A DNA stretch of 63,516 nt, filler included. It is 7 parts of 7 records of this genome, joined end to end, with 100 filler letters (N's around TTAATTAATTAA, not from the genome) between each part and the next. Parts side by side here need not be neighbours in the genome. Positions count along the whole stretch, not along the records: positions 27,514 to 34,998 come from DRR723986_9470; 6 more parts are not named here. One strand, written 5' to 3'. This document shows, piece by piece, positions 1 to 63,516 of the stretch; position 1 is the stretch's first letter, and each line of letters starts with the position of its first letter. The translations under genes were made by a program, and so were the position numbers. The notes under the pieces were generated by a model. It ran no database searches and was not told the DNA's origin. It saw only the letters and a list, made by a program, of their open reading frames with translations.

Positions 1-1150
1 CCGCCGAGCCGCGCCCCTGGCACAGGATGTCCTGTGAACGGGCAAATTGCACGATGTCGTGGACCGTCAGAAAATAGGCCGGAAACCCCAATTCCTGCAC
101 CAGCCCGAGTTCTTTGGCCACCAGCGCGTGAACCCTGTCGGATGCACCTGCTGGATAGCGGCGCTTTAGCCCCTCGTGCACCAAACGCTCCAGCCGCACC
201 TGCGGGGTTTCGTGGTTTGTGCCCGCATCCGGGTATTCATACGACAGCTCTTGCAGATCAAAGCTGCATCTGTCGGCAATCTCTAACGTGCGCCGTAAGG
301 CCCCCGGGTATTCATAAAACACACGCGCCATGTCAGCGTGCCCTTTCAGGCGACGTTCAGCATTGGGCAAGGCCTGCGTTCCGATCTGATCAATCGTCGC
401 CCCCACACGCATACAGGTCAGCACATCGGCCAATTGCCGGCGGCTGGCCCTGTGCATCAATACATCCCCGACCGCCACCATGGGCGCGCATGTGGCTTGC
501 GCCAACCGCGCACAGGCCGCCAGATAGGCTTGGTCGCTGCCATCATAACGCGGGCATGCCCCGACGAAGACGTGGTTGGGAAACTGTTTTCGGACCCGCT
601 GGATATCAGGGACCGATGCCCGTAGCCCCTTTTGAGGCAAAGCAATCAGACTCATCCCGGCGCAATATTCCAACACGTCTTGCAGCGTCAGATCGCAGCC
701 CCCCTTTTTGGTGCGCCGCTTGCCCAGCGTCAGCAATCGGGTCAAACGTTGGTAGGCTGTGCGATCCCGTGGCAGGGCCACCCAATCGACCGTGCTGTCT
801 CGCAGCACAAGGCGGCATCCGACAATCAGACGTGGCAGGTGCGCATCGCTTGGTTTCGCAATCGGTTGCGGGTTTCCGACTTCCTGACGCGAACAGGAAT
901 CAACCCGGTGCTGAGATCGAATAGGCACTGCATCCTGCGCCTCGCGCCGCAGCTCTTTCAATGCGGACCAAGCGCGAACCACCCCCGCCAAAGAGTTTCG
1001 GTCCGTGATCGCAATCGCCGACAATCCCAGCTCAGCGGCACGGGTCACAAGTTCCTCGGGGTGCGAGGCCCCGGTGAGAAAGGTGAAATTGCTTGTCACG
1101 CACAGCTCGGCATATCCGGGGCTGTTGGTCTGGGGCGTAAGGGCAGTCAT
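1..1150 (-). CDS. dnaE2: Error-prone DNA polymerase III alpha subunit DnaE2/ImuC, N-terminal part (runs off window start)
   Basis: Manual translation from ATG at 1150: MTALTPQTNSPGYAELCVTSNFTFLTGASHPEELVTRAAELGLSAIAITDRNSLAGVVRAW...YFLTVHDIVQFARSQDILCQGRGSA. This is the PHP domain plus the CQGRGSA motif. ATGA overlap with the imuB stop. Absent from the ORF track because no stop lies in the window. Confidence 0.95.
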   Translation of the reverse strand, partial: MTALTPQTNSPGYAELCVTSNFTFLTGASHPEELVTRAAELGLSAIAITDRNSLAGVVRAWSALKELRREAQDAVPIRSQHRVDSCSRQEVGNPQPIAKPSDAHLPRLIVGCRLVLRDSTVDWVALPRDRTAYQRLTRLLTLGKRRTKKGGCDLTLQDVLEYCAGMSLIALPQKGLRASVPDIQRVRKQFPNHVFVGACPRYDGSDQAYLAACARLAQATCAPMVAVGDVLMHRASRRQLADVLTCMRVGATIDQIGTQALPNAERRLKGHADMARVFYEYPGALRRTLEIADRCSFDLQELSYEYPDAGTNHETPQVRLERLVHEGLKRRYPAGASDRVHALVAKELGLVQELGFPAYFLTVHDIVQFARSQDILCQGRGSA

Positions 1151-2625
1151 GCGAATTCCCCTTGCACAAACCATCCCGGGTTCTGCGGCGTGTAATAGAG
1201 CCACAGCCGCCGCCCCTGCCGCGTCTGCACGTGCCAATAATCCCGCACCCCCGATCGCCAGCTGTCATCTTCGAGCCACCATTCTGGCGCGATGCGTTCC
1301 GGCCCGATGGTCCGGGCCGTGGTCATCGCCATCCGTCGCCACCGAAACCGCGCCGGTGGGCGGGGGCCAGTCCCGGCGATGGCTTCGGGTGGGAAAAGCC
1401 GCACAGGGCGCGGGCGCGGCACGCTCCACCCCCCTTCGGGGTCGGAATAGGCCGCCGGAGCAATCACAAAGCTGCGTTCGGGGATATGGCTGTCTGCGGG
1501 TAAGAAACGTTGGATATTTTCCAATCCGATGCGGGTCCCGATCCGGGTGATCAGGTCATCCAACAGATCCTTACCACCGGTGGAGACGTGGCTCATCTGG
1601 CGCACAGGCAGCGCGTCCACCTGCGTGGCCTCAAGACGCAGCTGATCAATGCCAAATCCGGCTTCGACCGTATTTACGCCCCGTTCAAACAGCGGCAAAA
1701 TCCGACTTGGATCCCGCAAAGGGCGGGCAAGGCGCAATTCGACCTGTTGGTGGTCCTGATCGACCCGGCGCAGGGTCAGGCATAACAACCGTGCGCCCAT
1801 TTCCTGTGCCTTCAGCTTTTTGCACAGCTGGACCAACAACCGCTCAGTTCCCGCCATCACATCCGTCACCAACCCGATGGGCTCGGGCAAGGTCATGCGC
1901 ACCCCATAATGCGGAGGCAGCGTCAGCGGTGTGATCTCTTCGGGGTGTGCGCCCAGCGCCTGATCCAGCCGCAAAAGCAAACCGGGGCCAAACCGTCGGG
2001 TCAGGGGCGCGCGCGGGGCCGCCGCCAGATCCGCAATTTTACGCAACCCCAAGCGCTGTAGCGCAATGCTGGTCTTTTCCTCTAGGCGCAGGGCGGCCAC
2101 CGGTAGCTTTGACAAAGCCCCCAACATATTGCCCGATTCCGCCACCCCTTCGCCATAGTGCGCCAAGGCCCAAGCGGCGCCGCGTGTATCACCGAGCCCG
2201 ATCTGCACCGAGATCCCAGCCCGTGTCATCCGCGCCCGCATATCCGCCAGCATGGCCCCCTCGCCGCCAAAAATATGCGCTGATCCGGTGATGTCCAGCA
2301 CCAGCCCATCCGTCCCCTCGAGCCCCACCCAAGGACAATACCGCGTGGCCCACCGCCGCAGCACATGCAAAAACTGCAAATCCTGTGCGGGATCGGCAGG
2401 GCCACTTTGCAGATCCGGGCAAAAAGCGCGCGCATCCGCATAGGGCATTCCGCGCTGCAAATTCTGCCATTCTGCTTGGGCATTCAGACAATAAAGACGG
2501 TTCGCATTGTTTTGCTTGAGGGTCAGCGCAAACGGCCCATCAATCGGGCGAATCCTGAGAACCCGCTCGCTCGCCAACCGGGGAAACCATACGGAGATGA
2601 CGCGACGCTGTATCCCATCGAACAT
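1147..2625 (-). CDS. imuB: Y-family polymerase-like protein ImuB
   Basis: 492 aa with WATRYCPWV, LVLDITGSAHIFGGE, and C-terminal GPERIAPEWW...RDYW...WFVQGEFA typical of ImuB; lies between imuA and dnaE2. Confidence 0.93.
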   Translation of the reverse strand: MFDGIQRRVISVWFPRLASERVLRIRPIDGPFALTLKQNNANRLYCLNAQAEWQNLQRGMPYADARAFCPDLQSGPADPAQDLQFLHVLRRWATRYCPWVGLEGTDGLVLDITGSAHIFGGEGAMLADMRARMTRAGISVQIGLGDTRGAAWALAHYGEGVAESGNMLGALSKLPVAALRLEEKTSIALQRLGLRKIADLAAAPRAPLTRRFGPGLLLRLDQALGAHPEEITPLTLPPHYGVRMTLPEPIGLVTDVMAGTERLLVQLCKKLKAQEMGARLLCLTLRRVDQDHQQVELRLARPLRDPSRILPLFERGVNTVEAGFGIDQLRLEATQVDALPVRQMSHVSTGGKDLLDDLITRIGTRIGLENIQRFLPADSHIPERSFVIAPAAYSDPEGGWSVPRPRPVRLFPPEAIAGTGPRPPARFRWRRMAMTTARTIGPERIAPEWWLEDDSWRSGVRDYWHVQTRQGRRLWLYYTPQNPGWFVQGEFA

Positions 2626-3121
2626 ACCAAGCTCCCAATGTTCCTGATTTGTTCTTTATAAGTTTCCAACATTGCAGAGTCGAGTCATCCTGATCAAATA
2701 CTGGCGTGCACTGCCAGCGGGTTTCGGCTGCGTTGCTTCCCATATCCTGGGGGATAATCACCAAGGCGGTGGACTTTCCATCCCGCGCAGCCAATTGCAA
2801 CCGACGCCCTGCGGTCAGACCCAAAGGCTTGTTTATTTCCGCAATAACAAGCGACACAGCCCCCGAACGCAGCGCCTCTTCGGCGACCGCTAGAACCTCT
2901 GTCTGGTCGTTTGCGGTTGAGACCAAAAGTGCCTGCGGGTCGACAAATTCCCCAAATCCTGTGGGATTTATCTGCTCAGACAGCCAACTTTCGCGCACCC
3001 ACAAGATTTGCCCCCCCATCTGACCCGCCAGCGTAAAGGCAAAGAAATACGCACCCGCACCGCACACTTCGTGTGCTCGGCCATTGGGTGGTGGAAAGAA
3101 TGGGATCTGTTGCGGTGTCAT
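2540..3121 (-). CDS. imuA: ImuA (RecA/SulA-like mutagenesis protein)
   Basis: RAHEVCG, AEEALRSGAV, TAGRRLQLAA, AAETRW motifs. Start placed at ATG 3121; the ORF track extends to 3172. Confidence 0.85.
   Translation of the reverse strand: MTPQQIPFFPPPNGRAHEVCGAGAYFFAFTLAGQMGGQILWVRESWLSEQINPTGFGEFVDPQALLVSTANDQTEVLAVAEEALRSGAVSLVIAEINKPLGLTAGRRLQLAARDGKSTALVIIPQDMGSNAAETRWQCTPVFDQDDSTLQCWKLIKNKSGTLGAWYVRWDTASRHLRMVSPVGERAGSQDSPD
2640..2654. promoter_or_regulatory. Alphaproteobacterial LexA (SOS) box GTTC-N7-GTTC inside the imuA 3' end, just upstream of the imuB start
   Basis: GTTC CTGATTT GTTC; the minus strand reads AAGAACAAATCAGGAACAT. Confidence 0.75.
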
Positions 3122-3275
3122 CGTTACTTTGTAGCGCAAAGGCAGAGACCGTGAAAACGTCGAATTTTCCACCGAGGCAGAAGTGGATCATGCATTGTGT
3201 TAACGGATGCTGATCCTCTGCTCGCCCCACGCCGAAAAAATTCAGTGCTTCTAACTTTGATTGCGGGGTGGGGTG

Positions 3276-3653
3276 CTACCAGCTCTGTCCCAGCAAACCG
3301 AGCACAGGCTGTCTGATCTGCCAGCCGACATACAGCGACAGAACCAGTGTGATCATTGCGGGGATTCCTTGTTTCCACGTGTCAAAGATCAAATGACATC
3401 CAATGGCCCCGACGGATATTCCAACCAGTGCCAACGCTCCCAGAAATCCGAACGGGGTGGTCGAGAACCAGATTGCCGTGGCGCCAAAGAGCTCAACGAT
3501 ACCGACAAACCGCATGATGCTTCGGTTTAGGCCGTAGCTTTTGAACATCTCAAGCTGAACCTGGAAAATTTTGTCCTGCCAACCAAAGATCTTGATTGAA
3601 CTGGCAAACAGGAAAAAGGTCGACACCAGACCAGTTGCAATAGTGATACTCAT
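3276..3653 (-). CDS. DoxX-like membrane protein
   Basis: 125 aa, four hydrophobic segments, FASSIK, VGIVELFGA and GAIGCHL patterns; ATGA overlap with the AraC gene stop. Confidence 0.75.
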   Translation of the reverse strand: MSITIATGLVSTFFLFASSIKIFGWQDKIFQVQLEMFKSYGLNRSIMRFVGIVELFGATAIWFSTTPFGFLGALALVGISVGAIGCHLIFDTWKQGIPAMITLVLSLYVGWQIRQPVLGLLGQSW

Positions 3654-4663
3654 TGATCGCTTCCTTGCTGCGCGCGGTATTGGGACGGGGCAACGCCCGT
3701 GATTTTCTTGAACGCCCGGGTAAAAGCGGTTGCATCAGAATACCCAAGACTAAGCGCAATATCCCGGATTGGCTGATCAGTTCCCCTCAGCCTTTCCTTA
3801 GCCGCATTGTGCTTGAGCTCCCTTAGGACAGCATCAATGGTTGTGCCACGGGTCGCCAACCGTCGCGTCAGGGAAGATTTGGAAAAACCACAAAGCTTTG
3901 CGGCACGGGTAACTGATAGATCCGGTTCGCCTATGTGAACGTTGAGTATGGCCCGGATCGCTTCGATGAAATTCGGGGCTGGCAAGTGATCAAGCTCTTC
4001 TCCCATAGGTCGATGATCAGGGGCAGCATCCGAAACCAACGGCAAGGATAGCCACGCAGCCGGAAACTGAACCGAAAACCCCTTGCCATCGTTTCGGATC
4101 GGAGCAAGCCCGTGGAAATTGGTCGGCAGCAGTTTGGGATCACACAGCAGAACCGCCACTCTGGACGGGTCCCAACGATAATCGACTTTCTGGTGTAGGA
4201 AATTCACCCAAAGCCCCACCATGAATGCATCACTATGGGCCGGAGAGGCATCAGGCACAAACTGACGACGAGCCCCGAAGCGCGCGATTGAATCTTCGAT
4301 CAAGAGGCTTTGTGAAATGGATGTCGTATCGCTGGAGACGGCCTGGGTGAAGCGGATTAGGAAATCCCCAATTGTAGTGGCATCCCGAAGGTGGTTTCCA
4401 AAAGCCAACATCTTTGTCAAATCGACCCTTGATCCTAGCGTTGCGCAAAATCTTGGATCACCGGCCAGCTCAGCAGAGTCTGCGTAGATGCGGTAAACGG
4501 TGTTGTTGTGAACGTAGTGACCGGGGTCCCAAAGAGACGTTTCGGAAAGGTCATACTTCTCAAGCAAGGTAATGGTTTCAATACCCAGTTCCGCCAATCC
4601 GCGCAGAATAGGCAACAGGATTGTTCCGCGAACCATTGGTAGAGAGTTTTGCGTTTTGCCCAC
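3650..4663 (-). CDS. AraC-family transcriptional regulator
   Basis: C-terminal double HTH: SKSSLTRRL...IRDIALSLGYSDATAFTRAFKKITGVAPSQYR. Confidence 0.9.
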   Translation of the reverse strand: MGKTQNSLPMVRGTILLPILRGLAELGIETITLLEKYDLSETSLWDPGHYVHNNTVYRIYADSAELAGDPRFCATLGSRVDLTKMLAFGNHLRDATTIGDFLIRFTQAVSSDTTSISQSLLIEDSIARFGARRQFVPDASPAHSDAFMVGLWVNFLHQKVDYRWDPSRVAVLLCDPKLLPTNFHGLAPIRNDGKGFSVQFPAAWLSLPLVSDAAPDHRPMGEELDHLPAPNFIEAIRAILNVHIGEPDLSVTRAAKLCGFSKSSLTRRLATRGTTIDAVLRELKHNAAKERLRGTDQPIRDIALSLGYSDATAFTRAFKKITGVAPSQYRAQQGSDQ

Positions 4664-4863
4664 CGGTTTCTCCGCTTTAGGGTCCTAACTTCATGACAGT
4701 GATCACCGAAAACGTGAAGTCCCACGGCAATACGGCCTGACATTTCAGAACAAAATACGGCGCGACGCGCTTTAAAATGTCACCATGAATTTCTGGAAAG
4801 TCGGCATTCTGTCCAAACACACAATTTCGACTCGTGTTTTATCTGACAATCGGGAGATCCTTA

Positions 4864-6072
4864 ATGAGGCGCCTGAAAAACCCAACACTTGCAGCCTTTG
4901 TTGCGACTGTGTCCGTTCTATCTGGTGTCTTGTCTGCTGCGGCGCAGGACGCTCCGATGCCGGTCCTTTTGACCAACGTGAATGTTTGGGATGGCGAAAG
5001 CGATAGCTTGATGAAAAACGCCAATGTGGTCGTGACAGGAAACATGATCACCGGCGTTTCAGCAGCCCCGATGGCCGTTGCCAATGCCCAGATCATTGAC
5101 GGCGGTTTTGCAATTGGCCCTCGGATTTACCACGCTGGCGCTGTGATCAGCCAGACTTCCGGGCATGGAGATTGGAGGCTGAAGGATCAAAACACGCTCG
5201 AAAGCCGGAACACCGGCAAAGTCGCGCAGCTTGGTCTGACATATGTCGTTGATGGGCACGATGCGTCGCTGAGTGCCGCCCGACAGAACCTCGCAAACGG
5301 GGCTGTGTTGAACAAGATGATGATGAGCGGCGGCGTTTTCTCATCAAGGGACGGCTTGCATACGATACAGGCCATCGATGAAGAAGTGACAGCCATCGTC
5401 CGAGCTTCAAATGATTGGGGCACCTACGCGACAGCGCATGTGAACAATCCACCCGATATTCAACGCGGCCTGCGCCACGGCCTGGGAGAGATCATGGATG
5501 GGCAGTTTCTGGATGAGGAAACAGCAGCAATGATGGTCGACGCAGGCGTGTTCAATAATCCGCAGCTCTCGGTTTTTTCTCTCGAAGCAATCGAGCACAC
5601 GTTTGGACCCGAGCCGTCAGTTAACAAGGCCAAGTCATTGCTTGTTGCTCAGGGTATGGCATGGATTCCGGATATTCTTTTGAAGTTTCCCAAGCTTTTG
5701 GAAAAGACCACCTTTGGCGTAGATACCATCACAGTTACACCAGCGAACGCGATCCGTAACCGTGATCACGAGATCTGGTTCTGGGCGGACAAGCTTGACA
5801 CTTTGCAAACCTTAAAATCGATGACGTCAATTGGTGGAGACCTAGCAGCCCTGACTGGCGGCCAAAACCTTTACCCAGACGGCGCGCTTGGTGTGATCAA
5901 ACAAGGCGCATATGCCGACATCCTGCTCATTGATGGCAACCCACTAGAGGACATCACGCTAATCGGTGGCAGCAAAGAACTGTTCGATGCACCAGACCGT
6001 AAACCCGGAGAGATCCCCGCGATAGATCTGATCATGAAAGAGGGTGTGATTTACAAGAACACGCTCACCTGA
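4864..6072 (+). pseudogene. Secreted amidohydrolase paralog with ~70-aa in-frame deletion of the HxH metal-binding region (probably inactive or degenerate)
   Basis: Signal peptide, LTNVNVWDG, GPRIY, QTSGHGD and YADILLIDGNPL are present, but IIDG joins directly to GFAIGPRIY. The PGLIDxHxH and TTVRD segments seen in the downstream paralog are missing. The reading frame stays open. Confidence 0.65.
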
Positions 6073-6151
6073 GCGTAGCGCGGGGTGATGTTCCGCAATT
6101 TTACCCTCGGTACCCCGCGCATCCATCCGGCTCATAAGAGGAAGAAAAGTT

Positions 6152-7552
6152 ATGGAAAACCAGTTAATACCAACAAGAGTAAGAATTTTCGGAACAGTAA
6201 TTGCTGCGGCCGTGTTTTCTACAAACGTTGCGTTTGCACAAGACGCTCCGATACAAACGCTTTTCACCAATGTTAATGTCTTTGACGGTGTGCACGACGC
6301 TCTCATAGAGAACGCCAATGTTCTCGTCGAAGGCAACCTCATCACTGCCGTTTCCACTGAGCCTTTGGCGGTAGCAAATGCGGTCATAATCGATGGCGAT
6401 GGTGGTACGTTGATGCCAGGATTAATCGACAGCCACGTTCATTTGAATATGTATAAGGATGGCACGCTCGTCGATCTACAAAACTCAACATGGGAAGATA
6501 TTGGGGCACGTGCAGCCGCCATGGCAAAGGAAATGCTGGCCATGGGGTTCACAACGGTCAGAGACATGTGTGGTGCCCACAGTGGACTGAAAGGCGTTGT
6601 TGATTCAGGGCTTCTTGAAGGTCCACGCATCTATCTGGCGGGGGCGTGCCTCTCGCAGACGGGCGGTCATGGCGATTGGGGTATTGCCGGGCAACGTAAA
6701 GGGGAGAGCAACCTCGAAAGACTGGAGACTACACGGCTCGTTGACGGTCGTGCAGAAATGCTTGCCGGCGGGCGCAGAAACTTTTCCCTCGGCGCACACT
6801 ACCTCAAAATTATGGTCAGCGGCGGCGTCACATCAACCAAGGACCCGATCTACCAATCCGGTTTCAGCGATGATGAAATCAGCGCGGCGGTCGAAACTGC
6901 TGCCGACTATGACACCTATGTCGCGATGCATGTTTTTCAGGATTCGGATTTAAGCCGCGCCTTAGATTTGGGCGTGAAAGTCGTCGATCATGGTTTGAAT
7001 ATCTCTGAGAAGACAATGCAAAAATTGGTAGAGAAAGAAGCCTTTTTCTCGCCTAACCTAACTGCCCTGTCCGAAGCTGCAATAGATCACCCGATGCACC
7101 AGGATCCTACTTTTCCACCCACTGAGAAATTCATGCGATTGCGCGCAGAAAGTGAGCAATTGTTCAATTTGATCAAGAAGTACCAACCAAAACTCGTGTT
7201 TGATTCTGACTATGTTCTTCTAACCGGAGTACCGTACCGCCAGTCGATGGATTTCACTAAGTATTTTATGGCGGAAACCTTCGGAAATTTCGAAGCACTC
7301 AAGTCACTAACATCGACTGGTGGCGAGCTGGCAGCGCTCACGGGACGCGGCAATCCTTATCCTGAAAAGCTGGGCGTAATCGAAGTTGGTGCATACGCAG
7401 ACATTCTGATCGTAAACGGGAACCCGCTAGATGATATCACTGCAATCGGAGCCAACGAGCAATGGTTTGACGCACCAGAGCGCGGGCAAGACGTACCTAG
7501 TATTCAACTAATTATGAAAGATGGCAGGATTTACAAGAATACGCTGGATTAA
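6152..7552 (+). CDS. Secreted metal-dependent amidohydrolase (prolidase-like subgroup)
   Basis: Signal peptide (AFA-QD), LMPGLIDSHVH, GFTTVRD, GPRIY, QTGGHGD, KIMVSGG, AMHV, VDHG, YADILIVNGNPL. Confidence 0.9.
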   Translation: MENQLIPTRVRIFGTVIAAAVFSTNVAFAQDAPIQTLFTNVNVFDGVHDALIENANVLVEGNLITAVSTEPLAVANAVIIDGDGGTLMPGLIDSHVHLNMYKDGTLVDLQNSTWEDIGARAAAMAKEMLAMGFTTVRDMCGAHSGLKGVVDSGLLEGPRIYLAGACLSQTGGHGDWGIAGQRKGESNLERLETTRLVDGRAEMLAGGRRNFSLGAHYLKIMVSGGVTSTKDPIYQSGFSDDEISAAVETAADYDTYVAMHVFQDSDLSRALDLGVKVVDHGLNISEKTMQKLVEKEAFFSPNLTALSEAAIDHPMHQDPTFPPTEKFMRLRAESEQLFNLIKKYQPKLVFDSDYVLLTGVPYRQSMDFTKYFMAETFGNFEALKSLTSTGGELAALTGRGNPYPEKLGVIEVGAYADILIVNGNPLDDITAIGANEQWFDAPERGQDVPSIQLIMKDGRIYKNTLD

Positions 7553-8363
7553 GCCTTGCTCGTTTGGCGCGTGTGTCATGTCTTCCAATTCAAGGGAGAA
7601 TCCTGATGAGGGGGGCTAATATGCGCCACCGCTGCACTTTGGTTCACAGGATCAGCGACGGTTGATTTCTGGGTCAGACGTAGTTTTGGAAACATTGGGA
7701 GGACAGAGACCGAGTGTTTCCTATCCCTAAATAAGGTGTTCTCGCGCATCTTGGCGAATTCTGCCATCTCATTTCATGCGGACCAGCGGGATAAGCAGAG
7801 AGGCGGCGACATCCTAACGCCGAAGTTTCTAACTCGTTGATTGCACTGGAGCTGGCGACAGCAGGGGCGTGTTGCGGGCTGTGACGATATGAATTTGGAC
7901 CGGATCGAAACCGAACACTTTGAAATCTGTGAATTCAGTGCCCCATGCGGCTCGAAATCGGCATCATACGACGGCGTGCGCAGATCCTGTCTCAGTATCA
8001 GGAAGAAATCGAGGCCTTGCTGAGAAGCAATTACACAGCTTTGGTCACCAAATTGGGCTCAAATCGGCACATCCGCGTGTGCCGTGAATGACCGATCTAG
8101 AGAAACAGCGTTGCAGCGTTGATCAACGCGTCCCAACCTCCTCCGGGCCGGTTTCTCCACAGGCGGCAGACATTCCAGTACAGGAAATCAGTGAGCTGAA
8201 GCGTGCCATTGAGGATGCGCACGACACACTTGTTCAAAGGATGGAGACGACCACCCTGAAGGGTTCCCCACCAAGGGTTGCAGGTAATAAGATGTCGAAA
8301 GAGTGTCTGGCTTTGAACCGGAAATCACAGAGTAATATATTGTTTTACTTGATTTTCAGACCA

Positions 8364-8392
8364 CCGCCACTTTCTATATTAGAAAGTGGCGG
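8364..8392. repeat. 13-bp perfect inverted repeat overlapping the tRNA CCA end
   Basis: CCGCCACTTTCTA-TAT-TAGAAAGTGGCGG. Confidence 0.8.
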
Positions 8393-8413
8393 ACCGAGGA
8401 GGATTCGAACCCC
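8387..8413 (-). tRNA. tRNA 3' fragment (T-arm and acceptor end; probably tRNA-Arg), cut by contig end
   Basis: Minus strand GGGGTTCGAATCCTCCTCGGTCCGCCA has the GTTCGAATC T-loop and CCA end. The anticodon is not present; identity is from recollection of Rhodobacterales tRNA-Arg(ACG). Confidence 0.8.
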
Positions 8414-8513
8414 NNNNNNNNNNNNNNNNNNNNNNNNNNNNNNNNNNNNNNNNNNNNTTAATTAATTAANNNNNNNNNNNNNNNNNNNNNNNNNNNNNNN
8501 NNNNNNNNNNNNN
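8414..8513. other. Artificial contig spacer (N-run with TTAATTAATTAA linker)
   Basis: 100 nt; the same structure recurs six times in the window. Confidence 0.98.
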
Positions 8514-8550
8514 TAAAAGTCAGTTGCTCTACCAGCTGAGCTATCGGCTC
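8514..8550 (-). tRNA. tRNA-Lys(UUU) 5' half, cut by contig end
   Basis: Minus strand GAGCCGATAGCTCAGCTGGTAGAGCAACTGACTTTTA: D-arm TAGCTCAGCTGGTAGAGC and anticodon loop CT-TTT-A. Confidence 0.88.
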
Positions 8551-8921
8551 TCACCAATTTCCGAAGCGGTTCAGTGCGTTGTTGCAGCGCCACCGCGTTG
8601 GTGGCGTGTGTTTAGGCCGACCTTGAGGACAATGCAAGAGGCAAAATCGATTTTTTCAACAGGGTAGCAAAAAACAGCGTTGTTCAATGGTCACTGTTGA
8701 AAACACACCACCAAATTCGGGAAATGGTGAATTCTCGCACATGTTATTAGCAACAACGCTCCTTCGATTGATAGTATTATCAAGTACAGTAGATTTTACT
8801 CTTTTTAACTCTAGTTGCTAATTTTTGCTTCTAAGAAAATAACGATCATTCTCCTGCGAAAACTGTCAGGTAGCGCAATAAAGCTATGTGAGGTAACGTT
8901 ATCAGGCACATGAGAGGTTAC

Positions 8922-9215
8922 ATGCACACAACGACAATCGACACCCACACGAGCTCCGTCGAGTTCGATTTCGTGAAAGGGCACATCGCTGCGACGATGA
9001 CGCTGATTCACGGATTGATCGACCAGGGCTTGATCGACCGGGAACGGCTCGACCTGTTTTTCGCGTCGTTTATCGGAGATCTACCGCATAGCCGGGAAAC
9101 GCTCGGCTTGCGTCTCATCCTTGACCAGTGGCGGCAGGGCCTTCGCGACGGTGATGCTGAAGAAGAGCTAAAGGGGAAGCTCTTTGAGGTAATCCGGGGA
9201 GGGCGAAACAACTGA
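8922..9215 (+). CDS. Small hypothetical protein (~97 aa)
   Basis: GAGG upstream of ATG 8922, AT-rich upstream region, helical composition, ends FEVIRGGRNN. Confidence 0.6.
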   Translation: MHTTTIDTHTSSVEFDFVKGHIAATMTLIHGLIDQGLIDRERLDLFFASFIGDLPHSRETLGLRLILDQWRQGLRDGDAEEELKGKLFEVIRGGRNN

Positions 9216-9418
9216 CGCTGTCTGGAGTATGGCCGGTCCAAGGGGTTGGGGACCGTGGCATATTCTCGTCCGTAGCATATGTTCAATCGAAATTTGTTCT
9301 GATCAGAAATTTTTTCAAACTGTTTGCGCTATCGGTCCGGTCATGGACTCGGTAACTTGTGATTGAACCGATCGTCCCGAACTGGCGTTGACGCGTCGCC
9401 TTTGCTATCCCTTCGACA

Positions 9419-10627
9419 TTGCGTAATCTTGCGGGTGCCTCGGCAGCCAGATCTGCAGGAGTAGCACTGCAGCGCCCGATTCTGGGTTGTTGCAGTCGGT
9501 GTGTAGCCGAGTTGTTGAAGGATACCGCCATATTTGTCGGCGGCAGAAGGGCGGAACATTTGGCAAAGTCTCTGGAGACCCTCGTAGCAGCGCAGTGCTT
9601 TACGCGCCAGTTGTCCGGTTCCAATACCGCATGCAGCCGTCTTGCCGCACTTCTGGGAGCGGGGTTGCTGGTTTTGAGCGGTACAATCGCTGGCGTGCGT
9701 GCGGATGAACAGCATTTCATCACGATTGGCACCGGCGGCGTTACCGGCGTCTACTATCCGTCCGGCGGGGCGACTTGCAAGATCGTCAACATGACACGCG
9801 CCGACCACGGCGTTCGTTGCTCAGTCGAAACCACGCTGGGGTCAATTGCCAATATCGAAAAGATTCGTTCCGGTGAAATCGATTTTGGTTATGTGCAGTC
9901 CGACTGGCAGCATCACGCTTTTCTCGGGACCTCTGCCTTTGAAGAGGTCGGGCCGTTTGACGAGCTACGCTCCATCTTTTCACTTCATGCCGAAGTCGCA
10001 ACGATCGTCGTTCGAGACGAATCTTCTTATCGGGTCTTCGATGATTTGAAAGAGGCAAAGATAAATATCGGCAGCAAGGGATCGGGATCTGCTGCTTCCT
10101 GGAACGCACTGATCAGCGGCCTTGGCTGGACGCAGAGCGATCAGGAAGATCTTGAAGAGCTCAAGACATCGGAGCTGTCTGAAGCGCTTTGTTCAGGCAG
10201 AATTGATGCCTATTTCGAATTGATAGGTCATCCGGCTGCGTTGATCGAGGAAACTCAGGCTCGTTGCGATATTCGACTGATTGGTATCGATGGCAAGGCG
10301 GTTGACGAGCTTTTGACAGAAGTTCCCTACTACATGCCGGCCGACATCCCTGCGGGCCTTTATGGTCTTTCGCAGCCAGTGGATTCCTTCGGCGTTGTCG
10401 CGACCTTCGTAACGTCTGCGCGCATGCCTGAACCGATCGTGACAACACTCGTACAAGCGGTTTTCGAAAATTTCGACAGCTTCAAGCGTCTGCATCCTGC
10501 ACTTGGCCGCCTGACCGAAAATGACCTGGTTGCCTACGGGATGCCGGCGCCGCTACATCCTGGCGCATTGACCTATTTCCAGGAAAAAGGCCTAGTGCCC
10601 GCAACCGCACCGGCCAAGGCAAACTGA
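9419..10627 (+). CDS. TAXI-family TRAP transporter solute-binding protein (true start probably near 9560)
   Basis: FITIGTGGVTGVYY, GSIANI, VQSDWQ, INIGSKGSG, PLHPGALTYF motifs. Confidence 0.9.
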   Translation: MRNLAGASAARSAGVALQRPILGCCSRCVAELLKDTAIFVGGRRAEHLAKSLETLVAAQCFTRQLSGSNTACSRLAALLGAGLLVLSGTIAGVRADEQHFITIGTGGVTGVYYPSGGATCKIVNMTRADHGVRCSVETTLGSIANIEKIRSGEIDFGYVQSDWQHHAFLGTSAFEEVGPFDELRSIFSLHAEVATIVVRDESSYRVFDDLKEAKINIGSKGSGSAASWNALISGLGWTQSDQEDLEELKTSELSEALCSGRIDAYFELIGHPAALIEETQARCDIRLIGIDGKAVDELLTEVPYYMPADIPAGLYGLSQPVDSFGVVATFVTSARMPEPIVTTLVQAVFENFDSFKRLHPALGRLTENDLVAYGMPAPLHPGALTYFQEKGLVPATAPAKAN

Positions 10628-10753
10628 CCGGTGTTCACAGCTCTCCAAATGGTGAGCACCTTGTGTCTTTGGTCAAAGCAGGGAAGCGGCTAATAAGGTC
10701 GCTCCGAGCCTCGCCGGATTGCCGGTGGGCTGCCTGAACAACCGGAATGTCGA

Positions 10754-11494
10754 ATGATCCAGGAAGTCACCATCATAGGCGCCGCGCTTGCCGGTGTCCT
10801 ATCTTTTGTCTCGCCTTGCGTCCTGCCGTTGGTGCCACCTTACCTGGGGTTCCTTGCGGGCGTTTCGCTGGAGCAACTATCAGGTGAAGCAGAAGACAGC
10901 ACGGCTGCATCGCGTCGGGTGTTTCTGAGTGCCCTGTTCTTTGTGCTTGGTTTTTCAACCGTGTTCGTTTTGCTGGGGGCGACGGCCAGTTTTCTTGGCC
11001 AGTTCATTCGCGCCTATCTCGATTACCTGAGCTATATTGCCGGCGCCGCGATCATCGTTATGGGCCTGCATTTCCTTGGCGTGTTCCGCATAGGCCTGCT
11101 TTACAAGGAAGCGCGTGTTCACGTGGAGAAAAAGCCTGCGGGTCCGCTTGGCGCCTATGTCATCGGCCTTGCCTTCGGCTTTGGCTGGACACCTTGTGTC
11201 GGCCCAATACTGGCTGCCATTCTGTTTGTCGCTGGCGGAAAAGAAACGGTGGGGCAGGGAGCCTTGCTCTTGAGCGCGTATGCACTCGGCCTCGGTATCC
11301 CGTTCCTGATTGCAGCGCTTTTCGCTTCGCCGTTTCTCAAGTTCATGCGGCGGTTCCGCAAGCACATGGGTGTCGTCGAAAAGACCATGGGCGGCGTTCT
11401 CGTATTGACCGGGGTCATGTTTCTGACCGGGCAGATGGCGGTCTTGTCCTATTGGCTCCTGGAAACGTTCCCCGCACTGCAGACCATCGGGTAA
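10754..11494 (+). CDS. ccdA: Cytochrome c biogenesis protein CcdA (DsbD transmembrane domain)
   Basis: LSFVSPCVLPLVP and FGWTPCVGPIL conserved Cys motifs; multiple TM helices. Confidence 0.92.
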   Translation: MIQEVTIIGAALAGVLSFVSPCVLPLVPPYLGFLAGVSLEQLSGEAEDSTAASRRVFLSALFFVLGFSTVFVLLGATASFLGQFIRAYLDYLSYIAGAAIIVMGLHFLGVFRIGLLYKEARVHVEKKPAGPLGAYVIGLAFGFGWTPCVGPILAAILFVAGGKETVGQGALLLSAYALGLGIPFLIAALFASPFLKFMRRFRKHMGVVEKTMGGVLVLTGVMFLTGQMAVLSYWLLETFPALQTIG

Positions 11495-11564
11495 ACGCAG
11501 CGCCAAGGTTCTTCGCCTTGGCGCATTGCATCAACCGACTGAAATCTAACGAGATTAGGTTGCC

Positions 11565-12830
11565 TTAAAACGCCGTGTCGCGAAATTCCGCCGCAGTTAC
11601 GAGCGGGTCACCCGCGAACAGGGCCGGGTGACAGAGCTCAGTTACATCCAACAGGTGAAGACACGCAACGGCAGCGTCCGCCGCATTGGCAAACGGTCCG
11701 ACCATCAAGGCAATACCGCCTTGAGGCGTATTTCGTTCCATCAGGAGCGGGCGAAGGTCACGCATGCGTTCCGCATTTTGATTCTTGAAATCGGCCCAGG
11801 CTTTTGCTGCTGCAGCAGTTGAGCTGTAGTGACCGATAATCGCCCCGAAATCGCTTCGTTTCAGTTTGCTGTCACCGCCACCGCGAAGCCGTCCGGCGGG
11901 ACTGGAAGGCGTGATAACCACAGGTCGACTTGTCGTCTGGGTAGGTGTTGCGTCGAACGGCTCCGGCGAGGGCGGTGTAGAAGGCGTATTGTCTTCAACA
12001 GCCAAGGGTATTGAACCTGTCGCTTGGGGTTCCCCACCTGGTGCGGGTAGATCTATCCTTGGCAGGTCGACTATCCGGACCGGTTCGGCAGGATTGAAAC
12101 TTCGGGTAGGCGCGTCGACTGAAGCGGTTCCAGGGTCGATGCTGACCATCCGGGGAGGCGCCTTGGGAACATCAAGGGCCGGCGTTGAAACCTGTTTCTT
12201 GGTGTCCGCCTGATCTGGTGCCGCAGAAGTCGTCTGGTTCAGCTTTGAAGCATCGCGTTTTGCTTTAGGCGACGCTACGGGGACGGGAAGTGGTTTATCC
12301 AGTTTTTCCGTCACCTCGGTGCGGACGATGCCCGGGCTCGGTTCCACTGGTTCGCCGCTGTCTCTATCGGTGTTTCCCGTTTCAGAAAGCCTGGAAAAAG
12401 CAGCTTCCTTCTCCAGTGCTGCGATGCGGCGCGAATACGCAAGATTTTGTTCGGCAAGTGCGCTAAGGCGTCGACGCAACCCGACGATTTCTTTTTGAAG
12501 CACCGCGATCTGGCTCTGGTCCAGACCGGGAAGGGGGGCGTGATCGCTATTTTCCGGCAACTGCATGACTTCTACCGACCCCCCTCTGCCGAAAGGTGAC
12601 GTGATGGAGGCAGTTGAACCCACGCTTCCGATCGGGGGCAGAGTTATTCCCGTCGGGAAATCGAACTTCGGTGTGAACTGGCCGTGGGCATTGCTGAACT
12701 GATAGGAAGCAAGGCCGACAGTTCCCATGCAAACGGCCGCAAATGCCCAGGAAAGCAGGCCGACACGCGAAGGCGTGAACGTATCCCGGACAACGTCCCG
12801 AACAGATTTTTGTGCCTTCCGTTTTGCCAA
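11565..12830 (-). CDS. Membrane-anchored protein with coiled coil, Pro-rich linker and C-terminal SPOR-like domain
   Basis: N-terminal TM helix; C-terminal FGAIIG...AAAKAWADF...LMVGPFANAADAAVAC. Confidence 0.7.
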   Translation of the reverse strand: MAKRKAQKSVRDVVRDTFTPSRVGLLSWAFAAVCMGTVGLASYQFSNAHGQFTPKFDFPTGITLPPIGSVGSTASITSPFGRGGSVEVMQLPENSDHAPLPGLDQSQIAVLQKEIVGLRRRLSALAEQNLAYSRRIAALEKEAAFSRLSETGNTDRDSGEPVEPSPGIVRTEVTEKLDKPLPVPVASPKAKRDASKLNQTTSAAPDQADTKKQVSTPALDVPKAPPRMVSIDPGTASVDAPTRSFNPAEPVRIVDLPRIDLPAPGGEPQATGSIPLAVEDNTPSTPPSPEPFDATPTQTTSRPVVITPSSPAGRLRGGGDSKLKRSDFGAIIGHYSSTAAAAKAWADFKNQNAERMRDLRPLLMERNTPQGGIALMVGPFANAADAAVACLHLLDVTELCHPALFAGDPLVTAAEFRDTAF

Positions 12831-13012
12831 AAGTCCTGCTTTCCGAGCCTGAAACCGAATCTCAAAGAAGATACCTCATCAGGTGTGCATTATGGTTAAT
12901 GAAAAGCAAACCGAAGCACTCAGGAAGTCAGATCTTTCAATGTTCTGTGGATCGGGGCATATAGAGGCCGACTTGTGTGGGTGATGCCCGAAAAATTGAC
13001 AGTGGACCTTTG

Positions 13013-14368
13013 ATGACTTCCCGTTCTTGCCTTTCGATTGTTCTGGCCGCCGGACTTGGCACCCGGATGAAATCCAACCTGCCAAAGGTGATGCATGAGA
13101 TCGGCGGACTGCCGTTGGTCGGGCATGTGGTAAAGGCCCTGAAACAGGCTGGCTCTGAGCGAATTTCCGTCGTAACCGGCCCAGATATGCCCGAGCTTGA
13201 AAAGCTGGTTCAAAACCTTGCGCCGGAAGCGCATTGTCATGTCCAGCACGAGAGGCTGGGTACGGCTCACGCGGCGCTTGCCGCCCGTTCTGCGCTGGCC
13301 TCGCCTTCGGACGATGTCCTGATCCTATTCGGCGACACTCCACTGGTGACGGCAGACACGATCGGCAAAGTTCGACGGGCCTTGTCGGATGGCGCAGACC
13401 TGGCCGTGCTTGGGTTCGAAACCCAACAACCATTCGGCTATGGCCGTTTGCTGACCGATAACGGGCAACTTGTTGCCATTCGGGAAGAAAAGGACGCCTC
13501 GGACGAAGAACGGAGGATCACGTTCTGCAACTCCGGCATCATGGGTTTCTCGGGGCAGCATGCGCTTTCTTTGTTGGATGCGATTGGCAATGCCAATGCC
13601 AAGAGCGAATTTTACCTGACGGACGCGGTTGAAATCGCCAACAGCAGGGGCTTGAAGGTTGTTGCGGTTTCCGGCTCGGAAGTCGAAACGCAAGGCATCA
13701 ATACACGTGCTCAGCTGGCTGCCTGTGAAGAGGATTTCCAGGTTCGTATGCGTAATTTTGCTTTGGAAAACGGCTGCACATTGCTTGCGCCCCAAACGGT
13801 TTATTTCTCGCATGATACCATTCTGGAATCTGATGTGGTCGTAGAGCAGAATGTCGTCTTCGCCCCGGGGGTAAGGGTCGCAAGCGGAGCAAGGATCCGC
13901 GCCTTCAGTCACCTTGAGGGGGCGTCCGTTGGCAGGAACAGCGCTGTTGGTCCCTATGCCCGTCTGCGGCCCGGCGCGGTTCTGGGGGCCGGCACCCGTG
14001 TCGGCAACTTTGTCGAAGTCAAAAACACGACCTTCGAAGACGGTGCCAAAGCCAATCATCTAAGCTACATCGGCGACGCCAGTGTCGGTTCGAAATCGAA
14101 CATTGGTGCTGGCACCATTACCTGCAATTACGACGGCTACCTGAAACACCGGACAGAGATTGGAGCGGGCAGTTTTGTCGGTTCCAATTCCACGCTGGTG
14201 GCACCGGTCAGCCTTGGCAGTGGGTCTTTTGTCGCTGCCGGAAGCGTGATCACCGATGATGTGGACCAGGATTCCATGGCATTTGGCCGTGCTCGGCAGA
14301 TCGTCAAGGAAGGCAAGGCAAAACAGCTGCGGGACCGGCTGAAGGCTGCCAAGGAAAGCAAATCCTGA
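13013..14368 (+). CDS. glmU: Bifunctional UDP-GlcNAc pyrophosphorylase / glucosamine-1-phosphate acetyltransferase
   Basis: LAAGLGTRMKSNLPKVMH, GPYARLRPG, GNFVEVK, NIGAGTITCNYDG. Confidence 0.97.
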   Translation: MTSRSCLSIVLAAGLGTRMKSNLPKVMHEIGGLPLVGHVVKALKQAGSERISVVTGPDMPELEKLVQNLAPEAHCHVQHERLGTAHAALAARSALASPSDDVLILFGDTPLVTADTIGKVRRALSDGADLAVLGFETQQPFGYGRLLTDNGQLVAIREEKDASDEERRITFCNSGIMGFSGQHALSLLDAIGNANAKSEFYLTDAVEIANSRGLKVVAVSGSEVETQGINTRAQLAACEEDFQVRMRNFALENGCTLLAPQTVYFSHDTILESDVVVEQNVVFAPGVRVASGARIRAFSHLEGASVGRNSAVGPYARLRPGAVLGAGTRVGNFVEVKNTTFEDGAKANHLSYIGDASVGSKSNIGAGTITCNYDGYLKHRTEIGAGSFVGSNSTLVAPVSLGSGSFVAAGSVITDDVDQDSMAFGRARQIVKEGKAKQLRDRLKAAKESKS

Positions 14369-14485
14369 CTTTCATACAATTCTCGACCCTTGTCATTTAA
14401 TGAAACAGGGATTGATTTCTGGTTGGCAGGCGCTGTCGTCTAAAGCAGTGCGGTCCATTGGATCCATTTTTAAAGGGCTTTTTGC

Positions 14486-16312
14486 ATGTGTGGCATTGTT
14501 GGCGTGTTGGGAACGGTTGATGCGGCGCCGCGGATCGTGGATTCGCTGAAGCGGCTGGAATACCGGGGCTATGATTCTGCTGGCGTTGCCACATTGGTGG
14601 ATGGTGCCATCGTGCGCCGCAGGGCGGAAGGCAAGCTGCGCAATCTTGAAGCTGTTCTCGAAAAGTCACCCCTGACAGGCATCTCCGGGATCGGTCACAC
14701 ACGGTGGGCAACACACGGTGCACCAACTGTTGCCAATGCCCACCCGCACCAGGCCGGCTCGGTTGCCGTCGTTCATAATGGTATCATCGAAAACTATCTG
14801 GAACTGCGAGAGGAAATCGTCGCTGCCGGCGCCGTGCTGGATACCGAAACCGACACAGAAGTCGTGGCCCATCTGGTCAATCTGGCGATGGGGAAGGGAC
14901 TTTCTCCTCGAGATGCTGTTGCACAGGTTCTGCCGCGCCTGAAGGGTGCTTTTGCATTGGCGATGCTGTTTTCCGGTGAGGAAGATCTTCTTATCGGTGC
15001 CCGCAAAGGATCGCCGCTTGCTGTCGGGCATGGAGACGGGGAAATGTTCTTCGGGTCCGATGCCATCGCCCTGTCGCCGTTTACCGACCGGATTACCTAT
15101 CTTGATGAGGGCGATTGGGCCGTCATCACAAGGGCAGGTGTTGAGATCTTCGATCATGCGAACCAGCCTGTCACGCGCCCGGAAGCAAGGTCGTCTGTCA
15201 CCTCCAGTCTTATGGACAAGGGCAACTACAAGCACTTCATGGCCAAGGAAATCCACGAGCAGCCGGAAGTGCTGGGCCATACGCTGTCACGCTATTTCGA
15301 TTACACGACCAAGCGAGCCCGTGTGGAAGGGGCTGACCAACTCAAGTTCAAGGACCTGTCGCGCCTGATCATCACGGCCTGTGGAACGGCGTATCTTGCC
15401 GGTCTGGTGTCCAAATACTGGTTCGAGAAATACGCCCGCCTTCCAGTAGAGATCGATATCGCCAGCGAGTTCCGCTATCGCGAAACACCGGTGAGCGACA
15501 AGGACACAGCGCTGGTGATTTCCCAGTCTGGTGAAACTGCAGACACGCTCGCCTCACTGCGCTACTGCAAGACGAATGGTGCCACGATCGGTGCGATCGT
15601 CAATGTGCCGGAAAGCACGATAGCCCGGGAAGCCGACAGGGTTTTCCAGACCATTGCCGGACCTGAAATCGGCGTTGCCTCGACAAAGGCCTTCACGTGT
15701 CAGCTTGCGGTGCTCGCCGGTCTTGCCCTGCAGGCCGGACGGGAGCGCGGCGTGCTGACGCCGGAGCGGGAGCAGGAGCTTGTCGCGGAATTGATCGAAG
15801 TGCCGAGCCTCGCTCTCAAGGCCCTGGCCCGTGAAAGCGATATCGAGAAACTGGCGCATCCGCTCTCCAAGGCAAGCAATGCACTTTACCTCGGCCGGGC
15901 AACCAATTTCCCGCTTGCTCTGGAAGGCGCGCTGAAGCTCAAGGAGCTCTCCTACATCCACGCAGAAGGCTACGCTGCCGGGGAACTCAAGCACGGTCCT
16001 ATAGCCCTCATCGATGAAAACATGCCGGTTTTCGTGATCGCGCCCTTTGACGCGATTTACGAGAAAACCGTTTCCAACATGCAGGAAGTGGCCGCGCGCG
16101 GCGGACGGATCGTGCTCATCACAGACGAGCGCGGTGCGTCGGAGTGTGGCAATGCGGCCGAAAATACCGTCATTCTTCCCGACATGTCGGATATAGTTGC
16201 GCCGATCATCTACGCGTTGCCTGTTCAACTCATCGCTTACCACACGGCTGTCTTCATGGGCACCGATGTCGATCAGCCGAGGAACCTGGCCAAATCCGTG
16301 ACGGTTGAATAG
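14486..16312 (+). CDS. glmS: Glutamine--fructose-6-phosphate aminotransferase
   Basis: MCGIVG start, LEYRGYDSAG, GHTRWATHG, SQSGETADT, C-terminal PRNLAKSVTVE. Confidence 0.98.
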   Translation: MCGIVGVLGTVDAAPRIVDSLKRLEYRGYDSAGVATLVDGAIVRRRAEGKLRNLEAVLEKSPLTGISGIGHTRWATHGAPTVANAHPHQAGSVAVVHNGIIENYLELREEIVAAGAVLDTETDTEVVAHLVNLAMGKGLSPRDAVAQVLPRLKGAFALAMLFSGEEDLLIGARKGSPLAVGHGDGEMFFGSDAIALSPFTDRITYLDEGDWAVITRAGVEIFDHANQPVTRPEARSSVTSSLMDKGNYKHFMAKEIHEQPEVLGHTLSRYFDYTTKRARVEGADQLKFKDLSRLIITACGTAYLAGLVSKYWFEKYARLPVEIDIASEFRYRETPVSDKDTALVISQSGETADTLASLRYCKTNGATIGAIVNVPESTIAREADRVFQTIAGPEIGVASTKAFTCQLAVLAGLALQAGRERGVLTPEREQELVAELIEVPSLALKALARESDIEKLAHPLSKASNALYLGRATNFPLALEGALKLKELSYIHAEGYAAGELKHGPIALIDENMPVFVIAPFDAIYEKTVSNMQEVAARGGRIVLITDERGASECGNAAENTVILPDMSDIVAPIIYALPVQLIAYHTAVFMGTDVDQPRNLAKSVTVE

Positions 16313-16315
16313 TCC

Positions 16316-16756
16316 ATGGACAGCAAAAGCACGCAAGATCGGGTTTTGTCCTTCGAGGAGCGGTACAGGGCTGACGTCATTGCGCTCTGGGAGAAATGTG
16401 GCCTGATGCGCCCGTGGAATGATCCGGACAAGGACATCGACCGCAAGCAGACCGACGAAAACGGAGCCTTCTTCGTGCTTCTGCGCGGGGACAGGCTTAT
16501 CGGGTCCGTCATGGCCGGGTATGACGGCCACCGCGGCTCGATCAACTATCTTTCAGTCGATCCCGAATGCCAGACGGTGGGCCTTGGGAAAATGCTGATG
16601 AGCCGCTGCGAGGCATTCCTGGTTGCGAAGGGCTGTCCGAAGATCAACCTTATGGTACGTCAGGACAATGACAAGGTTCTGCGTTTTTACGAACAACTCG
16701 GATATGCGGAGGAAAGCGCTGTTTCCCTTGGGAAGCGGCTTATTCCAGACATTTAG
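16316..16756 (+). CDS. GNAT acetyltransferase (YpeA-like)
   Basis: RPWNDP, MAGYDGHRG, GCPKINLMVR, FYEQLGY. Confidence 0.88.
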   Translation: MDSKSTQDRVLSFEERYRADVIALWEKCGLMRPWNDPDKDIDRKQTDENGAFFVLLRGDRLIGSVMAGYDGHRGSINYLSVDPECQTVGLGKMLMSRCEAFLVAKGCPKINLMVRQDNDKVLRFYEQLGYAEESAVSLGKRLIPDI

Positions 16757-16765
16757 CCCGTCGAC

Positions 16766-17185
16766 CTATGACGGATCCTTGCAACCGTCGGGAGGGGTGT
16801 TGCCCGGGCCCGATGGACGAGACAGGACGTAGGCTGCGCAGCCGATCATGAACAGTCCGACACCTATGGCAAGCCACAGGTCAGGATGGGCTGAAAGATA
16901 GAAGACGCAATATCCGAAGGTCATTCCGGAAATGGCGAAGATCTTTGCCTTCGGCGGGATCGCGCCATGTTCGCGCCAGGCAATCACTGGCGGCCCGAAG
17001 ATAGGGTGGTTGAGGATGCGCGCCTCAAGTGCGGGAGAGGATCTGGCAAAACAGGCAGCGGCGAGGATGAAGAAGATCGTGCTCGGCAGAATGGGAAGGA
17101 ACGCACCGACAATCCCGAGGCCGACACATCCGGTTCCCAGAAGTTTGAACGTGGTCCGCCGCAACACTGCCTCCAAATCCGGCAT
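16766..17185 (-). CDS. YbaN/DUF454 family membrane protein
   Basis: GAFLPILPSTIFFILAAACFARSS, HPIFGP, WREHGAIP. Confidence 0.85.
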   Translation of the reverse strand: MPDLEAVLRRTTFKLLGTGCVGLGIVGAFLPILPSTIFFILAAACFARSSPALEARILNHPIFGPPVIAWREHGAIPPKAKIFAISGMTFGYCVFYLSAHPDLWLAIGVGLFMIGCAAYVLSRPSGPGNTPPDGCKDPS

Positions 17186-17307
17186 AATTTGAATACATCG
17201 CTGAAAAATAAATCAAGCGAAGGATACCGCACTGCGATAAAGATGCTTATCTAATTGCGGGTCAGTTGAAAAGACGAGCACACACAGGGAAGTTTCGGGT
17301 TTAACCC

Positions 17308-18045
17308 ATGAGCCGACACAAACATAAAGCAGAAGACGCGCACAAGATAGGCCATCGACCGGGTGCGGCAACACGTCTTCGCAACTACTTCCTGACAGGG
17401 CTGGTCATCGCCGGCCCGATCGGCATTACCCTGTGGTTGACCTGGACCTTCATCAAATGGGTGGATGGCTGGGTCAAGCCGTTTGTACCCAAGATCTACA
17501 ATCCGGACACCTACCTGCCGTTTCCGATACCCGGTTTCGGGCTCATTGTTGCAGTGTTTGTCCTCACGGTCGTCGGCTTTCTTGCAGCAAACTTCCTTGG
17601 GCGCAGTCTTATCTCGGTTGGCGAAAAAATCGTCGGTCGCATGCCGCTCGTTCGTAACATTTACAGTGGCTTGAAGCAGATTTTTGAGACAGTGCTTGAT
17701 CAGCGCGGAAGCAGCTTCACTACAGCGGCGCTGATCGAATATCCACGTAGAGGCCTATGGGCGATTGTGTTCATCTCCACCGACACCAAGGGCGAAGTGG
17801 AGCGCCGGCTCAAGGACAAGGCCGATACACTTTCCGTATTCCTCCCGACCACGCCGAACCCGACATCGGGATTTTTGCTGTTTGTTCCGAAGGAAGATGT
17901 GATTGAACTGGACATGAGTGTCGAAGATGCCGCAAAGCTCGTGATCTCGGCTGGTCTGGTCAATCCGAAATATCCGGAAATTCTCGCAGACGATATTGTC
18001 GATCCGGCGCAGCTGGAACGGGTGAGAAGCTCTGAAGACGCCTGA
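17308..18045 (+). CDS. DUF502 family membrane protein
   Basis: FLTGL, IEYPRRG, VFLPTTPNPTSGFL, AKLVISAG. Confidence 0.88.
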   Translation: MSRHKHKAEDAHKIGHRPGAATRLRNYFLTGLVIAGPIGITLWLTWTFIKWVDGWVKPFVPKIYNPDTYLPFPIPGFGLIVAVFVLTVVGFLAANFLGRSLISVGEKIVGRMPLVRNIYSGLKQIFETVLDQRGSSFTTAALIEYPRRGLWAIVFISTDTKGEVERRLKDKADTLSVFLPTTPNPTSGFLLFVPKEDVIELDMSVEDAAKLVISAGLVNPKYPEILADDIVDPAQLERVRSSEDA

Positions 18046-18089
18046 GTGCGTTAAGCCGTGTAATCCATTGTCCGCTTTGCCCTACGTCG

Positions 18090-20192
18090 TCAGCCGGCCC
18101 TGAGGAGCCTGATCGCGGCATCGCGGCCGAACAGATACAAAAGACAGCGAAGAGCTTCGCCGCGTTTGGTTTTCAGATCCGGATCCAGTTCAAGGATAAG
18201 TCTTGCGTCGTCGCGTGCGACTTCCATCAGATCGGCGTGTTCGTCAGCGCGTGCGATACGAAAACCTGGCGTGCCGGATTGCCGGGTGCCGAGAATTTCA
18301 CCACCGCCGCGAAGCTTCAGATCTTCTTCTGCGATCAGGAAACCATCGTTGGTCTGGCGCATGATGTTGAGGCGCGCGCCGGCCGTTTCTCCAAGCGGTC
18401 CCTTGTAAAGAAGGACGCAGGACGAAGGCTTGTCACCGCGTCCGACACGGCCTCGCAGCTGGTGCAACTGCGCAAGGCCAAAGCGTTCGGCATGTTCGAT
18501 CACGATTATGGTGGCATCGGGCACATCGACGCCGACTTCAATAACGGTTGTTGCCACCAGAACCTTGGTTGCGCCGGACTTGAAGTCTGCCATGGCGGCA
18601 TCTTTTTCGTCGGCGTTCATGCGGCCGTGAACCAGTGAGACGCGTTGCCGAAGAGCATGTTCCAGAACCCGGTGACGCTCTTCAACGGCGGCCAGGTCGA
18701 TCTTTTCGGATTCTTCCACCAGTGGACATACCCAATAAACCTTCTGTCCGTCGGCGACCGCTGCACCAACCCGGCCAATGATCTCGTCCAGGCGGTCCAG
18801 GGACACTGATACGGTGGTGATGGGCTTGCGGCCCGCGGGCTTGTCCGTCAGGCGAGACACGTCCATGTCGCCAAAGCCGGTCAGCACAAGCGTTCTCGGG
18901 ATAGGGGTGGCGGTCATGACCAGAACATCGACGCCGTTGCCCTTGGCCGAGAGGGCGAGCCGTTGATGCACACCAAAGCGATGCTGCTCGTCTACGACGA
19001 CCATGGCCAGATTGCGAAAGGTCACAGTTCCCTGGAAAAGGGCGTGGGTGCCGACCAAGAGGTCGATCTCACCTGCGTCCAACTGTTCCTGTCGAAGGCG
19101 ACGTTCCTTCTGACTGTCCTTTCCGGTCATCAGGGCAAGGCGAATGCCTGCCTTTTCGCACAATGGCAACATCGACGCGTAGTGCTGGCGGGCGAGAATT
19201 TCCGTCGGCGCCATCAGGGCCCCTTGCGCACCGGTTTCTATCACCTGTGCCAGGGCGGCAAGTGCAACAACGGTCTTACCGGCGCCGACATCGCCTTGCA
19301 GAAGCCGCAACATGCGTACTGGTTTGGCGAGGTCTTCATTTATTTCCTCGATCGCTTTTGCCTGACTGCCGGTCAATTGAAACGGCAGTGACGCTATCAC
19401 CGCTTTTTGCAGTTCCCCTTTGGGGCTTCGCGAAATACCGCCAAGCGTACGCATGTGTGCCCGCACCATGGCAAGAGCCAACTGGCTGGCGAGCAGCTCG
19501 TCATAGGCGAGCCGCTGCATGAAGGGGGAGGCGGGGTCGATGTCGTTGCGTTCATGCGGTGCATGCAGTGTCTTCAAGGCTTCTGCGAAGTCCGGCCAGC
19601 CTGTTTGGTGAAGATGGGCGTCATTCAGCCATTCCGGGAGGTGAGGCACACGGTCGACAGCCGCCCGCACAGCCTTTTGCAGGGTTTTGGAGCTCAAACC
19701 GGCGGTTAGCGGATAGACCGGTTCGATCGCCGGCATTTCTTCCGCTTCCTCAGGTTTCAGCGAATAGTCCGGGTGCACCATCTGAGGGCGTTCATTGAAC
19801 CATTCGACCTTGCCTGACACGATCCTTCGTTCGCCTTCGGGAAAAGTTTTCTCCAGCCAGTCATGGCGCGGGTGAAAGAACACAAAGGTGATCTGGCCTG
19901 TCTCGTCGTAGGCGTTGATCCGGTAAGGTGCTTTCGAATGCCGGGGAGGCGCCATGTGCCGGCCGATGGTGACATCAAGCGTGACGATATCGCCATTTTC
20001 CGAATAGGCGATGCCCGGGCGGTGTCGCCGGTCTATAAGGCTATGAGGAATATGAAAGAGCAGATCCGCAACTGTTGCGTCGCGGTCCGGCTGGCTGCCG
20101 ACGAGGCCGGATACCAGCTTTTCGATCTTTGGTCCGATTCCAGGCAAAGTCGAAACCGGGGCAAACAGGGGATCGAGGACCGGCGGGCGCAT
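18090..20192 (-). CDS. recG: ATP-dependent DNA helicase RecG
   Basis: LQGDVGAGKT, DEQHRFGV, TATPIPRT, QLHQLRGRVGRG, DLKLRGGGEILGTRQSG. Confidence 0.97.
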   Translation of the reverse strand: MRPPVLDPLFAPVSTLPGIGPKIEKLVSGLVGSQPDRDATVADLLFHIPHSLIDRRHRPGIAYSENGDIVTLDVTIGRHMAPPRHSKAPYRINAYDETGQITFVFFHPRHDWLEKTFPEGERRIVSGKVEWFNERPQMVHPDYSLKPEEAEEMPAIEPVYPLTAGLSSKTLQKAVRAAVDRVPHLPEWLNDAHLHQTGWPDFAEALKTLHAPHERNDIDPASPFMQRLAYDELLASQLALAMVRAHMRTLGGISRSPKGELQKAVIASLPFQLTGSQAKAIEEINEDLAKPVRMLRLLQGDVGAGKTVVALAALAQVIETGAQGALMAPTEILARQHYASMLPLCEKAGIRLALMTGKDSQKERRLRQEQLDAGEIDLLVGTHALFQGTVTFRNLAMVVVDEQHRFGVHQRLALSAKGNGVDVLVMTATPIPRTLVLTGFGDMDVSRLTDKPAGRKPITTVSVSLDRLDEIIGRVGAAVADGQKVYWVCPLVEESEKIDLAAVEERHRVLEHALRQRVSLVHGRMNADEKDAAMADFKSGATKVLVATTVIEVGVDVPDATIIVIEHAERFGLAQLHQLRGRVGRGDKPSSCVLLYKGPLGETAGARLNIMRQTNDGFLIAEEDLKLRGGGEILGTRQSGTPGFRIARADEHADLMEVARDDARLILELDPDLKTKRGEALRCLLYLFGRDAAIRLLRAG

Positions 20193-20282
20193 GTTCGGCG
20201 TGTAAACCTTCGAGAGACGGCAGGACGTTCGGTATCAGGAACCCCTGTTCTGCCACGAAGGCGGAGCGCTGCGCAACAAATA

Positions 20283-20297
20283 GAACATTCTGTGAAC
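20283..20297. promoter_or_regulatory. Candidate LexA box GAAC-N7-GAAC in the divergent recG / sdhE-mfd intergenic region
   Basis: GAAC ATTCTGT GAAC, about 90 nt upstream of the recG start. Confidence 0.5.
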
Positions 20298-20423
20298 TGG
20301 GCGCTGACAAGCTCGTTCTCTGGCGCTATATAACCGACACGAAATCACTCGTCCGGCCGATATCGGCGAAAACAATTCTGCCTTTGCCTCAAGGCCGGTC
20401 AGCTTCTCATAGGTCTGTCTCTC

Positions 20424-20741
20424 ATGTCCGAAATGTCCGGCGCACACGTCGATACCAATGGTGGCGAACGGGATTCCCGGCGCAAGAAAATACTGTTTCG
20501 GTGCTGGCATCGGGGCATGAAGGAAATGGATCTGCTGTTGGGTGGATTTGCGGATGCCAAGATCGACAGCCTTACGGAAGAAGAACTCCTCGAACTCGAG
20601 CACTTGCTGACAGCGCATGACCAGGATCTGTACGCCTGGATGACAGGTCGCAAGCCCTTGCCGCAGGAGTGGGACGGTCCGCTTTACCGCCGCATCATTG
20701 CCTATCATGAAGCCGCCGGTCCGGCCGGGTTCGGCAGATAA
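20424..20741 (+). CDS. sdhE: Succinate dehydrogenase flavinylation factor SdhE (SDHAF2)
   Basis: RCWHRGMKEMDLLLG (RGxxE motif), DQDLYAW; position between recG and mfd. Confidence 0.92.
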   Translation: MSEMSGAHVDTNGGERDSRRKKILFRCWHRGMKEMDLLLGGFADAKIDSLTEEELLELEHLLTAHDQDLYAWMTGRKPLPQEWDGPLYRRIIAYHEAAGPAGFGR

Positions 20742-20758
20742 CAACAAGGACGCCAGCT

Positions 20759-23700
20759 GTGTTTGACAGCCTGCTGAAGGATCAGGCCAACGTGACGCTT
20801 GCCGGCGTTCCGGATGGGGCCGAAAGCTACGCTCTTGCAAGGCTGCTTGCCGAATCCCGAGCGCAGGGCCTTGCCCTGGTATTTGTCGCCCGCGACGCAA
20901 CGCGCATGGCCATGGTCAGCGAAGCACTTCAGTTCTTCGATCCAGAGGTCGAAATCCTGCAGTTGCCCGCCTGGGATTGCCTGCCATACGACCGCGTTTC
21001 GCCCAATTCTGCGATCAGTGCACGCCGCCTGCTGGCGCTCGGCCAACTTGCGCGTGGCATGACGGACGGCAAGAAAACCGTCCTGATGACAACGCTCAAC
21101 GCGGCACTTCAGCGTGTTCCCGAGCGCTCTTTCATGGCCGACCAGACCTTCTCCATGGCACCGGGTAACCGGGTCGACATGGGAGCGATCTCCACATGGC
21201 TGGAGATGAACGGCTTTTCGCGGACCCCGACCGTTCGTGAAACCGGCGAATATGCTGTTCGTGGCGGTATTGTCGATCTCTTTGCGCCTGGAGCGGAGGA
21301 GCCCGTGCGGCTCGATTTCTTCGGCGATACCCTTGAATCGATCCGCTCATTCAACGCGGAAACACAGAGAACCTCCAAACAGCTGAAACGCCTTGACCTG
21401 GTTCCGATGAGCGAGGTCGTATTGTCCGAGGAAGCCATCTCACGCTTCCGTCGTTCCTATCTCGCCAATTTTGGCGCAGCCAGCCGTGAAGACGTGCTCT
21501 ATCAGTCGATCAGCGACGGTCGCCGATACGCAGGCATGGAGCATTGGCTGCCACTGTTCCACGACCGACTGGAAAGTCTGTTCGATTACATCGGCGATAC
21601 GCCTGTCGTTCTGGACACCAGCATGAGTGACGCAGTCCGCGAACGCGTTGACCAGGTCACGGAATACTACCGCGCACGTCAGGAAGCGCGCGAAATGGGG
21701 ACAAGCGCCGGAACGGTGCCTTACATGCCGGTGGAACCGGCCAGTCTCTATGTCACCGAAGAGGAATGGCGTGCAGCTGTCGCCGACCGCGCAAGCGCCG
21801 CACTTGATCCCTTTACGCCGCCACCAGGCAGCGGCAAGACGATTGTCGAACTGGGGGGGCGTCAGGGCCGGAGTTTTGCTGCCGAAAGGGCCGCGGGCGA
21901 CATCAACATTTTTGACGCGCTGACGACTCACGTGCGCCAACTGCAAAAGCAGGGCAAACGCACGGTGATTGCCTGCTGGTCGGAAGGTTCGCGCGACCGT
22001 CTCGGCCAGATCCTTGAAGACCATGGTCTTGGAGCGGTCAAGAATGCGGACACGCTGAAGGACATCGAGGGACTTCCCGCCAAGACAACCGCGCTGTGTG
22101 TACTGGGCATCGAGCATGGCTTTGAGCTCAATGACGTCGTCTTCATCGGCGAACAGGACATTCTCGGCGACAGGCTGGTTCGCAAGTCGCGTCGCAAGTC
22201 CAAAGGTGCCAACGTCATTACCGAAGCGACGGGCCTTTCGGAAGGCGATCTCGTCGTTCACGTGGACCACGGTATCGGCAGGTTCATCGGTCTGAAAACG
22301 ATCGAAGCTGTCGGCGCACCGCATGACTGCCTGGAACTTCAATATGCCGGTGGCGACAAACTCTATCTTCCGGTCGAAAACATCGAGCTTCTGTCCCGCT
22401 ATGGCTCGGAAGATCAGGAAGCCCAGCTCGACAAGCTCGGTGGCGGTGCCTGGCAGGCACGCAAGGCCAAGCTCAAGAAGCGCATTCTGGAAATCGCCGA
22501 CGGCCTGATCAAGACAGCAGCTCAACGCGCTCTCAAGACCGCGCCGGTGGTGGAAACACCGGAAGGCGTCTACGACGAGTTCGCGACGCGATTCCCCTAC
22601 GAGGAAACAGACGATCAGCTTACTGCGATCGATGCGGTTTTCGACGATCTGTCTTCGGGGCGGCCGATGGATCGGCTGGTTTGCGGCGACGTTGGATTCG
22701 GCAAGACGGAAGTGGCACTTCGTGCAGCTTTCATTGCCGCCATGTCCGGGCGCCAGGTTGCGGTGGTGGTGCCGACGACCCTTTTGGCCCGTCAACACTT
22801 CAAGACCTTCTCCGAGCGCTTTCATGGTCTGCCGATCAACGTAGCCCATGCATCCCGCCTGGTGCCCACGAAGCAACTGAGCCTGACCAAGAAAGGCATC
22901 ACGGACGGATCAGTCGATATTGTCGTCGGCACCCATGCGCTGCTGGGCAAGTCCATCGAATTCCGTGATCTCGGCCTGCTTATCATCGACGAGGAGCAGC
23001 ATTTCGGGGTCAAGCACAAGGAGCGGCTGAAGGAGCTGAAATCGGACGTTCACGTGCTGACGCTATCTGCGACACCGATCCCGCGGACCTTGCAGCTTGC
23101 GCTGACCGGCGTACGCGAACTGTCGCTGATCGCAACGCCGCCGGTTGACCGGCTGGCGGTGCGCACGTTCGTCTCGCCGTTCGATCCGTTGGTGGTTCGA
23201 GAGGCCCTTCTGCGCGAGCATTACAGGGGCGGGCAGAGCTTCTATGTCTGTCCGCGCCTTGCCGACATTGCAGAGCGTCTCGAGTTTCTTGAAAATCAGG
23301 TGCCTGAACTGAAAGTGGCGGTCGCCCACGGCCAGATGCCTCCGGGCGAACTGGAAGACGTCATGAACGCCTTCTATGAGGGCAAGTACAACGTCCTGCT
23401 GTCGACAACGATCGTGGAATCCGGGCTGGATATTCCAACCGCGAACACGTTGATCGTGCACCGGGCGGATATGTTCGGCCTTGCGCAGCTCTACCAGTTG
23501 CGCGGACGTGTCGGTCGGTCCAAGACCCGCGCCTATGCGCTCTTTACCGTTCCAGCCAACAAGACGTTGACGGCGACTGCCGAGCGCCGATTGAAGGTGC
23601 TGCAGTCTCTCGAAACATTGGGGGCGGGCTTCCAGCTGGCCAGCCACGATCTCGACATTCGCGGGGCCGGAAACCTGCTTGGCGAGGAGCAGTCCGGGCA

Positions 23701-24244
23701 TATCAAGGAAATCGGATTTGAACTTTACCAGCAGATGCTGGAAGAGGCGGTTGCCCAGCTCAAGGATGGTGGTGCGGATTTTGGCGACGAGCAGTGGTCG
23801 CCGCAAATCAACATCGGCACGCCTGTTCTCATCCCGGAAAACTACGTCGCCGACCTGCAACTACGTTTGCAGCTTTATCGCCGTTTGGGCGATGTCACCG
23901 AGGCGGAGGAAATCGATTCCTTTGGTGCGGAACTGATCGACCGATTTGGACCGTTGCCGGAAGAAGTGCAGCATCTCCTCAAGATCGTCTTCATCAAGGG
24001 GCTTTGCCGCAAGGCCAATGTGGAGAAGGTCGATGCCGGGCCGAAAGGGATCGTCATCACGTTCCGCAATAGCGAATTCTCCAATCCGGCCGGTCTGGTT
24101 TCCTACATTGCCGAGCAGGGTGTCCTTGCGAAGATCCGTCCGGATCAGAAGGTGGTCCTGACGCGCGACTGGGATAAAACCGACGCCCGTTTGAAAGGGA
24201 CCGCAACGGTGCTGACCAAGCTGGCGCGCTTGGCGGCCGCCTGA
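20759..24244 (+). CDS. mfd: Transcription-repair coupling factor
   Basis: LPAWDCLPYDRVSP, VHVDHGIG, CGDVGFGKTEVA, DEEQHFGV, QLRGRVGRS; 1161 aa. Confidence 0.98.
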   Translation: MFDSLLKDQANVTLAGVPDGAESYALARLLAESRAQGLALVFVARDATRMAMVSEALQFFDPEVEILQLPAWDCLPYDRVSPNSAISARRLLALGQLARGMTDGKKTVLMTTLNAALQRVPERSFMADQTFSMAPGNRVDMGAISTWLEMNGFSRTPTVRETGEYAVRGGIVDLFAPGAEEPVRLDFFGDTLESIRSFNAETQRTSKQLKRLDLVPMSEVVLSEEAISRFRRSYLANFGAASREDVLYQSISDGRRYAGMEHWLPLFHDRLESLFDYIGDTPVVLDTSMSDAVRERVDQVTEYYRARQEAREMGTSAGTVPYMPVEPASLYVTEEEWRAAVADRASAALDPFTPPPGSGKTIVELGGRQGRSFAAERAAGDINIFDALTTHVRQLQKQGKRTVIACWSEGSRDRLGQILEDHGLGAVKNADTLKDIEGLPAKTTALCVLGIEHGFELNDVVFIGEQDILGDRLVRKSRRKSKGANVITEATGLSEGDLVVHVDHGIGRFIGLKTIEAVGAPHDCLELQYAGGDKLYLPVENIELLSRYGSEDQEAQLDKLGGGAWQARKAKLKKRILEIADGLIKTAAQRALKTAPVVETPEGVYDEFATRFPYEETDDQLTAIDAVFDDLSSGRPMDRLVCGDVGFGKTEVALRAAFIAAMSGRQVAVVVPTTLLARQHFKTFSERFHGLPINVAHASRLVPTKQLSLTKKGITDGSVDIVVGTHALLGKSIEFRDLGLLIIDEEQHFGVKHKERLKELKSDVHVLTLSATPIPRTLQLALTGVRELSLIATPPVDRLAVRTFVSPFDPLVVREALLREHYRGGQSFYVCPRLADIAERLEFLENQVPELKVAVAHGQMPPGELEDVMNAFYEGKYNVLLSTTIVESGLDIPTANTLIVHRADMFGLAQLYQLRGRVGRSKTRAYALFTVPANKTLTATAERRLKVLQSLETLGAGFQLASHDLDIRGAGNLLGEEQSGHIKEIGFELYQQMLEEAVAQLKDGGADFGDEQWSPQINIGTPVLIPENYVADLQLRLQLYRRLGDVTEAEEIDSFGAELIDRFGPLPEEVQHLLKIVFIKGLCRKANVEKVDAGPKGIVITFRNSEFSNPAGLVSYIAEQGVLAKIRPDQKVVLTRDWDKTDARLKGTATVLTKLARLAAA

Positions 24245-24374
24245 GGCAGAGTTTGCCGGCACGCTCAGACGTGTGGAGCGAGTGCGCGGACCCGAGCAGG
24301 AGCCAGTCCAATATCGCACTGAGCATGTGGTTATCCGGAGGGCCGAGGAGTTCGCGGTTGCCACCCGATAGGCC

Positions 24375-25031
24375 TCAGCACGCATCCGTCCATCCTTCGG
24401 CACCCACCAGAGGTACGTAGGCGACAGCACCGAGATTGTCTGTTTTGAACTCGATTTCGGAAAGCCGTTCGATCCGAATGAGATCTTGCTGCCGCTTAGA
24501 CCTGCCAACCGGAATCACCAATCGACCGCCTACCTTGAGTTGCTTTTTGAGAGAATCGGGAACAGCCGGCGCTCCGGCCGCAACAGCGATGGCATCGAAG
24601 GGAGCCTCGGCCGGATAGCCGAGTGTTCCGTCAGCGCAAAGGACCTCAACGTTCCTGCAACCTGCCTGTTCCAGATTTTTCCTGGAAAGGCTGACGAGCT
24701 CCTGAAGTCGATCGATCGAAAAGACTTTGTGTGCGAGGTTTCCAAGCACGGCAGCTGCGTAACCAGAACCTGCCCCGATCTCCAGAATCTTCGCGTTTTC
24801 GCTGATTTCAAGGAGTTCGCAAGTGAGCGCCACAACATAGGGCTGGGATATTGTCTGGCCATATCCGATGGACAAAGGCCCATCCCAGTAGGCTCGGTTT
24901 AACTCGCTCTGCGGAACAAAGATATGGCGCGGCACACTGGCCATGGCGGCCAGAACCCGTTTATCGCTGATGCCGCGCCTGTGCAGTTGCTGCTCAACCA
25001 TTTCTGCGCGTGCGGTCGTCCACTGATCCAT
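24375..25031 (-). CDS. pcm: Protein-L-isoaspartate O-methyltransferase
   Basis: VPRHIFV, GQTISQPY, LEIGAGSGY, APFDAIAVAAG, GGRLVIPVG. Confidence 0.95.
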   Translation of the reverse strand: MDQWTTARAEMVEQQLHRRGISDKRVLAAMASVPRHIFVPQSELNRAYWDGPLSIGYGQTISQPYVVALTCELLEISENAKILEIGAGSGYAAAVLGNLAHKVFSIDRLQELVSLSRKNLEQAGCRNVEVLCADGTLGYPAEAPFDAIAVAAGAPAVPDSLKKQLKVGGRLVIPVGRSKRQQDLIRIERLSEIEFKTDNLGAVAYVPLVGAEGWTDAC

Positions 25032-25154
25032 GGGCTACTCTCGCCGGACACAAATTTACCGTGCATTTGATTGGCTGTCTCAAGACTCTATTAAACCTAA
25101 ATCCGCATAGTGAGAGAACCAAGAGGCCAGTGTATCAGCGTTAAGGTCCAAAGA

Positions 25155-25496
25155 GTGCCCCGAGCAGCTACCCGTCAGCGAAAACAGTCATTTCTCCGTC
25201 GATTGATCACGCCTGCAATCGCCATTGCTGCGCTTGGTTATTTTGGCTTCCATGCAATGAGCGGTGAGCTCGGAATGGTTGGCCGCGCAATGATCGAGCG
25301 TCAGGTGTCTGAACTTGAAGGTGAATTGGCTGTCTTGACCGCACAGCGTCAGGAGCTCGTCTCAAGGGTTAGTCTGCTTCGGCCGGAGAGCCTCGATCCT
25401 GATATGCTCGATGAGCGCGCAAGGCTCAATCTCAACCTGGTGCATCCTGACGAGCTGGTTGTTCTCAGGCCGGGTCACCGTTACAGCATGAACTGA
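25155..25496 (+). CDS. ftsB: Septum formation initiator (FtsB/DivIC family)
   Basis: One TM helix, coiled coil, LDPDMLDERAR; upstream of pdhA. Start uncertain (25110 or 25155). Confidence 0.85.
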   Translation: MPRAATRQRKQSFLRRLITPAIAIAALGYFGFHAMSGELGMVGRAMIERQVSELEGELAVLTAQRQELVSRVSLLRPESLDPDMLDERARLNLNLVHPDELVVLRPGHRYSMN

Positions 25497-25662
25497 ATTT
25501 CAGTTGATTTTGCTGCATTAACAATAATCTGGTTAAATATAAAATTCTGTAGTATCAACAATACTTTGATGCTGTTGTTGCAGTGCGAGATGCGTGGATT
25601 GGATTGACAGACCCAACCGGATAAGTTGCTCCTACCTATCTTAGGGGAAACGTCACGCCGAG

Positions 25663-26721
25663 ATGAGGGTTATGGCCACAGCATCAAAGACCACTTCCGC
25701 TAGCTCCAAGAGCACCAGCCGGACACGCAGCTCCGCCAAGAAGGCGCAGCCTGCGATCGCCGAGTTCGATAAGGACGAAGAACTTCACGCTTACCGCGAA
25801 ATGCTTCTGATCCGACGTTTTGAGGAAAAAGCCGGGCAACTGTACGGCATGGGCCTCATCGGCGGGTTTTGTCATTTGTATATCGGACAGGAAGCTGTCG
25901 TCGTCGGTATGCAGATGGCCAAGAGAGACGGCGATCAGATGATCACCGGTTACCGGGATCATGGCCACATGCTGGCAATGGATCTCGATCCGAAAGGCGT
26001 GATGGCGGAACTGACCGGTCGTCGCGGTGGCTTGTCGAAAGGCAAGGGCGGCTCCATGCACATGTTCTCCAAGGAGAAGCATTTCTATGGCGGCCATGGC
26101 ATCGTCGGTGCGCAGGTGTCGCTTGGCACCGGCCTCGGGTTCGCGAACAAATACCGTGAAAACGGAAACGTTGCGATGGCCTTCTTTGGCGACGGTGCGT
26201 CCAACCAGGGTCAGGTCTACGAGAGCTTCAACATGGCCGAGCTGTGGAAGCTTCCGGTCGTTTACGTGATCGAGAACAACAAGTACGGCATGGGCACCAG
26301 CGTTGCCCGCGCCTCCGCCACCACAGATCTTTCCCAGCGCGGTGCTTCCTTCGGAATTCCGGGCAAGCAGGTCGACGGTATGGATGTGCGCGCTGTCAAG
26401 GCAGCCTCCGCTGAAGCTCTGGAATGGTGCCGTGAAGGCAAGGGGCCGTTCATTCTTGAAATGATCACCTACCGCTACCGCGGCCACTCCATGTCGGATC
26501 CGGCGAAATACCGCTCCAAGGACGAAGTCCAGAAGATGCGGACCGAACATGACCCGATCGAACAGGTGCGTGCGCGCCTCATGGACAAGGGCTGGGCTTC
26601 CGAAGACGACCTCAAGGCCATCGACAAGGATGTGCGGGCCAGGGTCGCGGAAGCTGCCGAATTTGCACAGACGGATCCGGAACCGGATGTATCTGAACTC
26701 TACACCGACATTCTGCTCTAA
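25663..26721 (+). CDS. pdhA: Pyruvate dehydrogenase E1 alpha
   Basis: [32 protein letters not shown]. Confidence 0.97.
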
Positions 26722-26735
26722 GGCCGGGGGACAAC

Positions 26736-27413
<678 letters not shown>

Positions 27414-27513
27414 NNNNNNNNNNNNNNNNNNNNNNNNNNNNNNNNNNNNNNNNNNNNTTAATTAATTAANNNNNNNNNNNNNNNNNNNNNNNNNNNNNNN
27501 NNNNNNNNNNNNN
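27414..27513. other. Artificial contig spacer
   Basis: N-run with TTAATTAATTAA. Confidence 0.98.
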
Positions 27514-30500
27514 CCCGCCGCAACGCTGGCGGGCCCGACCCGCAGCACCGCATTGGAGGCGGGGGCGAGTGTGAGCGTGCTGAACTCTCTCTCGCGCAAG
27601 GCACCGGATTTCGAGACGATGGCGCAGTCGGCAGCGGCGCTGTTCGTGCAAGGCATCGACCTCGATTGGCCTGCGATCACCGGACAGCCAACTTGTCATG
27701 TGGAGCTTCCTGCCAATGCCTGGCAGTCAGAACCGTTCTGGCAAGGGTCGGAGGAAAGCGATGCGGTGCTGTTCAAGCCGGTCAAGCATCCGTTCCTGGG
27801 CCAGCGTGCGCGGGGCAACAGCACAAGCTGGATGTCCGAGCTGAATCTGCGCGCCTATGCCTATCTCAAGGATCATCGGTTGCAGTCCGACGTGATCTTC
27901 CCGGCGGCGGGCTATATCGACACGATTATTGCAATGTGCCGCGAACAATTCGGGGCTGACAAGACAATCGAGATTGAAGACGCGGTCATTCATGAAGCGC
28001 TGTTCATCGACCCGGAAGAAGAAATCCTTTTCAGTTCTATCTTCGATCCCGACAGGGGCAGGGTGAAGATGTATTCCAGGGTCCGTGACGCCAACGACGA
28101 CTGGGTGCTGCGCAGCGAGGCCCGCGCGCGGGTCACCGACGTAAAGGCTCCGCCCGCCCGCCCGTTCGACCCGGACCGCAAGGGCATGACGGAAATCGAC
28201 ACGGCCTATGCGTATAGTGTCGACGAGACGAACAGCTTTATCAACTATGGCGATGCATTCCAGACGATCGACCAGCTCTGGATGACCTCCTCCAAAACCT
28301 TTGCCCGCGTGGTTCTGAAAGACGGGGGCAAATCCACCAGAAGCCGCCACCACATTCATCCCACCATGCTGGACGGGTGTTTGCAGATTCTGGAACCACG
28401 CATGACGCTGAAGAAGATGCGCCGGGGCCGTCAGCCCGGTGATCCTGTTTGCCTGCCAATCGGCGTCGGGCGTATTCGGGTCTTTGGCGACTTCCCCGAT
28501 GAAATTTTCGTCGAAGCTGATCAGATCAAGCAGATCAATGACTTGGAGCCGACCGCCGGCTTTACCGTGCGCGATTGTGACGGGCGTGTTCTGATGTCTG
28601 TCGAGCGGCTCAAGGTCAGCCTTCTGCCCAACAACAAGGCGGAATCCGCGGGTGACGAGGTGCCTGCCCATTTCGTGCGACAGGATCTTGTAACCCTGCG
28701 CGAGGAAGAGGCCGGTGCCGACCCCGTCACCGGGCGTTGGCTGCTGCTGGAAGGTGGCTCCCAGTCCGATGCGGACCTCGCCGGGGCGCTATCGGCCTCG
28801 GGCGCCGAGGTCAGCCGTGTGACGCGGTCGGACTTGGGAGAGGACATTCGCGGCGGGCTGATCGACCTGGCCGCAGATGCGATCGAAACCGGTGATCTGG
28901 CAGGCATTGCAGTCGCCTGGCCGCTGGCGCTTGCAGATGTGTCGGAGGACAGTTCGACCGACGATCTGTTTGGCGCGATTGACAGATGTACCAAAGACCT
29001 TATTGCGCTTGGCGACTTGCTGGATTTTGCCCGCAGCGGCGAAAACGGGCTGCCGGAAATCGTGGTCCTGACGTCGGGGGCGTATCCCGCATCCGGCAGC
29101 GACGGCCAAGATGGCCGGATCCTGACGCAGATGCCGGTTGTGGCTGTGGCCCGCGGATTGGCGACCGAAACGCCGGAATACCGAATTCGTCTGCTGGATG
29201 CGGATGCACCGGCTCTCTCTGATCCGTCTGCGCTGGCCGCGCGTATCCTGCGCCCCGGCCCGGAAACCGAGGTGATCCTGCGCGACGGCGCGTGCCTTGT
29301 TCCGCGCCTGCGCCATGCGGAGTCCGATGATTTCGACTGGAAACTGTTGTCTGTCCCGAAAACCGACAAACTCACCAATTTCCATGCCACGATGAAATCC
29401 CCCGGTGTGATCGACCATGTCGGGCTGACCGAGATCCCGCTGCAACCGATGGGACCGGACGAGGTTCGGGTCAGGATTTCGGCGGTTGGCCTGAATTTCC
29501 GGGATATCATGGCCGTGACCGGCCTGCTGCCGACCGAGGCAGAACCCAAACCGGCTTGGGAAAACCTTGGCCTGGAATATGGCGGCGTCGTTGAGGCCAT
29601 TGGTGAAAACGTGGCCGGTTTCAAACCGGGCGACCGGGTGATGGGGCTTGGAAAACGCTGTCTGCAACGGTTCATGACTGTGAACCCAAACGTTCTGACG
29701 CTGTTGCCGGATCATATTTCGCTGGCACAGGCGGCCACCATTCCCAGTGCCTTCGCCACGGCCCATTACGCACTGAACCATGTCGGACGGATGCGGGCCG
29801 GTGAAAAGGTCTTCATCCACGTGGCCACGGGCGGCGTTGGAACGGCCGCCGTGCAACTGGCCCAGGCAGCAGGTGCCGAGATCTTCGCAACTGCGGGCAA
29901 CCCCGAGAAACGACGCCTTCTGAAAGACCTTGGCGTGCCGCATGTGATGGATTCCCGGTCGCTCAAGTTCGCCGATGACGTGATGAGGATCACCAAGGGA
30001 ACCGGCGTCGATATTCTGCTGAACTCTCTGCCCGGCGCCTATATCGCCAAGGGGCTGGACATCATGGCCCCCTATGGCCGCTACCTGGAGATCGGAAAAC
30101 GCGACGTCTATGAGGATGCGGCAATCGGCATGAAAGCGCTGCGCCGCAACGTGTCGCTTTCGGTTCTCGATCTCGCCGCCATGGGAGAAGAGCGGCCAGA
30201 GCTTCTGGCGGAGATGTTCCAGGAACTGATCGGGATGCTGGACAGCCAGGCCCTTTCGCCGCTGCCCTATACCGAGTTTCCGATAAGCCAGATCGGCGAC
30301 GCCATCCGTTACATGAGCCAGGCAAAGCATGTCGGCAAGGTCGTCGTGACGTTGGAAGAAGATGCGTTCCACGTGCGCCGTGACATGAACCGGCCCGTAA
30401 GCCTGTCTGAAAACGGCAGCTACCTGATCACCGGCGGAACGGCGGGTTTCAGCCTCAAGATCGCGGATTGGCTGTCGAAAGCCGGGGCAGGGCGGATTGT

Positions 30501-32709
30501 GCTGGCCTCCCGGTCTGGCAAGACGGACGCGGCGGGCGAACGCTTTATCGCGACGTTGCGTGCGCGGGGTACGCAGGTGGACGTTGCCGCACTGGACATT
30601 ACCGACACGTCGGCGGTTTCCGATTTCGTTCGGTCTAGTCTGAACAGCGATACACCGCTGAAAGGCGTTGTCCACGGGGCGGCGGTTATCAAGGACGGGT
30701 TTGCCAACCAGTTGACGGATGACATGATCACCGAGGTTCTGGCCCCCAAGGTCCGGGGCGGCTGGAATCTGCATCGGGCCTTTGCCGAGGCCGGGGTCGA
30801 GCCGGAATTCCTGATCGGCTTTTCGTCGATTTCCCAGGTCATCGGCTCTGCCGGGCAGTGCAACTACGTGGCGGCCAATGCCTTCCTCGATGCATTGGCC
30901 CACTACAGGACAGCGCTTGGTCGGCCCGGAACCGCCATTGACTGGGGGGCGATTGCGGATGCCGGTTTCGTGGCAAGAAACGCGGCCCTTGCATCCTATC
31001 TTGAAACCCTGGGCCTGCATGGCCTGAAGGCCAAGGATTTCCCCGCCGCCATGGACCTCAGCGTCACGAGGGAAGCCCCGTCCTTCGTCTATTCCCGCGC
31101 CGATTGGGCCCAGATCATGCGGGCCAATCCGGCACTTGGGTCCAGTCCCCGCATGGCAAGTGCGCTGCTGTCGGAGGGCGGTGCCGCGCAGGAAGTTCGG
31201 ACAACCCTGATGCAGCTGGACGGCGAGGCTCTGGTTGCTGCCGCCCGCGACTACATCATGGACGAGATTTCCAGCGTACTGAAAATCGACAAATCGACGA
31301 TCCAGTCCGATCGCCCGATGAGCGAGCTTGGACTGGACAGCCTGTCGTCCTTCGAGTTGAAAATCCGTATCGAGACGGCACTGGACTTTTCGCTGCCGGT
31401 CTCGAAGTTTCTGCAAGCTCCCTCGGTCGACGAATTGTCGAAGATGCTGGGAGGTGAGATCGAGGCCATCAAGCGCAGCGAAGCGGCAGCACGCGATGCG
31501 GATGAAACCGCGGACGAACAGGGGGCTGTCAAGACAGCGAACACCGGGGCTCTGGCCAGCAACGGACAGCTTGGCCTTCTGCAACTGGCGCGCGCCCCGA
31601 TGACCTCTGACGCCGCGCGCCGTGCCATGGAACACGTGGTCGAAGCCCCGCTGGCGGATGAGTGCTCGATCAAGGATCTGGAAAAGGCGCTTCGGAAACT
31701 CGAACGGCGTCATCCCTTGTTGCGCATTCGGTTCGACACCGATGGCCAGCTGCATCTCGATGGTCAGGCGACACGGATCGTGGAAACCCGCGATGACAGC
31801 CTGCTGGATGTGGCGTCGGGGGAGTTTCTGCGCCTTGCGGTGGCCGATCAACGGCTGCGTGTAAGGATGCACGCGGTTATGGGCGACGAGACATCCGGCG
31901 AGCTTATCCTGACCGAGTTGCTTGGATTGCTGAGCGGTAAGAAACTCGTCCGGGCCATGCCCAAGAAGGCCGTTCTGGCTGCGCTTTCCGCCTGCCGATA
32001 TGATGCGGAACGGGCGGATGCGCAGACGGATCGGGCGTTCTGGTGGTACAGCCTGTCTGCCGGGGCCTCGGTGTTGCCGTTCCCGCGGCGCAGTCGTGCG
32101 CTGCTTCCTGTAGGGGCCGGATCGAACCACGGGCCCGCATCCCACGTCAGCGGCCGGATCGAGGGTCAACATGGAGAGGCCGCGCTGCTGCTTGCCTTCG
32201 CCACGGCCCTGCGGAAGGTGACGCAAAGCAGTGGACCGGTGCTGATCGACCGCAGGCAATCCCTGCGCGGGGGTTTGCCGGATCATGCAGCGGTTGGCCC
32301 GTTCGAAATCGACCAGCCCGTTCGCGTGCCCGCAGACAGCAGCGATCGGATCGGGCGGGCAGGGTTGAACCGGACGCTGCGCCTGGCCCACAGACATAGG
32401 GCCTTCGAGAGCCACGCCGCCGCCGCAGAGTTTGCCCCGATCTACGCAGAGTGGGGACTGGCCCCGTTCCAGGCATTGTTTGAACTGTCGGGCTCCTGGT
32501 CCACCGTTCCCCCCGCATGTCTTCTGCACGATGTTTGGTTGCAGGTGGAACAGGACGGCAGCACGCCCCGGATCCGCCTGAACTTCGATCAGGACGTCAT
32601 GGACAAGCATTTCGCCCTGGATATCCTGAATGCTGTCGAGGCTGAATTGGCAAAGGACCGCGCCGCCACTTCGGACGCGGTCAAAGCACCGTTGCCAGAG
32701 GCGAACTGA
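27514..32709 (+). CDS. Type I highly reducing PKS, 5'-truncated: (end of AT)-DH-ER-KR-ACP-degenerate condensation-like domain
   Basis: DH: HPFLG, LKDHRLQSDVIFPAAGY, HPTMLDGCLQ. ER: GLNFRD, IHVATGGVG. KR: YLITGGTAGFS, HGAAVIKD, GSAGQCNYVAAN. ACP: LGLDSL. C-like tail: RRHPLLRIRF, HAVMGDE, VGPFEIDQPVRV. Confidence 0.92.
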   Translation, partial: PAATLAGPTRSTALEAGASVSVLNSLSRKAPDFETMAQSAAALFVQGIDLDWPAITGQPTCHVELPANAWQSEPFWQGSEESDAVLFKPVKHPFLGQRARGNSTSWMSELNLRAYAYLKDHRLQSDVIFPAAGYIDTIIAMCREQFGADKTIEIEDAVIHEALFIDPEEEILFSSIFDPDRGRVKMYSRVRDANDDWVLRSEARARVTDVKAPPARPFDPDRKGMTEIDTAYAYSVDETNSFINYGDAFQTIDQLWMTSSKTFARVVLKDGGKSTRSRHHIHPTMLDGCLQILEPRMTLKKMRRGRQPGDPVCLPIGVGRIRVFGDFPDEIFVEADQIKQINDLEPTAGFTVRDCDGRVLMSVERLKVSLLPNNKAESAGDEVPAHFVRQDLVTLREEEAGADPVTGRWLLLEGGSQSDADLAGALSASGAEVSRVTRSDLGEDIRGGLIDLAADAIETGDLAGIAVAWPLALADVSEDSSTDDLFGAIDRCTKDLIALGDLLDFARSGENGLPEIVVLTSGAYPASGSDGQDGRILTQMPVVAVARGLATETPEYRIRLLDADAPALSDPSALAARILRPGPETEVILRDGACLVPRLRHAESDDFDWKLLSVPKTDKLTNFHATMKSPGVIDHVGLTEIPLQPMGPDEVRVRISAVGLNFRDIMAVTGLLPTEAEPKPAWENLGLEYGGVVEAIGENVAGFKPGDRVMGLGKRCLQRFMTVNPNVLTLLPDHISLAQAATIPSAFATAHYALNHVGRMRAGEKVFIHVATGGVGTAAVQLAQAAGAEIFATAGNPEKRRLLKDLGVPHVMDSRSLKFADDVMRITKGTGVDILLNSLPGAYIAKGLDIMAPYGRYLEIGKRDVYEDAAIGMKALRRNVSLSVLDLAAMGEERPELLAEMFQELIGMLDSQALSPLPYTEFPISQIGDAIRYMSQAKHVGKVVVTLEEDAFHVRRDMNRPVSLSENGSYLITGGTAGFSLKIADWLSKAGAGRIVLASRSGKTDAAGERFIATLRARGTQVDVAALDITDTSAVSDFVRSSLNSDTPLKGVVHGAAVIKDGFANQLTDDMITEVLAPKVRGGWNLHRAFAEAGVEPEFLIGFSSISQVIGSAGQCNYVAANAFLDALAHYRTALGRPGTAIDWGAIADAGFVARNAALASYLETLGLHGLKAKDFPAAMDLSVTREAPSFVYSRADWAQIMRANPALGSSPRMASALLSEGGAAQEVRTTLMQLDGEALVAAARDYIMDEISSVLKIDKSTIQSDRPMSELGLDSLSSFELKIRIETALDFSLPVSKFLQAPSVDELSKMLGGEIEAIKRSEAAARDADETADEQGAVKTANTGALASNGQLGLLQLARAPMTSDAARRAMEHVVEAPLADECSIKDLEKALRKLERRHPLLRIRFDTDGQLHLDGQATRIVETRDDSLLDVASGEFLRLAVADQRLRVRMHAVMGDETSGELILTELLGLLSGKKLVRAMPKKAVLAALSACRYDAERADAQTDRAFWWYSLSAGASVLPFPRRSRALLPVGAGSNHGPASHVSGRIEGQHGEAALLLAFATALRKVTQSSGPVLIDRRQSLRGGLPDHAAVGPFEIDQPVRVPADSSDRIGRAGLNRTLRLAHRHRAFESHAAAAEFAPIYAEWGLAPFQALFELSGSWSTVPPACLLHDVWLQVEQDGSTPRIRLNFDQDVMDKHFALDILNAVEAELAKDRAATSDAVKAPLPEAN

Positions 32710-32712
32710 CCT

Positions 32713-34074
32713 ATGTCGGCTGGTTCGCAACAGCTACAGATCCACCGGGCAGATTTGCGGCAGGTCTTTCTGCTGGAGCAGTATCTGGATCCGGACTGTC
32801 TTCATGACCTGAGGCAGTTCTGGATCGTGAACAGTGCGACGCTGGTTCGCCCCAGGGTGGATCTGCGCCGCCTGAAACGGGCGATGGACAAGCTGTGTGT
32901 GCGGCATGACTGCCTTCGGTTGCGGCTGCAAAAGATCCGCGGCAACTGGATGGCGGTCACTGATCCGAACGCGCGCATCGAGATCCAGCAGGTGGATCTG
33001 GGCGATCTGGACGATGAAAGCTTTCAGACCCGGATCAAGGAGATCGCCAATGCGCCGATGCCTTTGGTGGACTCTCCTCTGGCCGAGATGATCGTGGTGC
33101 ATTGCGGTGAACGGGGCGATGTCATCGTGACCCGCGTTCACCACGCAATCACAGACGGCTATGGTATGGTGGTCCTGACCGAGGATCTGCTGAAATACCT
33201 GATCGGTCTGCCGATCCTGTCACGCGCCGTCAGCCATGCGGAATTCGTTCAGAAGTATGAAAACCCACCCCCGTCCCGCGCCAAGGAGATCGAGGCTTTC
33301 TGGGAAGACATGCTGCGCCGTTTTCCGAAAGCTCCGAACATCGGGCGAAGGGCGAAAGGGATGGAACCTCTCTGGCGCTCTATCGGAAAGGTCGAAGCCG
33401 CCAGGCTGATCGTCAAGACCACACCCCAAAGCGCCGAGCGGCCGGTTGCCCGGGCCGAGAAGATGAATATCGGGGCGGCAACCTTGTTCTTCGCCGCCTA
33501 TATGGAGGCGCTGTGTCAGTGCTATGATCAGGACCGGCTGATTTTCGTCACCCCGATTACGCGCACCAACCCGGCTTTGGCCACCTACATGGGCGATTGC
33601 ACCCTGGATGCAATCTTTCCCTATCAGGCAGCGGGGACGGGCGGCTTGGACGCTGCCGCTCTTGAACTGCACAAGACAATGATGGAGGGCATTGATCATC
33701 TACCCTCCGATTCAGCCCGAAGGGGAACGGCCTGGGAAAACAAGCTGCTCGCGGCAGGGTGTTACCCCCGCCAGTTCTGCGCCTATCAGCCCCGTGCGAT
33801 GGCCCGCCAGAACCAATCCATGTTCAGCGAGGGCTTCAATCGAGAGGTCGGCGTCGAGGAGCGGGTCGGCCCCTACTGGATCTCGACTCTTGATGTGTCG
33901 GTCCACCACCGCACACTGTCAGAGCTTCAGTTCAACCTCGGCCCTGACAACGGCAGAAACGGGTTTGCACTAAGCTACGACGGCATTGCCTATACCCAAC
34001 AGGAGATCTCTCAGTTGGCGGAAAAGATCTGTGCATTGCTCGATCTCGAAATGACCGGGGCGCACATGCCATGA
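32713..34074 (+). CDS. Stand-alone condensation-domain protein (C-domain / Pap-type acyltransferase)
   Basis: RHDCLRLRL and intact HHAITDG active site; FWEDML; 3 nt after the PKS stop; no A or PCP domain. Confidence 0.88.
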   Translation: MSAGSQQLQIHRADLRQVFLLEQYLDPDCLHDLRQFWIVNSATLVRPRVDLRRLKRAMDKLCVRHDCLRLRLQKIRGNWMAVTDPNARIEIQQVDLGDLDDESFQTRIKEIANAPMPLVDSPLAEMIVVHCGERGDVIVTRVHHAITDGYGMVVLTEDLLKYLIGLPILSRAVSHAEFVQKYENPPPSRAKEIEAFWEDMLRRFPKAPNIGRRAKGMEPLWRSIGKVEAARLIVKTTPQSAERPVARAEKMNIGAATLFFAAYMEALCQCYDQDRLIFVTPITRTNPALATYMGDCTLDAIFPYQAAGTGGLDAAALELHKTMMEGIDHLPSDSARRGTAWENKLLAAGCYPRQFCAYQPRAMARQNQSMFSEGFNREVGVEERVGPYWISTLDVSVHHRTLSELQFNLGPDNGRNGFALSYDGIAYTQQEISQLAEKICALLDLEMTGAHMP

Positions 34075-34998
34075 CAGAGTCAGAAAACGCCACCCGACAT
34101 GTCGGACCCCGCGATGTGGGCATCAGCCCATTTGCATTCCGGTTGTGGAACGGAATGGCGCTGGACGCATTTCTGCGACTGATGAAGGGCAACTGGTCGC
34201 GCGTGTCGCCCGGCCGTTACCCCGCCGTTGCGTCTATCCTTGTGACGGCGTCCTTCAACCAATTGCGCAAGTGGATCGGACTTGTGGTGTTCGAACCGAA
34301 GATCCGCCGGATACAGATCGAACCGGACCCGATTTTCGTGATCGGGCACTGGCGCAGTGGCACCACATGGCTGCACCAGACCATGTTGGCCGACCCCGGA
34401 TTTGCCGCGCCGACCATGCAGAGCTGTTTTACCCCGGAATCCTTCCTTGTGGGGCGCAGAGTGCTGGAACCGCTGTTGAGGCTGATCTTCCCGACCAGTC
34501 GGCCTATGGACAATGTCGGCGTCGGGCTGGAAGCACCCGAGGAGGATGAGCACGCCCTTCTTCTGGCCGGTGCCTTCACACCCTACCGCGAGCTTCTGCT
34601 GCCCTGCGACACGGTCGCCGGTTCCATCATCAAGACCGAGGACATGCCACATGAAGAGGCCGAGAACTGGCGGCGAGTCTGGCTAGGATTTCTGCGCCGG
34701 GTGCAGTTTGTGAACCCGGGCAAGTGGCTTGTCCTGAAATCACCGGCCCACACATTGCGAACTGCGGAAATCCTGCGACTGTTTCCAAACGCACGGTTCA
34801 TCCATATCGTCCGCGATCCTTACCGCGTGTTCTCCTCCTCGCGAAAATCCGGCGTTGCGATGCGGGCGTCACAGGCGCTGCAAACCCGGATTCCCGGCCA
34901 GGCGGAACTCGATGCCAAGCTGCTTGAGGGCTTCGAACAGTTCCATGCCACGTATCATGCCGATATGGCGGGAATTCCCGACTCGCAGCTTGTGACCC
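34071..34998 (+). CDS. PAPS-dependent sulfotransferase (partial; resembles mycobacterial Stf3-type)
   Basis: PIFVIGHWRSGTTWLH (5'-PSB), RPMDN, PEEDE, LVLKSPAH, FIHIVRDPY (3'-PB); ATGA overlap with the upstream gene. Confidence 0.9.
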
Positions 34999-35098
34999 NN
35001 NNNNNNNNNNNNNNNNNNNNNNNNNNNNNNNNNNNNNNNNNNTTAATTAATTAANNNNNNNNNNNNNNNNNNNNNNNNNNNNNNNNNNNNNNNNNNNN
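34999..35098. other. Artificial contig spacer
   Basis: N-run with TTAATTAATTAA. Confidence 0.98.
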
Positions 35099-35679
35099 TT
35101 TCGACTTAACATTTTGAATGGCGAGTCGAAGAACTTGTATACTCCATGTCCCACGCGCATCAAGATTTTTATTGATTCCGCGCTATCGCGCAGACTCTGG
35201 CGTAAATCTGGTATTGCGCGAGGTATTTGCCCAAGTTCGTTGTTTTAGTAGAAAATCGGCAATCTTCTTCAGAGCCACTTAATCAAAAAGCAGGCAGACT
35301 GGAATCTCCGCGCACACTTCCAGAAAAACATACACCACTCCAAATTTGAAACGCTACGCCAAAACAAGGCCGCTCCCCACACTACACCATACGACTTGAA
35401 GACACGCAAGTCCGCCAACCGCTCATTTTTAACCAGAATCAAGGTTTCTACTGACTGTTCAGCATGATTGCATTCTTGGGCCAAGCGCATAGACTGTACA
35501 TCCGGCACCAGTTTTGGTGTACTGCCGTAGTATTTTTGTACTTCTGATTAGGCCCAGCCACACAATTAGTTGATTCACATGAAGGTATTTCCGTGAATCT
35601 GGTGTAACCCTGTGCAAGTGAGTTGACCAACTCAGCTGCGTAAATTTGTAACATCTGAAAAGCTCGAGACGGCCATGCT

Positions 35680-35716
35680 CTCGGTATCACGGCGCCGGCA
35701 CACCCGTGATACCGAG
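35680..35716. repeat. 13-bp perfect inverted repeat upstream of the giant gene
   Basis: CTCGGTATCACGG-N11-CCGTGATACCGAG, with imperfect extension on both sides. Confidence 0.7.
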
Positions 35717-35973
35717 CGGGCCGCTCTTTGTCCAAAATTTCGACGCAGCACTCTTTGCGGACACTCAAGCTGCTCAATCCGATTCTAAATATTGTTTAAC
35801 TAAACAACTGCAAAACCATGCGACCACAGGCAAACAACCCAATATTCGCAGTATGGAGGACCTATAAAAAGTGTGTCCGCAGACTGCAACGAGTACAACA
35901 ACAGAACGAGAGTACCTCTCTAGCGGTACAGTCCAACAAGAAATGTTCGATGTTACAACGGCGCATCGAAAAG

Positions 35974-38900
35974 ATGTTAAAATTCTTTAAACGTTGGAAC
36001 CCACAAACAATGCTTGCTGCAGTGGCGTGGTCATGTGCCGTGTTAGGTGGCAATTTGTTAGGCACGCATAATGCCCTCGCCCAGATTCCAACGATCACGG
36101 AGGTTCTGCCCGCTAGCCCTTTGGACCTCAACTCCAATGTGCAGGTCACTTTTTCTACGGCCATGGATACGGGAACATTAACTGTAAACAGAAACCCCAA
36201 CCTTGCAACAGTCAACTTCTATAGCCAGTTGCGTGGTTACCTATCAACAAAAGCAACGGTAACCTATCGCAACGGAAACCGAGAGGTTTGGTTAAATCCT
36301 GATGTTAACTTCCTCCCGGGTGAAGAATTCACCCTGTCCGTTAACGACCCCGAGAGCAGTGGCGGCGTTGCTTTGGCGCGTCCGCAGGTCTTCCAATTCC
36401 GCAGCAAATCCGATGGTGGGACCGCAGTGTTCTCACACGCAACACAACATGCGGCGACCAGCAGCGCCAGCGTAGTTCTGGCTGACTTTGACAATGACGG
36501 CGATATTGATGCATTCTTTGCCAACAGAAATGGCGCTGCCAACTCTATCTGGAAAAATAATGGTCGCGGCAGTTTTAGCCACCAGACTCGTGGGAATGGT
36601 GATTCGCGGGGCGTAGCAGCTGGTGACCTCGACGGCGATGGTGACATGGACGTCGTCGTTGCGAACTATGACGCCGAAACCCAGATTTTTCGCAATTACC
36701 TGGGTAACTTCTCCTTCTACAATATTGCCGGAACCGGCAATAGTACGGACGTTGCAATTGGAGATCTGGACGGCGACGGTGATCTGGACATTTACGAGGC
36801 CAATACAAATGGCCAGGCAGACCGCATTTTGTTTAACAACGGCAATGCCACATTTACAACCAGCACCTTCGGCAATTTTAACTCCGAGTCATTGGCAATT
36901 GGCGACGTTGACGGTGATGGCGCACTGGACGTCCTCGTAGGTGTTAGCGGCGGTAGTAACCGCCTGTTAACCAACGACATCCACAACGGCGGTCTTTTTA
37001 GTGAAAGTACTCTCGGCGGTGAGCCGTATGGGGCGACAATCGCTGATTTCAACAATGATGGCACACCGGAAACATATTTTGCGCCGGCCGGCACAGACAA
37101 TGTCATCGTAGCCGATTTTAACTTCGATCAGAATCTGGATCGCATCTTAGTGGACAGTGATGGCGTCCAGACGCTGCACATGAATGATGGTAGTGGAGTA
37201 TTCACTGCCGGCACGTTTGGTGATGCGACCTCCGGCAGCATAGCCGGTGCCGCAGCCGATCTGGATGCCGATGGAGACCTCGACTTCCTTATGGCAACTG
37301 ACGGCGGCAATCAGAATCAGATATGGTCTAATGCCACAACGCCGGGCCCGCGTATTGTCGAAACAAACCCTTCGACCAATGCCACCGCTTACCCCAATGG
37401 TGGTGACATTACAATTCGATTCAGTGAACGAATCGATGCATCCACGCTAAAAACCGGAGTGTCAGCGGCCAACGTCAACCTGACAATCTGGGGTTCACAA
37501 ACCGGATATGACACTGCCGCCAATATCGCACTGGATGCCAATGGTACCGTAGCGACCATTACGCCAAATCGCCATTTTCTCCCAGGTGAGAAGATTACCA
37601 TTGGAGTAAAAGGTGTGCGCAGTGATGCAACGGGCGGCTACATGCCACATGATATCTCCTGGGAAGTCTGGCGCGAAACAAACTTCGGATCGGGTGCGTG
37701 GCAATCGCAGACCTTTGGGATGTCCGGAAACTACACCGATGTGACCTTGGGCGATCTGGATGGCGACGGCGACCTGGATGCATTGTTTCTGACGGGGCAC
37801 TCACAAATTACCATGTGGAAAAACGATGGTGATGCCAATTTCGCGACCAGTACTTTTGGCCTCGGCAATGTTTCAGGAACAGCCGTCGCTGATCTTGATG
37901 AAGATGGTGATCTGGACATCATCGGGTCGCGTTTTTACGTCCAGAATGTGATTTACTGGAACAATGGAGATGCGACATTCACCGAAGAACTGATCGGCGA
38001 TTATAGCGGCGAAAGCTCTTGTGTTAACGTAGGCGACTTCAACAATGATGGATTGATCGATATAATTGTCGGCGCTGAGAATCTCGACAATGACGAGGTA
38101 TATTGGAATAATGGTGATGGGACGTTTCGTTTAACTCACACCGGGGGCGGTACACGCACAACTGACCTCTATGTTGGAGACCTGGAAAGTGACGGTGATA
38201 TTGATATAGTAACAGCTACACGTCTTATGTGGAATGCCCGATACCGCAACAATGGCAACGAAGGCTTTAGGCGCGAAAACTTTGAACGGTCCGACAATTA
38301 TTCACGCTATTCTCTTATGGGTGACTTCGACGGGGATGGTGTTATCGAGGTATTCACCGGTAATACTTGGGACATGGAGCAGGGTGACTTTAATGCTGAT
38401 GGGTTCATGGATCAGTTTCACGCCGATGGAGCCAGTCGTGTTATAAACTATAACAATGGCGATGGTACATTTAACTCGGTGAACTACTCCTACTATCAGG
38501 CAGATGCACGTGGTGTGGCTATTGGAGATTTGGACGGTGATGGTGACCTGGATGCCCTTACCGCAAACTTCAGAAACTGGATGGGCAATGTAATATTTCT
38601 CCAGTCCGGCACGCCCAAGTTTAAACGTAGTGTGCCTCCTAATGGAGGTTATGGCAAACGCAGCGGAACGGTTGATGTCGTCTTCAGCGACTGGATGAAA
38701 GACATCGGCTTTGATCATCTAAACCAGACATTACACCTGAAGAAATCAATGTCGGCATCTACCGAAGCGACTGTAACGCTTAACGATCTTAATGGCCGTA
38801 TCTTCATTGATCCGGACGAACGCTTCGCAGTCGGTGAGCGCGTCATGGTCACCGTCAAGTCTGGCTCAGAGAGCCTCGACGGCAAAGTCAACGCTACTTC

Positions 38901-41900
38901 AGCAACATTTACTTTTAATGCTGAAGCCTTTACCGGCACTGGTACTTTCACAACTCAAACCATTGGCAGCAATAGCGACGGCCTCGTCGCCGCCGATTTC
39001 AACGGCGATGGACTTCAGGACATCTTCCTGGCCGACACCGGTGGACACAAGCTGTTAACAGGCAATGGTGACGGCACATTTACAAGCACGGACCTGGGAT
39101 TTGGCACAGACAAATACCCTGCTGCAGGCGACTTTAACAATGATGGCCATCTGGACTTAATTGTTGTCGGTGACGGCGCGGACGAAATTCTGCTTAACAA
39201 TGGCAGCGGCTCCTTCAGCAGAAGCACTATAGCCGGTGACAATTCAACGGACGTCGATCTGGGCGATCTGGACGGTGACGGCGATCTGGACGCAATTGTG
39301 ACAGAAAATGGCGCCAAACCCAAGATTCTAACAAACGATGGCAGTGGGACCTTTAGCAGCGCAGAAATAGCCGGCGTGTACCAGGCGACCGGCGTTGTAA
39401 TTGCGGACCTGGACAATGACGGTGACCTCGATGTGGCGATCAGCCGTGATGAATCAGTTGGTGCCAGCCAGATTCGGCTCTTGAATCGCGGCGACGGAAC
39501 ATTCCAGACTTCTGCACGCTGGGCAGCTCGTGCAACAGACGTCGACGCCGGCGACTTCGATCTGGACGGCGATGTGGATCTGATCTACAGTACAATCACC
39601 GGCAGCCAAATGCTTTTTACCAACAACGGCGATGCAACCTTCGATCGCACGCAGTTTGGTGGTGGAACAAGCAGTGGAGTTGAGGTTTGTGATCTGGACG
39701 GCGACAACGACCCGGACATAATAGTCACTAATGCAGCCGGCACGGATGACGAAATCTGGATCAATGATGGAACTGGAACGTTTGTGATTAACAGTTTTGA
39801 CAATCCCGCCGATGGCAAACTACAGGCCGTTGATGTTGATGGCGACCGAGATTTGGATATTGTGGCCCTCGACGCTGATGGACCAGCGCAGTTGTGGTTA
39901 AACATCGACCCAATTCCAAAGGTTGTTAGTCTCTCCCCTTCCACAAACGCCAATGCAATTGCTCGATCAGGTGATATCGATTTTAGCTTTAACTACGACA
40001 TTAACAGCACAACGCTGAATCTCTCGACGCTTAAGAAATATCGCAACCTGACAGTACAGAGTCTGCAGCGAGGCAATCTTTCGACTCAGGCAAGCGTGAC
40101 AAGTGCAAATTCACATCGTGATGTCAAGATCAATCCCGACGGTGATTTCCTACCAGGTGAAGAACTAACGTTGACAATCCGCGAAGTACAAAGTTCGGGC
40201 AAGCTCTATATGGCGGATCCCAAAATTGTGACTTATCGCGCTGCAGTTGACAATGGTTCCGCTAGTTTCTATGCGCAGTTCATGGGGGCAGCCGCGGCGC
40301 AAAACCTCGCAGTCGGTGACTTAAACAAGGATGGGCATCTGGATGTAATATTGCCGGCACAAAGTGGACAGAGCGAGTTGTGGTTTGGCAATGGTGACGG
40401 GACATTTAGCATCACAGCATTAGCAGGCAATGGCTACAAAGCTGTAGATATTGCAGACTTCGAAGGTGACGGTGATCTGGATGTCATCCTTACTACAAAT
40501 GGCAGTGGACTCAGCGATACTGAGTTGCTGCTAAACAATGGTGACGGCACGTTCACCTCCAACAGTCTGTCCGGTGCAAATGCTATCAGTTCCTACTTCG
40601 TTGACACAAACGGCGACGGTGATCTTGACATTATCAGAGTTGAAGATGGAGCCATCGGACACCAAGAACAATTGGATGATGGATCTCTCATTACAAAACT
40701 GGTCTACGGCGGCACAACAGTGCTTGATGCGGCTATTGGCGACGTTAATGGCGACGGTCTGCCGGACCTATTTATCGCACGTGGCAGCGGCGGCGCTTCA
40801 CGATTAATGCTCAATGACGGTGACCACAACTTCAGCCTTGGTTCCGACTTCAACGTCGATGCATCACATGCAGACATGGCTGACCTGAATGGCGACGGCA
40901 TCAACGATCTGGTTTTTATTACAAATTCGACCTACGACTTCACGGATGGGGGGGCTTCTGAGGGCATCGCCATCTGGACCGGTAATGGCGACGGAACATT
41001 TAGTCAAAGTGTGGTAACATTGCCGCGGACATTTAACAGTTTTGCCTTCGGAGACTTAGATGCCGACGGTGATCTGGAAATCGTACTCAGCGGTACAAGT
41101 GGCGCCGACCGCTTGATGATAAACAATGGCAATGCGACGTTTAAGCAGCGCGATTTGTCTACAAACTCATCGAAAGCCGTTGCGATGGGCGACATTGACT
41201 CGGACGGAAATCTGGACCTGCTTCTGGCACGTGATTCCGGTGCTGCGACCTTGCTGAATCTGCTGGAGCCGGAAATCTCGGCTACTGTTCCCAATAACGT
41301 CATTGCGCAGACCAGCACGCTCAACGTTAGCGTAAGTGGCACGGATTTATATGCAACCGCGGCAAATATTACGACATTACATCCGGACGGTACGCCAAAA
41401 GGAATTGCACACTTGACTGTATCCAGCGCCAGCCTGACACATGCGAACGTCGTTTTACCGGCTGGCCTGGTGTCTACCGTTGGAACAGTTACTCTCAACC
41501 TCATTACTGGTGCAGGTACAACATCAACGACGATTGAAGTTCTGAATGATCAGCCATTGATTGTGACAGACAATACCGTATTGGCAACAGATGAGGATAC
41601 TGCAACCACAATTTGTTTAAGCCTCGCTGATATCAGCCCAGGGATTGGTGGATTGACCGTCACTCCCCCGGCAGCCGATGGAGTGACAATTGCTTCCATT
41701 GTTCAGCAGGGCGCGACGGCTGCAACGACCAAGTTCCTTGTGACACCTGTGCCGAATCAAAGTGGGACCGTTGAGTTAAATTTTACTGTCAGCGACGGCG
41801 ATTTGAGCAGCGTAACAACACTGACTTTGTCAGTACAGCCAGTAAACGACCCGCCGACGGTTGCAAGTACTAATACGGTACTGGTAACCGACGAAGACAC

Positions 41901-44900
41901 TCCTCCGACGACCTGGGTTAACATTGCAGACATCGACAACCCATTGACGGCCTTGTCATTGAGCGTCACGTCGAATAATCAGTCGCTTGTTACAAATGGT
42001 GGGATTGTGGTTCCGACGACAGCATCGGCTCTCACACCAATTCATATCAATCCGCTTACAAACATCAACGGTTCTTCCGACATTACGATTTTTGTAAATG
42101 ACGGAGAATACACACGTTCAACAACATTCAGCTTAACCGTTAATCCCGTTAACGATCCTCCTACGATCAGCACTGGCAATACGGCCCTGAATCTTTTGGA
42201 AGATGAAGACGGCAGTTTGTGGATTGATCTGGGTGATATTGACAATTCGTTTAATGAGTTGCAATTGACTGCAACATCAAACAATCAGTCTCTGTTAACA
42301 GATGCCAATTTGACAATTGTCACTCCAACCAGCGCAACAACGCGAATTGACTTTGATCCGACAGACAATGCCAATGGCAGTGCTCTACTCACAGTCACAG
42401 TAGATGATGGACAGTACCAGCGAACAACAACGTTTAACCTGAATGTTAGCCCGGTAAATGATGTTCCACAAATTGGTATTGCGAATACAATCTATACGAT
42501 CGACGAAGACGGTTCGACCAGTTTGCAGATAAGTGTTCTGGACCTGGATGATCCACTGAGTAATGTGGTGATCACAGCTCAGTCGGACAATACTTCCCTG
42601 TTAGCGCTAAACGGCATTAACATCGCAACTCCAACCACAGCATCAACCCAGATTGATTTGACACCATTGGCAGACCAAAACGGCAGCGCGGTGGTGACGA
42701 TTACAGCTGACGATGGCACGATTCCGCAGACTACCAGTTTCACACTGATTGTCAATCCGGTTAACGACGCGCCAGTAATCTCGGCAGTCAACGATGTGAC
42801 GATCGATCAGAATGGCGTTGAAACTGTCAACTTCAGTCTGACGGACATCGACAACAGTGTTACCAGTCTGATGGTCTCGGTTAGCAGCTCGAATCTAAGC
42901 CTGATAGATCCTGTTAATCAAGTATTCAGTGCAACGGCCGCGAATATGTCGTTAACCCTCAACCCTGAATGTGATCAATCTGGTGTAGCCGACCTGTTTA
43001 TCACCGTCGACGACGGCACCGATCCAATAACTTCGAGTTTTGAAGTAACTGTCAACGCACTTTTAGCAACAACAGTCAACGGGCAGGATGACATCTGTCC
43101 CTTTGATGAATTCAATTACAATGTTTCCCCATCAGTTCCAGGAGCAAGTCACACATGGTCGATTCAGGGTGGTACGATATTGGCTGGTCAGAACACAGAA
43201 AACGTTATAGTAGAATGGGAAGCGTCGACCAATGGTTCGCTATCGGTACTGCGCACTTGGCCTAACGGCTGCACCACACAGTCAGCACTTCCGATTACCA
43301 GCAAGACCGGAATCCAGACAGCGATGGACTTCAGCAGTATCGCTGGTCAGTCTTCAACATCCATCGCGGTGTTAAACAACGACAGCGGAAACTCCTTAAC
43401 TCTACAATCAGTTGAAACACCATCCAATGGTACGGTGACGGTTAACAATGGCATCGTGACTTACACAGCGGACAGTGGTTTCAGCGGAATTGAAACTTTC
43501 GCGTATATAGCCAGTGACCATGAAGGGTGCTCGGCTACGGGGGCAATTGTTGTTGTCGTCAGTGCTGCTCAGACGATGGTTAACATGCACTACATTGAGA
43601 CACTCAAAGACCGTGTTAATGGTGTACGCGGCTTAAACAGTGCCGGCGCTGTTACAACCAGCCCCGACGGCAAGTACGTGTACGCTGCGGGCCGTAGCGA
43701 CAATTCGATTGCGATCTTCAGTTCAGACCAGGTCAGTGGAACACTGACGTATCAGGGACGCATTCGAGACGGCTACAATGGTGTAGACGGGCTCAAGTAT
43801 GTCATGGATGTGGCAGTCAGTCCTGATGGCAAGAACCTCTACGCCGCGGGTTACGGCGAGAACGAACTGGCCGTATTCCGCATTGAAACTGATGGCTCGC
43901 TGACCTATCTGGAACAAAAGAAGAATGGCGCTATCGACTTTGGATTAACTACAAATGGCCTCTCGGCCCCACGCGCAGTTACTGTAAGCCCAGACGGACG
44001 GAATGTTTACGTAGCCGCATACAAGAATAACGCCATTTCGGTCTTCAAACGCGATATTACAGATGGCAAATTGCGCTTCGTAGAATACCATAAAGATGGG
44101 GTTAACGGTGTTGATGGCCTGAAATATGTGCTGGATCTAACGCTCAGCCCCGACGGTAAAAATCTATATGCCGCAGGCTACGGGGACAAATCGGTGGCAA
44201 TGTTCACACGCAATCTGCTTAACGGTACGCTAAATTATCTGGAACGTGTTAAAGATGGAGTAAATGGTGTAGACGGAATTGGTGGTGCCCGTGCGGTAGC
44301 TGTAAGTCCGGACGGTAAACAGATCTATGCAGCTGGTTATTCTGATGATGCGATTGCCGTGTTTAACCGCTCAGGCAGCGGTACAATGACATATCTAGAG
44401 AAACACCGCGATGGCAGCACAGCTCCAACAGGCTTGGATGGCGCGGGTGCCGTACAGGTTAGTCCTGATGGACGCCACGTTTGGGTTGCAGCTCAACTGG
44501 ACGACGCCGTGACTTTATTCCAACGCAACAGCGACGGCAGTCTCAAGGTCATTGAAACTCAGTTTGACAATAGCGGACAGGTTAACTACCTGAAGAAACC
44601 GGTGGCCCTCGCGCTATCGCCCAACAGTCAATACCTCTATTGTGCAGCCTGGACAGACGATGCCATTACCTGCATGTTCCGCAATCAGGTCCCGGTCGCA
44701 CAAGACGATGCAGGTGTAAATGTTGCCAAAAATACGACCATCAGCATGGATGTTCTGCTGAACGACAGCGATGCAGACGGACATACCATGTTGATTAACA
44801 GTGATACTGACGGCGTACTGGGAACAGTCGCAATTACGGGTGGCGGCACAACACTCGAGTATATGGCTGGAAACACCACAGGCGCCGATCAGTTCACTTA

Positions 44901-45294
44901 TACAATTAATGATGGACATGGTGGATCTTCGACCGCAACTGTCTCGATAGTCGTCCAAAGTGCCAAATCCGCTCTGCCTCTTGCCGAAAATGGAGTCCAG
45001 TCGCTACAGGATAATAGTTTGACGATTGCCCCCAATCCGGTCAATGTGGAAATGCGAATCAGCTTGGCTCTGGCCGAGCAACGCTCGCTGGTACTTACGA
45101 TTGTTGATGTCACGGGCCGCAGCCTTTTTGAAGTCCACCGCGGAACGGTAGCTGCCGGCCAAAGTGAGATCAATTGGACACTCACCAATGAGCTAAAGCA
45201 GTCCTTGCCATCAGGCCAATACATGTTGATGCTCGAAACAATCGATGCCGCGACTCCACTTCAGATAACACAGCCATTTTTGATTGTGCACTGA
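35974..45294 (+). CDS. Giant secreted surface protein: 4x(Ig-like + 7 FG-GAP/VCBS motifs), Ig/cadherin-like stalk, SPDG beta-propeller, T9SS-like C-terminal domain
   Basis: Signal peptide ending NALA-Q; 28 DxxxDGxxD-type motifs; five xND(P/V/A/Q)P modules; seven SP(D/N)(G/S) blades; C-terminal LTIAPNP...IVDVTGR...SGQYML. ORF track start is 35818; ATG 35974 preferred. Confidence 0.9.
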   Translation: MLKFFKRWNPQTMLAAVAWSCAVLGGNLLGTHNALAQIPTITEVLPASPLDLNSNVQVTFSTAMDTGTLTVNRNPNLATVNFYSQLRGYLSTKATVTYRNGNREVWLNPDVNFLPGEEFTLSVNDPESSGGVALARPQVFQFRSKSDGGTAVFSHATQHAATSSASVVLADFDNDGDIDAFFANRNGAANSIWKNNGRGSFSHQTRGNGDSRGVAAGDLDGDGDMDVVVANYDAETQIFRNYLGNFSFYNIAGTGNSTDVAIGDLDGDGDLDIYEANTNGQADRILFNNGNATFTTSTFGNFNSESLAIGDVDGDGALDVLVGVSGGSNRLLTNDIHNGGLFSESTLGGEPYGATIADFNNDGTPETYFAPAGTDNVIVADFNFDQNLDRILVDSDGVQTLHMNDGSGVFTAGTFGDATSGSIAGAAADLDADGDLDFLMATDGGNQNQIWSNATTPGPRIVETNPSTNATAYPNGGDITIRFSERIDASTLKTGVSAANVNLTIWGSQTGYDTAANIALDANGTVATITPNRHFLPGEKITIGVKGVRSDATGGYMPHDISWEVWRETNFGSGAWQSQTFGMSGNYTDVTLGDLDGDGDLDALFLTGHSQITMWKNDGDANFATSTFGLGNVSGTAVADLDEDGDLDIIGSRFYVQNVIYWNNGDATFTEELIGDYSGESSCVNVGDFNNDGLIDIIVGAENLDNDEVYWNNGDGTFRLTHTGGGTRTTDLYVGDLESDGDIDIVTATRLMWNARYRNNGNEGFRRENFERSDNYSRYSLMGDFDGDGVIEVFTGNTWDMEQGDFNADGFMDQFHADGASRVINYNNGDGTFNSVNYSYYQADARGVAIGDLDGDGDLDALTANFRNWMGNVIFLQSGTPKFKRSVPPNGGYGKRSGTVDVVFSDWMKDIGFDHLNQTLHLKKSMSASTEATVTLNDLNGRIFIDPDERFAVGERVMVTVKSGSESLDGKVNATSATFTFNAEAFTGTGTFTTQTIGSNSDGLVAADFNGDGLQDIFLADTGGHKLLTGNGDGTFTSTDLGFGTDKYPAAGDFNNDGHLDLIVVGDGADEILLNNGSGSFSRSTIAGDNSTDVDLGDLDGDGDLDAIVTENGAKPKILTNDGSGTFSSAEIAGVYQATGVVIADLDNDGDLDVAISRDESVGASQIRLLNRGDGTFQTSARWAARATDVDAGDFDLDGDVDLIYSTITGSQMLFTNNGDATFDRTQFGGGTSSGVEVCDLDGDNDPDIIVTNAAGTDDEIWINDGTGTFVINSFDNPADGKLQAVDVDGDRDLDIVALDADGPAQLWLNIDPIPKVVSLSPSTNANAIARSGDIDFSFNYDINSTTLNLSTLKKYRNLTVQSLQRGNLSTQASVTSANSHRDVKINPDGDFLPGEELTLTIREVQSSGKLYMADPKIVTYRAAVDNGSASFYAQFMGAAAAQNLAVGDLNKDGHLDVILPAQSGQSELWFGNGDGTFSITALAGNGYKAVDIADFEGDGDLDVILTTNGSGLSDTELLLNNGDGTFTSNSLSGANAISSYFVDTNGDGDLDIIRVEDGAIGHQEQLDDGSLITKLVYGGTTVLDAAIGDVNGDGLPDLFIARGSGGASRLMLNDGDHNFSLGSDFNVDASHADMADLNGDGINDLVFITNSTYDFTDGGASEGIAIWTGNGDGTFSQSVVTLPRTFNSFAFGDLDADGDLEIVLSGTSGADRLMINNGNATFKQRDLSTNSSKAVAMGDIDSDGNLDLLLARDSGAATLLNLLEPEISATVPNNVIAQTSTLNVSVSGTDLYATAANITTLHPDGTPKGIAHLTVSSASLTHANVVLPAGLVSTVGTVTLNLITGAGTTSTTIEVLNDQPLIVTDNTVLATDEDTATTICLSLADISPGIGGLTVTPPAADGVTIASIVQQGATAATTKFLVTPVPNQSGTVELNFTVSDGDLSSVTTLTLSVQPVNDPPTVASTNTVLVTDEDTPPTTWVNIADIDNPLTALSLSVTSNNQSLVTNGGIVVPTTASALTPIHINPLTNINGSSDITIFVNDGEYTRSTTFSLTVNPVNDPPTISTGNTALNLLEDEDGSLWIDLGDIDNSFNELQLTATSNNQSLLTDANLTIVTPTSATTRIDFDPTDNANGSALLTVTVDDGQYQRTTTFNLNVSPVNDVPQIGIANTIYTIDEDGSTSLQISVLDLDDPLSNVVITAQSDNTSLLALNGINIATPTTASTQIDLTPLADQNGSAVVTITADDGTIPQTTSFTLIVNPVNDAPVISAVNDVTIDQNGVETVNFSLTDIDNSVTSLMVSVSSSNLSLIDPVNQVFSATAANMSLTLNPECDQSGVADLFITVDDGTDPITSSFEVTVNALLATTVNGQDDICPFDEFNYNVSPSVPGASHTWSIQGGTILAGQNTENVIVEWEASTNGSLSVLRTWPNGCTTQSALPITSKTGIQTAMDFSSIAGQSSTSIAVLNNDSGNSLTLQSVETPSNGTVTVNNGIVTYTADSGFSGIETFAYIASDHEGCSATGAIVVVVSAAQTMVNMHYIETLKDRVNGVRGLNSAGAVTTSPDGKYVYAAGRSDNSIAIFSSDQVSGTLTYQGRIRDGYNGVDGLKYVMDVAVSPDGKNLYAAGYGENELAVFRIETDGSLTYLEQKKNGAIDFGLTTNGLSAPRAVTVSPDGRNVYVAAYKNNAISVFKRDITDGKLRFVEYHKDGVNGVDGLKYVLDLTLSPDGKNLYAAGYGDKSVAMFTRNLLNGTLNYLERVKDGVNGVDGIGGARAVAVSPDGKQIYAAGYSDDAIAVFNRSGSGTMTYLEKHRDGSTAPTGLDGAGAVQVSPDGRHVWVAAQLDDAVTLFQRNSDGSLKVIETQFDNSGQVNYLKKPVALALSPNSQYLYCAAWTDDAITCMFRNQVPVAQDDAGVNVAKNTTISMDVLLNDSDADGHTMLINSDTDGVLGTVAITGGGTTLEYMAGNTTGADQFTYTINDGHGGSSTATVSIVVQSAKSALPLAENGVQSLQDNSLTIAPNPVNVEMRISLALAEQRSLVLTIVDVTGRSLFEVHRGTVAAGQSEINWTLTNELKQSLPSGQYMLMLETIDAATPLQITQPFLIVH

Positions 45295-45350
45295 GATCGG
45301 GTTAAATAGTTACGGAGGCCGTGCACCAATGGTGTGACGTTCTCTCTGGT

Positions 45351-45379
45351 AAGGGAGGAACAAAAGTTCCTCCCTTTTT
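45351..45379 (+). terminator. Rho-independent terminator after the giant gene
   Basis: AAGGGAGGAAC-AAAA-GTTCCTCCCTT followed by a T-run. Confidence 0.85.
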
Positions 45380-45405
45380 AGTTTTTGGGCTTTCTAATCC
45401 GGGAG

Positions 45406-45452
45406 TTTTCTCCACTAGCTGTGAGATTGTGGCTCACAGCTAGTGGAGAAAA
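45406..45452. repeat. 20-bp perfect inverted repeat
   Basis: TTTTCTCCACTAGCTGTGAG-ATTGTGG-CTCACAGCTAGTGGAGAAAA. Confidence 0.85.
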
Positions 45453-45679
45453 ATTGAGATCCAAAATTCTCGCCGCTCAACACCTAAATCCGTCCACTAA
45501 ATTCCTCTCCGAGTCACTTCAGCCAAAATCCCTTGAACCTCAATTCCGTATAACAGCACACCTCCACACAGATTTTCAGCCGCAGATACCGAAGATTCGT
45601 TGAAGCGACTAATCTGCCAATAGCCGGGGAATTCCCGCTATTCCCCAGCCTCAAGATTCGCAGCCATGAATCAAGAGGT

Positions 45680-45708
45680 TGATCTTCCCCCCAGAATGTG
45701 GACACCAA
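45680..45708 (+). mobile_element. Probable IS3-family terminal inverted repeat at contig end
   Basis: TGATCTTCCCCCCAGAATGTGGACACC resembles the IS3 end (TGATCTT...GTGGACAC) as recalled; the contig breaks right after it. Confidence 0.6.
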
Positions 45709-45808
45709 NNNNNNNNNNNNNNNNNNNNNNNNNNNNNNNNNNNNNNNNNNNNTTAATTAATTAANNNNNNNNNNNNNNNNNNNNNNNNNNNNNNNNNNNN
45801 NNNNNNNN
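45709..45808. other. Artificial contig spacer
   Basis: N-run with TTAATTAATTAA. Confidence 0.98.
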
Positions 45809-46738
45809 AACCACCAAAGATGAACCCGAAAGTGAAAAAAGTTTGTTTTCCGAGCCAATAAAAATGCGCACGCCTTCGCCCTGTTCTGTCAGCTCAAGGA
45901 ATTGGGCGATATCGCGCTTGCGTTCGAGATCGTCAAACAACGATCTGATCAAATCTAGCTCGGCCTCGTCGCCCTGATCGGCCAGCAGGTTTGACCGGCC
46001 GCGCACAATCAGCCTTTCGCCATGCTCGCCCTGGGCATCCCACACAGCCAGGCCGCTTTCGACCAAATCATGCGCCAGGGTGTTTATCTCTTGGCGACGG
46101 CTGGCAATTTCCTCGCGGATCACTGTTTTCAGCTCGGTCAGCGTGCGCCCCTCGGCGAGGGCGTTTAGAAAATTGGCCGCCTCGCGCATTGACGAGGGGG
46201 TTTGCCCCATGGGCGGGGTAAACAGGCGGTTTTCAACATGACCATCGGCAAAAACCAGCACCACCAAGGCACGATCTTGGGACAAAGACACAAATTCCAC
46301 GTGGCGAATGGCTGCCTCGTGTTTGGGGGCCAGCACCAGCGACGCGCCGCGCGTTACACCCGATAGCGCCGTGCTGATACGGTCTAGCACATCGCCCACA
46401 TCCAGCGAATTGCTGGTTACTGTATCGTCTATTTTTCTGCGGTCGTTATCGTCTAGATCGCCCACCTCGAGCAGGCCATCAACAAACAGCCGCAGCCCCA
46501 TCTGCGTGGGCACGCGGCCAGCGCTTACATGGGGGCTGCCCAACAAGCCCAGATATTCCAGGTCTTGCATCACGTTGCGAATGGTGGCGGCGCTGACCTT
46601 TTCATTCATTGTGCGGGTCAGGGTGCGGCTGCCCACCGGATCGCCGCTTTGCAAATAGCCCTCGACCACGCGGCGAAACACCTCGCGCGAGCGTTCGTTC
46701 AACTCGTCAATAATCTTGGCGCCGTTTTGCTTCATCAC
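45809..46738 (-). CDS. hrcA: Heat-inducible transcription repressor HrcA (3' truncated)
   Basis: PVGSRTL, SAATIRNVMQDLE, HVSAGRVPT, VRIFIGSENKLF. Confidence 0.95.
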
Positions 46739-46844
46739 GTCCTATCCAGAACGGCATTAAAGACCGTAGGGCTGAAAGGTCAATCGGGGTTGCGCATCAC
46801 ATCTTCTCGCCTGTATCCCGAGGGAAATGGATAAGGAACACATC

Positions 46845-47558
46845 ATGCGCCCCTCTGGTAGAAATTTAGACGAAATGCGCCCAGTTTCAATCGAGACTGG
46901 CATCACAAAACACGCAGAAGGCGCGTGCATGATCCGTATGGGCGATACGCATGTGCTGTGCACCGCCACCATCGAAGACCGCGTGCCGCCCTTTATCAAG
47001 GGCTCGGGCCTGGGTTGGGTAACGGCCGAATATGGCATGTTGCCCCGCTCAACCAGCAGCCGCATGCGCCGCGAGGCCGCCGCCGGCAAGCAAGGCGGGC
47101 GCACAGTGGAAATTCAGCGCCTGATCGGCCGCGCCCTGCGCGCCGGTGTTGATCGCGTGGCCCTGGGCGAGCGGCAGATCACCATCGATTGCGATGTTAT
47201 TCAGGCCGATGGCGGCACGCGCTGCGCATCGATCACCGGGGGTTGGGTGGCGCTGCGCCTGGCGGTGAACAAACTGCTAAAGGCCGGCGATATCGTGACC
47301 GACCCGCTGATTTCGCCCGTTGCAGCCGTGTCTTGCGGCATTTACGCAGGCCAGCCCGTTCTTGACCTGGATTACCCAGAAGACAGCGAAGCCGGCGTTG
47401 ATGGCAATTTCATCATGCTGGGCAATGGCCAGCTGGTCGAGGTGCAGATGAGCGCCGAGGGCGCCACATTTAGCCGCGATCAAATGACAAAGCTGATGGA
47501 TCTGGCCGACAAGGGCGTAGCCGAATTGGTGGCCGCACAAATGGCAGCGGCACAATGA
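46845..47558 (+). CDS. rph: Ribonuclease PH
   Basis: [52 protein letters not shown]. Confidence 0.97.
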
Positions 47559-48166
47559 CACGGCGGTTTCAGGGGGATCGGCTGCTGGTGGCCACGCATA
47601 ACGCAGGCAAGCTGGAAGAGATTGCAGCCCTGCTGCAGCCCTTTGGCGTGGCGGTTGTGGGCGCGGCTGAAATGAACCTGCCCGAACCCGCTGAAACCGG
47701 CACGACTTTTGTGGAAAATGCCCGCATAAAGGCCCATGCCGCGGCACAGGCCACAGGCCTGCCCGCGCTGTCAGACGATAGCGGTATAGAAATCGATGCT
47801 TTGGGTGGTGCGCCTGGCGTTTATACCGCCGATTGGGCCGAAACCCCCAATGGCCGCGATTTCGTGATGGCCATGACGAACACAGTGCAAAAGTTAAACG
47901 AAACCGGCCTGCCCCAGCCCTGGACGGCACGGTTTTGCTGCACATTGGTCTTGGCCTGGCCCGATGGCCACGACGAGGTGTTTCCAGGCACGATCGAGGG
48001 CGAAATCACCTGGCCCATGCGCGGCAACCAGGGCCATGGCTATGACCCGATATTCCAGCCCATCGGCCAGTCCATCAGCTTTGGCGAAATGGACCGCTGG
48101 GAAAAGAACCGAATCAGCCACCGCGCCGATGCGTTCAATAAATTTGTAGCGGGCTGTTTTGGCTGA
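47555..48166 (+). CDS. rdgB: dITP/XTP pyrophosphatase (RdgB/HAM1)
   Basis: ATHNAGK, ENARIKA, DDSG, GYDPIF, KNRISHR. Confidence 0.95.
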
Positions 48167-49316
48167 CGATTGGGAAAATGGCGGCTTTGGCCTGTATCTG
48201 CATTGGCCCTTTTGCCAGGCCAAATGCCCCTATTGCGATTTCAACAGCCATGTCGCACGCAGCATCGATCAAAACGCCTGGCTGCAGGCCTATCTTGCCC
48301 AGCTACAGGCCTATGCAGCACTAACACCGGGGCGTGTGTTGCATTCGGTGTTTTTTGGCGGCGGCACGCCCAGCCTGATGAACCCCGATATCGTGCATGC
48401 GATTATCGCCGAAATTCGCCGCCTTTGGCCGGTTGCCAATGATCTGGAAATCACGCTCGAGGCCAACCCAAGCTCGGTCGAGGCGGGGCGCTTTGCCGGC
48501 TATGCCGATGCCGGGGTGAATAGAATTTCTATGGGAATTCAGGCACTTAACGATGCGGATCTGCACCGTTTGGGCCGCATACACACCGTGGCAGAGGCGA
48601 TGCAAGCCTTTGATATTGCAAGAAACCAATTTTCCCGCGTCAGTTTCGACCTGATTTATGCCCGCCAAAACCAAAGCTTGGCAGATTGGCAGGCGGAATT
48701 GGCCAAGGCACTGGATCTGGCCGTTGATCACCTGTCGCTTTACCAGCTGACCATCGAAGATGGCACCGCCTTTGGCGACCGCTACGCGCGCGGCAAGCTG
48801 CACGGCCTGCCCCCCGATGACCTGGCCGCCGATATGTATCAAGCCACCCAAGACCTGTGCGGCGCTGCCGGCCTATTGGGATACGAGGTATCAAACCACG
48901 CGCGCCCTGGCGCAGAATCGCGCCATAACCGCGTGTATTGGCGCTATGGCGATTATATCGGCATTGGCCCAGGCGCCCACGGGCGGCTTACATTGGGCGG
49001 GCAGCGATATGCCACTGTGCATTGGTCTGCGCCCGGCAAATGGCTAAACGCGGCGCAAACCAACGCAACAGAGCAACACCGCGATGCAATTTCGCGCGCC
49101 GATCAGGCCGATGAGTTTCTGATGATGGGCCTGCGCCTGGCCGAAGGAATAAACCCCGCCCGCTATGCCCAGTTGGCCGGGCACCCCTTGCCAGATAAAA
49201 ACTTGCGCTATCTATCCGATATAGGAATGGTTGAAACATCGCATGATAATATCCGCGTCACCGATGCCGGGCGGATTGTTTTAAACGGTGTTTTGAAAGA
49301 GCTTATCACAGGGTAA
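48159..49316 (+). CDS. hemW: Radical SAM heme chaperone HemW
   Basis: YLHWPFCQAKCPYCDFNS, FFGGGTPS, YEVSNH, HNRVYW. Confidence 0.93.
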   Translation: MADDWENGGFGLYLHWPFCQAKCPYCDFNSHVARSIDQNAWLQAYLAQLQAYAALTPGRVLHSVFFGGGTPSLMNPDIVHAIIAEIRRLWPVANDLEITLEANPSSVEAGRFAGYADAGVNRISMGIQALNDADLHRLGRIHTVAEAMQAFDIARNQFSRVSFDLIYARQNQSLADWQAELAKALDLAVDHLSLYQLTIEDGTAFGDRYARGKLHGLPPDDLAADMYQATQDLCGAAGLLGYEVSNHARPGAESRHNRVYWRYGDYIGIGPGAHGRLTLGGQRYATVHWSAPGKWLNAAQTNATEQHRDAISRADQADEFLMMGLRLAEGINPARYAQLAGHPLPDKNLRYLSDIGMVETSHDNIRVTDAGRIVLNGVLKELITG

Positions 49317-49319
49317 ATC

Positions 49320-49673
49320 ATGCGGGTAATCTGGGCCGCTTTGGGTATGCTATGCGTGGGCATAGGGCTGTTGGGCGTGGTTTTGCCGCTGTTACCCACT
49401 GTGCCCTTTATGTTGCTGGCCGCATTTTGTTTTGCCCGTTCTTCCGAACGGCTGCACCTGTGGCTGATCACCCACCCCACCTTTGGCGGGCCCATTCAAG
49501 ACTGGCAGGAAAACGGCGCAATCAACCCACGGGCCAAAAAGCTGGCAACCCTGTCTATCGGCGCTGTGTTCCTGCTGTCTGTTGCCCTATCGCTGCCCAT
49601 TCACGTATTGGCGATACAAGCGGCTGTTTTATCTTGCGTTTTGCTGTTTATCTGGACGCGCCCTAGCGGTTAG
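49320..49673 (+). CDS. YbaN/DUF454 family membrane protein
   Basis: LPLLPTVPFMLLAAFCFARSS, HPTFG, WQENGAI. Confidence 0.85.
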   Translation: MRVIWAALGMLCVGIGLLGVVLPLLPTVPFMLLAAFCFARSSERLHLWLITHPTFGGPIQDWQENGAINPRAKKLATLSIGAVFLLSVALSLPIHVLAIQAAVLSCVLLFIWTRPSG

Positions 49674-50574
49674 CTGTTAGGCGCATACACAGCTCGTCCA
49701 GCTGCTCTAGGTCGGTATAGCTAATGGTGATACTGCCAGCCTCGGCGCCCGGGCTGTGGTTAATTTCCACTTTCATGCCCAGATTTGCCGATAAATCCCC
49801 CTCTAACGCGCGGGTATCGGCATCTTTTTCAACAGCTTTGCGCGCACGGCTTTGCCCACCGCCGGTTTTCTGGCTGGGTTTGGGCTGTTTTGCCAAACGT
49901 TCGGTTTCGCGCACAGAAAGGCCCTGCTGAATAACGCGGCGGGCCAAGGCGCCGGGATCTTCGCTGGTAATCAAGGCGCGTGCATGCCCAGCCGATAGTT
50001 TGCCCTCGCGCAGGTAGGTTTGCACCTCGTCTGGCAGTTGCAGCAAACGCACAAGGTTGGCGATGTAGCTGCGGCTTTTTCCCAAGGCCTCGGATAGCTT
50101 ATCTTGTGTGTGGCCAAAGCGCTCCATCAAGGCTTTGTATCCAGCCGCCTCTTCCATGGGGTTCAAATCGGCGCGCTGGATATTTTCGATAATGGCAATT
50201 TCCAGCACTTCGACATCGTCGAATTCACGCACAACCACCGGCACATGGTGCAGCTGTGCCATTTGCGCCGCACGCCAGCGGCGCTCGCCCGCGACAATCT
50301 CGAATTGTTGGGGGTGGCCCGGGCGGGCGCGCACGATGAGCGGCTGAATAATGCCCTTTTCCTTTACCGAGGCGGCCAGCTCGTCTAGCTGTTCAGGCGT
50401 AAAGCTGCGTCGCGGCTGGTTTGGGTTTGGGTATACGCTTTCGACCGGCACGTTCATATCTGCACGGCGCTGTGTGCCATCATCGGTTTTTTGGGCCTCA
50501 GGCGCCGTAACATCGGCCATCAGCGCCGATAAGCCACGCCCCAAACCGCCAGCTTTACGCTTTTTTTCCATCAC
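49663..50574 (-). CDS. parB: Chromosome partitioning protein ParB
   Basis: GLGRGLSAL, NPNQPRR, AGERRWRAAQ, ENIQRADL. Confidence 0.96.
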   Translation of the reverse strand: MMEKKRKAGGLGRGLSALMADVTAPEAQKTDDGTQRRADMNVPVESVYPNPNQPRRSFTPEQLDELAASVKEKGIIQPLIVRARPGHPQQFEIVAGERRWRAAQMAQLHHVPVVVREFDDVEVLEIAIIENIQRADLNPMEEAAGYKALMERFGHTQDKLSEALGKSRSYIANLVRLLQLPDEVQTYLREGKLSAGHARALITSEDPGALARRVIQQGLSVRETERLAKQPKPSQKTGGGQSRARKAVEKDADTRALEGDLSANLGMKVEINHSPGAEAGSITISYTDLEQLDELCMRLTANR

Positions 50575-50582
50575 CGCCCCCT

Positions 50583-51392
50583 TTAAGCCGCCATTACAGC
50601 GTTGTTATGCAATAATTCACGCGCCAATTCCAAATAGGCCTGCGCACCACGGCTGTTAGCATCGTAATCCAACACCGGCACCGCGAATGATGGCGCCTCA
50701 GACACCCGAACATTGCGGGGAATAACGGTTTTGAACACCAATTCACCCAGGTTATCGCGCGCGTCCTGTTCAACCTGCAACGACAACTTATTGCGCATGT
50801 CATACATGGTTAGCACAACACCTTCGATCCGTAGGCCCGGATTGGCGGTTTGGCGCACCTCGCGGATTGTCATCATCAACTGCGACAACCCCTCGAGCGC
50901 AAAAAACTCGGATTGTAACGGCACCAACACCGAATGCGCCGCAACCATGGCATTTACCGTCAACAGGCTAAGCGATGGGGGGCAATCTATCAGGATGTAA
51001 TCCAGGTGAAACCCGTCGATTGCGGGCTGGCGCAAGGCATCGTGCAGCAAAAAGCTGCGTTTTTCAGTTGAAAACAGCTCGATATCAGCGGAGCTCAGAT
51101 CGACCGTAGCAGGAATAATCAGCAAGCCCTCGGTGCTGGTGGGTTTAACCACATCGGCCAGCGCCACATCATCAAGCAGCAGGTCATATGTGGTTAAATC
51201 GCGGTCTTGCCCGTCGATCCCCAACCCGGTCGAGGCATTTCCCTGCGGATCCAGGTCAACGATCAACACGCGCATCCCATTAGCCACCAAGGCCGCCGCC
51301 AGATTAATGGCAGTTGTGGTTTTGCCCACGCCACCCTTTTGGTTTGCAACAGCAATAATGCGGGGGCTTACAGACCGAATTTGGTCAGACAC
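50583..51392 (-). CDS. parA: Chromosome partitioning ATPase ParA
   Basis: NQKGGVGKTTT, DLDPQGNAST, IDCPPSL, IPRNVRVSEAPS. Confidence 0.96.
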   Translation of the reverse strand: MSDQIRSVSPRIIAVANQKGGVGKTTTAINLAAALVANGMRVLIVDLDPQGNASTGLGIDGQDRDLTTYDLLLDDVALADVVKPTSTEGLLIIPATVDLSSADIELFSTEKRSFLLHDALRQPAIDGFHLDYILIDCPPSLSLLTVNAMVAAHSVLVPLQSEFFALEGLSQLMMTIREVRQTANPGLRIEGVVLTMYDMRNKLSLQVEQDARDNLGELVFKTVIPRNVRVSEAPSFAVPVLDYDANSRGAQAYLELARELLHNNAVMAA

Positions 51393-52002
51393 GGGAAACT
51401 CCTTCAACAGCAAGCACAACAGCCTCGGCTTGGGTTATACTGCCATGGGCGGTGAAACTGAAACACCAATTTTGCTGTGCCTGGGCCACTTCTGCCGCCC
51501 ATTTTGCCCCTTTTGGGAAAATTCCGATGCTGTGTTCAACACCATGCAGCTCGAAAAACCCCAACAGCGTATCCAAATCAGCCAAAGCGCGCGCTGAAAT
51601 AACATCGGCGTGCAGGTTTGGCAGCTGTTCGATTCTTTCATCCAGCACTTTGGCGTTTAACCCAAGCTCGCGGATCACTGTGCGCAAAAAGACCGCTTTG
51701 CGCTGGTCGCTTTCCACCAAAATGATCTGACCGTCTGGGTGATATTCTTTGGCAAATATCGCCATAACAAGCCCTGGAAAACCGCCGCCGCTGCCAAAAT
51801 CGCCCCAAATATGCCAATTTTTTGGCGCATATTGCCAAATTTGCACAGAATCCACGATGTGGCGGTCCCACAGGTCTGGCAGGGTTGACCGCGCCACAAG
51901 GTTAATACGCGGGTTCCACTTTTCCACCAGGGCCACATAGGCGCCCAAGCGCGCAAATGTTTCACGTGAAACATTCAAGCTATCCGCTGTCGGCGCGCTC
52001 AT
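51385..52002 (-). CDS. rsmG: 16S rRNA m7G527 methyltransferase RsmG (GidB)
   Basis: NVSRET, WNPRINLV, RHIVDS, DFGSGGGFPG, ISARALA. Confidence 0.95.
   Translation of the reverse strand: MSAPTADSLNVSRETFARLGAYVALVEKWNPRINLVARSTLPDLWDRHIVDSVQIWQYAPKNWHIWGDFGSGGGFPGLVMAIFAKEYHPDGQIILVESDQRKAVFLRTVIRELGLNAKVLDERIEQLPNLHADVISARALADLDTLLGFFELHGVEHSIGIFPKGAKWAAEVAQAQQNWCFSFTAHGSITQAEAVVLAVEGVSRV
51958..51973. promoter_or_regulatory. parS centromere site within the rsmG 5' end
   Basis: Perfect TGTTTCACGTGAAACA palindrome upstream of parAB. Confidence 0.93.
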
Positions 52003-52758
52003 GCAGATTTTTCGCGTTTCAGGCGCCGCAGGATCGACAAAATCAATGTTAACGCGGCGGGTGTCATGCCGTCGATGCGCGCCGCTTGCGACAGGTTTTC
52101 AGGGCGGGCCAGTTTTAGCTTGGCCTCTAATTCGTTGGAAAGCCCCTCGACTTTGTCAAAGGAAAACTGTGGTGGGATGATGTGTTGCTCGTCACGGCGC
52201 AGGGCCTCGACATCGCGCTTTTGCCGCTCGATATAATTGGCATAAAGCGCATCACATACCAGCTGCTGTTGTGTTTCAGTGTCTATTTCGGCCAAATCTG
52301 GCTGCAACTGCGCAACCTGTTCAAACCCGATTTCCGGGAAAGACAGCAGCTGAAACGCCGTGCGGCGTGCGCCATCTTGGTTCACGCTTAGGCCCAAGGC
52401 CGCAACCTGGCGCGGGGTAAAGCTGGTGCTTTCCAGCTGCGCACGCCCCTTTTGCAGCCTCTCGGCCTTATCCTCAAACGCCGCGCGGCGCGCTTCACCT
52501 ACCAAACCCAGCTGAATACCAGCCGGTGTTAACCGCTGATCGGCGTTATCTGCACGCAACGACAGGCGGTATTCGGCCCGGCTGGTAAACATGCGATACG
52601 GCTCGGTCACACCGCGTGTTGTCAGGTCATCGATCATCACACCGATATAGCTGTCGGTTCGGCTAAAAACATGCGGCGCGCGACCCAAGGCAGACAGCGC
52701 TGCATTCAGCCCCGCAACCAGCCCCTGCGCCGCCGCCTCTTCGTAACCCGTGGTGCCA
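51999..52758 (-). CDS. mnmG: tRNA modification enzyme MnmG (GidA), C-terminal part
   Basis: GTTGYEEAAAQGL, SYIGVMIDDL, EPYRMFTSRAEYRL, RADNAD; 5' end lost at the spacer. Confidence 0.96.
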
Positions 52759-52858
52759 NNNNNNNNNNNNNNNNNNNNNNNNNNNNNNNNNNNNNNNNNN
52801 NNTTAATTAATTAANNNNNNNNNNNNNNNNNNNNNNNNNNNNNNNNNNNNNNNNNNNN
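52759..52858. other. Artificial contig spacer
   Basis: N-run with TTAATTAATTAA. Confidence 0.98.
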
Positions 52859-52895
52859 GGGGGGTGTACGCCCGGTGTACCGGGGGTGACAGGCC

Positions 52896-53639
52896 CTATC
52901 GGGCCATCAAACGCCCGACACGCAGCGCCGGTTCCACCCCCGCCAGCCGCGTCATATGCCAACCCAGAACCTGGTTCGAGGATAGAACCGGCAGCGCCGT
53001 CGCAGCCTCGATCCGGTCAATCACATCCAGCGTGCGCAGATTGGTGCAGGACAGGAAGATCGCATCGAAATCGCCTTGTTTCGCAAGGGTTTCCGCCGCT
53101 TCCGCGATCGATTCTGGCGCGATCCGAGCGGCAAATTCCTCGCGCTCTTCGTTGAACGTGCCCAGCAAGGCAACCTCGATCCCGGCCCGGCCCAGCGCGG
53201 AAATCAACGAGGTATTGACCTCTGCCACGTAAGGCGACAGCACCGCCAGACGCCGCACGCCAAGTTGCTCACAGGCTGCGATCAGTGACGTCAAAGGATC
53301 CGTTACAGCTTTGGTTTCGCAGCCTTTTTTTACCATACCCGCGACGGTATCGGCCCCGATAACAGAGGTGCCAGAGGTGCAGCCATAACCCACCACATCA
53401 AACCGCGCGGGCAGCGGGAACAACCGCGCCGCGCCGGTCAGGTTCCCCTCCATCTCGGCCAAAGTGTCGTTCGTCACCTCGGTCCCGCTCGGCACGCGGG
53501 TGACATAGCTGGCGATCCCGTCCAGGGGCAAAATCCGCCGCATGTCATGTTCGATGGTTTCGTCCGATTGCAGGGCAATCAGCCCGATCGTGGCGCGGGT
53601 TCCAAGCTGCGGGGCAAGGTCATAGGTAAACTGCATCAC
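52896..53639 (-). CDS. Maleate isomerase / Asp-Glu racemase family protein (EutA-like)
   Basis: GLIALQSDETIE, YGCTSG and LSCTNL (two Cys), VLSSNQ. Confidence 0.85.
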   Translation of the reverse strand: MMQFTYDLAPQLGTRATIGLIALQSDETIEHDMRRILPLDGIASYVTRVPSGTEVTNDTLAEMEGNLTGAARLFPLPARFDVVGYGCTSGTSVIGADTVAGMVKKGCETKAVTDPLTSLIAACEQLGVRRLAVLSPYVAEVNTSLISALGRAGIEVALLGTFNEEREEFAARIAPESIAEAAETLAKQGDFDAIFLSCTNLRTLDVIDRIEAATALPVLSSNQVLGWHMTRLAGVEPALRVGRLMAR

Positions 53640-54775
53640 AGGATCCTCAGATCAGGGGCTGAGAAGGGCGACAGCCGCTCTGGCCCGCTGTCCCGAACGA
53701 CAATATTCTCTTCGTGAACAAGGATTTGCCCATTAGCGATCTCAACTCCCGGTTCCAGCGTCAGCACCATTCCGGGCTGCAAAACCGTGTGGTCATCGGG
53801 GATGAGAGAGGGCCATTCCGTCAGCTGCATTCCCAGCCCGTGGCCATAACGTCCGGCCGCTGACCCGCCCGCGCCGCCGGTCAGAACCTTGTCCATCGCG
53901 TGGAACAGATCCGCCGCCGTCGCCCCCGGTTTCGAAACCTCCATCGCTGCATCCACCGCCTCGATCAGACGGCGATGCCCGTCAAGACAGCGCGTATCCA
54001 CGGGACCGACCCCGAAATTCCGGTCGTAGTCACAGAAATACCCGTCCCAGACGAGCCCCGTATCCAGCATCAACACATCCCCCGCCGAAAGCGGCGTATC
54101 GGATGCGGGCGAGATCACGTCGTCATACCCCAAAGGCCCCGCGCCACCGGCAAGGTAAGGCACCCAATCCGCGCCTTCCTCCAGACTCAGCATCTGAAAC
54201 CGGCGAAAGACCTGCGACAGCGGCACACCGGCCGCGGCGATTTCACCTACCCGGCCGAACGCCCGGCCCGCGATGGTGCAGGCAGTGCGGATCTTGTCGA
54301 TCTCTGCCTCGGATTTCACCAGCCGCAGCGCACGCATAATTCCTTGATCAGACACCAGATTTACCGAGGCGCCAAGCCGCACATAGTCCTCAAGCGGCAT
54401 CCGCAGATGGGTTTCATGCCCCATGGGCATCCCGACCGGACCCTCGCCCGCGACCTCGCGCAGAGTATCCGTCAGAAGCGTCACGCCGTCATCGTGCAGA
54501 TCGGGCGCGCGCCATGTGCGGATGTCATCGACCCAAGTGCGCGCCATCACCGGGGCTCCGATGGCCGGGATTACCGCAATGGGCTTGCCGCTGGCGGGCA
54601 GCACCACGAACCAGGGCCGTGTCGGGCTTTCCCAGAACCGGGTGATATAGCCGGTGAAATAGCGGACCTCTGGTTCGGTGGTCAGCAACAGAGCCGCAAG
54701 ACCATGATCCGCCATCATCGCCTGCGCGCGGGCGACGCGGGCGGCGAACTCTGCCTCGGGGAAACCGCGTGTCAT
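53636..54775 (-). CDS. M24 (Xaa-Pro peptidase / creatinase fold) hydrolase
   Basis: LRLVKSEAEI, LMLDTG...YFCDYDR, GHGLG, TLEPG, VHEEN; ATGA overlap with the upstream gene. Confidence 0.88.
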   Translation of the reverse strand: MTRGFPEAEFAARVARAQAMMADHGLAALLLTTEPEVRYFTGYITRFWESPTRPWFVVLPASGKPIAVIPAIGAPVMARTWVDDIRTWRAPDLHDDGVTLLTDTLREVAGEGPVGMPMGHETHLRMPLEDYVRLGASVNLVSDQGIMRALRLVKSEAEIDKIRTACTIAGRAFGRVGEIAAAGVPLSQVFRRFQMLSLEEGADWVPYLAGGAGPLGYDDVISPASDTPLSAGDVLMLDTGLVWDGYFCDYDRNFGVGPVDTRCLDGHRRLIEAVDAAMEVSKPGATAADLFHAMDKVLTGGAGGSAAGRYGHGLGMQLTEWPSLIPDDHTVLQPGMVLTLEPGVEIANGQILVHEENIVVRDSGPERLSPFSAPDLRIL

Positions 54776-55824
54776 GCGGGCCCCTCCGACAGGAAGCACA
54801 GCACGCGGGAGTCCGGCCCAAGGCCGAACGCGCCCGGACCTGCGGCCAACAGCGCTGCAACACCCGCCACGCCGGATTCGGACCCTTCCAGCCCTTCCGC
54901 CGCCATCGGGGCCAGCGCATCGGCGGCCTCGTACTCGGTGATCAGCACGAAATCATCCGCATCCCTCGACAGACCCGTCAATGCGATCAACGACGCTTCC
55001 TTGCAGTCGAGCCGCCCCATGGCCGACACCGGCCCCGAGGTCGCAACAAATCCACCCGCCTTGATCGATTCGTAGATCGCGGGGGCGGCGTCCGGTTCCA
55101 CAACCACGACACGGGGGGCATCACCCAAACGCTTGCGCAGAAGGGCCGCAACCGCGCCCGCAAGCCCGCCGACGCCCGCTTGAAGAAAGACATGGGTAGG
55201 CGGCTCTGCACAGGCATCCAGCGCCTCGGCCGCCATCTGAAGATAGCCTTCCATCAGGCGGTGCGGTCGGTCCATGTAGCCGGGCCAGGAGCTGTCCGAC
55301 AGCAGGGTATAGTCATTCTTCCGGGCAGATTCGGCAGCCAACGCCATGCTGGCCTCATATTCCGCACCGGCGCGCACCACCTCGGCCCCCTTGTCGCGCA
55401 GTCGCTCTGCAAAGCTTTCCGGGACGGTTTCAGCGATATGCACGATCGCCTTTGCCCCAAAAACACGCGCGCCCGCAGCTACCGACATGCCATGATTGCC
55501 GGCGCTGGCGGTGATATACGTCCGCCCCGCCAATGCGTTGGACAGATCCTCTGCCCCCGTCGCCACAGCATCGCAGGCAATGACATAGGCCGCGCCAAGC
55601 GCCTTGAAGCTGCCAAGCCCCATCCGGCCCCGTTCATCCTTGACCCAAAGCGCAGCAACCCCCGCGCGATCCGCCAGTTCGGGCGCGGAGGTAAGTGGCG
55701 TGGCGGAATGGGCTGGGCAACGCGCCAACAGCCTGGCCACCGCTTCTGCATCGGTGGATGGCGCGGGCGCGCCGGACAGATTGGACAGGCCCTGGCCACG
55801 GTACCGATTGGAAAGATGCTGCAC
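54772..55824 (-). CDS. PLP-dependent fold-II enzyme, diaminopropionate ammonia-lyase-like
   Basis: VKDERGRMGLGSFKALG (PLP Lys), ASAGNHG, SDSSWPGY, QAGVGGLA. Confidence 0.85.
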   Translation of the reverse strand: MQHLSNRYRGQGLSNLSGAPAPSTDAEAVARLLARCPAHSATPLTSAPELADRAGVAALWVKDERGRMGLGSFKALGAAYVIACDAVATGAEDLSNALAGRTYITASAGNHGMSVAAGARVFGAKAIVHIAETVPESFAERLRDKGAEVVRAGAEYEASMALAAESARKNDYTLLSDSSWPGYMDRPHRLMEGYLQMAAEALDACAEPPTHVFLQAGVGGLAGAVAALLRKRLGDAPRVVVVEPDAAPAIYESIKAGGFVATSGPVSAMGRLDCKEASLIALTGLSRDADDFVLITEYEAADALAPMAAEGLEGSESGVAGVAALLAAGPGAFGLGPDSRVLCFLSEGPA

Positions 55825-56028
55825 GGGTGTCCCCTCGATTGATAAGTTGATGCCAGACTAACGGCCTTGGCTGCATTAGGTCTTCCCTTTCCGACAGGTT
55901 TGGCCTAATAGCGCCGCCAGACATGCGCGTGAGGCCCGCTCTGGCCGGAGACGACTGGTTTTCGAACCTTCGGTCGTGGGCCCTCAGCGCTAATAGTTAG
56001 ACATTGAACCCACGAAGGGGACCGAGAC

Positions 56029-56295
56029 ATGGCAAATTCGCCTCAGGCCAAGAAACGCGCTCGTCAGAATGAACGCCGCGCCACCATCAACAAAGCCCGC
56101 CGTTCGCGCATCCGCACCTACCTGCGCAAAGCCGAAGAAGCCATCGCTTCCGGCGATCAGGACGCCGCCAAGGCAGCCCTGCGCGACGTTCAGCCCGAAC
56201 TGATGCGCGGCGTGACCAAAGGCGTTCTGCACAAGAACACCGTTGCCCGCAAAATGTCTCGCCTGTCCGCACGTGTGAAAGCACTCGGCGCCTGA
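56029..56295 (+). CDS. rpsT: 30S ribosomal protein S20
   Basis: [13 protein letters not shown]...[12 protein letters not shown]. Confidence 0.98.
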
Positions 56296-56320
56296 GGCAA
56301 GGCTGCAACACCTTGAAAAC

Positions 56321-56348
56321 AAGGCGTCCCTAGGGGGCGCCTTTTTTT
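56321..56348 (+). terminator. Rho-independent terminator after rpsT
   Basis: AAGGCGTCCC-TAG-GGGGCGCCTT followed by a T-run. Confidence 0.85.
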
Positions 56349-56936
56349 GTTCCCGGAAATTTCCTTGTTCTCGGCACCCTTAGATCGGGCCCGCCGGATT
56401 CGTTTTCAAGAAGGCCAGAGTCAAGCGCGAAGTTTCGTTGCAGGGCCTGCCAGAGTCCCGCTAGCTTGGGTCTCAGCGATTCACATAGTCTGGGGGGACA
56501 TCGGGCGCCGCTAAGATCAGGGGAACCTCTCTGAAGGAGAGTTTTTTCTTCATGCAGCACCCGATATCTGTAGGCCTGGTCCAGTTCTAGCTGCACCATA
56601 GGTCTCAGAGTGCGTCAGAGGTCATTTCAGCCGCTCGGCTGACCTTTCGATGCATGTCCGAAGACCTCCAACCTGGGAATTTTCGCACGAATCACCACAC
56701 GACCATCAGAGTCGGGTGAACGTGTGTTGTTGTCAGGCCAGGGGGCTTCCGATCGGCCGGTTTCGGCCGTCTCCTTTCCTTGCGCATGGGGGGGCAAGGT
56801 GCGGTTCACCGCATCACGCCATGCGCAGGGCGACACGGATTATTTTGGGGGACGTGAAGGCAAAGGGTTAGGGCGGCAAACAGATCGCCCGCACAGGTCC
56901 GCAAAAGGGCCGTGTTTGAAGAATGACGGGAACAGG

Positions 56937-58322
56937 ATGACACACGACGAATGGGGACACGTTCGGGGCGAACTGCTGAAGTCTGTTGGAAAGAACAACT
57001 TCTCCGCTTGGATTGAACCGATCACTTTTGACAAGGTCGAGGACCGCACCGCGCAGCTTGTCGTGCCGACCAGCTTTATCGGCACCTGGGTGTCCCAGCA
57101 TTTTGGCGACGTGATCCTGCGGCACATGATGTCCGCAGGGGCCGAAGTGGACCGGATCGAGTTTTCCGTGGACACGCACAGCAAGGCGCCGTCAGTCGCA
57201 CGAGCACCGGTGCGGGCTGCAAACCCCGCCAGGATCAAACCCGCGCCGCAAGCGGCTTTGCCGCGTGCCAATGGCCATGACCTGCCAGAATCCACCCTGA
57301 ACGCCAATTTTACCTTCGCCGATTTCGTCGTCGGCAAGCCCAACGAACTGGCCCATGCCGCCGCCCGTCGCGTGGCCGAGGGGGGGCCGGTTTCGTTCAA
57401 CCCCCTGTTCCTCTACGGTGGTGTCGGCCTGGGCAAGACCCACCTGATGCACGCCATCGCGTGGGAGTTGCGCACCAACAAGCCCGATCTCAAGGTCATA
57501 TACCTGTCGGCGGAACAGTTCATGTACCGCTTCATCCGCGCGCTGCGCGATCAGGATACGCTGTCCTTCAAAGAGGTGTTCCGGTCCATCGACGTGCTGA
57601 TGGTCGATGACGTGCAATTCATCGCCGGCAAGAATTCAACGCAAGAAGAATTCTTTCATACTTTCAATGCGTTGGTGGAACTGGGCAAACAGATCATTAT
57701 CTCGGGCGACCGGGCACCGGTCGATATGGAGGAACTCGACAACCGCATCGCATCGCGTCTGCAATGCGGCCTCGTCGTGGACCTGCACCCGACCGACTAC
57801 GAATTGCGGCTCGGGATTCTTCAGCAAAAGGTCGATGCGCAGCGCGAACGCACCCCCGATCTCAAGATCGCCCCCGGCGTGCTGGAGTTCATCGCGCACC
57901 GCATCTCGTCCAATGTCCGCGTTCTGGAAGGCGCGCTGACACGGCTCTTTGCCTTCGCCGATCTGATCGGCTGCGAAATCACCATGGACCTGACCCAGGA
58001 ATGCCTGTCCGACATCCTGCGCGCCTCAGACCGCAAGGTCACCATGGATGAGATCATCAAGAAGACCTGCGAACACTACCACCTGCGCCAGTCCGATTTG
58101 ATGAGCCCGTCCCGCGCCCGCAACATCGCGCGGCCGCGTCAGATGGCGATGTATCTGTGCAAGAAGCTGACCACGCGCAGCCTGCCGGAAATCGGCCGCA
58201 AATTCGGTGGCCGCGATCACACCACGATCCTGCACGGCGTGCGCAAGATCGAAGAGCTGATTTCGATCGACAGCCAGATCGCCGAAGACGCAGAATTGCT
58301 GCGGCGGATGCTGGAGGCATGA
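56937..58322 (+). CDS. dnaA: Chromosomal replication initiator DnaA
   Basis: FNPLFLYGGVGLGKTHLM, DDVQF, QEEFFHTFN, RPRQMAMYL, GRDHTTILH. Start set at ATG 56937 (MTHDEW); the ORF-track extension to 56724 is not DnaA-like. Confidence 0.97.
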   Translation: MTHDEWGHVRGELLKSVGKNNFSAWIEPITFDKVEDRTAQLVVPTSFIGTWVSQHFGDVILRHMMSAGAEVDRIEFSVDTHSKAPSVARAPVRAANPARIKPAPQAALPRANGHDLPESTLNANFTFADFVVGKPNELAHAAARRVAEGGPVSFNPLFLYGGVGLGKTHLMHAIAWELRTNKPDLKVIYLSAEQFMYRFIRALRDQDTLSFKEVFRSIDVLMVDDVQFIAGKNSTQEEFFHTFNALVELGKQIIISGDRAPVDMEELDNRIASRLQCGLVVDLHPTDYELRLGILQQKVDAQRERTPDLKIAPGVLEFIAHRISSNVRVLEGALTRLFAFADLIGCEITMDLTQECLSDILRASDRKVTMDEIIKKTCEHYHLRQSDLMSPSRARNIARPRQMAMYLCKKLTTRSLPEIGRKFGGRDHTTILHGVRKIEELISIDSQIAEDAELLRRMLEA

Positions 58323-58356
58323 TCTTCCCTTCTTCTTGGTGAAAATACTCCGGGGG

Positions 58357-58456
58357 NNNNNNNNNNNNNNNNNNNNNNNNNNNNNNNNNNNNNNNNNNNN
58401 TTAATTAATTAANNNNNNNNNNNNNNNNNNNNNNNNNNNNNNNNNNNNNNNNNNNN
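58357..58456. other. Artificial contig spacer
   Basis: N-run with TTAATTAATTAA. Confidence 0.98.
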
Positions 58457-58714
58457 CCCGATCCGATCACAGAGCCAGCCGATAAACAGCCGTGCAAAAA
58501 TCGTCGCGGAGACCGAACCAATGATGGCCCAGCCGATCTGATCCTTGGTCAGTTGCAATTCATCGCGCACAACCGACATCAGCGGCGCGATACCAAACCA
58601 TGCGAAGAAGCACGAAAAGAACGCAAACCACGTCATGTGGAACGTTCTGATCTGCACCATCTTAACGTTAAAGAAATTGCCCCAAAGACTTGTGGCCTTG
58701 TTTTGAAGCTCCAT
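58457..58714 (-). CDS. narK: Nitrate/nitrite MFS transporter NarK, N-terminus (partial)
   Basis: RTFHMTWFAFFSCFFAWFGIAPLM...ARLFIGWLCDRIG; AGGAGAG RBS; FNR-type boxes upstream. Confidence 0.88.
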
Positions 58715-58803
58715 TGGTCTCTCCTTCCGATCCCCGGACAGGCCCGAATTGGCCGTCCTGAGCTGCTTTTGGAGGAACCTGTGCCCTTTCAAGAGAGCCG
58801 GTT

Positions 58804-58817
58804 TTGATCTGGATCAA
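58804..58817. promoter_or_regulatory. FNR/DNR-type box upstream of narK
   Basis: TTGAT-CTGG-ATCAA, perfect consensus. Confidence 0.88.
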
Positions 58818-58917
58818 GTCTTTAACAAATTGGGCCGAAACAAGGCATTCTCAGAAATTTGTCAGCCGCGGCGGCGCATCACGCAAATTCACCGACCAAA
58901 GAATTTCTCAAATAGGT

Positions 58918-58931
58918 TTGACATATATCAA
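58918..58931. promoter_or_regulatory. Second FNR-type box near the regulator start
   Basis: TTGAC-ATAT-ATCAA. Confidence 0.75.
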
Positions 58932-58978
58932 GTAGACAGATGATAACTGTCCGAACTTCGCTTGGGTGAACATTGACT

Positions 58979-59677
58979 ATGAATGAGTCGGAAACCACGG
59001 ATATTCGGGCTTTGCCGATCTTTGCCGAGATGGCCGACGAGAATTTTGAATCGCTCATGCGCGGTTCCTACGTCCAGAATTTCCCGCCCCAGATCGAGCT
59101 GATCTCTGAAGGCGAGCCAAGCGATTTTCTGCATGTGATCATCTCTGGCGCGGTCGAATTGTTTGCCAGCTGGAACGACCGCGAATCCACGATGGCCATT
59201 GTTCGGCCGGTTTCGACCTTCATCCTGGCCGCAACGATCAAAGATGCGCCTTACCTGATGTCGGCCCGCACATTGGAGAAAAGCCGCATCGTCTTGCTGC
59301 CCTCCACCGACGTGCGGCAGATCTACGATATCGACAACGGATTTTCGCGGGCCTTGGTGACGGAGCTTGCACAATGTTACCGCGGTGTCGTCAAGAACAG
59401 CAAAGACCTCAAACTGCGCACCTCGATTGAGCGGTTGGCAAATTACCTGCTCAAACAGCACAGCCGCGCCAACGGAAATGGTGCTTTTGAGCTGAACATC
59501 GAGAAGCGCAAAATTGCCTCACAAATGGGGATGACGCCTGAAAACCTGTCTCGTGCCATCAAAGCGCTGAAGCCCTATGGCGTAACGGTGACCGGGACCA
59601 ACGTGCATATCGCCGATGCCGATGATCTGGCCTCGCTGGCCAAACCTGATCCGTTGATCGATGATCCGCTGAGTTAA
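58979..59677 (+). CDS. Crp/Fnr-family regulator (NarR/FtrB-like; no N-terminal Cys cluster)
   Basis: cNMP-like domain, ERLANYLL, IASQMGMTPENLSRA HTH; divergent from narK. Confidence 0.88.
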   Translation: MNESETTDIRALPIFAEMADENFESLMRGSYVQNFPPQIELISEGEPSDFLHVIISGAVELFASWNDRESTMAIVRPVSTFILAATIKDAPYLMSARTLEKSRIVLLPSTDVRQIYDIDNGFSRALVTELAQCYRGVVKNSKDLKLRTSIERLANYLLKQHSRANGNGAFELNIEKRKIASQMGMTPENLSRAIKALKPYGVTVTGTNVHIADADDLASLAKPDPLIDDPLS

Positions 59678-59761
59678 ACCGCCGTCTTTTGACAGAATTG
59701 CAAAGCCCCCTTCAAAACCCTAATGTCGAGCTGTGGCACATTCCTTATTTCATAAGCTCCT

Positions 59762-61720
59762 TTGAAGTCCGTCCGTCTGCGCCTTTTGACGCTGGCTTTG
59801 CTGCCGATGGTCGTGCTGATGCCGCTTATGTTGTTGTTGGGCATGAACCGTTGGACGTCGGAATATGACAACATCCTGATTGCCAATGTAGCCAGCGACC
59901 TGCGCATTGCAGAACAATATCTAGGCCGGATCTTGGACGGCACCGGCACCAATATGACCGGGATCACCGAATCCGCTGAGTTTCTGGCAGAGCTGGATCA
60001 AAACCCAACCCAACTGGCCGCGTTTCTGGGGGCCAAACAACGCGCACACCAACTCGATTTCCTTTACTACCTTCCACCGGATCAAATCGCCGGACCGGCG
60101 CACCAGTGGCCTGTGATCGCATCAGCCAAACGGGGCCGTCCTGCCACCGCGATTGATATATTCTCAGCTACGGACCTAAGCGCCCTGCCCGGCGATCTGG
60201 CCACCCGTGCGCGCGTGCCGCTGATTGAAACCCAAGCCGCCGTGCCCACCACCCGCACGGTTGAGGACCGCGGCATGGTTGTTCACACCGCAAGCCCCGT
60301 GGGCCAAGGCGGCAATCGCGGTGTTCTGGTGGGCGGCATCCTGTTGAACCGCAATCTGGGTTTCATCGATACAATCAACGCATTGGTCTACCTCAATGCC
60401 GCCACCGGAGGCGACCGGCAAGGCACGGCAACCCTGTTTCTGGAGGACGTCCGGGTTTCAACCAACGTGCGCCTTTTTGAAGATGTCCGCGCTTTGGGCA
60501 CGCGGGTCTCTGCCGTGGTGCGGGGCAAAGTGCTGGATGATGGCAAGACATGGCTCGACCGCGCCTTTGTGGTAAATGACTGGTATATTTCCGGCTATCT
60601 GCCGATCTCCGACAGCTTTGGCGAACGGGTTGGCATGCTTTATGTCGGATTTCTTGAGGCGCCTTTTGTCGCCGCGAAACAGCAGGCCTATCTGGTGCTT
60701 TTTATCGCCTTTCTGCTGCTGCTTGCGGTTTCAATCCCGTTTTTCCTGCGCATGGCCAAGGGCATCTTTTCGCCGCTCGAACGCATGATCCAGACCATGA
60801 CCCGTGTGGAAAAGGGCGATCTCAATGCCCGCAATGGCGATGTGGGATCAAACGATGAGATTGGCCTCGTCGCCAGCCACCTCGATACCCTGCTCGATCA
60901 GGTGCAAGAGCGTGACCAAGCATTGCGGTCCTGGGCGGATGAACTGAATGAACGGGTCGAGGATCGCACGGCGGAATTGAAAGAAGCCAACTACAAGCTG
61001 GAGGAAACCTTCAAACAACTGGTGATGTCGGAAAAGCTGGCCTCGATTGGCGAGATCACCGCAGGTGTCGCCCATGAGATCAACAATCCCGTGGCGGTGA
61101 TCCAGGGCAATGTCGATGTGATCCGCCAAACCCTCGACACCCGCGCCGAAGAGGTCGCAACCGAACTGTCCCTGATCGACCGGCAGGTGCAGCGGATCGG
61201 GGCCATCGTTGGCAAGCTGTTGCAGTTTGCCCGCCCCAGTGAGTTCAGCAGCTCTGAAGAAACCGTGGACATTGGCCGCGTCACCGAAGACAGTCTTGTC
61301 TTGATTGGTCACACGCTCTCGAACACGCAGATCACCGTTGAAACAGACCTTGCGCCCGCCCCTCCCGTCCGTATTGACGAGGGTGAGTTGCAACAGGTGA
61401 TCGTGAACCTTCTGGTCAATGCCGTGCAAGCCATGGAACAAGATGGCAGGCTGACGGTCTCCCTGTTTCCCGAAGAATTTGAAGCCAAGGCGGGCACATG
61501 CCTGCAAATTGCAGACACTGGTCCGGGCATCCCGGATGAGAATCTCAACACGCTCTTTGATCCGTTTTTCACCACCAAATTGGCAGAAGGCACCGGGCTG
61601 GGCCTGTCGATCAGCCAGACATTGATCCAGCGCGCGGGCGGGTTGATCCGGGTGCGCAACAGGCGCAAGCGCGGTGCGGCCTTTTCGATCTGGCTGCCCG
61701 AAGCCCCCGACGGTGTTTAA
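59762..61720 (+). CDS. Sensor histidine kinase (periplasmic Cache-like domain, HAMP, HisKA, HATPase)
   Basis: Two TM helices; RVSTNV and RAFVVNDWYISGY; AGVAHEINNP, NLLVNA, DTGPGI, FDPFFTTK, GTGLGL. Confidence 0.93.
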   Translation: MKSVRLRLLTLALLPMVVLMPLMLLLGMNRWTSEYDNILIANVASDLRIAEQYLGRILDGTGTNMTGITESAEFLAELDQNPTQLAAFLGAKQRAHQLDFLYYLPPDQIAGPAHQWPVIASAKRGRPATAIDIFSATDLSALPGDLATRARVPLIETQAAVPTTRTVEDRGMVVHTASPVGQGGNRGVLVGGILLNRNLGFIDTINALVYLNAATGGDRQGTATLFLEDVRVSTNVRLFEDVRALGTRVSAVVRGKVLDDGKTWLDRAFVVNDWYISGYLPISDSFGERVGMLYVGFLEAPFVAAKQQAYLVLFIAFLLLLAVSIPFFLRMAKGIFSPLERMIQTMTRVEKGDLNARNGDVGSNDEIGLVASHLDTLLDQVQERDQALRSWADELNERVEDRTAELKEANYKLEETFKQLVMSEKLASIGEITAGVAHEINNPVAVIQGNVDVIRQTLDTRAEEVATELSLIDRQVQRIGAIVGKLLQFARPSEFSSSEETVDIGRVTEDSLVLIGHTLSNTQITVETDLAPAPPVRIDEGELQQVIVNLLVNAVQAMEQDGRLTVSLFPEEFEAKAGTCLQIADTGPGIPDENLNTLFDPFFTTKLAEGTGLGLSISQTLIQRAGGLIRVRNRRKRGAAFSIWLPEAPDGV

Positions 61721-61723
61721 CCG

Positions 61724-63070
61724 TCAGACGCCCCAAGCCGCACATTTGCGATCTACGGTCTTACGCGAAACGCCCAGCCGCCGCGCGGCCTCTGCACGGT
61801 TGCCCTCGCATTCATCCAGTATGTGCATGATGTGGCGCTGCATCACCAGATCAAGCGATTCAATCGCGCGGGTGCCGGTGATCTGCCCGCCCCCGGCGAA
61901 CTTGTCAGGAAAAGTGCCGAGGATCACCGAGCGTTCGATCAGGTTGCGCAATTCCCGTACGTTTCCGGGCCAATCATAGCGGGCAAATTTCAGCAGCGTT
62001 TCTTCGTCCAGCTCAATCGCCGGCAGACCCAACGTCTTGGAAAATTGCCTCAGGAACAGCGCCGCAAGCTCCGAAATATCCCCCGCGCGGTCACGCAAGG
62101 GCGGCATCTCGACCTTCATCACGTTGATACGGTGATAGAGATCGGCGCGGAACCGCCCTTCGGCGACGGCCTGATCCAGATCGGCGTTGGTTGCGAACAA
62201 AAACCGCAAGTTCAGCGGGATCTCCCGCTCTGCCCCGACAGGGCGAATGCGCTGTTCCTCCAGCACCCGCAACAGGGCGGCCTGCACCTGTTCGGGCATT
62301 TGCACAACCTCATCAAGGAACAGCGTCCCGCCCTCGGCATGCAGGAACAGCCCATCACTGCGGCGGTCCTGATTGTCCACAAGACCAAACAGTTCCTGCG
62401 CAATCCGGTCAGGAGAGATCACCGCGCAATTCACCGCAACAAAGGGCTTGCCAGCCCTGTCTGACAGGGAATGCAGGGTCCGCGCAGCCACTTCTTTGCC
62501 GGTGCCGGTGGCGCCCGTGAACAAAACGGAGGTTGGCAAGGGCGCAAGCCGTTCCAGAATATCGCGCACTTCGCTGATCGCGGCAGAATTGCCCAAAAGC
62601 CGCCCTCGCGCATGGCTGCCTTCGCCCGCAAGCTCGTGTTTGAGCAGGAAATTCTCGCGGCGCAGGTTCTGCCGGTCCAGCGCCCGAGCCGCAGCATTCA
62701 GGATCTGGTTGGCGCGAAACGGCTTGAGCACAAAGTCTGCAACACCTGTCCGTACCGCTTTGATCGCGGTTTCCAAATCCGCATAGGCGGTGATCAGAAT
62801 GGTATCGGAAAACAGCCCCACATTGCGCTGCTCGCGCACCCAGTCCAGCCCGGTTTTACCCGGCATGATGTTATCGAGGATCACCAGATCGAAAAAACTG
62901 CGATCCAATAGCGCGGTTGCTTCGGCGGTCGAAGCCGCTTGTTCCACCCGCTTGCACCGCGGCTTGAGGATCTTCATCAGAAAGTTGCGCATGCCCGGTT
63001 CGTCGTCGATCACGAGGATCGAGGCATGGGCAAGGCTTTCGCCGTATTCGTCGGTGTCGGCAGATTTCAT
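61724..63070 (-). CDS. NtrC-family response regulator (REC-AAA+-Fis HTH) lacking GAFTGA
   Basis: VIDDE, ILDNIMP, KPF, GATGTGKE, LFLDEV, FRADLYHR, WPGNVRELRN. Start MKSADT at 63070; the ORF-track extension to 63247 overlaps other genes. Confidence 0.92.
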   Translation of the reverse strand: MKSADTDEYGESLAHASILVIDDEPGMRNFLMKILKPRCKRVEQAASTAEATALLDRSFFDLVILDNIMPGKTGLDWVREQRNVGLFSDTILITAYADLETAIKAVRTGVADFVLKPFRANQILNAAARALDRQNLRRENFLLKHELAGEGSHARGRLLGNSAAISEVRDILERLAPLPTSVLFTGATGTGKEVAARTLHSLSDRAGKPFVAVNCAVISPDRIAQELFGLVDNQDRRSDGLFLHAEGGTLFLDEVVQMPEQVQAALLRVLEEQRIRPVGAEREIPLNLRFLFATNADLDQAVAEGRFRADLYHRINVMKVEMPPLRDRAGDISELAALFLRQFSKTLGLPAIELDEETLLKFARYDWPGNVRELRNLIERSVILGTFPDKFAGGGQITGTRAIESLDLVMQRHIMHILDECEGNRAEAARRLGVSRKTVDRKCAAWGV

Positions 63071-63204
63071 TGGCTTTCTTTGCCCAACCTGACCGATGCG
63101 CCCGCATTGACCTCTTCGGACGAAAACCCGGCCCTTTCCAAGCCGAAGCTGGCAACAACCGCGATCACAATGATTGCGGCGAAACTGGTGAACATCGCTT
63201 TCAT
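63067..63204 (-). CDS. 45-aa single-TM small protein
   Basis: MKAMFTSFAAIIVIAVVASFGLERAGFSSEEVNAGASVRLGKESQ; GAGGAG RBS; ATGA overlaps with both neighbours; below the ORF-track cutoff. Confidence 0.7.
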   Translation of the reverse strand: MKAMFTSFAAIIVIAVVASFGLERAGFSSEEVNAGASVRLGKESQ

Positions 63205-63516
63205 GGCTTTGTCTCCTCTTTTTGGGAATAGGTCTTGAGAAACTCAATCAAATCCCGCCGGTCCTGCGGCGCGGCGATGACCTGCATCGGCATTTTCGAT
63301 CCCGGAATATAGTGATCAGGCCCCAGATCGAACAATTGGTCAATTGTCGCGTCCGACCAGATGATATCCGATCCGGCCAGAGTTGGCGAATAAGGGTAAT
63401 CCGGTACGCGGCCGGCATTGCGGCCAAAGACCCCGTGCAACGTTGGCCCGGCCTTGCGCGAGGCTCCCGCCTCAAGCGCGTGGCAAATCGAACATTTGCG
63501 CATGAATTGCCGCTCG
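63201..63516 (-). CDS. c-type cytochrome domain (C-terminal part of a longer protein)
   Basis: ERQFMRKCSICH (CxxCH), AGPTLHG, YIPGSKMP (Met ligand); runs off window end. Confidence 0.88.
   Translation of the reverse strand, partial: ERQFMRKCSICHALEAGASRKAGPTLHGVFGRNAGRVPDYPYSPTLAGSDIIWSDATIDQLFDLGPDHYIPGSKMPMQVIAAPQDRRDLIEFLKTYSQKEETKP

Follow-up and report, generated by a model that had tools for sequence, protein, structure and literature searches.

A Nioella-like marine Rhodobacterales contig encoding a reducing polyketide synthase, a stand-alone condensation enzyme and a sulfotransferase: a candidate pathway to a sulfated surface lipid

A three-gene contig and its polyketide synthase

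Within the window (the whole 63,516-nucleotide stretch of DNA that was analysed), positions 27514-34998 coincide exactly with a single contig (7,485 bp) in a pseudomolecule or concatenated draft, and both coordinates are contig ends. N44-TTAATTAATTAA-N44 linkers lie on both flanks (contig joiners at 27414..27513 and 34999..35098) with a different contig beyond each, so that sequences placed next to it in the window are not its neighbours in the genome. The pdhAB genes and the giant FG-GAP gene that flank it here belong to other contigs, and a tblastn search of the whole window found no further pieces of the cluster. On the plus strand, the contig carries a 5'-cut type I polyketide synthase (PKS), a 453-aa stand-alone condensation-family (C) enzyme and a 3'-cut PF13469 sulfotransferase. 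The PKS and C genes meet at TGA-CCT-ATG with a 3-nt gap and the C and sulfotransferase genes share an ATGA overlap, in agreement with the tight coupling described by the first-pass annotation. Reading frames of 1,731, 453 and 309 codons, respectively, are all open with intact motifs. Orthologues of all three genes were found, ranging from near-identical to diverged, and a chance origin of the three-gene pattern is therefore of no concern. The contig is colinear with Nioella DNA at 78.5% identity. Judged by this relationship, the host, which had earlier been left as unknown, is a marine Rhodobacterales bacterium close to Nioella.

The PKS gene (27514..32709) reads without interruption from the contig's initial base to a TGA at 32707-32709, giving 1,731 of about 2,554 aa that start with a post-AT linker. 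Pfam recovered the DH-ER-KR-ACP series proposed at first pass: a DH domain at 27787..28638 (PKS_DH_N 8.7e-14, PS-DH 1.2e-15; His in HRLQSDVIFP), an ER domain at 29452..30348 (ADH_N, ADH_zinc_N and ADH_zinc_N_2; nucleotide-binding site GGVGTAA), a KR domain at 30415..30957 (4.9e-58; GGTAGFS) and an ACP at 31249..31449 (PP-binding 2.5e-12; phosphopantetheine site LGLDSL). The catalytic motifs of all four are present. A full-length PKS of 2,554 aa (P0161) is 98% identical to the contig PKS over all 1,731 aa, from residue 824 on, and the first 75 aa of the contig PKS match the end of an AT-region ORF in a related locus (L001). KS and AT precede DH-ER-KR-ACP in P0161 and in four related loci (L002-L004 and L006); their location off the fragment, as had been supposed, is thereby borne out. 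Taken with P0161 and the relatives, the contig PKS has the order of a type I iterative highly reducing PKS, KS-AT-DH-ER-KR-ACP, in one polypeptide. Since the contig starts after the AT, the KS motifs DTACSS, EAHGTG and NxGH and the AT motif GHSIG were seen in relatives only, and NxGH was not found in L006. The AT signature GHSIG…DTAWHS occurs in 5/5 relatives and fits neither the usual malonyl nor the usual methylmalonyl signature. No thioesterase or reductase release domain was found in the PKS. Its best NCBIfam model is that of Pks2 (NF041183), colinear over 2,080 positions; the contig fragment scores 540.5 bits and the complete L003 orthologue 1,190.2 bits, both far short of the equivalog cut-off of 2,400 bits, and assignment as a Pks2 equivalog was rejected.

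The PKS gene of the closest cultured orthologue, in Nioella aestuarii, contains three in-frame stops (TAA, TAG, TAA), and NCBI annotates just a 458-aa KS fragment at that locus, so that this strain, at least, can do without the pathway. This raises the question of whether the cluster is decaying or silent, with no product in the present host. We consider this very unlikely, given that every frame on the contig is open with its motifs preserved, that the 98%-identical PKS is full length and that three further relatives possess intact PKS genes of 2,541-2,554 aa.

Condensation-type regions in and next to the synthase

The free C enzyme (32713..34074) matches Pfam Condensation (PF00668) with 87.9 bits (7.7e-25) against a threshold of 30.6 and contains the motif HHAITDG, and Pfam found no A or PCP domain in its 453 aa. 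Pfam and the translation hence agree with the earlier description of a free C-domain protein having an intact motif. Its family comprises 39 homologue clusters. Among 21 free-C sequences H143, H144, D148 and G151 are invariant and G149 nearly so, and the second His of HHxxxD is kept in at least 71 of 73 stand-alone C relatives. An AF2 model of the enzyme (pLDDT 90.7) adopts the C-domain fold. Foldseek searches with this model ranked SgcC5 at the top (3e-24) and retrieved the enacyloxin release C domain 6cgo (1.3e-20), with identities of 17-20%; a free-C profile run against the PDB matched 4znm (9.5e-15), 6cgo (3.6e-13) and 1l5a (3.4e-4). The first-pass annotation had likened this protein to Pap-type acyltransferases, a likeness that did not hold up. 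PapA5 (1q9j, 8s6l) was missing among the 40 PDB matches of the free-C profile at E<=0.01 and from the best 50 Foldseek ranks, and was matched weakly (1e-3 and 0.037) with a mixed A2 profile; both rankings rule against a specifically PapA-like enzyme. By profile and predicted fold, the free C sits among NRPS-type and free-standing C enzymes.

Enacyloxin Bamb_5915 (6cgo), SgcC5 (4znm) and VibH (1l5a) resemble the free C in being stand-alone proteins of about 450 aa with a C fold and an intact catalytic His, although at identities of just 17-20%. They off-load a carrier-protein thioester onto a soluble alcohol or amine acceptor, and the SgcC5 match, being one of modelled structure, suggests a precedent for release by the free C. 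The enacyloxin chain is first handed to a separate PCP, whereas the donor here would be the PKS's own ACP, with a further condensation-type domain lying between the ACP and the C enzyme.

This further domain (C*, 31507..32709) makes up the roughly 400 residues that follow the ACP. Taken alone, the contig residues are below the Pfam Condensation level (E 0.095). A profile of six such tails matched the free-C family in hhalign (97.8%, E 9e-13, 362 columns), and the L004 equivalent passes the Pfam Condensation cut-off (32.1 versus 30.6 bits); by profile and by this orthologue, the C* tail is homologous to the condensation-domain superfamily. The clean C* profile retrieved C domains from the PDB at 4e-6 to 1e-2, together with the CON domains of MokA (7.6e-5) and LovB (2.2e-3). 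In the fungal highly reducing PKSs LovB and MokA (7cpx, 6ad3), a condensation-type domain likewise stands directly after the ACP. However, the similarity is distant and confined to the N-terminal lobe (profile positions 42-183), the host here is bacterial, and C* invariably comes together with a further C whose catalytic motif is intact.

In place of HHxxxDG, the contig C* reads M-H-A-V-M-G-D; the second His, the catalytic one, is replaced by Ala. That His is missing in 14 of the 16 C* sequences aligned, and the remaining two have a canonical HHxxxD. The register varies with the method: hhalign with the clean six-sequence profile puts the conserved His of C* on the catalytic position and Gly at the Asp position, while MAFFT alignments and the first hhalign put this His one residue earlier. 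Because the motif register is not fixed and 2/16 sequences are canonical, inactivity of C* is likely from its motif but not proven, and the pseudo-condensation domain annotated earlier stands with that proviso. C* and the free C are two separate families wherever present (tree split 100/100). Natural fusions occur as KS-AT-DH-ER-KR-ACP-C*-C (P0327 and P0329) and as C*-C (P0301), an arrangement that suggests functional coupling of the PKS and the free C.

The sulfotransferase and the operon in relatives

The third gene (34071..34998) encodes 309 of 392 aa of a PAPS-type sulfotransferase matching PF13469 at 2.6e-23 (83.9 bits versus a cut-off of 27), as had been proposed, and is cut at the contig end; the 'stop' listed for its frame at 35054 falls inside the linker. 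A full-length homologue of 392 aa (P0195) is 98% identical. The motifs GHWRSGTTW and RDPxxxxxS are present in the contig copy. Across 13 sulfotransferases R95-S96-G97-T98-T99 and R248/P250/S256, which we take to be the two PAPS-binding motifs, are invariant; the invariant columns G..RSGTT, LKSP.HT.R and H-I-.-R-.-P…S are intact in the contig copy. The best solved relatives in a PDB profile search were 2z6v (5e-8) and 2zq5 (3.5e-6), presumably mycobacterial Stf9 and Stf1. No NCBIfam model matched at E<=0.001, and the protein is therefore not recognised as any named sulfotransferase. Many homologues (35-54% identity) carry a JGI automatic name for the Stf3 reaction, an automatic annotation alone. 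An N-terminal hydrophobic segment has Kyte-Doolittle values of 2.15-2.23 in distant family members and only 1.17 in the window-like copy. According to PMC7404182 and PMC7081687, members of the Stf3 clade transfer sulfate to a hydroxyl of a lipid in one case and of a polyketide in another. PF13469 is common to this protein, Stf3 of the sulfomenaquinone pathway and Nbc48 of notonesomycin; for the present protein, no NCBIfam model matched and the PDB similarity is weak (E 5e-8).

Gene order was compared in the six loci with near full-length matches, out of 37, that were annotated (L001-L006). The full operon in relatives runs PKS(KS-AT-DH-ER-KR-ACP-C*)-C-sulfotransferase-MMPL-family RND transporter-LolA-like periplasmic protein-secreted protein of about 450 aa. 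By this gene order, the contig represents the central part of a conserved, uncharacterised operon of six genes in a Nioella-like marine bacterium of the Rhodobacterales. The PKS is directly upstream of C in five of the six loci. PKS, C and sulfotransferase are adjacent in four (L001-L004), and in a fifth the sulfotransferase is beside a C paralogue; the first-pass annotation had held that a lack of conserved linkage would count against its proposal, and the linkage proves to be conserved. Directly downstream, the MMPL, LolA-like and secreted-protein set follows in 4/6 loci, which lends support from gene context to the idea of a surface lipid. In L001, ORFs overlap by 4 nt at the C/sulfotransferase, sulfotransferase/MMPL and MMPL/LolA-like junctions. 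A MOP-type flippase-like gene replaces MMPL/LolA-like/OMP in L002, and L006 has PKS-C only. In the relatives, the transporter matches the MMPL/HAE3/HpnN type, and the LolA-like protein matches LolA_like (PF17131) at 4.9e-54 and DUF1329 weakly, at 2.3e-6. The protein of about 450 aa, conserved in four loci, has a signal-peptide-like N-terminus and no Pfam match even at E<=1; an Atlas lead points to DUF1302. These exporter genes are read from relatives whose free C is 41-79% identical, the contig itself holding three genes, two of them cut. The 98%-identical PKS, the free C and the 392-aa sulfotransferase alike have members on contigs of 21,468, 66,332 and 9,517 bp. For 11 of the 39 C-homologue clusters, the longest contig has the same size in bp as that of a sulfotransferase homologue, an indirect indication from tables compared by eye. 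Among the ORFs scanned in relatives, no acceptor-making gene is conserved in the cluster. Operon carriers include Nioella, Roseicyclus, Sulfitobacter and other Rhodobacteraceae. No account of the cluster came up in the literature searched, and it is on this search that the lack of a characterised counterpart is based.

Some neighbouring genes recall polysaccharide assembly: Polysacc_synt (flippase-type) genes adjoin the cluster in two of the six loci (L002 and L004), and a GT2 gene and a second sulfotransferase are near the L005 variant. They would suit an RkpA/WcbR-type capsule or LPS lipid, whose PKS-made lipid would anchor a surface polysaccharide or decorate it, with the glycan as the substrate of the sulfotransferase. 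We regard this as very improbable, as the ORFs scanned in L001-L004 include no capsule-export, aminotransferase-type or glycosyltransferase gene and the conserved linkage is instead to an MMPL/LolA-like lipid exporter.

The combination of a PKS with a sulfotransferase is also the hallmark of the CurM/olefin-synthase route, in which sulfate would serve as a leaving group on a beta-hydroxyacyl intermediate to give a terminal alkene hydrocarbon instead of a sulfated lipid. The PDB matches listed include 4gox, the structure of an olefin-synthase sulfotransferase, but without significance (E 0.076). Here the sulfotransferase is encoded on its own and is no domain of the PKS, and no thioesterase was found in the PKS, in the four PKS-C-sulfotransferase loci or among the neighbours scanned. 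Sulfotransferase-thioesterase release of this kind was rejected on these points. The full DH-ER-KR set removes the beta-hydroxyl, and the lipid exporter and the C enzyme would be left without a role, making the alkene route extremely unlikely.

A proposed sulfated polyketide lipid and its relation to known systems

We propose, with a probability of about 0.5, that the PKS makes a saturated chain, that the free C releases it onto an acceptor and that the resulting lipid receives a sulfate group and is carried to the outer membrane. The single-module PKS would act iteratively with full reduction to build a long saturated acyl chain on its own ACP. The fused C*, with Ala at the catalytic His, may be a scaffold or docking partner and not a catalyst, and the stand-alone C would take the chain off the ACP and attach it to a hydroxyl or amine group on a small acceptor molecule. 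The cluster itself would not make this acceptor, and its nature (sugar, polyol or amine) is a guess because no gene for its synthesis is conserved. Using PAPS, the sulfotransferase would place sulfate on a free hydroxyl of the acylated lipid. Delivery of this anionic lipid to the outer membrane or the cell surface would then fall to the MMPL pump together with the LolA-like carrier and the secreted, DUF1302-like protein. The earlier proposal of a polyketide transferred and sulfated to give a surface lipid is partly supported: its gene identities and linkage hold, the exporter set of the relatives adds to the idea of a surface lipid, and the likeness to PapA falls away.

Iterative reducing PKSs are able to skip reduction steps. 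Incomplete reduction might leave a hydroxyl on the polyketide chain itself, which could be the site of sulfation while C caps the carboxyl as an amide or ester, giving a sulfated hydroxy-fatty acyl conjugate. PMC7081687 describes such a case: the Stf3-clade enzyme Nbc48 sulfates a hydroxyl on the backbone of a polyketide, and the sulfated congener is lost when Nbc48 is knocked out. Yet DH, ER and KR all look intact here and the sequence gives no sign of programmed skipping, so that sulfation of the chain appears quite unlikely.

Mycobacteria are the best-known makers of PKS-derived sulfolipids that have an MmpL exporter of their own. The parts list of the cluster is like that of mycobacterial sulfolipid-1 (Pks2, PapA1/PapA2, Stf0 and MmpL8; PMC3318749), and also that of Mas/PapA5/MmpL7 for PDIM. 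Shared with sulfolipid-1 are an iterative fully reducing type I PKS without a thioesterase, an HHxxxDG acyltransferase from the condensation superfamily that stands alone beside it, a sulfotransferase using PAPS and a transporter of the MMPL type. In contrast to the sulfolipid-1 system, the PKS reaches 1,190 bits where the Pks2 equivalog cut-off is 2,400, it carries an extra C* and a different AT signature, and the free C is not PapA-like in sequence or fold ranking. No FAAL (FadD23-type), Chp1-like or Sap-like gene was seen among the ORFs scanned, the host is Gram-negative, and the operon adds a LolA-like protein and a secreted one of about 450 aa. By these comparisons, the cluster resembles the mycobacterial sulfolipid parts list and is not a member of those families.

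The same parts and exporter could also operate in the order used for sulfolipid-1, where trehalose is sulfated by Stf0 before PapA2 and PapA1 add the acyl chains (PMC3318749). The sulfotransferase would in that case modify an abundant polar metabolite (for example a sugar or polyol) and the free C would acylate the product with the PKS chain; a common metabolite as head group would suit the lack of a conserved acceptor-synthesis gene. Against this order, sulfotransferase homologues carry the lipid-hydroxyl (Stf3) label, the N-terminal hydrophobic segment, strong in distant members though modest in the window-like copy, agrees better with a lipid as substrate than with a soluble sugar, and the enzyme is not recognised as of a named type. 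We judge sulfation before acylation to be rather unlikely, and retain acylation followed by sulfation as the preferred reading.

More tentatively, and with less confidence than in the pathway itself, the cluster may be a Gram-negative roseobacter counterpart of the mycobacterial sulfolipid line, in which a 'dead C / live C' off-loading pair, split or fused, would yield a sulfated polyketide lipid, and an MMPL pump, a LolA-like carrier and an outer-membrane barrel would form a dedicated route through three compartments that installs it in the outer membrane. If true, this would mean a new outer-membrane lipid class in ecologically dominant, algae-associated ocean bacteria, where such a lipid could shape surface charge, vesicles or algal interactions, and a tractable non-pathogenic model of PKS lipid synthesis coupled to envelope transport. 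Off-loading by this conserved pair would be a mechanism not described before, and the position of the pair after the ACP a new chain-release arrangement of use in PKS engineering.

Finally, the proposal would assign a cargo to the MMPL/LolA-like/DUF1302-like export set, a module type with largely unknown substrates. For a set of this kind, the DUF1302/DUF1329/RND genes of Proteobacteria, bioRxiv 10.1101/072470 proposes a role in exporting a component of the cell envelope. Like the present operon, such gene sets encode together a pump of the RND type (MMPL/COG1033), a protein resembling LolA/LolB and one more envelope protein. They differ in that the LolA-like protein here is strong to PF17131 and weak to DUF1329, and that the protein of about 450 aa is linked to DUF1302 by an Atlas lead and not by a Pfam match. 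The present set has no BNR protein, and it is tied to a biosynthetic operon.

Three coupled genes on one contig

The window is made up of seven contigs split by six N44-TTAATTAATTAA-N44 joiners (8414-8513, 27414-27513, 34999-35098, 45709-45808, 52759-52858 and 58357-58456), and one entire contig of 7,485 bp occupies positions 27514-34998. A frame open from 27514 to a TGA at 32707-32709 translates into 1,731 aa of a PKS. Pfam searches assigned DH, ER, KR and ACP domains to it, the motifs HRLQSDVIFP, GGVGTAA, GGTAGFS and LGLDSL being recognisable, and about 400 residues follow C-terminal to the ACP; neither a thioesterase nor a reductase was found in the PKS as a release domain. A 3-nt gap (TGA-CCT-ATG) separates this gene from that of a 453-aa protein consisting of a condensation (C) domain only (87.9 bits against Pfam; motif HHAITDG), in which adenylation and carrier domains were absent by Pfam. 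The stop codon of this free C enzyme overlaps the start of a sulfotransferase gene as ATGA. The sulfotransferase (PF13469, 2.6e-23 in Pfam) runs for 309 of 392 residues before the contig ends and keeps all residues that are invariant in 13 members of its family, including RSGTT and R..P…S. Translation and Pfam thus confirmed the three genes and the junctions described in the first-pass annotation.

Truncation of both the PKS and the sulfotransferase is an effect of assembly, not of biology, and the end of the sulfotransferase ORF at 35054 is a linker artefact. Because linkers lie on both sides, the adjoining genes of the window sit on other contigs and are not true neighbours, which rules them out as cluster context. 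These are pdhA and pdhB (26736 onward; pdhB cut by the joiner at 27413) on the left, and on the right a contig (35099-45708) encoding one 3,158-aa protein with FG-GAP, Big_9, cadherin-like, lactonase and beta-propeller repeats. With a GC content of 49.8%, versus 55-62% for the other six contigs, the latter could represent an island or derive from another organism in the bin. Tblastn searches of the window with Nioella KS, AT, sulfotransferase, MMPL, LolA-like, ~450-aa and two upstream ORF sequences detected no more cluster pieces. By Pfam, 29 other ORFs of the window were housekeeping only, and PAPS, PPTase and FAAL genes were not found among them. Two short contigs (45809-58356) carry hrcA, rph, a hemN-like gene, parB, parA, gidB, gidA (cut) and dnaA, which are ordinary genes of a replication-origin region.

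Conservation of the locus in relatives

Among the best 8,000 candidates scored from a set of 5.8 billion proteins, 39 were relatives of the free C enzyme, the closest named one being that of Nioella aestuarii (79% identity), a member of Rhodobacterales. Across 7,483 bases the contig aligns colinearly with the Nioella locus, with 78.5% identity at the DNA level. A profile of the free-C family, run against one genome per species, gave at least 37 loci, at least 6 of them near full-length; in the remaining 31 of the listed loci, other C-domain genes match in part.

Six related loci were examined. That of Nioella aestuarii (L001) contains a PKS (KS-AT-DH-ER-KR-ACP-C*, where C* denotes a condensation-like tail fused after the ACP), the free C enzyme, the sulfotransferase, an MMPL-family RND transporter, a LolA_like protein and a ~450-aa protein, with 4-nt ORF overlaps at the C/sulfotransferase, sulfotransferase/MMPL and MMPL/LolA-like junctions. 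The same order is found in Roseicyclus (L003) and in a Rhodobacteraceae locus (L004). In a Rhodobacteraceae MAG (L002) the PKS, C and sulfotransferase genes are followed by a flippase-like gene on the opposite strand, and a Sulfitobacter MAG (L006) has the PKS and C genes only. The PKS gene therefore lies immediately 5' of the C gene in five of the six loci; C and sulfotransferase genes are side by side in four, with one more via a C paralogue, and the three-gene predicted export set (MMPL, LolA_like and ~450-aa proteins) is likewise present in four.

The sixth locus, from a Rhizobiaceae-group MAG (L005, 1675-16430), holds two C paralogues (motifs HHAITDG and DHCNVDG), a sulfotransferase, MMPL and LolA_like genes, a PPTase-like 229-aa gene and the ~450-aa protein, and no PKS occurs within 10 kb. 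Nearby are an FkbH-domain protein (2.7e-38), a TylF-like methyltransferase, a second sulfotransferase (Sulfotransfer_4) and a GT2, and this gene content may point to a related pathway with a glyceryl or sugar group.

The 1,731 PKS residues in the window share 98% identity with a full-length, 2,554-aa PKS. The clusters of the full-length PKS, the free C enzyme and the 392-aa sulfotransferase each have members on contigs with lengths of 21,468, 66,332 and 9,517 bp, indicating that the missing KS-AT is present in near-identical genomes. The PKS of Nioella aestuarii JCM 30752 (L001, 2275-9996) runs in one frame with three in-frame stops, namely a TAA after the KS, a TAG at a conserved Trp and a TAA at a conserved KR Ser; the NCBI annotation is of a 458-aa KS fragment, and the gene looks like a pseudogene. 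A silent cluster is a less likely explanation for the locus as a whole, which is conserved, well supported as a biosynthetic operon and uncharacterised, its chemistry being predicted. In literature mostly outside subscription journals, we found no account of the cluster, nor of any sulfated lipid made by a PKS in roseobacters. Many PKS clusters are uncharacterised, and with its chemistry only predicted the cluster is less surprising than the first-pass annotation held. It merits experiment, and cultured carriers exist, candidates being isolates of Sulfitobacter mediterraneus, in whose PKS the C* tail is present.

The C* tail and the free C enzyme

By profile comparison, C* is genuinely homologous to C domains. 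The A4 profile, built from six PKS tails, aligned over 362 columns with the free-C family in hhalign (97.8% probability, E 9e-13) and gave six PDB matches at E<=0.01, including C domains of solved structure and the MokA/LovB reducing-PKS CON domain; the C* region of L004 exceeds the Pfam threshold. The homology is visible by profiles only: when the window C* was compared directly with the free C enzyme by BLASTP, the match was not significant (E 0.054). Figures based on the first C* alignment, A2 (99.4%; 52 PDB matches at E<=1), were inflated by a free-C paralogue from L005 and were disregarded, this 460-aa protein belonging to the free-C family by an HMM test (207 bits versus 10 bits). A likeness of C* to the glycopeptide X-domain (4tx2) was gone once the profile consisted of the six PKS tails only. 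The AlphaFold model of C*, built from A2 including the L005 protein, is of low confidence (pLDDT 56.4, pTM 0.43).

In an alignment of 16 C* sequences the motif reads x-H-[A/R/G/K/S/N/H]-x-x-x-D, and the catalytic second His is missing in 14, with Ala in its place in the window and in most others. The register of the motif is fixed by two C* members that read HHxxxD. It moved by one residue in one hhalign run, and inactivity is for that reason graded as probable, not certain: C* is probably inactive.

The catalytic His is kept in at least 71 of 73 stand-alone relatives of the free C enzyme among the best 150 representatives, and a clean split with 100/100 support places C* and free C in two families. 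Natural fusions occur in a representative protein library: P0327 (3,112 aa) and P0329 (3,088 aa) have the architecture KS-AT-DH-ER-KR-ACP-C*-C, and P0301 (1,016 aa) is a didomain of C* and C. These fusions speak for action of the free C enzyme on the PKS of the cluster, beside C*. The structure model of the free C enzyme is confident (pLDDT 90.7), and its best structural match in Foldseek was SgcC5 (3e-24), a free-standing, ester-forming enzyme. Other top fold matches were CmnI and NRPS C domains, with an enacyloxin chain-release C domain at rank 18 (1.3e-20); release of the enacyloxin polyketide chain by a C domain has been described (PMC9113145). PapA5 was absent both from the free-C profile matches at E<=0.01 and from the best 50 fold ranks listed.

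Sulfotransferase, predicted export set and a proposed pathway

The sulfotransferase belongs to a large family (2,364 matches), many homologues carrying an automatic JGI label for the Stf3 reaction. Its best solved relatives are 2z6v (5e-8) and 2zq5 (3.5e-6), which we take to be mycobacterial Stf9 and Stf1, the search labelling both only as 'uncharacterized'. A hydrophobic N-terminal segment (residues ~50-75; 34218-34295) lies ahead of the PAPS loop. The window-like copy of this segment has a Kyte-Doolittle mean of 1.17, versus 2.15-2.23 in distant family members, which suggests that at least some members of the family associate with membranes. Similarity to the olefin-synthase sulfotransferase was not significant (0.076), and an olefin-forming route is among the less likely readings. 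The Stf3 substrate is hydroxylated menaquinone-9 (PMC7404182), and sulfation of a polyketide hydroxyl is described for an enzyme of the Stf3 clade (PMC7081687). Placement of the sulfate on the chain itself would accord with the latter, and we consider it improbable for the cluster.

The transporter matches MMPL, HAE3 and HpnN models, all below their cut-offs, and the LolA_like protein has a weak DUF1329 match too. No Pfam match was found for the ~450-aa protein; its N-terminus is signal-peptide-like, and the Atlas gave a lead to DUF1302, to be read as a lead only. For a DUF1302/DUF1329/RND gene set, export of an envelope component has been proposed from fitness data (bioRxiv 10.1101/072470).

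Taken together in a five-step scheme, to which we assign a probability of about one half, the PKS would iterate to a saturated chain and C*, without its catalytic His, would serve as a scaffold or dock. The free C enzyme would release the chain by transferring it to a hydroxyl or amine of an acceptor made outside the cluster, a hydroxyl of the lipid would be sulfated by the sulfotransferase, and the MMPL, LolA-like and ~450-aa proteins would take the lipid to the outer membrane. Sulfation of the head group first, as in sulfolipid-1, is a possible but unlikely order of events. No acceptor gene is conserved in the cluster. A capsule-lipid role is a less likely reading. The AT signature GHSIG…DTAWHS, with GHSIG at the active site and DTAWHS at the specificity position further along, is present in five of five relatives (L001-L004 and L006; about residue 645-760 of each PKS). 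It matches neither the malonyl nor the methylmalonyl motif (HAFH, YASH), so that the extender unit is not readable from sequence. This signature, the missing acceptor gene, the absence of any loading domain or FAAL and the three in-frame stops of the Nioella PKS all oppose a confident product prediction.

By analogy, the cluster may work like the mycobacterial Pks2/PapA/Stf/MmpL8 sulfolipid pathway (PMC3318749). Its proteins nevertheless fall outside the mycobacterial sulfolipid families: the PKS is far under the Pks2 equivalog cut-off, the C enzyme is not PapA-like by sequence or fold rank, and no equivalents of FAAL, Chp1 or Sap were seen at the cluster. It is also set apart by the C*-C pair and the Gram-negative export set.

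A search of a plasmid collection returned only Sulfitobacter genes, which were rejected as the same cluster on account of 27% identity to the free C enzyme and a different context. On Sulfitobacter dubius plasmid pDSM109990_a (L038, 141286-170527), two such distant free-C genes flank an IS256 transposase and adjoin a 3-kb Mur ligase family gene, with a distant type I PKS ~7 kb off; this is a different, likewise uncharacterised arrangement. Two more Sulfitobacter plasmids carry similar 27% matches.
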